Assembly (NCBI GenBank): GCA_032718475.1
Contig: JAUCBJ010008144.1
Location: forward strand, 1 to 39,044
Length of the DNA: 39,044 nucleotides
Direction of reading: 5' to 3'
From: Nemertoderma westbladi
Taxonomy: Eukaryota; Animalia; Xenacoelomorpha
A program made the translations under genes and the position numbers. The notes under the pieces were generated by a model. The model ran no database searches, was not told the DNA's origin, and saw nothing but the letters and a program-made list of their open reading frames with translations. This document shows positions 1 through 39,044 of the stretch, piece by piece. How positions within the stretch are numbered: position 1 is the stretch's first letter; each line of letters begins with the position of its first letter.

Positions 1-815
1 TACAACAGAGAGGACCAGTCATGCCGCGGCAAGGCAGATTTCGTTGTTCTGCTAGCACGCAGACTAAGTCTTACCTTGGCCACAATAAGGCGGTGATCAC
101 TGGAGAAGGGTCGAAGTGTAAATGCATTACAGTCTTGTATAGAGCTCCTGTATTTCCTACGAAACAGAATATGGTCTATCTGGGACTTGTGACCACTGGG
201 TCCACTATGAGTCCATAGCTTTCCAGTTCGCTTCTTGAACTGGGTTCCAGCCGAAAACAATCCATTTCCAGAGATAAAATCCTGAAGATGGACAGAATTT
301 CGGTTAACACTATTGCTATAGACCCAGGGCGATGTAGGTGATTGATGCAGACTTGCATTAAAGTCTCCCAGGAATGTTAAGAATGCATGCTGATTCACTC
401 CATCAGTAGCTGCTTGTAGATTGTGGTAGAAATTTTCCACCTCCTCTACAGGGGCAACACTAGTTGGAGAGTAGCATACAATCAGAACCACCTTAGGAAA
501 CTTCTTAGCCAGTCTTCCAGAACATGAGAAGTGGCAACGGATGATGCGGTTAGAGATTTGGTCTATTTTGTCCAATGCTGCATGTGCAGTTGGATTCATC
601 AATAGACCAATTCCACCATTGCCACTATCATCTGCTGACGCGAGGGCGAGTTGCCAACCGCCCCCCATGTCCTTAATCAGAACCTCATCAGTCTGTCCAG
701 TCTGCATTCGGTGCTCTTGAACACCCACTGCGCTAAGAGAAAGCTTATCTGCCAAGGCAGTCAGCTCACCTTGTCGCATTGGGGACCCGAGTGTTAGGGT
801 GTTTACTGAGGCTAG
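1..815 (-). mobile_element. Degenerate LINE (RTE-like) AP-endonuclease fragment
   Basis: Minus-strand frames show the APE motifs in order: SVNTLTL, AVGVQEHR, GNGGIGLL, VCYSPT, FLGDFNA, SQIDHIL, SSDHRLIVAKVRL. The frames are broken by frameshifts and the element runs off the window edge. Confidence 0.8.
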
Positions 816-1249
816 TCAGTAAGTTTATATGTAGCATGTAGGTCAGTAGGTCTAAAATGAAAAAAAAACGCGAGCGAAGCGAGCGAAATGTTTTTATTTT
901 AACAATGCAAAATGGAAAAGAAACGCGAGTGAAGCGAGTGAAATTTTTTATGGCAAATTATTTTTCTCATTAAATTGCAGTTTTGCACACACTTTATAAC
1001 TTTTTTACACCTCATCAGCGCACTTTATGACTTTTAATATTTTGCACAGATTACCGCGCACTTTTGGTGTTTTTCACACAATTCCGCGCACTTTTATTTC
1101 AATTCCGTGCACTTTTACCGCGCACTATTTCAAAACCACGCACAACGCGTTGCGATTTTTGCACTCCATTTGCAGCCTGGATACTATGGACTATTTACAT
1201 CAAACTAGGATTGATTAACGAGCGAAGCGAGTGACACAAAAAGCTAAAG

Positions 1250-1355
1250 CTACGGGACCTAAACACTACAGGCAGACAGGACCTAATGCTACTGACCTAA
1301 CTCAGTAACTGCCTAAGTATACCGATTTGGACCTAACGCTACCAGGCTGCCAGAT
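1250..1355. repeat. Array of GGACCTAA(A/C)GCTAC-like subrepeats (dispersed MITE-like family)
   Basis: Repeated ggacctaa-nn-ctac units. The same motif recurs inverted at 2985-3110 and direct at 3270-3480. Confidence 0.5.
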
Positions 1356-1689
1356 TGTACATTTGGCCTACCCACGAAAGAGATTCTCAAAAATGTTTCC
1401 ATTTCGTGCACAACTTTTATATATTAGCACAATTTATTAATTTATAGGCCTATAGGCTAATGACAGAATTACTACTGGTTGCCAGTAGGCGTAGTCCTAG
1501 ACAGACTGACACATAAGGACTCTGCATACTGGAAGCATCATCGACCAATCAAAATTGCTAATCATCCCCTTCTATTCCCTTAGAAATTGGAGCCCTCCTA
1601 TTGGCTTGTTTGTTTATAGTCTTACTCTTGATGCGGATTTCAAGCAATGTTAGAATTTTGAATAGTAATTTGTACCCTTCTATTGGCCT

Positions 1690-1895
1690 GTTTAGGGGTG
1701 ACTAGGCCAGCTTTACTCCCCAGAGGAAACTCTAGTACTCATTTAGCTACCACTTAAGGATGCAAGGCAGAGATGCGCCCTGGCTGGTCCCTTTAAAGCA
1801 TTCGTGCCGAAACGAAAACTGCCCTGGCCCATGTGAGGATTGAACCCACGACCTACAGGAGATGTGAATTCAATGCAACCACTACACCAAGGTGG
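1690..1895 (-). mobile_element. tRNA-derived SINE
   Basis: On the minus strand a Pol III A box TGGTGTAGTGG (1889-1879) and B box GGTTCAATCC (1846-1837) are followed by a non-tRNA body. The cloverleaf is degenerate and the 3' boundary is approximate. Confidence 0.65.
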
Positions 1896-2110
1896 AACCT
1901 ATAAGCTGAGGGTAAGGTAGAAAGCTGAACAGCCAATACAATTACAGGAGGCGTTTAATTGCTAAGATGCACTGTCAAGACAACGGAATAAATAATAACA
2001 GAAACAGCTGGGATTAAATAGGCTTGCAGTTACACATCACAGACTGATTGCTTACTTACAGGCAGTCTTCTGATAAAGTATTATATATAGTTATAGAGTC
2101 ATAGTCTTAC

Positions 2111-2263
2111 GGCATAGTCGGCGGCAATAACGTCACTGGCAGCCTTCCTCTTCATTCTGCTGGTGGGGTTGCCATCAACAGCAAAGTCGGGGAACGCAAC
2201 AACTTTCTTGATTGCAATCTCCGACTTACATTCCCCCTTCATCGTCTTATTCCTGACGCCGGC
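2111..2263 (-). CDS. Internal exon (153 bp, phase 0-0) of an unidentified gene
   Basis: Acceptor ...ttccttag and donor gtaaga enclose the open frame AGVRNKTMKGECKSEIAIKKVVAFPDFAVDGNPTSRMKRKAASDVIAADYA. It is a GC-richer island in AT-rich flanks. Confidence 0.65.
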
Positions 2264-2640
2264 CTAAGGAATGCAATGCAAACATAATGAATTAAACTAA
2301 GTTGACTCAATAATAAAAATAAAATTACTATCTATTATATCAAATAAGAATAAAGAATGCATTGCATGTGTTGAGTATATTATTATTATAAATTAAACTT
2401 AGAAATTAATATCCAAGGTGCTGTTTAAATCAGTCATAGTGAGCAGTATTCATTCAGTTTTGTATACCGGTACCTAAACCACGCCGTACCGTACCCGTGC
2501 ATTGTGTCTGTATATCTGGTACATGTATGTATGTATATAACCGTGAATATATTACTAATAATAATAAATAGTACCGGTACTACTAATAGTTCGTACATCT
2601 CTAAAACAAAGAACACTATATAATAATAAAATTAACTTAC

Positions 2641-2829
2641 ATTTCCGTGGTAGTCCTTGGCAAATACGCAATAGCGTAGTTGGCGTGCCACACTGATGAA
2701 CGGTATGCCGACGTCAGGAACTCCGCTCATTCCACGTGTCATCCAGTGCGTGTATGGCGCACCGACGAACACACCAGGATCCGGGTCCCAGAATTGTGAC
2801 AACGGGACCGAAATGGTTCGTACGGTGTA
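2641..2829 (-). CDS. Internal exon (189 bp, phase 0-0) of the same gene, possibly Fn3-like beta-sandwich
   Basis: Acceptor gcttccag and donor gtaagt enclose YTVRTISVPLSQFWDPDPGV...LRYCVFAKDYHGN, which splices in frame to the 2111-2263 exon. YCVFAKDYHGNAG resembles an Fn3 C-terminal strand (weak inference). Confidence 0.65.
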
Positions 2830-2984
2830 CTGGAAGCAACTTATTAGCAATTATGATTAGCAATTTTGATTGGTCGATGATGCTTCCGCATGCGGTGTCC
2901 TTATGTGTCAAGTCTAGACAGTTACAGTACTGAAGATGATATATGTATTTACAGCTATAGCCAGACAGCGCCAGATATTAGTCC

Positions 2985-3480
2985 CAGTAGCTTTAGGTCC
3001 TGGCAGCCTGGTAGTTTTAGGTCCTGGTAGCATTAGGTCCGTGGCGTTAGGTCCTGGCAACCTGTTCAGCTGTTAGCGTTAGGGCCGTGCCATTCGGTCA
3101 GTAAGTCCACCCAGGTCAGTATAACCAGGCAGGTTAGTATAAAGGAGCAGGTTACAGAGGCGAGTTGAAAGGAACCAAAACAATAAACGAGAGTTAGGAA
3201 TAATATAGTTGAGAATTAGCTCTCTCATGTACAGTAGGCTTCAGGAACATGGCCTAATGATGTAATGCACCAGGACCTAAAGCTACATGACCTAACCCTG
3301 TAAGGCTACAGTACTTAATATCGCCAGGACCTAAAACTATGGGCTGATGGGGCTAAATGCTAGTAAGTACTGTACTGTAGTAGGGTAGTGCCTAAGACGC
3401 TGTATATTTTCCAATTACAATAAACTAAATTCAATTGTTACAGGACCTATAGTATACCGGTTTGGACCTAACGCTACATT
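2985..3480. mobile_element. MITE-like element with inverted subterminal GGACCTAA repeats
   Basis: The left part has ttaggtcc units and the right part has ggacctaa units. Termini were not resolved. Confidence 0.45.
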
Positions 3481-3944
3481 ACCACTGACTAGGTCTAATT
3501 AGAAGATGTTCCATACAGGAAATATGGTTCATGGACAATAGCAGGTTTCCATATTACACACACACACACACACACCGACATACAAACAGACATACTGTAC
3601 AAACAGACGAATTGACTTTTCAATGTTGATTAAGCATCGCCCTGACTTGGAAAATTGACGTGTTTACAGAATTCGACTTTGCAAAACTGTTATTTATGAG
3701 TAAAACTATAATGTGTCATTTTGACCCAAACGGCCCTTGGCGTTGCCTAAATAATAAAAGTCAAATTAAAAAAATGTGTTAAAGTAAAAGTTGTGACACG
3801 GTTACATTTGGATAGAGCATAAAAAAGTAGGAGAAGTCATGAAATATTGTGACCCCAATCATTATATTGAATTTGTACAATACATGTAAACTTCATTTTG
3901 GGTCAATTTGACCCAAAGGGTCCTCGGCGGGTTAAGGGTTTAAT

Positions 3945-4480
3945 TTGCTTGTAAAGGATTCCTCACGCTCACATCCTCAATGCCAAGCTCCAAATCCAAT
4001 GACGTCTCCTGTAATGTCGTTTACTCTTTCTCTTGTCCCTCTTGTAAGGGGGAATATGTTGGACACACCATCCAACACTTGTTGGAACGCGATAGACAGC
4101 ACAAGATTGGGACGGCCAATGATGGAAGTAAGACTACACAGCCACATCATGACCCACCGCGGCGATCCCAATAGACGTTGGCTGAGTGACTGGCGTGAAT
4201 TGTTAATTGTTAAACATTTCAAAGTAATTGCTAGACACCCATTGCGCCCAGTCTTGCAAAAGCTTGAAATGTATTACATTCAAACACGCAAGCCCGCTAT
4301 CAACAAGCAGAAACGTGATTGGCTTAAGTTTGTGGTGCTGCTTCCCAGTGGTTAGTTGCCTACAGACCTCTCTCTTCATTTCAATACTCGTTCTGTCATC
4401 CTTTGTTATTGTCTCTCTACATTTCCTGTTTGGCTTCCTGAGAATGCCTTGATCTGCGTGGCGAAACCTACCGATCATTT
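3945..4480 (+). mobile_element. Penelope-like element 3' remnant (GIY-YIG endonuclease, frameshifted)
   Basis: NVVYSFSCPSCKGEYVGHTIQHLLER..H followed in another frame by FKVIA...LEMYYIQTRKPAINKQ is the typical PLE GIY-YIG pattern. A degenerate hammerhead-like core follows at 4438-4476. Confidence 0.8.
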
Positions 4481-7359
4481 GGCTGCTGTCAGCTGATCAC
4501 TGATTGCATGCAACGTCTAGGTCTTGTTGCTTTTTAGTTTTTTATATACTGTACTTTAGTACTGCAAACCTTCCGGTAAGGTTGTTTACTTAACGTGCTT
4601 GATAAATAAATAAATATAATTCGTAATTATTGGTTACTCAAGCTTCTACTTCAATAAATAGGTTAACATAATAATATAATCGGGTTAAATTATTATTAGT
4701 TGAAATACAGTAGTCTTGCACTTTCCCCATTACTAGTATCATAAACGAAACTTTATATTACCACCATCAGATACGCCGCAAACTTAGAACACAAATACCG
4801 CTATACTGTATTGTTCACGAGTAGATGAGACACGTTGAGGTAACATTGAGGACTATCAGTGCACCTTAATGGCCTACAAATTAACTTGAAGAGTTCAGTG
4901 CACCTTAACACACATTAATAGTTGAGTTCAGTCAATGCACCTTAGTACATAATACTGTAGTTGAGGGCACTCGGTGAACCTTAGCTGGCCCATTTTATGG
5001 TGACCATTTTATATTTGCTTCCCATGAAATTCGACAGCAACACCCACAGAGGGTTTACAGATTGTTCAACTTTGGGAGTTAATGTGGGGCCCTCCTTGCC
5101 TGGCAGTTAACAGCAAAAGAGATGAGTCTTCGCGTTGCTTCCGGTGTGTCGTATTTCACCTGTACAGATAACTTTACTTTTATTGTTTGGGATAGAATAG
5201 ATCATTACTGTAACCTGTTCCTTTCCATGATTGTTGTCGGCATTTGAATAACGAATTCAAATTAAATTAAAGCATGAAAATATGGTGTGCTGTGAATAAT
5301 ATAGATGTTCTCTCCTGTAGGAATGAAACCATAACAAACACAGTTAGATGAATTCACTCTGCAATTAATTCATTAAGCAGGTTAATCTCTGTAACTAATA
5401 TGACACATTTATAAGAAGAAAAACATCCCTTATAATATAATATTTTGCAATAATATATAATAATATGAACAGGAAAATATTATATGTAATAGTAATAGTA
5501 ATATATAACAGTAATCGCGTTATAAATATACAAATCTGAAACATGACCTACTATAGTAAGTCATGTCTGAAAATTAAACTAACATAATTATATAATATAT
5601 AAAAAATAAATAAACAGGTAAACAATAGAGTCTTACACCCCACAAACAACAAAAAAACATTGAATCAGGACATTACGCCCAAAATAGTACTCGGCCCTTG
5701 GGCCATCGACAAACCACAAACAATACAAACACAAAAACACGACATAAACAAAAAACAACAAACACAAATCAAATATATTAAATATGCTCAACATACAGGA
5801 GTGTCTCGCACCCTAACCCTAAGCCTAACCGCCATACACTAAATGATACCGGTATTATACTGCACAAAAGCTAAGCCTATATTCTATAATAAAATATATG
5901 ACATTATGTCGCCTCAAAACCGATGACCTATAATTATATAAGTAGAAGCCAATAATTGCTAAACAATTTAGGAAACATTCGGGGCATTGCGAGCGAAATT
6001 GACCGGCCTAACAATTCATCAATTAATAAAATAAATTAGATAAAAATAAAGTTGCCAATAAATTATGAAAATATAATAATTACATTTCTAGAATATTACT
6101 TTCTACTATTCGTTATATTATTCGTAAAATATGATATTAAATTATGAATTACAGAATAACCAGAAATAGTTTATCCCACGTCACGCCGACTGCATGGTCT
6201 TTTAGTTCTACTGTAGAGTGCATTATGCCGCACACCACGTGAATAAATATTCGCCAAAATTCGCATTCATAGAGTCACTGAAGTTAGTCTTCTATTCATA
6301 ACATAATCCTTGTACGTACATTATTGGTATATTATTGCGTGGGTGGTACTCAACAGCACAAACTCTATGGTATTGGGTTCATAAATCACAAGCGATAAGC
6401 AGTATTAGTATTATGTCATACCTGGAAATTCCCACTGATAAAGCTGAGTACTGTATATATAAGGATGGTAGAATAGACTACGTACTGTATAATGGTTTAT
6501 TTTATCGAGATGTGTGAATATTAGTTCCACGTTTCCAAATGCGATTTTGTTGGTGTTGGTAAATAAATTTTATATCACAATTGCATATTATAATGATAAT
6601 GATGGTCAATGTATTCTAAAAGGAGTAAACATTTACACCTATTTAATATATTTCTGTTCATAAATAATTAATCTACATTGTAATTTTCAGTATTTTTAAT
6701 TTAATCGTTCTTACTTATCCTCACAAATTTTATTGAACTATTTAGATACGCAATTTTATCATAAAAACCTATAATAATAGTATTATTATGTAATTAAGTT
6801 AATTTAAAATTCGCCAAATTAAGTTTCAATAATTGTACCTACAACAGGAAATGGTAGTGGGGTACTTACAGTAGTGTGGGGGTTGCCGCTACACATATAC
6901 CTATACGCTACACCTATACCCGATTGACTGTTGATTCATAAGCTGTTGATTCTAATCTCAATTAAATTGGGTTTTCTTCAATATCCCCTACTCTCGTTAG
7001 TCTCGTTTATTGTTTTGGTTTCTTTAAACCGCCCGCTGTTACCAGCTTGTTTTCTAAACTGGCTACAAGTAAGTGTATTTTATAATAACCACCGCGTTTT
7101 TGCTAAAAATCATTAATAATAAGGGCGAGGGTTTAATGAAAATAGCTGAAAATGAAAGAATATGGACAAACTTTTTAAAACCCTTGCCGACGGAGGTTAC
7201 CGAGGACTTCATAATTCAAAAAAGTCACTCCGAATCACAAAACTGATTAACTTATTTAATGCTTTTAATAGTATAGTGCGACATTGAAATAAGTATTTAA
7301 GCTACCTGGTGAAGAAAAATTGTAAAAAATGTTCCATACTTTACAAAAAAGTATTATAT

Positions 7360-7573
7360 TGTAGCAACTCACTCCATAGTCTGATAATAATGTCTGAATG
7401 TGAGTTGCAAATATCAAACCAAAATCTAGTTAGGAATCCTTAAAGTCTGATATCTAGTTGTTGTTATGATTCGTTGCCAGGCAACCAGCAACTCGTTCCT
7501 TCAGTATGCTGGGCCGTACAATGTACAGCATTGGTTTTTATATTATATTTATACATGAATTGCTGCCGCTACA
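7360..7573 (-). repeat. Gypsy 3' LTR (214 bp)
   Basis: Direct repeat of the sequence starting at 10251, with 6-bp terminal inverted repeats TGTAGC/GCTACA. Confidence 0.85.
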
Positions 7574-7598
7574 TGACCCCTACATGACCGTATAAAAG

Positions 7599-8495
7599 TC
7601 AGTCTTGGGTCCATGGGTGATGTAGGGACCCAAATGGACGCTCTAGGGGAGTCCGATGGGCGTCCCGCCGGACAAAAACGTATTTGGCGTCGTGTATATT
7701 CGTTGGAAATGATGACAGCGTTGGACCATGGCGAGATGTGGGTATCGGAGCAAACTGTCTGACTGTCTGACGGAGTTGAGGAAGGATTGTAGATGGGGTG
7801 TGCTGGGTGTCTGGAGCTGGTGGAAGGAATTCACCCGGGATAGTGAGGGGTTCGGATAGTGAGGGGTGAATGAGTTCGGCAGATGAGGTGCCCAAGTCCT
7901 CCTTGGGGGAGGTTCGGATGCCTACCAATACCCATGGTAACTCATCGACCCAATGCGGGCCAGTGAGGGAGGCACTTGAGGTGATGATGGAACCGCTCGA
8001 CCAGCCCATTGGCTTGTGGGTGGTAGGCTGTGGTGGGGTGCAGGCGGGTGCCCTGCAGCTGGTTGATGGCTGACCAGAGCTGCAAAGTGAATTGCTGTCC
8101 TCTGTCAGAGGACAAATCAGTAGGCACACTGAACCATGCAATCCAATCCAGTTCGCTATGAAGACTCGGGCGCAGTTCTCAGTAGTGGTCTCCATGAGGG
8201 GCACAGCCTCTGGCCATTGAGTAAATCGGTTCACTACTGTAAACAGGTGGGTGTACTCGCGGGAGAGTGGTAGGGGGCCAAGCAGATCCACGTGGATATG
8301 GTCAAACCGTCGGTGGGGAGCCTCAAAGGTGCTGAGGGGAGCGTGAATGTGTCGTTGAACCTTGGAGGATTGACATGTTACACAGGTTTGCCCATTCACC
8401 CACCTGTTTGCAGAGTCCATGCCATACAAACCTTTCAGCGATGAGAATCTTGGTGGTGCGCGCACCAGGGTGGGAAAACCCATGAATGGCGTCAA
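7599..8495 (-). pseudogene. Gypsy integrase remnant
   Basis: CVTCQSSKV zinc-finger half, rve core HIHVDLLGPLP, SSDRGQQF and HPQANGLVERFH in an alternate frame, and a GPY/F-like C-terminus (RTPLERPF). Confidence 0.85.
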
Positions 8496-10240
8496 AATCC
8501 CGATGTCTCCAAGCAGTGGGAACGATAGGGCATGGTTGTCTGACGGAGACGTCGCTGATCAGAGATGTGCCAGTTGGACCAAATGGGATGTCCTCTAACT
8601 GGAGCCCAGATATAGCAGTTCGGTAGGTGGGGATCTTTGCATCAGCTAGTTAAGCAGTTGCCATAGCTGTGTAGTCGATGTCGGGAAGACTGTTTCTCAC
8701 TGCGTGGATGTAGGGGAGGTCCTGGAGAGTGCATCTGCCACACAGTTATCCTTGCCAGCGATGTGTTTGATAGTTGTGGTAAATTCGGATATGTAGGCCA
8801 AGTGGCATTGCTGGCGGTTAGACCACGGGCCGCTGATCTTGGCGAAAGCGAATGTTAGCGGCTTGTTGTCAGTGTATGCTGTGAAAACGTGGCCCTCCAG
8901 GAACTACTTCTAAGTGACGCACCGCGAGGTACACTGCGAGGAGCTCCCAGTCGAATGCGCTCTACTTTATCTCTGGAAGACGTAGTTGGCAGCTGAAGAA
9001 AGCTAGTGGATACCACGAGTTACCACTTCCACTGCTTCCACTACACTATAGCTTCCACTGCTGTTCCAGAGGCGTCCACTGTAAGTGCAGTGCGGGTGTT
9101 TATGTTGGGCATGGGTGACTAGTGTTGCATGGGCGAGGGACTCTTTGCTGAAAGGCGGCCAAAATATCAGAAGTCCAGTCTAGAGTCTTCGGATTGCAGG
9201 CAAGGGCGCTGTGGAGTGGCTGCATGATGGCGGTAGCCACGGGGATAAACAAATGGTAAATCCATTTCGCGGTCGCGGCCATCCCCACGAACTCCTGCAG
9301 TCCCTTGATCGAGGTTGGCTGGGCGAATTCTCTGATGGCAGCGACCTTGTCCAGGAGCAGAACAGAACTCGAACAGGCTGAACGGCGTGATGACCGCGGT
9401 CTTGGCAATGTCCGTCTCAGTGACTGGGATCTGGTGGTAGCCGCACACCAGATCGATCTTTGAGAAGATCTTCGCTCTGGACAGTCTGGACGAGAAGTCC
9501 TGGATGTGGGGATGGGGCACTGGTCGGGAGTTGCGGCGTCATTGAGTCGCCTGTAGTCGCCACACAGCCGCAAACTGCCTGAGGGTTTAGGGGCCATGTG
9601 CTGCGGGGTGACACCTAGGTACTGTTGGACCAGCATCGGTATCTGGGTGGCATGGACAGTGGTGGGAGTGAAGGAGTTCTGGTGGGAGGCCTCCCACAGT
9701 GCATGAGCCTGGTCCATAACTCTGTCGAGGTCACGGAAGTCCTCTTTGGCAAGTTGGAGGCGTATTTCAGTCTGCATCTGATGGAGGAAGGCCTCCTCGA
9801 AGAGCAGACATGAGTGGTTGTTCCACAACTCCTCGACGAGATGCAAGCATCTCATCGAGGGATTGCGAGGGGCAATGGTCTCCGAGTCCATTAAGGTCCC
9901 ATAGGCAAGTGGCACGGTCTTGTTGGGAGATACCTTATGCCTTAATAAGTTGCGCTTTTAGTTTGTCATATTTCTCTACGGCAGGAGTGTCATGGATGAG
10001 CATCAGCAGCTGGCTGGCGGTATCCTGATCCAGTTCTTCCACGACGTAGTAATACTTTGTATCATCCGCTGTGATGCTGCAGATGACGAATTGTGCTTCA
10101 GGTTGCGTGAACCACACCTCTGGTTGAGAAGTCCAGAAGTTCGGCAGTTTGAGTGCAACAGCATTTGCGATCGCATTCTGGGCTTCAGCCATTGTTGCCT
10201 CAAAAGTACGTTTTGAGTTGAATGTAATGTCAGTTGTGCC

Positions 10241-10249
10241 GGGTCACCA
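10241..10249 (-). promoter_or_regulatory. Gypsy primer-binding site (tRNA-Trp-like)
   Basis: TGGTGACCC starts 1 nt after the 5' LTR on the minus strand and is complementary to the eukaryotic tRNA-Trp 3' end (..GGGUCACCA). Confidence 0.7.
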
Positions 10250-10250
10250 A

Positions 10251-10793
10251 TGTAGCAACTCACTCCATAGTCTGATAATAATGTCTGAATGTGAGTTGCA
10301 AATATCAAACCAAAATCTAGTTAGGAATTCTAAAAGTCTGATGTCTAGTTGTTGTTATGTTGGCAACCAGCAACTTATTCCTATGCTGCCGGGCCATACA
10401 CATATTTCCAATTGGGGTGTCGTTTCAGCCTTTGGAAGTATTTCTGGGCTTCTAATTGGCTGTTTCTTCAATAAGCTCACCTCATTGGCTAACACTCTCC
10501 CATAGCCAAAAGGTGTGTCGGTTCAGCCTAATTGCCAGAAGGGGCTCACTCAGAGAGTTTCCCCAAGCAACATCCCTTTTGGCAATTAGGCTGAACAGAC
10601 ACACCTTTTGGCTTTCGAAGAGTGTTAGCCAATGAGGTGGGCTTATTGAAGGAACATCCAATTAGAAGCCAATAAATACTTCTATAGGCTGAAACGACAC
10701 CCCCAATTTGAAATATGCGGGCGTGCAATGTACAATGTACATCATTAGTTTTTTATTCTATTTTAAACATAAAAATATGCTGCGGCCACTATA
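10251..10793 (-). repeat. Gypsy 5' LTR interrupted by a MITE
   Basis: Matches 7360-7573 on both sides of an insertion at 10399-10730. The right end is degraded (..ccactata). Confidence 0.75.
10399..10730. mobile_element. Palindromic MITE with TA target duplication (Tc1/mariner-type)
   Basis: Imperfect inverted arms of ~145 bp (10401-10543 and 10574-10718) flanked by TA (10397-98, 10731-32). It is absent from the sister LTR. Confidence 0.8.
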
Positions 10794-13375
10794 TATTTGC
10801 TATGAAAGTATTATTTGTTCTACCTGTAAGCAAGGTAATTGGTTTTCAAAGATTTCCCGTGCGCAAATTAAAATTTTGAAATTAAAATACCTTCCATGCC
10901 TCATAATCAGTTTCTGCCTAAACCCCTTCAGGTTGGCTAGAGCTGCTGTAAAGTACGGGACGTGAAGTGCGGGACAAGAAATGGAAAACATGATAAATAG
11001 AAGGAACAATGCTAAAGGTGGTACAATATTCACATTCACTTCACAGTCACCGATTACACATTTCCCAACCCCATACTTATATAACATTTAGATTAGATGA
11101 GGCGAGTTTATTTCAGTCATAGATGCTACAGCACATAGAGTATTACACTATTACAGTATATATGTATAACTTGTATAACAATATGCAAATAACGGTATAT
11201 TATAATGTCTTTGTATTTAATATATTATGTATTTCTTTTAAGTCACTCGTACATAATGCCAATACCATAAAATACGACGGAATTCGTCATTCTATGTTTT
11301 TGAATTACTTAAATACAGGGGGCGGACTTAGGCAAGGTGGTGGGATGCTGGTGTATGCATTCCATTGGTTTGGCGTAGGCGGTTAGATGAATTTGGGAAG
11401 CCCTGTGGGGCCAAGGCGACCTTTACTAAGCGCTATTTAAGGTCGCCTTGGAGTGGGCAGGGCAGTACTTCCATATATGTACTGTACACTGCTAAAATGC
11501 TTCTACTAGTTTGCTGGGGTATCGCAGTGAGCGCACTGTACGTGGCTTCCCTGTAATAATAATTAAACCCTCCATGCACGTTGAACTGAGCTCTGACAAT
11601 GCGCGCCCTAGCGGCAGACAGAGGAACTGTAAAAATCTGTCTCTCTGTAGAATTTCTAATTATTAGGAGCCCGCTCGACAGCGGGATACTTACTGTAAAA
11701 ATCTGCAGGATACTTACTGTAAAAATCTCAGGATATATAACACTGACTGACTGACTGATAATTATCTAGGTTCAGGCACTTCCTGCCTGGCGATTTTGAT
11801 GAAATTTTGCAAGTAGATTGCTTTGGTGGTTCATAATCGCGTTACTAAATATCAGATCGATTCTATGTGTGGTATTCGATATATTTAGTTTTTTGACATT
11901 ATTTTGTCGCAAAATTAAAAGCAATGGTAAAATAACAACTCCTGCCTGAGCTGCAGCAGCTAGCTGTGGAGTAGGAACGGTGGAGTGCAGGGCTGTCTGA
12001 GATAGAATTCCATCCAGGCGGAATTTCTTGACTTTGACTACACACTTCCTGCCTGCCTTTGCCTTGTAGGAGCAGCGCTGCTGGCTGAGTCGACACTTCC
12101 TTATCAGCTCTCAGGTATAGACAGTAAATAGTTGAGTTGTCAGTAAACATAATAAAATATACAACTGCAGTAGGATTATATTATTATTCCACGAATCCTT
12201 GGGCTGATTACTTTGTATAGGATATTTGTAGAATGTTCTTAAAAATAATATTCTTATTTTTATTATTACATAGGATTAGCATCATTTTTTAGCTGAAGCA
12301 TTAATAGTGTAAATTATTGAAGGGGGGAACTGTCCCCCCTTTTCACTTTGACTGATTTGCGGTTTTGTTAAATTTCTTGGTTATAGTTGTTGTGATGCTA
12401 AAATTTAATTGGTCTTTGATAATGTAATATTTTGTTTCATATCGTTTAGACCTTCAATTTTCATAATATTAGTTGAGTTTTTGTTTATACATTTGCTCTA
12501 TAATACTGTATATTATATAATTTGTATTTATTCAAAAAATTGAATGAAAGTGTTAAAGTGTTATACTATTATTATCTTAGTAGAACTACTGACACAAATG
12601 TAGAACAGCTAGGATATTTGAGCTTTGTTTGTGTTTTAGTTTTAGTAACTGTAGCTACCCCTTTCTATTGTTAGTTTTGTTCTATAATGCAGCATTGGTT
12701 GATTGCCTTAGTAGCCGGTGTTGTAATATTCGTATGGAAATGGAGTCTGCACTTATAATATAGGGTGGTTCTAGGGTGGGTTCAGGGTCATCACTCGCTC
12801 GGTGTCCTGGTTGTGCATCAGGGCATTTTTTCATAAATATTCGGTAATCTTATATCTTGTAAACGTGCTTGATAATGAAATTATTTGCCTCATATTATAT
12901 TTTTGTTAGTGGTAGCAAAGTTTAATTTTTTATTATGTGGGACCATCCACAAAGTCAGCTAGCCTCACGCCTTAGAGTTTAGACAATTGTTTAGTTTAGG
13001 CCTACTTACTAGGCCTACAGCTGACTAACATAGTTCATTTGTAATATTCTTGGCTAGGATTCTTCCCCCGGGCTCCTTTCAGCCAGCTTGCTGGCTGTCT
13101 TTCTACATAGTTAAGCAATGCTCGTAGGTTGGTAGGTTACTACAACCAAATTTCAGATGAATCTGATGGTTGGTTCTATAATTACACCTACATTTATGTT
13201 TCTGTTAATTCGCCCCCTAGCGTCTGACAGAGGAACTATAAATGTAGGTCTGTGTGTAGAATTTAAAAACCTTTGATAGACTACATGTGTACCAAGTTTG
13301 GTTCCATTTAATCCACGATTGACCTACTTATTAGCTTTCAAACATTAAACCCAACCAGCCACAAACAAACTAATA

Positions 13376-13471
13376 ATATATTGCATTGTGTTATCACTGG
13401 AGCTCTGCTCGAGTTCCCGCAGCTCTGCGGGAACTCGAGCAGAGCTCCAGTGATAACACAATGCAATATAT
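13376..13471. repeat. Perfect palindrome, 47-bp arms with a 2-nt spacer
   Basis: 13376-13422 is the exact reverse complement of 13425-13471. Confidence 0.95.
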
Positions 13472-13478
13472 ACAGTAA

Positions 13479-13707
13479 AGGCCATGATACACCACAGGAG
13501 TGGCGAGCGGCAGCGGCGGGCGGCCGTGGCGAGCGGCCGTTGTGAGCGGCGACTTTTAGTATGATACACTATAGGAGCGGCGAGCGGCAGCAGCCATTTG
13601 TGGTGTATCATCACCCATAGAAAATAATCTGTTCTATTTTAAAAAGTGGCCGCACGCCGCGGCCGCTTGCCGCTGCCGCTCGCCGCTCCTGTGGTGTATC
13701 ATGACCT
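13479..13707. mobile_element. PIF/Harbinger (Tourist-like) MITE
   Basis: TIRs AGGCCATGATACACCACAGGAG / CTCCTGTGGTGTATCATGACCT, a TAA TSD (13476-78, 13708-10) and internal copies of the TIR motif. Confidence 0.85.
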
Positions 13708-15229
13708 TAACTGTAGTATTATTTTTCTGTGGTGTGCTTGTGCATTATTTGAGTGTATTACTCAATAGTATTGTAACTGGCTGACTGGTATTATTTGTTA
13801 CTAATTACAGGTATATTGTTAATAATTTTAGGGGTGTAGTCAGATTTTTTTTGAAGTGTTGACTACGTGATAAATCTGTTTCAAAATTATCTCAAAATAA
13901 TAAAATTTAAAAATTAACTGGCAGTCTAGAAATTGGCATTGGAAGGACATATACATGAATAATCTATTTGTGTAACATATAGTGTAACAAATTTGATAAC
14001 CTGGACGGATTATGTGCTGATACATCAAAAGTGGATTTATTGAACTATCAATAAACAATTAGTTTAATTTAGCCAATTAAATAATTTAGCATAAAATTCA
14101 TTTTCGTACGAATCCCGTACTTAACATGGGTCCCTCTCCAGTCATTATTAACCTACAGTATAGTAGGCCTACTAGTTGAAAGCCTACATTATTACTAAAA
14201 TTCATTCACCTGGAATAGTAATAATTACCATTCGCCTCGCCCATACCTTTGCTGATGCTATCAACTGTAAGAAATATTTAACATACACTAATGCTACCCT
14301 ATGATGAATTTCAAGTTTGTAAGGGACTGGAGTCAGGAGTTTAGGAAGTAGGGCCTAAGCAAACAGTATGGGTGTACTAAGTACAATAATCTTGGCAACC
14401 TCATCGATTTATACTAAGCCTGAGTAGAAATCCATTACATAAGCCATTTTTCATCATGAACACCAGCTGTTATTGGTGTTATTTTGTCATTGCGTCTATG
14501 GCACTTTTCGTTTATTGAATTTTTTGCAAAAACTAATGACTGTATTTTTCTGAAAATTGCTTTATATGCCCATTCAGACCATTCAATACAGGAGGGTAAA
14601 AAATAACACAATTGACCGGATAGTTTCGGAGCCTTTCTTGTGACAAACAGACAGTCAGACAGACAAACAAACAAACAGACAGGATTTTCTTACAGAAAGG
14701 AAATCTGAAGATTTACAAATAAAACATTTCAACGATCCAGTGCTTAGAATTCAATCAGCTGGCCTCCCCCCTAACATAGCAGTGGCGGTATTAATTGCAA
14801 TTCGATTAGTGTCTTTGCTTCTGAGAGACGAACACAGTTAATAAAAGGTCAAACACATATCTGATATCTCATTATTGAGTGTTTGAAACTCGGAATATAG
14901 TAATCTTCTAATCTTCTAAATAATTAATAATATAATAAAATAATAAATAATAATAATAATAATGATATTCTCCATAATTGATGTAAATGTAAACGGAGTT
15001 AAAATAACGGAACGGAGAAACTAATTTTGAGAGCATTCACAGTAATATCTATAGTATAATAGATACTGTACAGTGCTACTGTAGACTAGCAAGCCTGGTG
15101 CGCGAAGGGCCTGGTTTGCTAGTCTATTACTAAGCAAACATATAAAGACTAAATTGAAACACAACTTACTGACTGGTTAGAAGTAGCGAGTAAAGCAGTA
15201 GTAGTTCTAAAGACCTACTGTACTTACCA

Positions 15230-16092
15230 GATATCAAGAGTAAAATATCGAGGGTTGAAAAATATCGAGAGTAAAAATATCGAGTGTTGAAAAATATCGA
15301 GTGTTGAAAAAAATCGAGTGTAAAAATATCGACAGTAAAAATATCGAAAGTAAAATATCGAGAGTAAAAATATCGAGTGTTGAAAAATATCGAGAGTAAA
15401 AATATCGAGAGTAAAAATATAGAGTGTTGAAAAATATCGAGAATAAAAATATTCCATTTTGCGTGAGCATATTATTTAGGATTATGGGACAATATTGCCG
15501 TTCATTGGTTAGTGCAACAGTGCAACAGTGCAAGAAGTGCAAATAAATGCCATTAATTTACCTTGGCTACCCATTTACCAGATTTATTATACTAGCTAGT
15601 TTTTGCTATTTTTTTAATAAATATTATAGAAGATGTGCTAGCTATAAATTTTGATAAATATTTTTGTTCTAGAACACATTTTTTAGTTCTAGATCACATT
15701 TTTTATTGTTTAGCTTGTTAGTATTTTCTATTTCTTTTTATAAATGTTATAGAACACGTGTAAGCTGCCAATTTTGATAAATATTTTTGTTCTAGAACAC
15801 ATTTTTTTGTTCTAGAGCATATTTAAGAAAAAAAATATCATACAAACCCTTATTAAACAATTTTTACGATATTTTTACTCTCGATATTTCTCAACACTCG
15901 ATATTTTTACTCTCGATATTTTTCAAGACTCGATATTTTTACTCTTGATATTTTTACTCTCGATATTTTTACTCTCGAAATTTTTCAACACTCGATATTT
16001 TTACTCTCGATATTTTTCAACACTCAATATATTTACTCGCGTTAATTTTACTCTCGATATTTTTCATGTCTCGATATTTTTCAATATAACCC
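15230..16092. mobile_element. Foldback-like element with inverted minisatellite arms
   Basis: Tandem 15-18 bp units AAAAATATCGAGAGT / AAAAATATCGAGTGTTG at 15230-15452, and their reverse complement at 15862-16085, surround a ~400 bp AT-rich core. Confidence 0.8.
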
Positions 16093-16147
16093 TCAAGTCA
16101 AAATACTTAAATATCACATTATCATAATAAGGCAAGAATAATTGATA

Positions 16148-16618
16148 CTACTACTAGGTCGAGCGAACTCGGACAGTGGAAATGAGATCCTTCCAGGCTT
16201 CCCGATTCTCCATAGTTGTCGCAATTTCGTTTCTCCCAAGTTCAGTATCCCTTTCAAGTTGATCTATATATGTTATGGCCGGTCGTCCACGACTACGCTT
16301 TCCATGAGTTAGTTGCCAGAGAAGTAGATCTGGTATGACCTCGTCTTTACTTCGCCAGCAGTGCCCACTGAATCTTAATCTGCGTTCACGGAGGGTGGTT
16401 GATACAGGTGGTATTGTACCATAAAGCTCGGCGTTTGTCATGTGTTGTCTCAAGCTGATTTTTAGGGCTGCCCTAGTAGTCTTGTGTAGCAACCATCAAT
16501 TCGTTGTTCAAGTGATTTAGTCAGTGTCCAGGTCTCACCCCCGCATAAAAATACACTTTCCACTGTGGCTCGAAAGAACTTAGTCTTCAGGTGCCTGGAG
16601 AGATCTGATTTCCAGATG
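16148..16618 (-). mobile_element. RTE-clade LINE fragment, 3' part (split by the BEL insertion)
   Basis: IWKSDLSRHLKTKFFRATVESVFL..ETWTLT...RERRLRFSGHCWR...GKRSRGRP is the RTE RT C-terminus. It has a short (TAG)n tail and a left TSD copy AATAATTGATA at 16137-16147. Confidence 0.85.
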
Positions 16619-17771
16619 TGTTCGCGCTTTCAGACCTTTAGCAGTTTAACCTGCCAATTTTAGGTGTCCTCTTGTTTATAAATCGACTTTAGCCTATAAC
16701 AAGTATCCAGTGCACATGAAGCAACATTAGCCGAAGCCAGTCTATGCGCGATCATTCACCCACAGTTAAGGGAGACTGGATTCGGATGCTTTGAAGTGAT
16801 TGCGGTGCAGACCTACGGTATTATTCGATTGATCGTTACTATATAATCTCTGACAATATTATTCACTTTCGGGGAAATATTAACAGTCCCTTTAGGACGT
16901 GGCGCTTTAAGTATAAAAACAGAGTTATGACTTATACTAAACACAACGAGATGGCTACTGATTTTCGTAAATAGCGCATTCTTTAGGAGATGCTTTATTA
17001 TCTGTCACACTACTGCATACGACTTCACACTGCTGCACACTGATCTGCCGACCGTCACTGAATTTGATAATATATAAGGAGGATAGCAACTGACACATGT
17101 AGGGAGAAATAGCATTTAATTCACACTAAAACCACTATAATGTAAGTCGCAATTGCTACAGGTAACCGGTCCCTCTTACCTTCAGTAATCAAGAAGATTG
17201 GGGTTTTATGATTATTTATCAGTATTCTCCAAATATAACAACATATCCATCAACATATAACAATTAATAACAGACAGTAAACAGAAGTAAATTAGTGATT
17301 GTTTTATTATACAGCAATGTTTCAGTTCAGATGTGTGACCAGGTAATAGATTTACGTTCTTGTAATCAAAGCCGTCTAATGTTTGGCCAAAGTCTGAAAC
17401 TTCTACAGAAGTACAGAAGAATTTCCTAAGCCGATGTTCTGAGGCTCAGAAAGGTAAACAAAAACCATAATGCATTGCGCGGTTTTCCATAGGCCTCTGT
17501 ACAAGATAAAATGAAAATCGCTCTGATTGGCTGAGCTGAGCGAGCTGAACAAAGAGATGTTCCACGTTTACAGTAAATCAGCTGACAGATTTCGTCATCT
17601 GAGTTCCAGTCTTTTAGAGTATTAGGCGCATTGTGGCAGAAAATGGCTTATTATGTCCGCTAAAACACCCACACGGTACATTGCGGAGAAAATGGCTTGT
17701 TATGTCCGCTAAAACACCTACACGGCATATTGCGGAGAAAATGACTGGTTATATCCGCAAAAGCTTTTACA
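16619..17771 (-). repeat. BEL 3' LTR (1153 bp)
   Basis: Direct repeat of 37010-38116 (TGTTCGCG...TTTTACA). On the minus strand it is preceded by the short purine-rich tract GGGAGCGG (17779-17772), a candidate PPT. Confidence 0.97.
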
Positions 17772-17849
17772 CCGCTCCCAGAAAATGGGATTTAATTCTA
17801 TAAAATATAAAAAATCACAGTTTCTAAAATATAAAAATACTCTAAACAG

Positions 17850-20800
17850 TTAGTCTTTCTTACGCAAACGGCGTTTACGCAGTTTTTTGAGGCTAGCAAG
17901 AGTCCTTTTCTCTTTGGGGCGAGCCACTTTACTAGGAGGGCTATAACTCCTGGGTGAAGGGTGCAATACAATTGCATCGGAAGGTTTAGGATTACGGTCG
18001 GTGTATCCGCCGGTCGAGGTACCCGGTTGATCGATATCAACCTCAGTGGAGCGAGGTCGAACAACCTTCAGAGCACGTTTCAAGACAGCAGCTCTTACTG
18101 GTCCCTGACGATTCGTCTGCATGAGAGCGGTAGGTGGACTGTGAGTAGTGAGAAATTTCCTCGGTTTGATGGTTCTTTCTAACTTGCGTTCTCGGGCTCT
18201 ATATTCATAGGGTCGTCTATGAACTTCCTGTAGTTCTGGATGCGAGTTGATGAACAAGTCACCATATTCCGGATCTTGACGAATGAAGTTGATCAAGTTA
18301 TTGGAATTAAGATCGTTGGGATTAATGTTCCTGAGATATTTACGAACAAATTTGGTCGAAATATTCTCGCCAACACGCTTCATTAGTTCGTAACTTGGTA
18401 TGCAAGATTTTTGTTTAACGGACGCGAATAGATACGGGTGGAATGCATAAACTCCTTCGTAAGCACGTCCAGGGTAATAGCGATGACGTGACTCACAATG
18501 TAAATCCGCGTTCGCTTCCCAGGCTCGGATGTAGCGTAGGGTAATCATTTCATCTACGCTTTCCAGATTGCGGTTGAAAGGGCAATCAAAACTTGCATGT
18601 CCTTTAAACTGACAATGATGGTATTGAGTCATAAATTGGTGGCAGACTGCAAAAATGTGCAAGTTATTGAGTCTACAATACGCACAATAGATCTCCATTG
18701 TAGGCTGTTCATGGAAGTAGGAGCAGGGTACGTTGGAGTCCACAGGGGTGAAATGGTCTCGAGATGCGCATAATCGGCAACGTTTCCTAGAGACATAATT
18801 GGCATGCCGATAATCGTACGCAGTGAGACATTGTGGACCTTGATACCATTCTAAGACATAGTCATTGTCACTGCTCCGGGGCGCTGTGGGCTGAATCTCC
18901 TCAGATTCTAAGCATATTGGTTCGTCTTCCAATTGCATAGCTGAGGTAGGTGTGGCTGTCTCCTCAAGCGAACCCAGTGTCTGAACTTCCACGATAGAAT
19001 AACCCGTGGGGATTCGAGGTCTTTGTATAACAGAGGAATGTAAGTTCTGTATACAAACATCCTTGAAAATGGCGAATCCAGCGCTGTCTAACTTCTCAGC
19101 AGCTGAGTCTCTTAGGCTGAGCTTGGTCAGAGCGCGGTCCTTGAACTGACTATCAACGTTATGGAACAGAGTCAGAAAGCGCCTAAATCATTCGAAGCGG
19201 ATGAATTTATTGTGTTCATCTAGCTTGGCGAGTTTGGTTCCAAGTATTAAGGGATGGGCGCATATAGTACGACTGCACACATCGGCTAGCCAACCGGCAA
19301 GTGCGGCGTTCTCGAAGATAGTGTATATAGCTAATGAGGGACGAAGTGGAACACTCATGAAGCTATACACGACGCCAGGTGCGGTCAATGGTCCGTCAAA
19401 GTATAATCGAGAATAATGATCTCCATATACTTGTTGATAGTTGATAGGGTTTCCGACTTTGAAATTCCATCCGTATTCTTGAAAGGCAAGATGTCTGATG
19501 GAGGTTCATTGTACTTTATTGATGCCGCTGGGTGTATTGGCATACATAGTTCGGAAGAAACCTCGGCCTTCTGCCCAGGGAGCAATCAGCTGGGTATCTA
19601 CGAAAGGATATGGGATATTCTCCATGTTCCTAAAGTCGTTTTGGAGATCTCCATAAACAGCTGAGCCGATTTTAAGGATTCTTTCGTTAAACAACATCTC
19701 GAGCACGGGCTGGGGTAACATCGATCCATCGATACCCATGGCCGGTTTGCCCTCGGTGTCGGTGATGTAACGCTGCGCAAGTTCGAATTGTCCATGTCGG
19801 AGTTTCTTTTGTATCTTGGTGAGGGTCTCAAAAGAATAATCAATCACGTCGGAACACGCTCGAGTAAACACGTGGGTAGAACCAGCTAGTCCTCGCATAT
19901 GTATCATGCGCGTAGTTCCCAGTTCTCCAACCGGAACGCTACCTTCGTTATCGTAAGTGACAACTCCATACATTTCGATAACGTTAAGAGTTTCGTTCCA
20001 CTCTTTAGTGGCGTTTTCTAGGGTCATCCCCACTGGATGCCACAAGGTGGCGCATTCGCTAGCGTTAGGTAGATCCCTATACTTCAGATACCGTGTAGTA
20101 TACGTCTCTACATCTCCATATCATTGTATTCTCTCCTCGTCGAATAACACGTCGAGATTCCAGTGGACTAATCGTGTTTTGATAAATCCATCGAGATTAT
20201 ACGGAGGCATTATATCCTTCTCTATTCTGGAAACATTGTAGGGTTTTCTGAATGAGTTTACTTTCACTAACTGATCCAGATGTTTCTGCAGTTGTTCGAG
20301 TTCGACAATATCGAGAGGATTTATTAGTGGTAGAAACCTTAGACTATGTGTAGGATTGTCCGGTTTTACCATATAATATTGAGTTAGATTGACATAATAA
20401 GGGTGATCTTTGATCCCATAAAACGAGTTCGGCAAAGGTCTAGCGCGTATGTTGACCTCGTGTACCATACGACGGACAAGATCCGCTCGATTGTCCGGAG
20501 GTTCAACGAGTATACCGTCGACACGAGCGGCCTCGATTGGCGGACGCTGTAACATAGGAGTGTCAGCGATAAGATCTCGAGATCTTAGGTTGATATCAAC
20601 CGGTTGGGGTTGTACCGTTGCGAAGAGTTTGTCTCCGAAATGGGGAACCATCGAGGGATGAATGATGGTTTTGGAATAGAGTTCAGTCATGAGGATTTGA
20701 GCTTCTGGTTGGGCTAAAGCTGCTTCTTCTCTCTCATCCATTTCGATGTGTTTCTCCTCGAGCTGATTTTCCTCCGCTTGTCGTTGTAAGCGTTCGTCTA

Positions 20801-22102
20801 AAACTCTTGTAGAGAATAGGTTCGTCCAAGTTCGATGTCTTCCTCGAGGTTCTGGATTTCTCGATCGAACTGGGGTAAGGCCAACTCCTTCACCGCTTGG
20901 ACTTGTTGCTGCAATTTGCTTTTCTCTAAACAATCGTAAGTTCCTTTTCCGATCTTCTGCCGAATAGCGTCTAACGCGTTTCGTACAACGCTCTCCTCAA
21001 CTTCGGTGACGGGTTGTATCGGGGTTAAACCGGGACGATTGTACGGGTTGAACGGCGATATTAGATGTCCGCGTCCCAATCCGGCTAGGTAGGATGGGCG
21101 AATATCTAGCGAGCACACTACCAGAGTGCCACCGATTAATTGTTCGGGTAACACAAGATCTTTGAACAGCGAGTACAGTTCAGGAGGATCCGTTATACTA
21201 TTAGGATCAAGAGTTTGAGGTCTCACTAGGGAATGAGGAGGTCTGACCGAGTATTCCGGAACTCTGATCATGGGTTTATTTAAGGATCGTTTGAGTCGAG
21301 TGAGCGTAGGTGATACGTCGAACAAGTTTCGCTCAAAACTCCCGTAAGTACAGCGAGTAAAACTGTGTTTAGCGCAACATCTCCGAGGATGTTTATGTCT
21401 TTCCATTTGTTGGTTGGGTCTAGGGCATTCATCGCAATAATACCAAAGACACACGTCCTGTAGGGGAAACGCGGGTGATCGTTCTCCAGTTTTACAATAT
21501 TCCTCCACCTGTTCGAAGCTATCCAGGACAACAGGTAGCGGTCGATCGGCGGTAAGATACATCATAGTGAAATAGAGCCGTTTGAGTTCTATCATAGGGT
21601 CATGATGTATACCTTGAGGATATCGAGTTTCTAGATTTTGTTGGCTGGCAATATTGAGATATGTTTCTCTCAAGAATTCCAGATATTTGTTGAAGTCGCT
21701 GCGTTTATCCGGCTCTTCAACATCTTCTCTTTCGAGTCGGTTTCGAATAGAATTCTCGTGTTCGATTCTCGGTTTATCGTTCCGACTCTGCTGGGTATGA
21801 TATTTAAATAGAACCATTTCCCTTTCGGTGTCTACATCGTCCGTATCATGTAAATCGATAGGATGGCCAGTAGTTAAGAAGTCCATATACGTACCATTAC
21901 GATGCGTATAGCGAGCGGTGAATTTTCTATAGTCCAATTCACGCGTGAGTTGTTCCTTGGACATTGGCGGTTCGATATAATGGCCATCGTCCTCCGTAGT
22001 AGTTGGACTAGCGTCGCCGCGTATTAAGCTATCAACAAACGCTTGCAATGGTAGGGTATATCGCTCCCTGATACCAAGATCGTCTTCTATCAACTCAGTC
22101 AT
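17850..22102 (-). pseudogene. Accessory ORF of the BEL element (~1,417 codons reconstructed): Cys/His cluster, coiled coil, DEDDy-like 3'-5' exonuclease, CCHC knuckles, basic tail
   Basis: ORFs 20121-20933, 19506-20045, 19188-19388 and 17850-18992 share one frame separated only by single TGA codons (20121, 19506, 19188). ORF 20798-22102 joins them by one frameshift near 20810. Exonuclease-like motifs: VVTYDNEG, LPQPVLEMLFNERILKIGSAVYGD, FVDTQLIA, TSIRHLAFQEYG, LAIYTIFE. Confidence 0.8.
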
Positions 22103-22915
22103 AGCTGCTATATGAGTTTATCAATATTATAATTAATTATAATTAGGCTAGCGGGCATCGCTGCCTACCCCTCACTGCCCCCGGACAGCGCAAGATCCTC
22201 AGCGCCGATGTACTGTTGTCGCGGTGCCTATCGCCAACGTAGTAGCTACACAACGACAACAATAACCAGCGCGAGTCACTCCACTGTCCGTCCCAAGGGC
22301 TTAGATTTACTTCAGGTTCTTACTGCAGAGGTAGGGCTACTTTCACAACTGCGACTAGCTACTGTAAACACACTTTAGTAGCAACATTCATCTATAAACG
22401 CACAAATTCCACACAACTGTCACAAATTGTACACATTCGGGCCATTTGTCCATTAGTCAAGTGCCTTCCAGAATGCCACGTTATTATTATGTATCCTTGG
22501 ATACTAGCAGTGCGCTATTTATTCCGTATGCTATTCAATGGGGCAAGCTTTCTATTGTTCTTTTAACTCGCTTCTAATTCTAGCGTGGTTGTTGCTATGG
22601 TGACATTATGGAAAGCTAGCAATAGAATTAGGGTAATTCTCATGCATACAGATCTGGGATGCTATTTAATAGTAATTCTTTAATTGTCAATATTCCCCTT
22701 TATACATGATTTTATGAATTTTATCGGCTATTGACTATATATTGGAGATTCTCTCACACTAATATACTTAATAGGGTGAATCTCCGCTCCCATGATCTAT
22801 TAATTAATGGAATTTTGGGAATGTTATAAATTGCATAAAATGACAATTTATCAAATTCATGAGAGGATATGAATTTAAAATTATTCCCATAAATTTTATT
22901 ATTTAATATTAAATA

Positions 22916-23304
22916 GGCACAATTTTATTCCAGAGCATGTCTGGGGACTGGGATCCTTGATTCTAGGAAATTTGTCTTTTTAAGAGTATCGGTAAGTGCT
23001 ACGATATCTTAATCGACTAGAATTTTAAAGGATCTAAATTTTAACAGATTTTGATTTATAGATTTTCTTGGTTTACAAACTCCTTAGAGTTTATTTGTAT
23101 GCATTTACTCTATTATAACATTTGTTTTAATAGATTTTTTATAAATATTAACTATGTAATATTTAAGATGGGCACCGATTTATTCCAGAACTTGTCTGGG
23201 GACGTTAACCACTGATTCTAGAGTTTTGTCTTTCAAGTATATCGGTGGGTGCCGCGATATCTTAATCGACTAGAATTACAGATGGTCAAAGGGTTTAACA
23301 GATT
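22916..23304 (-). repeat. Two diverged ~135 bp direct repeats (22916-23051, 23171-23304) with conserved base-pairing potential
   Basis: Shared blocks ggcac, ttattccaga, tgtctggggac, tgattctag, cgatatcttaatcgactagaatt and ttaacagattt. Confidence 0.85.
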
Positions 23305-23833
23305 TATTTTGCGTTTTACGCTACTGTTAAAGCGACATCATGCTACTATATGTATTATTTAATATACGGTATGAGAGCAATATTGCAAGAAGCAATGTCA
23401 GTGAGAAGAGGCAAGTCGTTTCCAAGGTCTACCCAGAGCTTGGTTTAGCCTAGGCACGAGGATCTGAACTTTGCATTCCTAATACTCTACTTACCAATAA
23501 TACTTTAGTTTAGTAGGAGCTTTATTGTACTTTAATAAGTATGGATATTTAATCTTACTGTAGTCACGCATTTATAATATGATACGGACAGTAAGGAAAG
23601 AGAAAGGAATTATTTCTCGCCGTTGCACTAAATATATAATATAAGTAATTAAGTAATAAACACGAGTATATATATTGCACTAATCTACTAAATAATCGTT
23701 AAAATAACATTCTACTAAATAAAATTAAAGAAAACGATTATAATAAAATTACATAATAATACATACATAAATATAAAATAATAAAAAAAAAAATATATAA
23801 AATAATATAGTAACATACCCACTCCAGACGCTG

Positions 23834-25121
23834 TTACGTTGGGGAGTCCCTAGATGTTTGTTGGATTAGGGAGGTGGTCGTGGGAAGAGTATCTTGCCTT
23901 CCATAGTTTCCGGATAGTTCTCTGTCTCTTTCCAGTAAACATAAACGACCAACTGGGCGATTGAGTTGCTGCATTTCGAATACAATTCCAGGTTTCTTAA
24001 AGTTATGTTGCATGACGACGAGTTCTACCGATCGCACTAAACCATCATCGGAGATATGAGTCTCGATGATACGACCTGTCTGCCACCGTTTACGTGGAAG
24101 ATCTGATTCCACAATAAGGACCATGTCTCCGGCGCTGACGTTTTCTTGCTGCGCAAACCACTTGGTTCGAAGTTGTAGCATAGGCAGATAATGTTTTTCG
24201 AAATGGTCAGCGAAACGACAGGCTAATAACTGCATAAGTTGCCAAGTTTGTCGGCAGTATTCGTCTCCGTCCGTGATTTCCGATCGTGGGAGCATGGCTA
24301 CAGGTTTCTTCAGTAGGAAGTGTGCGGGTGTTAGCGCTTCCAGGGAGTCAGGACTCGATGAGACTGAAGCGGTCTCTCGTTAAGATAGGCGGCGATTTCT
24401 TCCATTAACGTCCGCAAAAGTTCGTCGGTGAGATATGCGCGGCACGGCACTATAAAGTGAAATGCGGTCTTCAAGGTCCTTATTAATCTCTCCCAACTTC
24501 CTCCCCACCAAGGGGCGTCGGCGGCGTTGAAGGTCCAGCTAGATGCTGTTACCCTTAGCTGATCGTCCACCTGTCTTTGGTTCCAATCTTTAACGTAAGC
24601 TTTGATCTCATTATTGGCGCCAATGAAGTTCGTTCCATTATCAGATCTCATCGTATTGCTAGTTCCAAAGCGAGCGATCTGTCGGCGTAAACTCTGTATG
24701 AAGCTGTTGGTAGATAGATCGTTCACCATATCTAGATGGATCGCTCTACAAGTCATACAGACAAAGATGACACCCCATCGCTTGACTATAGTCCTAGCAC
24801 AATATACTTCAATAGGGCCAAATAAATCCATACCGGTATTAGTAAAGGGTGGTTCATAGAAGCTTACTCGTTCCCTAGGTAATTCTGCCTTAAAGGTGTG
24901 TTAAAGCTGTGTTAAAGGCCTACTAAATGCTTTCCTACAGGGTATACAGTTCCTAAGAACTTGGTTCAGAGCTCTACGGGGTTTATGAAAATAATAGCAA
25001 GTTCGAATTTCACTAAGAACTCGTTCTCTACCAGCATGGTAAAGCTTACTGTGAACATCTACAATCATCTTGATTTGTATTTCAAGATTTCTAATGAGTA
25101 TGGGAAACTTAGTGTCAAAGG
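23834..25121 (-). pseudogene. BEL integrase (HHCC finger, rve core, C-terminal domain), disrupted
   Basis: VHSKLYHAG..CIPC, PFTNTGMDLFGP, CMTCRAIHLD, SDNGTNFIG, PWWGGSWERLI, W.TGRI....DGLVRSV..RPVGRLCLL. Contains stops and frameshifts. Confidence 0.92.
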
Positions 25122-28100
25122 CTCAGGACTCAGCTGCATAACAACAGTGCGTTAGCGGCCTCTGAATCGCAGTCTGTTTTGGCTAATGATACCAGTGGGG
25201 ATGCACCTGCTGTGGGCGCAGCCTCCGCTTCTATGGTGGATCCCACCCCCACGGGGATTTAACCAAACGGAAACGTCAATTATCTTAGTGATTTGTGAAT
25301 ATATATAAAATATCTATATTTTGTTTTTCTATAACTAATTGTATATACCTTTTACAATGGCAACCTTAAATGTACAATCTTACAACTGTAATTCTGTTAG
25401 GAGCCTTAGTGCTCGCAATGCAGTTCACAATATTTGTGAAAACGGTTGTGATGTGCTAATGCTTCAGGAGCTCATGTTACCCAAGCAGGAGCTATCCTTC
25501 CTGGGTTCGTTGCACCCAGACTTTTTGTACTTTGGTATTTCACCCGTGGACTATTCCAGCGGACCTTTAATCGGACGCCCATATGGGGGGCTCGGTATAT
25601 TATGGAGAAAAACGGTGGCCCATGCTATTAACGTTGTATCATTGGGCTACGAGAGAATCTTAGGAATTACAATTGATATTAAGGATGGACAAAAATTACT
25701 GATTCTCAATATTTACTTACCGTTTCAGTGTGCTGATAATGAGGAGACATACCTTTCCTGCATGGGTGCTCTGCAGTCTATCATTGTAGATACTTGTAGT
25801 GATTATGTGTGCATAATTGGTGACTTTAACGCCAATCCTGGTACTCGTTTCTTCAACTTTCTTAATAGCTGGCGTTCAGATCTGGGACTCAGTATAGTAG
25901 ACATTGATTCCTTGCCGGTGGACACTTTTACCTTTGTTAGTAGTGCTTATGGGTCTACCTCTTCGCTTGACCATGTGGTATGTTCTGAGTCACTTTCAAA
26001 TAAGCTTATAAGTGTGTCTGTAAATTATGATCTAGTTACAGACGATCACATGCCAATCAGCGTTAATTTTTCTATTAGTGCTAAAGATTTAGCTTCTGAG
26101 ACCGAGCCTCAGATTACAGACGCGGCCAACAACCCAGCTGCGGTACCCCGTGTCGATTGGAAACGAGTATCCCAGGATGGTCTAACATCCTATTGTAATA
26201 ATGTGCAATCTGAACTGTTGGTAGTATATAATGATTTTATTGCAAATGACTCTAATTGTACATGTACATGTACAGATGTTAATTGTGTTAATCCCGCACA
26301 TAGGAAATTACTGGATAGTTTTTATGACAATATTGTACAAGGTCTAGGGGCAGCAAGTGCACCACTGCCCAAAGTTAAATCAAATAAGAACGGTACAGGT
26401 AGATACAACATTCCAGGATGGAATTCCCTGGTTAAAGATAAGTATGATGAATCGAGAAAACTTTTCAAATTATGGCGCACCTGTGGCTCTCCCCGTCAAG
26501 GTACAATTTTTAATGATTATTTATGTGCGAAAGCTAACTTTAAGCGCTGCCTCCGGCACTGTAAACGTGAGCAGTCAAATCTGCGTAATAATAAAATTGC
26601 AGAAACCCTGATCACCGACTCAAGATGTAAGGGTGGTGCAACCAGTAACGATTTCTGGTCAGAAATACGGAAACAATCCACCGAATCATCCACTCTCCCT
26701 AATAAAGTAGGGGGTGCGGTGGGTGAATATGCAATCAGTGAAATGTGGCAAAAACATTTTGAAGGGTTATTTAATTGCGTCAACGACGACACAAAGTGTG
26801 ATACAGTAAAATCAAAATTGAGTAAATTAATATTTAAAGATACGGACCGTGTAAGTATGGTTGAAGTATTTGATGCAATAAATAAATTACAACCTGGTAA
26901 AGCAGTAGGACCCGATGGTCTGAGCGCTGAATATTTTATTAACGGGTGCAACTTTGAATTGATTAATTGTATTATGGTGCTATTTAATTCAATTTTCATT
27001 CATGGGTATTTACCCGAGAAAATGATTGAATCCATTATTATACCTTTGGTAAAAGACCGTTCTGATGATGTCACATCGAAAGATAACTATCGTGGCATTG
27101 CTATAGCTACGGTGTTAAGTAAGATTTTTGAGTTTGTAATTATCAATCGGGTGGTAAACATACTTTCGTCAACACCGAATCAATTCGGCTTTAAAGGAAA
27201 ATTAGGCACTGAACTTTGTGTATACACATTTAAGGAAATAGTTAATTATTATTTGTCAAGAAACACACCGGTGTATGTATGTATGTTGGACCTTAGCAAG
27301 GCATTTGATCGCATTAACCACTATTTACTTTTTGATAAGTTGATTGACCGTGGTGTGCCGTTATTTATAGTTCGGGTTATATTATTTTGGTACAGAAATC
27401 AATTAATGTGCGTAAGATGGGGGTCTATTCTATCGAATAGTTTTACGGTTACAAATGGTACCAAACAGGGCGGGATACTCTCCCCCCTGTTCTTTAATAT
27501 TTATATTGATAACTTAAGTGCAGATCTAACTAATACTGGGTTGGGCTGCAAAATGGGTGACATGCGAATTAACCACTTGTGCTATGCTGATGATCTTTGT
27601 TTGCTAAGTAATTCTATTTTTGGTCTGCAGTGCTTAATAAATATTGCAATAAAATTTGCGGATAGTAGTTCTATGCTGTTTAATTTAAAAAAAACTAAGT
27701 GTATGTACTACTATCCCAAATCCTCTCAAGGTTGTGCGTCTAATGTATATATATATGGAAAACGAATTGAAATTGTCGATAAATTTGTTTACTTAGGTCA
27801 TTTATTACATTGTAGTACCGACGACGACTTCGATATTCTTAGGCAAACTAACTCACTCTATGCACGTGGTAATTACATATGTAGGAAATTTGGTAGTTGT
27901 TCAGATAAGGTTAAAGTTAAGTTGTTTCAAGCATTTTGTACTCCTATTTATTGTAATGCGCTGTGGGCTAGCTCAAACTACTCCCAGAGTGCATTCCAAA
28001 AAATACGTGTTGCTTATAATAATTGTTTACGTATGTTATTTAACATTCCTCGAATGACTGGTGATGATCCCACCAGTATATCTTTATACTTTGGAACTTT

Positions 28101-28345
28101 GAATATCCCGATGTTTGTTCATATACAGCATACTTCACGGAATAGTTTATTTAATAGGGTTATAAATAGTGCAAATATAATTGTTAAGACTGTATACAGG
28201 ATCACCCGAATTGACGGTGTGTCAAGAATTTTTCGTTTGTAAATATCTTTATTTAATTTATGTAATTTGTGCTATGTTCGTAATACGTTTTACTATGGAG
28301 CAATGGCTCTGGTTTAAATAAATAAAAAAAAAAAAAAAAAAAAAA
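25122..28345 (+). mobile_element. 5'-truncated LINE (RTE-X-like), inserted antisense in BEL pol
   Basis: It has an EN-RT ORF, a poly(A) run at 28324-28348 and a TSD AAAGG (25117-21, 28346-50). Removing it restores the BEL frame GGRLTNAPLS-FDTKFPILI. An open frame ending at ~25262 may be the tail of ORF1. Confidence 0.93.
25357..28242 (+). CDS. LINE ORF2: AP endonuclease and reverse transcriptase (961 aa from ATG), intact
   Basis: SYNCN, LMLQE, NIYLP, GDFNA, LDHV, DDHMP (APE); NYRGIA, QFGFK, LDLSKAFD, GTKQGGILSP, YADD, FVYLG (RT). The C-terminal VAYNNCLR pattern suggests the RTE-X clade. Confidence 0.95.
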   Translation: MATLNVQSYNCNSVRSLSARNAVHNICENGCDVLMLQELMLPKQELSFLGSLHPDFLYFGISPVDYSSGPLIGRPYGGLGILWRKTVAHAINVVSLGYERILGITIDIKDGQKLLILNIYLPFQCADNEETYLSCMGALQSIIVDTCSDYVCIIGDFNANPGTRFFNFLNSWRSDLGLSIVDIDSLPVDTFTFVSSAYGSTSSLDHVVCSESLSNKLISVSVNYDLVTDDHMPISVNFSISAKDLASETEPQITDAANNPAAVPRVDWKRVSQDGLTSYCNNVQSELLVVYNDFIANDSNCTCTCTDVNCVNPAHRKLLDSFYDNIVQGLGAASAPLPKVKSNKNGTGRYNIPGWNSLVKDKYDESRKLFKLWRTCGSPRQGTIFNDYLCAKANFKRCLRHCKREQSNLRNNKIAETLITDSRCKGGATSNDFWSEIRKQSTESSTLPNKVGGAVGEYAISEMWQKHFEGLFNCVNDDTKCDTVKSKLSKLIFKDTDRVSMVEVFDAINKLQPGKAVGPDGLSAEYFINGCNFELINCIMVLFNSIFIHGYLPEKMIESIIIPLVKDRSDDVTSKDNYRGIAIATVLSKIFEFVIINRVVNILSSTPNQFGFKGKLGTELCVYTFKEIVNYYLSRNTPVYVCMLDLSKAFDRINHYLLFDKLIDRGVPLFIVRVILFWYRNQLMCVRWGSILSNSFTVTNGTKQGGILSPLFFNIYIDNLSADLTNTGLGCKMGDMRINHLCYADDLCLLSNSIFGLQCLINIAIKFADSSSMLFNLKKTKCMYYYPKSSQGCASNVYIYGKRIEIVDKFVYLGHLLHCSTDDDFDILRQTNSLYARGNYICRKFGSCSDKVKVKLFQAFCTPIYCNALWASSNYSQSAFQKIRVAYNNCLRMLFNIPRMTGDDPTSISLYFGTLNIPMFVHIQHTSRNSLFNRVINSANIIVKTVYRITRIDGVSRIFRL

Positions 28346-28350
28346 AAAGG

Positions 28351-31300
28351 ATAATGGAGCATTAGTTAGTCTCCCTCCAACACGTATTAACCCATCTATC
28401 ATTGTGCTAGAGAAACGATCCCTTAAGCGCATCTGGATTTCTCAACAACAGGAAATACTTATCGGAATCTTCATAGCATTGCAAGAGTCTCAGTATCTGC
28501 TTATTGGTTTCTTCATGCTCCTGGTAACTGATCTTCTCCGTCAGAAACCTATCTGATACCTTGTATTTGGGAAGATCTTTAATAGCATGGACCTGTGCAG
28601 ATGTCAGTGGAGCGGTATCACTAGCGATCTTCGTCCTGGAGTAGTGATAATGGAAGCATTGCTTCAAATACACGACGGCCTTACAAAGCCGATTCCAGGA
28701 GCTATAGTGATGTATCGCTCTCTGCAGGAGAGGTGAGAGTCCCTGCGAGACGTCTGGTGTTCCAGATTTCCAGTCTCTTTCTCTAATTTCCACAACAGAT
28801 TTATTTGTGGTGGGGGAGTTTAGATCCACAGCGTCATCTCCGGAAATGTGTACTACAGACAGATCTATCATGGGTTTAAATAACTTCGATTTACTCATCC
28901 GGGTTTTAGGTTTGACTTTCTCCGCTCCCTTGGCTTGTCTAATCTCAGCCGTGGTGAGATGAGGAGGCCATTCATCCCCTTCTTTACTTAGGAAGTCGGG
29001 TCCACCTAACCAGTCCGGAGTATCTATCAGTTCTTGAGGAGTTGCTCCTCTGGAGGCGATGTCGGCTGGATTAATCGTCCCAGGGCAATGTCTCCATTGA
29101 TCTACATTAGTGCGACTAAGTATAATGGCTACTCTGTTGGTAACGAAGACGCTGAACTGACAGACTTCATTGGTTATATACTCCAAGACGAGTAAAGCAT
29201 CGGTCCAATAGACAGTTTTCTCCAGTGGATAGTCGATCTGTTCTGTTACATTCCGGCCGATGGCTGTAGCGTATAGAGCCGCCTTTAACTCCGCTTCGAG
29301 GAACTCGTAGTTTGTTGTTTATCAAGGCCTTAGAAGTAGCCAAGGCAACTTTAATTCCGTCCGGAGTTTCAACTCCCAGGTAGGCTACTATACCTATTCC
29401 CATATCGCTGGCGTCTCCAAACACATGGAGTTGATAGGTATACATGGGGAGAACGTGACCAAAATATGAACGGGAAATCGTAAAGTTCTCGATGGAGATA
29501 GATACTCCGAGCACCCAATATAACTGGGCTAATAAATCCCAATGGATCGAAATAAGTGCTCAGGATACTTAGACAAATCCGTTTAGTTCGAACTGGATTA
29601 TCTCGCTGTTTTAGCTGGAAAAACAGGATATCTCTCTCCGTGTCCCATTTCAGACCAAGTGTCTTGGTTTCCGGAAGATCGTCCTTGATAGGTCCAGGTC
29701 TTTAACCCCTCGGTCTTCTACCGGGATCGATTCCAGAAACTCATGGGAGTTGCTAGTGAATTTGGTTAGTCGAAATCCACTGCATTTCAAGCACTCTACC
29801 GTTCCCCTGGCAACATCAATGGCTTCTTCCACCGATGGAAGGGACTTTAAATTGTCGTCCATGTATATATCCCGTTTGATGTTGTCGATAACCGCTTTAG
29901 AGAAGGCGTCTCGGCTGTCATCAGCAGTGGTACGCACTACTGAACAAGCGTTCGAGGGGCTCGAGATGATCCCGAAAGCCTGGATGGTCATCCAGTACTC
30001 CACCGGTTTTTGGTTGAGGTCTCCTTCAGGCCACCACAGAAATCGTAGGCTGTCTCGATCCCTATCCAGCACCTTAACTTGTAAGAACATGCCTTCTATA
30101 TCCGAGGCGAAAGCGATAGAATATTGCCGTAATCTTAAGAGTATTCCCAACAAGGATTGGAGTAAGTTGGGTCCCGGCATCAACTCAGAATTAAGTGATT
30201 GGTCCATGTAAAGGGCGGAGCCGTCGAATACTACCGGGACTTCGTTGGGTTTACCGGGTTTGGGAATGTAATGATGTGTTAGATAATAGGTTCTCTCAGT
30301 TATAGGTGTTTCTTCCTGTACTCGCTCCGCGTATCCCTTATCGATGAATTTCTTCAGCTGGGTCTTATACATCTCTTTAGCTGAAGCATTTGCCGTAAGG
30401 CGCCGACGTAGTTGTGCGATTCTCTTCTCCGCCAAGGGTCGGTTATTTATAAAGTTGGGTTCTCGCCGTCGGAATGGCAGACCAATCTCATACCTACCTT
30501 GATCTTTAAGAAAACGTGTAGTCGTTTCCTGGATCTGCTTGGCTCTTTCCTCCTCGACCGATAGTGCTTTGTCGTAGGAATTACGCTCTACAGCTTCTTG
30601 AGTAAAGAATCGTACGGCGTGTTCATCGCGAATCTTAGCATTGTGTCGATCTATCACCTCATTTAGCTCGTCGTTGTAATCGAGTTGTCCGCCATGATTG
30701 ATGAGATGGCAAAGGTGCACTTGGTTTCTCCATGCTTCACTTTCTATCTGAGGAGTATGGTGTTCCCTCAGGTGTGGTCTCTCCCTCACTGATTTCTTCT
30801 TCCCATTCACTCACCTGATGTATATGCTCGGTAGGTAATCTTTCCATGAGTGTTCTACGGGAAGGTCCAGTGAAGTACCAACCTACTCTAGTTCTTCCCG
30901 CATAGGTTTGCAATGGTTGCGGTCGAGCAGGCCGTTTCTCTAATGTCTCAAGCGCCTCATGCGCATTTTGGCCGATCAATATCTGCACCCATGGGTAGTC
31001 GGTGTTGAATCTAGGGATATTATGCTGCTGGGTAAAATCGTCTTCATCCCAGTTGTAAGGTTCCACTTGGCTGGTAGCAAAGTTCTTTATCGCCACCATT
31101 TTTACTGACCTTTTGCTGTGTTCTCCTAGTTCGTCCTGGGGAGTGGACAACGCGCCTACATAGTAGTCTGTAGCTACTGTAGATTTCCAAACCTGCATAA
31201 TTCCTGAAAGGTTCAACTTAGTTCGGAACTTGGGTTGTCCAGCAAAGATGTCTTCGGCTAGTTCTTTGTCGATGAATGTTCCTGTGCTGCCGGAGTCCAG

Positions 31301-34300
31301 GAGGGCGTTGACTATAAAACTCTTACCTGATCCATGGACTCTCAGCTGAACTACCGGGAATTCCCGAATTCCGACATTGGAGGTTGGCGCTTTCCAAGAT
31401 GGTTGTCGGTCAGGAATAGTCGGGTGCGCTTCGTTATCGGTTTCAGTCTCATACGTAAGCGCTCGATACACCGCGGTGTTTATCATATAACAGGATTCGT
31501 TTTCGTCAGAGAATTCGTCCGTGTAAAATCCTTCCATCTCAGAGCTGTGGTCAGTGTCGTTCACATCACTGAATTGGACATGTAGTTCGGACTCACTTAC
31601 CTGACTCGGGCTGGTTCTTTCAAATTCGGTGTGCAGCAAGATATGATGTTTCGCGCCGCACTTAGCACACCTCGCGTCGGAGTAACAGGTTCACCGTTGG
31701 TGTCCTTGCCTGAGACAATTATAACACAACCGCTTATCCCACATGACATCACGTCTATCCTTTAGGGATTTCTTTAAGAATTCATCACATACACTTAAAC
31801 GATGGGGCCCGTCGCACAATGCACATTTGGGTTTGATGTTACTCACTTTACCTTAGGTAGTGTTGTGCACACTTGTTCTTTCCTCGGGCTTTTTTCCATG
31901 AATTCTTTTAGGAGACGCAGGAGAAGTTTTTGTTACCTGTTCTCTCCTGTCACTGGTTCGAGACTTAGATTTACTTACGTCTTTAGGTGCTTTGTTGACA
32001 TAGTAAGATCTTTCGGTGTCTTTCCTGCTGTTCTCCTCCTGAGAGGTTTGGCTTTCGCCGTTGTCTGTATAACACACTGGTGTTACCTTTCTCCTAGAAG
32101 CGGGTTTTTCATTTACTTTATTTTCCGGTGTCTTCTCTCGGGACTGTTTTAGGAGCTGTAATCTTACCTCTCCATTTAAGAATGACATGAGATCAGCCAT
32201 GGTAGGGTCTCTTTGTTGCTGGTCCATCATATAGAGAACTCTCTTATCCCAACGCGTACCTACTCCACCCTTCGGCAAAGTAGATGCTACGGCTCCAACA
32301 TCCAACAACCATAGAACTCTGATATTCATGAGACTTACCTAGCCAATCTAATGGTCTACAGATCTCCTGGATCTCATCGGAAAATTCTATAATCCCGCTG
32401 CTAAGGAACTTTTGGGGTGCTACTAATTTCGCATACAAATACCTAGCTATGTTAGTCCTATTACCATACCTGATGTTTAGTGTATCCCAAACTTGTCGCA
32501 ATCCATCTGGATGTCCAATAAACTTTAACGCCATTAACTTGGGAGGTCCTTCCAAGCACTCGATGAGGAATCTAAGTTTCTCTCCATTAGATAGTACAGA
32601 GTTCTGTATGTTATCTTTGTAATATTCATTAAAAGGTAACCATTTCATCTCATCTCCATTGAACTTGACGATCTCCCCCACCTTTACCGCTTGATGGGCT
32701 TCGGTTCTAGCCATTTGACGCGTAAAACTTTCTTGGGCAATCGTATTATTTAATATCGAGTTATCGGTATTTAAATTTCTCGGATTATGATCAGGTCTAT
32801 ATGGAATATCATTATCAACAGGTTTATAATTATCCTTAAGAGGGTTTACTATTGGAGTTTCTACTTCTCTAGCAGTATAGATGCGTGTAGGCTCCACACC
32901 TTGCGCATGAAATACTTCAGACCTAACAGGTTGACACATTGTTACAGGGGGTGGTGGTATACCCCTTTGTATATTTACCAATTTATCGCGTTCTAAAGCG
33001 ATACTCTGCTGCACTTCTTGCAACTCTAACCTACCTTCTCTTACTGTTCCCTTTAACTGTTGAACAGTCCCCTCCAACTCCCGGACCTGTTGGGAGGAAC
33101 GTTCCCGATGTTCCTCCATCTGCCCGAGCAGGAGATCCATCCCCCGCCGTCGCTCATCCACCCACTCTACCGCTGAAGCGGGAGCCGCCAACATAGTAGC
33201 GGGCAGACGAGGGACGACGGGCGACAAATCGTTAATGTCTCGCTCGGCGTCCAGGACTAGAATTGACTCAGGGGCTGTTCTACTGGGCACAGGTAGTTTA
33301 GTACTGTGCAAAGGGAATTTAGAGTTAGGTTCTGGAAGTACAGGGGTCTCTATCACAGAGGGGGTGGCTTCGGGAACAGGCCTAATTATTTCAGGCTCAT
33401 CTACTATAGTAGGGAGTCTTTCTATTCTTATTATTTTGGTCTGTGTGTTCTGTACTACCTAAGTCTGCACTAGCTAGTTGCCTTTTCACAGCTGGGGGCA
33501 AATTAGGCAATTTCTGACGGTAGGGCGTTCTTCTATGTCTGCTGGAACGAGATCTATTTCCTCCGCCTTCAGGATCTGTTGTATCGCCTTCATCAGATGA
33601 TGTAAATCCCTGTCTCTTGGGAGTAGATCGACTTATCATCTGCATATGACTAGCTCTTCTCTGTTTATTTAAGTAGTCTTGCTTCTCTTGAAGATTTTCC
33701 AACTCTAGTTGGGCTGTCTATTCAGATGCCCTCCATTCGGCTGCTGCCACTGCCTCTGCCGCTTTTCTTTCCGGTTCTACCGCTGCCTCTGACACTTTTC
33801 TTTCCGCTTCTACCGCTGCCTCTGCCACCTTTCTTTCCGCTTCTGCCGCTGGCTCTGCCTCTGCCGCTGCCATTGCCACCTTTCTTTCAACTTATGCCGC
33901 CGCCGCTGCAGCTGTCCTTCTATCCTCTATCTGTTTTTTCTTTAATTGTTCTTCCTGTTCCCTAGCGATGAGGATTCTTTCATCAAATTTAGCCTGATCC
34001 GTGGCTAACATTTCCGCATCTAATGAGTCTAACACAAATTTGGCTCCCTCACTATTAGGGTGAAGTCCAGCTAGCCGTCTCCTCAACTCTTTGTCACCTA
34101 TAAATCTTTGATAGTCTGACAGATAGATGTCAATAGCGTCCTTCTTCTGAGGTTTCTCTGATGTAACGTCGCTTTCCACCTGAGAAAAGGTAGCATCTGT
34201 TGATTCTCCGTGGATAGCGCGCTCAGTTAGCTGAATTTTCCATTGGGTTGTTCCTTGGACTTTAAGACTTACCCGTTGGAACCAAGTCTTTACGGCGACT

Positions 34301-35094
34301 TGCAACGACGTGTCTTGGCTTCTCTTCGAGGCTTCCTCAAAGGCTGAAAGGATTAGTCTGATTCTTAGGATTCGTTCTCGAACTTGATAAAGCAGCTCTC
34401 CCTGCTCTTGAGGTCCCTGGGGTTGTTGGAACAGTTGTTCCTCTAATCGCTCCAAAGAGCTGACGAATCCCTGTACATATCCTGCTGCCGACGTTTTCCA
34501 CACAGCTGGATCTCTAGTGTCCTTTACCACTCCCATCCGGTATAAGTCCTCCCAGGCAGCTTCCGATAAGTTAAACGGGAGTCCGGGTCCGGGGAAGTTC
34601 CATTGCGTCTCGACAATAGACTTCAGTTCCTCCATTGTGTATCCCACATAACTGTCCTTGGTCGATCGCTTACTTCTCGCCCAATCGATTTGATGTTCCT
34701 CCACTGCAATCAATACCCTAGTGAGTACGGCTTCAGGAAGAATTAGAAGTGGGTCCGAATAAACTGCTTCTGCCATCTTTGCTCCGCGCTCGGGTGTCAA
34801 CTCTACAGTATCTGAACTACTGGAGCTATCGGGCCGCTGAGAAATAAGTTCTCGGTTCGGGTGTTGCTGCTGTTTAACAGCGGCCTCTTGGTCCCGCTTG
34901 ACTTGAGCCCGAGTGCCTATGATAGACCTACGGTGCTTTACTAGCCTAGGGTCTGATACTACTACTGGAGGGATGACTTTTCTTACAGTAGGAGGGGACT
35001 TGGACTTCGGTCTCAAATGTTCGGCACTCCTGTCGGAGTCGCAGGCTGTTCTTTCTAGGAGACTATCTGACAGAGTTTGCTTTGTGTCAGCCAT
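28351..35094 (-). pseudogene. BEL gag-protease-RT-RNase H polyprotein, disrupted
   Basis: Fragments: 33892-35094 (N-terminal extension), 32244-33356 (KFNGD..W..F...EKLRFLIECLEG), knuckles ~31635-31827 (CALCDGPH..C; CYNCLRQGH..C; CAKCGAKHH..LH), protease 30737-31639, RT 29650-30810 and RNase H 28407-29514. Confidence 0.93.
33745..33910 (-). repeat. Coding low-complexity tandem repeat (charged, Ala-rich) in the Gag N-terminal extension
   Basis: Repeated ~33-36 bp ccgctgcctctg...ttctttccgcttc units. Confidence 0.7.
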
Positions 35095-35230
35095 GTTTGA
35101 TTGTACAGTTGAATGCCTACTACTATAAACGACAGTTAAAGCAAGTCTAGTAATTCAGTATCAACTGTAAGCCTAGTAATTAATTACCGATACCGTTACT
35201 CAGTGTAACGTGATATATATACAATATATT

Positions 35231-35488
35231 AGAATACCGGTATATACTTATAGTATATATATAAGTATTATTACAGACTAGGGTTTGTCACAGAATACCG
35301 GTATATAATTTCAGCATAAATAATATAGAAATATATATAATAAGCCTACCGTAAATACCGGTATACAGCATACACTTATAGTATATATAAGTATTATTAT
35401 GGACTAGGATTAATTACAGAATACCGGTATATAATTTCAGCTTAAATTTATAGAAATAAGTATAATAAGCCTATCGGAAATACCGGTA
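35231..35488. repeat. Tandem duplication (~130 bp x2) in the BEL 5' leader with five ATACCGGTA motifs
   Basis: acttatagtatatataagtattatta...cagaataccggtatataatttcagc...tataataagccta occurs twice. Confidence 0.85.
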
Positions 35489-36998
35489 ATGTCAATTATT
35501 TTACGATGTCTAAATTTCTGAAATTTAGGATTACTTTCCTTTACTTTATTACTGTTATTAAGCAGTAGTCCAACTGATATTAGGACCTAATTGATGTATA
35601 ACGGGCCTACTATTTTATAAATCGGTTTGAGTTGATTTATAATATATATATACCTGTATAATGGGTTTTTGACAATATTTGAAATAAATGTTATTATTTC
35701 TGGTAAGGAGTCACTACACAGAAGCTGAACGCTCTCAGTGGAGTGCTACCTGTTAGACACTAAAACAAATAATTCTACTTTACTAAGTTACTTATTACTA
35801 CAAATTACATACAATTACTGTGTAGGATTACAATTTCTAAATAAACACCAAAAGTTACACGTACAAATTTTAGGGTAATTTTACAGGAAATCTACAAACC
35901 AGCCTAACAAGGAGTTAGAATTTCTGGTTATTACAAACGGACAGGATACTACGGTATTTGAAAATAATTAAGCAGTAGTAAATAAATTGCATTGTCTAGA
36001 TAAGAAAATACCACCGTCTGACGACTTATAGTCTTTAGCTCTACAGCTCTATAAGTACTACGTTATGTACCCGGAGTGTCCTTACCTAGAAGTTAATTAC
36101 CGCAGCCAACCAGAGCTAACGTGCCTATTAACCACTTTACAACACAAATATACTGCCTACACACCAATTACCTTCGGAAAGTACTGTACACTAAACCCTA
36201 AATTAGGTACAAGTACTTATACAACAAATAACCAGCAGTTAAATATACTTGTACAGCTAAAAGAACCACGGTATCTGCTGGAGTGACTAGAGCATAAAAT
36301 CACCAGTCTTTACCTACGCCAAGCAGCCCTGATGTAGTACCGGGGTTAGTTTAACAATAACTGTATGTATAACAAGCACAATTACTGTAGGAATAAACTT
36401 GGGGAGTTATGTAGGTTGCGAATACTCGCATAGACTCTGAATAATAAATATTACGCTACCCGTGCAGACTATACAGACAAAATACAGACCAAACGCTGGC
36501 AGACTGCTATCAAGCCTAAATAAACTACAGTATATGCAGACTCCGAAATGGTTAGTTAGTATGCGTTCTAACCGAGTAGTATGACTTATTCTTTCGGGGG
36601 AGGGGGGGGGGGGATTTACCTTACAGCACTGGATGCCCCCACCTTCCTAACTAGTACTTTATCGGACATACACTCTACACACACTGCAATCGCTTCAGAC
36701 TCAACAACAGTCAGACAACAATCCAGCCTACAAATTATTTGTACAATTTGAGCGGGCTTACACGCCTTCTGCTCAATATTACACTTCAGATAAATAAAAC
36801 TGACAGAAATATATAAGCTCTAAAAGAAACAAGGGGTGTACAGTCCCTAATCTCTTAAACAGCCTACCAATATACAATATCACAATCGAAATAATACTAG
36901 TACCGGTAAGTACTGGTTCGGGTGGTTAGGTAGTTAGGCCTACAGGTTACCGTCCGACCGGTACAGTCGAATTTATTGCCTATGTGCAATCAAAACAG

Positions 36999-37009
36999 AA
37001 ATCTATTAC
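36999..37009 (-). promoter_or_regulatory. Non-tRNA primer-binding site candidate (complementary to an LTR-internal 11-mer)
   Basis: On the minus strand GTAATAGATTT directly follows the 5' LTR, with no TGG. It is the exact complement of minus-strand AAATCTATTAC at 37748-37738. Confidence 0.6.
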
Positions 37010-38116
37010 TGTTCGCGCTTTAAGACCTTTAGCAGTTTAACCTGCCAATTTTAGGTGTCCTCTTGTTTATAAATCGACTTTAGCCTATAACAAGTATCCA
37101 GTGCACATGAAGCAACATTAGCCGAAGCCAGTCTATGCGCGATCATTCACCCACAGTTAAGGGAGACTGGATTCGGATGCTTTGAAGTGATTGCAGTGCA
37201 GACCTACGGTATTATTCGATTGATCGTTACTATATAATCTCTGACAATATTATTCACTTTCGGGGAAATATTAACAGTTCCTTTAGGACGTGGCGCTTTA
37301 AGTATAAAAACAGAGTTATGACTTATACTAAACACAACGAGATGGCTACTGATTTTTGTAAATAGCGCATTCTTTAGGAGATGCTTTATTATCTGTCACA
37401 CTACTGCATATGACTTCACACTGCTGCACACTGATCTGCCGACCGTCACTGAATTTGATCATATATAAGGAGGATAGCAACTGACACATGTAGGGATTAT
37501 GAAATAGCATTTAATTCACACTAAAACCACTATAATGTAAGTCGCAATTGCTACAGGTAACCGGTCCCTCTTACCTTCAATAATCAAGAAGATTGGGGTT
37601 TTATGATTATTTTTCGGTATTCTCCAAATATAACAACATATCCATCAACATATAACAATTAATAACAGACAGTAAACAGAAGTAAATTAGTGATAGTTTT
37701 ATTATACAGCAATGTTTCAGTTCAGATGTGTGACCAGGTAATAGATTTACGTTCTTGTAATCAAAGCCGTCTAATGTTTGGCCAAAGTCTGAAACTTCTA
37801 CAGAAGTACAGAAGAATTTCCTAAGCCGATGTTCTGAGGCTCAGAAAGGTAAACAAAAACCATAATGCATTGCGCGGTTTTCCGTAGGCCTCTGTACAAG
37901 ATAAAATGAAAATCGCTCTGATTGGCTGAGCTGAGCGAGCTGAACAAAGAGATGTTTACGTTTACAGTAAATCAGCTGACAGATTTCGTCATCTGAGTTC
38001 CAGTCTTTTAGAGTATTAGGCGCATTGCGGCAGAAAATGGCTTATTATGTCTGCTATAACACCTACACGGCATATTGCGCAGAAAATGACTGGTTATATC
38101 CGCAAAAGCTTTTACA
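37010..38116 (-). repeat. BEL 5' LTR (1107 bp)
   Basis: Direct repeat of 16619-17771. On the minus strand it has CCAAT at 37925-37921 and AATAAA at 37703-37698. Confidence 0.97.
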
Positions 38117-38347
38117 AGATGTTATCCATTTTTGATAGAGCTACCCAAGCTTTTGCTTTCCTAACTTCTATGCCCTTTTTGCTACTCTCTATCCATGATC
38201 CAAGGTACTGGAAGCCGTCGACCTTCCTTACTTGATTATTATCAATGGTTGTCAAGTTTCCATCAACATTAAAGGTCATGAGTTCGGTCTTGGTAGCATT
38301 TATATGCAATCCAACCTCCTTAGCAGCCCTAATAATAATGAGCCTCT
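38117..38347 (-). mobile_element. RTE-clade LINE fragment, 5' part
   Basis: AAKEVGLHINATKTELM...FQYLGSWI...RKAKAWVALSKMDNI continues in frame into WKSDLS at 16613 across the TSD. The right TSD copy AATAATTGATA is at 38348-38358. Confidence 0.85.
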
Positions 38348-38485
38348 AATAATTGATAATAACTTATAATTGTTACTAATATATGTTACAAACCTTATGT
38401 TATTTTTTTTATAGTTAATAAAACTTATTTGAATGATATTGATTGACATATTTTCAATAATAATATTTACGTTATATTAACAAGT

Positions 38486-38671
38486 ATGGCGAGCCCGTCT
38501 AACACGGAAGATTACTTTGATCAGGAATCAGTAAGTGGGGAGCAAGAGATATCGAACCTCATTCGCAAGATGCAGAAAATTAATGAGGTTACTAACCACC
38601 AAACCAAGTTTAACTTTCCTAGAATAGTTGTAATTGGAGAGCAAAGCTGTGGTAAAACCAGTATTATTGAG
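38486..38671 (+). CDS. First coding exon of a dynamin-superfamily GTPase (dynamin/Drp/Mx-like)
   Basis: ATG...FPRIVVIGEQSCGKTSIIE matches the dynamin-family G1 region (LP.I.V.G.QS.GKSS.LE) and is followed by the donor GAG|GTAAAT. Downstream exons were not identified in the window. Confidence 0.8.
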
Positions 38672-39044
38672 GTAAATTATGTATAGTACTGTTTTTCTAC
38701 ATATTATTTGTTATCAGATTTATTGCACATTTACATTTAGGCCTATTACACATAATAGGATTTGTGCGCAAAAATTTATTGGCTAGAAACAATTGAAAAG
38801 GGGAAAATACCCTGATATTGTTCAAAGTGGAAAAGTAAAATTAACTATAAAATACTGTAGTAAAACTCATTTTAATGCTCGCTTTAAATTAGTTTATCAA
38901 CTACGTATAATTTTTACCCTGTTTCGTTGTTTTGGCGTTTGTTTTAACCAAGGGGCAGTTATAATACCCGAAGGTTAAGCCGAGCCGAGGGTTTAAACTG
39001 TATTTAATGAGGGGGGGGGGGGGAGTTGCATCTACTGTAGAGCA

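Follow-up and report, generated by a model that had tools for sequence, protein, structure and literature searches.

A BEL/Pao retrotransposon with a third open reading frame

The window is a 39,044-nucleotide stretch of Nemertoderma westbladi DNA, and it contains a dead, 21.5-kb copy of a BEL/Pao LTR retrotransposon (Belpaoviridae) whose features are collected in Table 1. This identification, already made in the preliminary description, is confirmed by the paired TG...CA LTRs, the target-site duplication (TSD) and profile matches to the BEL/Pao marker domains DUF1759 (5e-11), Peptidase_A17 (2e-7) and DUF5641 (3e-21) in that order. The RT is nearest to BEL/Pao polyproteins; the 120 matches listed out of 366 are 38–47% identical and nearly all carry PF05380. 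Alignment of the two LTRs gives 1,087 matches, 16 mismatches and 3 gap events (K2P 0.015), a divergence of 1.5%. No TGG-type primer site was found at the start of the leader, and the internal region begins GTAATAG. A LINE is nested in pol, and the element genome without it is 18.3 kb. Large size was rejected as a novelty, since supplement 9 of the BEL/Pao survey (PMC3118150) gives a median length of 7.4 kb and a range up to 22,762 bp.

Table 1. Features of the BEL/Pao copy, in window coordinates.
Feature	Position	Strand	Remarks
5' LTR, TG...CA	37010..38116	-	1,107 bp
Non-coding leader	35095..37009	-	1.9 kb, with 126-bp tandem repeat
gag-pol	23834..35094	-	At least 12 ORF pieces; DUF1759 gag, protease, RT, RNase H region (Peptidase_A17), integrase, DUF5641
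Nested LINE in pol	25120..28348 (ends approximate)	+	967-aa endonuclease-RT ORF, poly(A) tail
Non-coding spacer pol/ORF3	22103..23833	-	1.73 kb; ~165-bp internal duplication (76%)
ORF3	17850..22102	-	~1,417 codons; 3 stops and 1 frameshift in this copy; between integrase and 3' LTR
ORF3 N-terminal Cys/His cluster	21350..21436	-	No family match
ExoI-like block, D289 and E291	19941..19964	-	Weakly supported
ExoII block (D390) and DTQ block	19581..19718	-	Statistically supported DEDDy-like core
ExoIII-like block, Y498 and E502	19305..19352	-	Placed by eye
Three CCHC-like knuckles	18582..18779	-	
Lys/Arg-rich tail of ORF3	17853..17900	-	
Purine-rich tract adjoining 3' LTR	17772..17781	-	
3' LTR, TG...CA	16619..17771	-	1,153 bp, including 49-bp tandem repeat
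TSD CATCT, 5 bp	16614..16618; second copy 38117..38121	-	

ORF3 lies on the sense strand of the element and spans 4,253 nt (1,417.7 codons). Its minus-strand pieces run 22117–20798 (ATG at 22102), 20996–20121, 20120–19506, 19505–19188 and 19187–17850. The last four share one frame and are split by TGA codons at 20123–20121, 19508–19506 and 19190–19188, and the single frameshift falls within the piece overlap at about 20798–20836. The remaining frames over this span contain 54–95 stops, so the openness of ORF3 is far beyond chance. The end of ORF3 is 78 bp from the 3' LTR. These coordinates bear out the earlier reconstruction of one gene from five pieces with three TGAs and one frameshift, as well as its reported distance from the LTR, and all of the motifs quoted at that time are found in the sequence. 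A purine-tract-like site is located in the pol/ORF3 spacer directly after the pol stop.

The N-terminal Cys/His cluster of ORF3 likely binds metal. The preliminary description counted three CCHC knuckles; these are present as CCHC-like motifs with irregular spacers, one being CX2CX4HX9C (long last spacer), one CX2CX5HX4C and one without its first Cys in this copy, and they match Pfam zf-CCHC_3 at E=0.0033, under the curated cut-off. The Lys/Arg-rich tail is a possible nuclear-localization or RNA-binding segment. The 19-residue Kyte-Doolittle maxima are 1.51 and 1.19, and ORF3 has no TM segment by this measure because no window exceeds 1.51. The profile search returned no env family match. ORF3 is not env-like, in agreement with the earlier view. 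It shares its place between pol and the 3' LTR with the third ORF of env-bearing BEL/Pao elements such as roo, Tas, Atlas and the mosquito chuvirus-glycoprotein elements (PMC8742986, PMC13524379), which encodes a membrane glycoprotein, but differs in having no TM segment.

Conservation of ORF3 in sibling copies

Sibling contigs aligning at 80–100% identity numbered 50,905, 31,191, 15,457 and 728 in the four runs, and their summed depth was not taken as copy number. All 30 bins were covered in 4/4 runs, including the pol end, spacer, ORF3 and LTR, down to 80% identity. We infer linkage of ORF3 to pol and the LTR from this continuous cover, as no listed contig spans from pol to the LTR. Each of the three stop codons has an internal difference in siblings at 85–100% of X1 depth, and the frameshift appears as one gap in all five listed sibling pieces that cross it. 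The ORF3 breaks are not common to most siblings. Stop-codon recoding was considered, all three breaks being TGA, and was rejected because most sibling depth differs within each stop. The 12 indels listed in siblings all fall outside ORF3. Sibling contigs with internal deletions lacking the nuclease-like domain also exist (joints 18200–20743 and 18929–21733).

Selection was counted in the nuclease-like region on the best 40 of 157 difference rows, picked by support. The 37 non-stop rows comprise 24 synonymous and 13 non-synonymous changes (pN/pS about 0.16, p=4e-8). Among these listed rows the synonymous to non-synonymous ratio is 21:5 for polymorphic rows and 3:8 for near-fixed, copy-specific rows. 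In the rest of ORF3, 30 of about 1,880 rows give 16:14, with 10:5 among the polymorphic ones. ORF3 is a trait of the whole element family and is under purifying selection.

These data bear on whether ORF3 is instead a single stray insertion in this copy, derived from a host retrocopy or a separate element and decaying neutrally. The missing pol-to-LTR contig would permit this, and the changes private to this copy, including the three stops, look neutral; the joint cover of ORF3 with its neighbors, the synonymous excess at polymorphic sites and the lack of repeats or poly(A) flanking ORF3 in this copy make such an origin highly improbable. The earlier term "domesticated" pointed in the wrong direction, as ORF3 is cargo of the element.

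The nuclease-like region

Residue numbers in the nuclease-like region follow P0001. A search of 18,950 NCBIfam models matched only RNase D (E 0.0036 and 0.02), on the ExoII/DTQ block; both matches fall far short of the curated cut-offs, with about 45 of 170 positions aligned. Pfam DNA_pol_A_exo1, a check proposed in the preliminary description, had no match in ORF3. With a 14-sequence DEDDy HMM made here, the ExoII/DTQ block is the top match among 163 targets and outscores 1,000/1,000 shuffles. The ordered-motif score was 42.8 compared to a maximum of 39.4 in 500 shuffles and 33.9 for the best of 122 real controls, and hhalign scored 31.5 compared to 19.4 for the best of 60 decoys, with a probability of 14–35%. 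ExoII residue D390 aligns with RNase D D85 in every method. About 45–65 residues of the region align with DEDDy exonucleases.

The flanking motifs are less secure. The ExoI DxE ranks 1 of 979 positions with 8.4 bits versus 7.8 for the next (0.6 bit), and MAFFT places ExoI elsewhere, at D326, a residue lacking a partner Glu. The ExoIII candidate is YxxxE, not YxxxD; it ranks 20 of 966, the helix preceding it ranks 43, and neither the ordered-motif test nor three MAFFT runs recovered it at Y498/E502. The region is filed as DEDDy-like rather than as a DEDDy member because it has no ExoIII YxxxD. The D-to-D spacings in ORF3 (101, 112) are 30–45 residues longer than those in RNase D (57, 70) and TbRND (65, 85). 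Single-sequence structure models (pLDDT 30.3 and 30.4) are uninformative on the fold. The earlier claim of a DEDDy exonuclease is supported in part, at the ExoII/DTQ core, and its ExoI and ExoIII assignments are weak and by eye, respectively. From these sequence comparisons the middle domain of ORF3 is DEDDy-like and likely an exonuclease, and it very probably has a full DnaQ fold.

Homologues of ORF3 were absent from the 4,077 and 48 candidates of two protein searches. The large protein collections were queried with ORF3 except its N-terminal piece, and 1.84 billion protein representatives yielded no homologue and a single match on a low-complexity stretch. No relatives were found in metagenome or viral contigs, and there was no meaningful match in PDB, PHROGs or plasmids; the N-terminal piece and the knuckles likewise had no match in PDB. 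In a calibration of the PDB search an RNase D query recovered WRN at no better than E 0.84, so these blank searches are weak evidence. ORF3 was also absent from 80 related BEL/Pao loci, 17 of which have at least 2 kb downstream. Long ORFs 3' of integrase in 6 of the 80 are actually gag in permuted contigs.

The short alignment, the low hhalign probabilities, the uninformative models and the missing homologues would all be expected if ORF3 were a real, selected gene of another fold and function whose DEDDy likeness is due to chance or is a remnant. We regard this as rather improbable, since three independent tests converge on one block in which the catalytic Asp is in register, and each of three ordered blocks takes first rank.

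A DEDDy fold may also belong to a pseudo-nuclease, an RNA-binding adaptor that localizes, exports or shields element RNA, as EXD1 and Maelstrom are inactive DEDD derivatives that retain RNA binding in the account given in PMC5408684. The missing ExoIII Asp, the ExoI and ExoIII placements that alignment does not support, and the knuckles and basic tail suited to RNA binding all point this way. The ExoIII-like Glu is kept in siblings, with T499, F501 and E502 showing only synonymous changes among the listed differences. Against it, all four catalytic positions assigned by eye are acidic, none is altered by the 40 listed differences, and in the published description the ORF3s of rotifer elements likewise have Glu in place of one Asp (DEED). 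We give the adaptor a real but minority chance and slightly favor catalytic competence, with Glu502 predicted to act as a fourth ligand beside D289, E291 and D390.

Known systems and a proposed role for ORF3

Exonuclease cargo in the env slot is already known from other retroelement groups. DEDDy ORF3s are described in the bdelloid Ty3/gypsy elements Juno and Vesta and in rotifer Athena/Terminon (Penelope) elements (PMC5408684, PMC6431247), so the novelty of concept suggested earlier was overstated; no description of a DEDDy ORF3 in BEL/Pao was found in the literature searched. As in Juno, Vesta and Athena, the N. westbladi gene is a separate RNase D-like ORF that follows pol and occupies the env slot, without a TM segment and with one Asp-to-Glu change, here at the ExoIII-like site compared to DEED in the rotifer ORF3s (PMC5408684). 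It differs from the rotifer genes, as far as the published descriptions extend, in its BEL/Pao host, in its ~1,400-aa product, whose several domains include a Cys/His cluster, CCHC knuckles and a basic tail, and in its marginal rather than strong DEDDy homology. Rodriguez et al. leave ORF3 function open and report no clear departure from neutrality for those ORF3s that they sequenced (env and GDSL types).

Trypanosoma brucei RNase D (TbRND), a mitochondrial exonuclease with four CCHC fingers that trims small-RNA 3' ends (PMC7797062; PDB 7C42/7C45), has the same order of DEDDy domain and CCHC fingers. The likeness is one of architecture only; TbRND is a cellular enzyme with a full DEDD set, and no sequence match to ORF3 was detected. 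Dada DNA transposons carry a DEDDy domain inside the DDE transposase, with a proposed role in end-processing (PMC3706591). The ORF3 ExoII block is identical to the Dada-2_LB exonuclease at 11/28 positions in a gapless by-eye comparison, WRN is similar (PMC3706591 Fig. S1), and the Pro-Leu to Tyr spacing before ExoIII equals that of WRN. Dada and WRN differ from ORF3 in retaining all four DEDD residues without long inserts, and in Dada the domain lies within the transposase.

Our main reading, at a probability of roughly 55%, is that ORF3 is a family-wide accessory gene whose product, likely a soluble 3'-5' exonuclease of the RNase D/WRN type bearing CCHC knuckles, would trim RNA in trans. Because a non-coding stretch of 1.7 kb lies between pol and ORF3, ORF3 would be expressed from a separate RNA, either spliced or initiated internally. 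The knuckles would bind RNA and the nuclease domain would trim RNA 3' ends, with RNA rather than DNA proposed as the substrate by analogy to trypanosome RNase D. The protein would act in trans and not belong to the core replication enzymes; supply in trans fits the sibling deletion derivatives that lack the domain.

The nuclease could instead serve replication in cis within the particle, where it would trim the ends of the cDNA or genome or proofread for the unusually long (18 kb) genome. The size of the element relative to the BEL/Pao median, the lack of a canonical primer site at the start of the internal region and the nearest by-eye block from Dada transposons are consistent with such a role. 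ORF3 is not fused to pol, deletion derivatives exist among the siblings, and its absence from the 80 related loci (17 with 2 kb or more of downstream sequence) argues that BEL/Pao elements can replicate without it. We know of no precedent for RT proofreading by a separate protein, which also counts against a role in cis, and we consider it quite unlikely. Replication in cis overlaps in part with RNA trimming in trans, only as to the identity of the enzyme.

Within the RNA-trimming proposal, we tentatively favor as substrate an RNA that the host would turn against the element, either small-RNA precursors or leftover replication RNA, although the odds are somewhat against this choice. The boldest form, which we hold to be unlikely, would give BEL/Pao its first lineage whose third gene encodes an enzyme, an active DEDE-type zinc-knuckle exonuclease without detectable public relatives that is selected for destroying small-RNA precursors or replication RNA and so lets the element suppress silencing or innate sensing in its animal host. 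To our knowledge, suppressors of small-RNA silencing in animals that are encoded by such elements have been sought and are scarce. A high-copy family with a synonymous excess in the nuclease-like region and natural deletion derivatives makes a nuclease role for a retrotransposon testable. If the main reading is right, BEL/Pao would be the third retroelement group to have captured a DEDDy exonuclease in the env slot, which would argue that the capture confers a recurring benefit and is not a rotifer oddity.

Structure and setting of the BEL/Pao element

The broken gag-pol follows a 1.9-kb leader and has the BEL/Pao order of Pfam domains (DUF1759, protease, RT, Peptidase_A17, integrase, DUF5641). 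The RT is 38–47% identical to BEL/Pao polyproteins among the matches listed, the named ones being mostly from marine invertebrates and fish. CATCT lies on either side of the element. Its LTRs measure 1,107 and 1,153 bp, run from TG to CA, and have diverged by 16 substitutions plus 3 gap events (K2P 0.015). A young LINE is nested antisense to pol just ahead of the integrase zinc finger; without it the element measures 18.3 kb. BEL/Pao elements span 4.2–10 kb in the ICTV profile (PMC8742986), and survey passages give a median of 7.4 kb and a maximum of 22.8 kb (PMC3118150).

No TGG-type primer-binding site was found after the 5′ LTR, and the first 400 pre-gag codons have no match in Pfam, PHROGs or NCBIfam. 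The 1.73-kb spacer between pol and ORF3 has no similarity to the present LTR or leader. Eight bases past the pol stop, a purine tract and TGTT resemble how BEL/Pao internal regions normally end; this may be the start of an ancestral 3′ LTR, before the spacer and ORF3 were gained.

Both flanks carry an open frame resembling a LINE RT tail: the element probably inserted into an older LINE. Elsewhere lies a decayed Ty3/gypsy-like element with RT- and integrase-like peptides by eye, bounded by 109-bp direct repeats (97% alike) and lacking a Pfam match. The inverted arrays are like a foldback or MITE-type element.

Coordinates of features in the window
Feature	Position	Strand	Details
BEL/Pao element	38116 to 16619	-	21,498 bp
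Element flanks	38117-38330; 16400-16618		open frame on each
Region after 5′ LTR	37009-36960	-	searched for primer-binding site
Pre-gag stretch	35094-33397	-	~550 codons
Pre-gag repeat	33736-33859		Ala/Glu-rich, 33 bp
Nested young LINE	25120-28348	+	~3.2 kb; unbroken 967-aa endonuclease-RT ORF, poly(A)
Purine tract, TGTT	23825-23812	-	
ORF3	22102-17850	-	~1,417 codons
ORF3 frameshift	near 20798-20836		
Joints in sibling contigs	18012-21733		2.5-2.8 kb dropped from ORF3 middle
Inverted arrays	15210-16101		two, of 15/32-bp units about short core
Long hairpins	10414-10703; 13376-13471		
Ty3/gypsy-like element	7360-10359	-	
LINE endonuclease domain	3-815	-	Pfam 9e-8; runs past window edge

ORF3 in sibling copies

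ORF3 was analysed as P0001 (X at stops) plus P0002 (the unbroken N-terminal piece). The five pieces, broken by three TGA stops and one frameshift and ending 78 bp before the 3′ LTR, are as the preliminary description had them, and its view that ORF3 is not env-like agrees with hydropathy, which detects no TM-like segment.

Sibling data came from four public runs (X1–X4) of one organism with contigs matching the stretch, in which contig depth does not equal copy number. The contigs are short and no listed one spans the whole stretch; at 80–100% identity they cover 30/30 bins across the LTR, ORF3, spacer and pol end, which places ORF3 in other family copies. Each of the three stops contains a sibling difference at 85–100% of X1 depth, and the frameshift-spanning pieces carry one gap in 5/5 listed. 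The breaks are therefore specific to this copy, or to a small subgroup, and the TGA codons are not recoded.

In the nuclease-like region, the best 40 of 157 difference rows, picked by support, include 37 outside the stops, 24 synonymous and 13 non-synonymous (pN/pS 0.16; synonymous excess p 4e-8, or 2e-4 under a cautious null). Within these best 40, sibling-polymorphic rows are 21:5 synonymous to non-synonymous and rows that set this copy apart from almost all siblings are 3:8, the pattern of selection in the family's lifetime followed by neutral decay after insertion. The remaining ORF3 is weaker (16:14; polymorphic 10:5) among the 30 rows shown, also picked by support. Gaps occur in 8/27 long ORF3 pieces (a count omitting two rows of one jointed record), 5 of the 8 at the frameshift, and in 3/3 spacer pieces; listed indels outside ORF3 number 12/12. 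The jointed contigs are deletion derivatives of the family. A passenger gene, an unlikely rival reading, would suit the neutral look of this copy's own changes and is opposed by the contig cover and by the synonymous excess among sibling-polymorphic rows. ORF3 is a real, family-wide, selected third gene.

Evidence for a DEDDy-like domain

The proposed exonuclease domain has no Pfam exonuclease family match. ORF3 also has no match among PDB sequences or PHROGs and no homologue in a 5.8-billion word search or a full HMMER search of 1.84 billion representatives. These blank searches are weak evidence because RNase D itself finds WRN at just E 0.84 in a PDB sequence search. Among 18,950 NCBIfam models the two matches are both RNase D, over the ExoII–DTQ stretch (E 0.0036 and 0.02). 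With our own profile of 14 bacterial DEDDy domains, this stretch scored highest among 163 targets and beat 1,000/1,000 shuffles, an ordered-block test gave z 5.4 (exceeding 500 shuffles and 122 real proteins), and hhalign gave E 4e-4 yet a probability of 35% (whole piece 14%). Every method aligned D390 to RNase D D85. Counted by eye, 11/28 residues are identical, ungapped, to the Dada-2_LB exonuclease block (Fig. S1 of PMC3706591).

Support is concentrated in the ExoII–DTQ block. The motif scan ranks ExoI (D289, E291) first by a slim margin, ExoIII 20 and the helix past DTQ 43, and a MAFFT alignment sets ExoI and ExoIII at other positions. By eye, the spacing ahead of E502 (Pro-Leu, six residues, Tyr) is the same in ORF3, RNase D and WRN (the last from the same figure), and T499, F501 and E502 are unchanged in siblings, with synonymous changes there, among the best 40 of 157 rows. 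The domain is likely DEDDy-like, and we put the probability of a DEDDy (DnaQ-like) fold at about 0.85. A different fold would fit two single-sequence structure predictions that returned no confident fold, and less readily the profile searches and motif scan that converge on one block. Catalytic activity is predicted at slightly better than even odds; the Glu in place of the ExoIII Asp, kept across siblings, and the weakly placed ExoI and ExoIII leave room for a pseudo-nuclease adaptor, against which weighs an acidic residue at each of the four catalytic positions assigned by eye. The described CCHC knuckles are matched by zf-CCHC_3 at E 0.0033, under the curated Pfam cut-off.

Relation to known elements and proposed role

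In bdelloid Juno, Vesta and Athena elements, Rodriguez et al. 2017 (PMC5408684) describe ORF3s of the DEDDy, RNase D-like type, in which DEDD has become DEED, and consider roles in 3′-end processing and silencing; review excerpts restate these findings (PMC6431247, PMC6338049), and Dada DNA transposons also carry DEDDy domains (PMC3706591, in part). The concept of a DEDDy third ORF is already known from other retroelements. BEL/Pao third ORFs are env-like in the passages available (PMC8742986, PMC13524379), "exonuclease" occurs 0 times in passages of PMC3118150, PMC8556966, PMC12440569 and PMC13524379, and no BEL/Pao exonuclease ORF was found in the open literature, with repeat databases (Repbase, Dfam, GyDB), subscription journals and the majority of supplements lying outside that scope. 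An exonuclease-like third gene is apparently new for BEL/Pao, and ORF3 appears new in size and domain set.

Neither an ORF3 nor a DEDDy match was found at 80 related BEL/Pao metagenome loci, 17/80 with at least 2 kb downstream. In the BEL/Pao contigs L017, L030, L056, L063, L067 and L075, which are permuted assemblies, circles or tandem copies, gag lies ~1.0–1.3 kb past integrase with no space for ORF3 between. Because related elements without ORF3 and domain-deleted siblings exist, ORF3 is an accessory gene and may act in trans. A less likely rival, cis end-processing, would fit the element's unusual length and sits less well with those ORF3-free elements.

ORF3 would be a separate soluble protein with an RNA of its own, as the spacer between it and pol suggests; rotifer ORF3s are typically separate, spliced units (passages of PMC5408684). 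By analogy with trypanosome RNase D, an exonuclease followed by four CCHC fingers for which RNA holding and 3′-end feeding are shown (PMC7797062, in part), the knuckles and basic tail would grip RNA and pass its 3′ end to the nuclease. Arenavirus ExoN, which is reported to dampen innate signalling (PMC7968707), is a viral precedent for the role we tentatively favour, in which ORF3 might defend the element against host RNA surveillance.

What the first reader, a model, noticed from the sequence alone, without database searches (positions are those of the whole stretch)
36999..37748. Tf1-like self-priming signature in a BEL/Pao element
Seen: the bases right after the 5' LTR (minus strand, 37009-36999) are GTAATAGATTT, with no TGG to pair with a tRNA CCA end. 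They are the perfect complement of AAATCTATTAC inside the LTR (37748-37738; also present at 17353-17343 in the 3' LTR). The match is exactly 11 bp and abuts the LTR edge. A CCAAT lies ~170 bp upstream of the 11-mer and an AATAAA 45 nt downstream of its start, compatible with it marking the start of R. Known: S. pombe Tf1 primes reverse transcription with the first 11 nt of its own transcript, whereas BEL/Pao elements are generally described as tRNA-primed. Inference: this lineage evolved self-priming independently. Caveats: it is an AT-rich 11-mer and the implied U5 is long (~670 nt).
Basis: partly seen in the sequence, partly recalled or inferred. Interest (0 to 1): 0.8.

Follow-up and report, generated by a model that had tools for sequence, protein, structure and literature searches.

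The report
Self-priming BEL/Pao retrotransposons with spliced primers
This animal jumping gene and most of its relatives that could be checked lack the usual tRNA docking site and instead carry a matching piece of their own sequence that likely acts as the primer for copying themselves; in most relatives a predicted intron splits that piece, so the primer would exist only after splicing.

Summary
In a 21.5-kb BEL/Pao element, the 11 bases after the 5' LTR have no TGG and are the exact complement of an LTR 11-mer (18 of 20,000 shuffles). Relatives change the story. Among 17 other BEL/Pao families with a defined LTR end, 13 have an 11-15 nt complement in their own LTR, against 7 of 306 swapped pairs. 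In 13 of the 17 the best match is split by a GT...AG intron, 11 of them with a GTRAG donor (35 of 891 background), so it forms only after splicing. A blind scan of 45 further families gave 8 hits; all 8 follow an LTR-end ACA (controls 0 of 6). Three sister pairs show compensatory changes. The one clear TGG-type family has neither complement nor donor. The window's element is an intron-less form. Self-priming is therefore likely, but it looks like a shared trait of these BEL/Pao elements, not an invention of this lineage. No RNA data were available, so the start site, splicing and cleavage are all inferred. Ten literature searches found no report of BEL/Pao self-priming or of a splice-made primer.

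The parts
37010..38116 (-). 5' LTR (1107 nt, TGT..ACA)
36999..37009 (-). Primer-binding site position, no TGG, directly after the LTR
37738..37748 (-). 11-mer complementary to the PBS site; predicted self-primer, contiguous (intron-less) form, ends in AC like 12 of 16 matched families
37750..37755 (-). Predicted extension helix (6 pairs, 2 of them G-U) with leader 36997-36992, after one mismatch
   Evidence: RNA duplex prediction; no null computed
37692..37737 (-). Segment right after the 11-mer that most sibling copies do not share; holds the first AATAAA (37703-37698)
37385..37390 (-). Second AATAAA, an alternative poly(A) signal
37921..37925 (-). CCAAT box candidate
   Evidence: motif match only
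37569..37574 (-). The only GTRAG splice donor in the LTR; downstream of the 11-mer, does not split it
16619..17771 (-). 3' LTR (1153 nt) with the second copy of the 11-mer at 17353-17343
17772..17779 (-). Polypurine tract abutting the 3' LTR
38117..38121 (-). Target-site duplication CATCT (other copy 16618-16614)
33892..35154 (-). 420-aa ORF upstream of gag, no Pfam family, no match in the 101 loci
31853..33458 (-). gag region in two frames (DUF1759)
28407..31690 (-). pol: protease, RT and RNase H region, broken into four overlapping frames
25339..28242 (+). Inserted LINE ORF (967 aa, endonuclease + RT), antisense, followed by a poly(A) run; interrupts pol
23834..24900 (-). Integrase core and DUF5641, in two frames
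17850..22117 (-). Extra 3' ORF pieces; 20120-19506 resembles a 3'-5' exonuclease (PF01612-rich clusters), 19187-17850 is Cys/His-rich
   Evidence: no Pfam or PDB sequence hit

Best explanation
The 11 bases after the 5' LTR are complementary to an 11-mer in the LTR, and this element likely primes reverse transcription without a tRNA: the 5' end of its own RNA would fold back onto this site and be cut at or next to the 3' end of the 11-mer to give the primer, as in Tf1. Shown: the complement; the same arrangement in 13 of 17 relatives; covariation between sister families; consensus splice sites splitting the match in most relatives. Inferred: in most relatives the primer is made by splicing a 66-451 nt intron out of the 5' end of the RNA. 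The window's element and three other families (L047, L049, L089) would be forms that lost the intron, for example when a 3' copy was spliced before being copied. Start site, splicing, cleavage and the cleaving enzyme are all untested.
For: Window: 18 of 20,000 shuffles; 7 of 2,000 under the strict family rule. Relatives with an LTR end fixed by LTR-pair divergence: matches of 11 nt or more in 14 of 18 own pairs (window included), against 7 of 306 swapped PBS/LTR pairs and 7 of 270 downstream leader windows. With consensus splice sites and offsets 0-5 only: 12 of 18 against 3 of 306. Donor consensus was not used for selection, yet 11 of 13 spliced matches have GTRAG, against 35 of 891 GT sites in the same LTRs, 14 of 193 swapped and 7 of 156 downstream matches; L084 has an equally long match at a GTGAGT donor. 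Blind scan: 8 of 45 further families gave 10 nt or more, and all 8 lie within 5 nt of an ACA that the scan did not ask for; the 6 control hits had none. Two-sided changes between sister families: L084/L086 two positions, L047/L049 one, L023/L028 two. Donor and acceptor stand in both LTRs in 6 of 7 loci tested. A poly(A) signal lies 0-97 nt after the match in 15 of 17 (no null). L062 has a TGG-type site, a best match of 4 nt and no GTRAG donor. In the host's own copies, 26 of 27 listed contig pieces match U3 and the 11-mer and stop at 37734-37740, the boundary where first-strand transfer would fall.
Against: No RNA evidence of any kind: start site, splicing and primer ends are unseen. For the window alone the match is not significant under the loosest search (9 of 100). 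16 of the 27 listed sibling pieces stop at 37739, so the 11th base is often not shared, and the siblings' PBS bases were not among the variant rows shown (344 rows were cut). The distance from 11-mer to LTR end (739 nt) is far longer than in the other matched families (52-210 nt); only the doubtful L095 is similar. Five families with a located LTR start gave no match (L012, L027, L031, L075, L087), and 37 of 45 blind-scan families had no hit, many probably for lack of a whole LTR, which I did not check one by one. L047 and L100 match only at offsets 9 and 8, and I widened the offset range after seeing them. L081 has one mismatch; L064 has TGG at offset 1 and a non-consensus donor. The families are related, so counts are not independent events. 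The window's RT is a long branch of unsure place on a quick tree. This copy is dead (pol broken, LINE inserted), so its sequence may have drifted.
Confidence: 0.68

Rival explanations
1. Priming in trans: a short LTR transcript (start, splice, early poly(A)) is a separate primer RNA that anneals to an unspliced genomic RNA and is trimmed back to the duplex.
For: A poly(A) signal sits 0-97 nt after the primer end in 15 of 17 families, so a short spliced RNA could be made from either LTR. It explains intron inheritance as well as the cis model does. The window's element carries a 3'-5' exonuclease-like ORF.
Against: None of the 101 loci matched that ORF, so it is not general. The cis route has a tested precedent in Tf1 (PMC7175516, passages).
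Confidence: 0.14
2. The pairing is real but structural or regulatory (it masks the site, or controls translation or packaging), and another RNA, such as a tRNA fragment, is the primer.
For: Predicted pairing runs upstream of the core match, like a leader stem. Half-tRNA priming without TGG is known in copia lineages (PMC6317226, passages). Host tRNAs could not be searched: no genome is held.
Against: The site differs widely between families yet tracks each family's own LTR, which a small set of conserved tRNAs would not allow. The paired strand ends 0-4 nt from the LTR end in 14 of 16 matched families, where a primer must end. No tRNA gene or tRNA-like Rfam hit in the region.
Confidence: 0.1
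3. The family trait is real, but in this window the 11-mer is a chance match or a relic, and the working primer lies elsewhere.
For: 9 of 100 under the loosest search; unusually long U5; variable 11th base in siblings; a second 11-nt spliced match exists in the LTR.
Against: Offset 0, length 11 and the AC end all fit the family pattern. Sibling sharing ends at this very place. The second match uses a non-consensus donor and an acceptor without a pyrimidine tract.
Confidence: 0.08

Closest known systems
Tf1/Tf2 of Schizosaccharomyces pombe and the Tf1/sushi and Tcn1 chromoviruses (Ty3/gypsy)
   Same: No tRNA site; an 11-nt complement of the PBS inside the LTR. Tf1 pairs its first 11 bases and RNase H cuts between bases 11 and 12 (PMC7175516, passages). 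The commonest match length here is also 11 (9 of 18).
   Different: Different superfamily. Pairing is predicted to extend upstream, so the primer may not be the first 11 nt. In most relatives an intron splits the primer; I found no such case for Tf1-type elements in the papers seen.
TAR lineage of plant Ty1/copia (Houba, Osr-1)
   Same: Self-priming predicted from sequence by the same rule: 10 nt or more of complement starting 0-5 nt after the LTR (PMC6317226, passages). The window meets this rule.
   Different: Copia, plants, contiguous match by BLASTN. That method would miss most of the split matches here (contiguous part 7-10 nt).
Belpaoviridae (BEL/Pao) as described by ICTV
   Same: Gag with DUF1759, pol order protease-RT-RNase H-integrase, LTRs, PPT, LTR size within 0.2-1.2 kb (PMC8742986, whole text).
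   Different: ICTV gives an 18-nt PBS for tRNA-Arg or tRNA-Gly and a genome of 4.2-10 kb. This element has no such site and spans 21.5 kb (about 18 kb without the LINE).
Dictyostelid Skipper and fungal GalEa elements
   Same: Lack a TGG site; non-canonical priming proposed (PMC5006619, PMC5445492, passages).
   Different: Those papers found no complement in the LTR; whether they tested spliced matches is not stated in the passages I saw.

Membership tests
BEL/Pao (Belpaoviridae) | BEL/Pao-type gag and pol domains in the order PR-RT-RH-IN | tested here: met
   DUF1759, Peptidase_A17, DUF5641 above cut-off; protease and integrase core weak, in that order; many RT homologues carry PF05380
BEL/Pao (Belpaoviridae) | LTRs with TG..CA ends, PPT, target-site duplication | tested here: met
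BEL/Pao (Belpaoviridae) | 18-nt PBS for the 3' end of tRNA-Arg or tRNA-Gly (a described trait, PMC8742986) | tested here: not met
   No TGG in the first 8 bases after the LTR; classification rests on pol, so membership stands
BEL/Pao (Belpaoviridae) | Placement in a named clade (Sinbad, Sparrow, Surcouf, Suzu, Tas, Dan, Flow, BEL, Pao) | not testable with these tools
   No named reference elements were available; the tree has none
Tf1-type self-priming elements | Complement of 10 nt or more in the LTR to the bases 0-5 nt after the LTR, no TGG | tested here: met
   11 nt at offset 0
Tf1-type self-priming elements | The complement is the very 5' end of the transcript | not testable with these tools
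   No RNA holder listed; predicted upstream helix hints at an earlier start
Tf1-type self-priming elements | RNase H cleavage at the end of the duplex releases the primer | not testable with these tools
   Indirect only: intron kept in both LTRs, sibling boundary at 37734-37740
Tf1-type self-priming elements | Covariation of PBS and LTR complement | tested here: met
   Across families and in three sister pairs; not seen within the window's own family, where the data were cut
Tf1/sushi clade (descent) | Ty3/gypsy chromovirus pol | tested here: not met
   Pol is BEL/Pao type

The most novel reading that the evidence does not exclude
A large part of the BEL/Pao superfamily in (probably marine) animals primes reverse transcription with a piece of its own RNA that the spliceosome builds: a tiny first exon is joined to the next exon to make the PBS complement, so only spliced RNA can be copied, and the intron survives because the spliced piece is thrown away as primer. 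The window's element is an intron-lost derivative.
Probability: 0.62. Interest if true: 0.92.

Novelty: new variant of a known kind. Interest (0 to 1): 0.84.

Why it matters
The reference description of BEL/Pao says tRNA-primed and calls replication poorly understood (PMC8742986). If this holds, self-priming occurs in all three LTR superfamilies, and a splicing step gates reverse transcription, which I did not find in print. It explains how an intron can persist inside an LTR. It frees these elements from tRNA supply and, by inference, from tRNA-fragment silencing. It gives a simple rule for annotating BEL/Pao LTR ends where no PBS is found. It also suggests re-testing other 'no PBS' elements (Skipper, fungal GalEa, Tcn2-5) with spliced matches allowed. 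RT-PCR or existing RNA-seq of any host can test it directly.

Tried and rejected
No host genome is held, so neither a host tRNA search nor a copy-by-copy sibling analysis was possible. Sequencing runs: no RNA holder listed; this is no evidence on expression. The one run guessed as RNA had no cover over 37680-37871; nothing is drawn from that. An exact LTR-end pattern found nothing in metagenome contigs. The RT alignment found no relative in viral contigs. Rfam gave two weak hits far below gathering score; ARAGORN found no tRNA in the window. A spliced alternative primer in the window's LTR (donor at LTR position 137, acceptor at 878; 7 of 200 shuffles) was rejected for its non-consensus donor and acceptor. 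The idea that the single GTRAG donor at 37574 shortens the long U5 was rejected on logic: an intron spliced from U5 of the copied RNA would not be inherited. L056 was dropped from the defined set because its repeat does not end in CA; it stayed in the blind scan and gave no hit. A relaxed scan with wobble on 15 loci gave only weak or doubtful hits besides L095. L044/L051 (12 nt) and L002 (10 nt) were found afterwards by a looser look and are not in the counts. The careful tree did not finish; the quick tree left out L095, L099, L100 and L101. No PDB sequence hit for the exonuclease-like ORF. Three Tf1 papers were not held.

Full report
Observation. The window holds one LTR element on the minus strand: 5' LTR 38116-37010, 3' LTR 17771-16619, both TGT..ACA, a 5-nt target duplication and a purine tract at the 3' LTR. 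The LTRs differ at 16 of 1103 aligned bases and three gaps. Pfam places it in BEL/Pao. Named RT homologues (37-44% identity among the top hits) come from corals, fish, crinoids, hemichordates and molluscs, so the host is probably a marine animal (inference). Pol is broken into several frames and a LINE sits inside it. The match arises in 18 of 20,000 shuffles at offset 0 and 68 of 20,000 at offsets 0-3.

Relatives. They fall into 74 families at 85% DNA identity. In 17 families the LTR end is fixed by where the two LTRs diverge, without reference to any pairing. Only three have TGG in the first 8 bases after the LTR. A plain search gave mostly short matches of 5-9 nt, but many began right after a pyrimidine tract and AG. 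Allowing one GT...AG intron rebuilt 11-15 nt perfect matches.

Controls. Matches of 11 nt or more occur in 14 of 18 own pairs (window included), 7 of 306 swapped pairs (4 of these between sister families) and 7 of 270 downstream leader windows. That run used offsets 0-9, widened after I saw L047 and L100; with offsets 0-5 and consensus splice sites only, it is 12 of 18 against 3 of 306. The best match is spliced in 13 of the 17 relatives. Eleven of these 13 have a GTRAG donor although the search asked only for GT; the background is 35 of 891. In 45 other families with enough upstream DNA, a blind scan gave 8 hits of 10 nt or more, and all 8 follow an ACA within 5 nt; 0 of 6 control hits do. 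Sister families change both strands together: L084/L086 at two positions, L047/L049 at one, L023/L028 at two. L062 has a TGG-type site, a 4-nt best match and no GTRAG donor; its site looks like a tRNA-Tyr complement, which is recalled and comes from no call. Against: five families with a located LTR start gave nothing, L081 has a mismatch, L064 is ambiguous, and the families are not independent.

The window's own form. Its match is contiguous, like L047, L049 and L089. It starts at offset 0 and ends in AC, as 12 of 16 matched families do. Its LTR has one GTRAG donor, downstream of the 11-mer. Six more pairs are predicted upstream after one mismatch (-11.7 to -16.8 kcal/mol). On the quick RT tree spliced forms occur in all main branches; L047/L049 sit inside a well-supported group of 26 rows with spliced members, and L089 inside one of 16; the window is a long branch of unsure place (midpoint root, no test of clades run). 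Intron loss is thus the simpler reading for the contiguous forms, but it is not proven.

Sibling copies. DNA runs of the host hold many variant contigs. On 37670-37800, 26 of the 27 listed pieces (309 more not shown) match U3 and the 11-mer and stop at 37734-37740; what follows differs between contigs, and one contig has 11 letters put in at 37735-37737. A few contigs rejoin at 37684-37691. So sharing ends at the 3' end of the predicted primer, where first-strand transfer would occur. But 16 of the 27 stop at 37739, so the 11th base varies, and I could not see the siblings' PBS bases. Why this segment differs so much between copies is unexplained.

Mechanism. Shown: complement, covariation, splice-site consensus, intron sequence in both LTRs in 6 of 7 loci, poly(A) signal 0-97 nt after the match in 15 of 17. 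Inferred: the RNA starts at or a little upstream of the match, is spliced in intron-type families, folds onto the PBS and is cut at the duplex end. The strong-stop DNA then jumps to the short repeat between the cut and the poly(A) site and recopies primer, intron and U3 from the 3' LTR. An intron spliced from any other part of the copied 5' end would be lost in one round, so its persistence fits a discarded primer; a separate short primer RNA acting in trans fits too. The 3' donor ends a very long exon and may be spliced rarely; when it is, an intron-less form like the window's would result.

Literature. Whole text read: PMC8742986 (ICTV: 18-nt PBS for tRNA-Arg or -Gly, 4.2-10 kb). Passages read: PMC7175516 (Tf1 mechanism), PMC6317226 (self-priming in Tf1/sushi, Tcn1, TAR; detection rule), PMC5006619, PMC5445492, PMC3601003, PMC8220671, PMC5408684, PMC12451622. 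Term look-ups found no mention of primer, PBS or tRNA in PMC3118150 or PMC6238403, and no PBS or tRNA in PMC554778. Ten searches listed no paper on BEL/Pao self-priming or on a primer made by splicing; most listed papers were seen as listings only. Subscription papers, Repbase and GyDB entries and all supplements were not seen and may hold earlier notes on these sites.

Verdict. Observation confirmed. Self-priming is likely; it is not special to this lineage; and the wider result, a primer that appears to be built by splicing, is the more surprising one. All of it rests on DNA sequence. Interest 0.84; new variant of a known kind.

Noticed in passing
window 20120-19506 (-): Extra ORF piece resembling a 3'-5' exonuclease (27 of 30 atlas hits in PF01612 clusters, best 0.93). 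DEDDy ORFs are known in rotifer LTR elements (PMC5408684, passages). No match in the 101 loci.
   Followed up: partly
window 35154-33892 (-), 22117-20121 (-), 19187-17850 (-): Further large ORFs without a Pfam family or a match in the loci; the element is about twice the size ICTV gives for the family.
   Followed up: partly
window 37737-37692: Segment just after the predicted primer that most sibling contigs replace with other sequence, while U3 and the rest of the LTR are shared. Unexplained.
   Followed up: partly
window 17771-17638 and 38116-38032: The LTR starts with a 49-nt tandem unit; the 3' LTR has one more copy than the 5' LTR.
   Followed up: no
window 25339-28242 (+): Open 967-aa LINE ORF with a poly(A) tail, inserted antisense into pol; no target duplication found by exact search.
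   Followed up: partly
window 38117-38300 and 16618-16300: The element interrupts what looks like an old LINE RT; several host contigs align from 38117 and carry other letters in place of the LTR.
   Followed up: partly
window 15210-16101: Two arrays of 15/17-nt units in inverted orientation, foldback-like.
   Followed up: no
window 13376-13471, 13471-13715 and 10414-10703: A perfect 47-bp palindrome next to a 68-nt inverted repeat, and a 130-nt inverted repeat.
   Followed up: no
window 7599-8558 (-) and 9100-9957 (-): ORFs of 319 and 285 aa outside the element, not examined.
   Followed up: no
L081-L101: 21 BEL/Pao loci, several with both LTRs, lie in bacterial genome bins; likely host DNA contaminating those bins.
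   Followed up: no
L095:1387-2220: Spliced match with a long distance to the site (674 nt) and to RT (6.2 kb), like the window's spacing; may be chance.
   Followed up: partly
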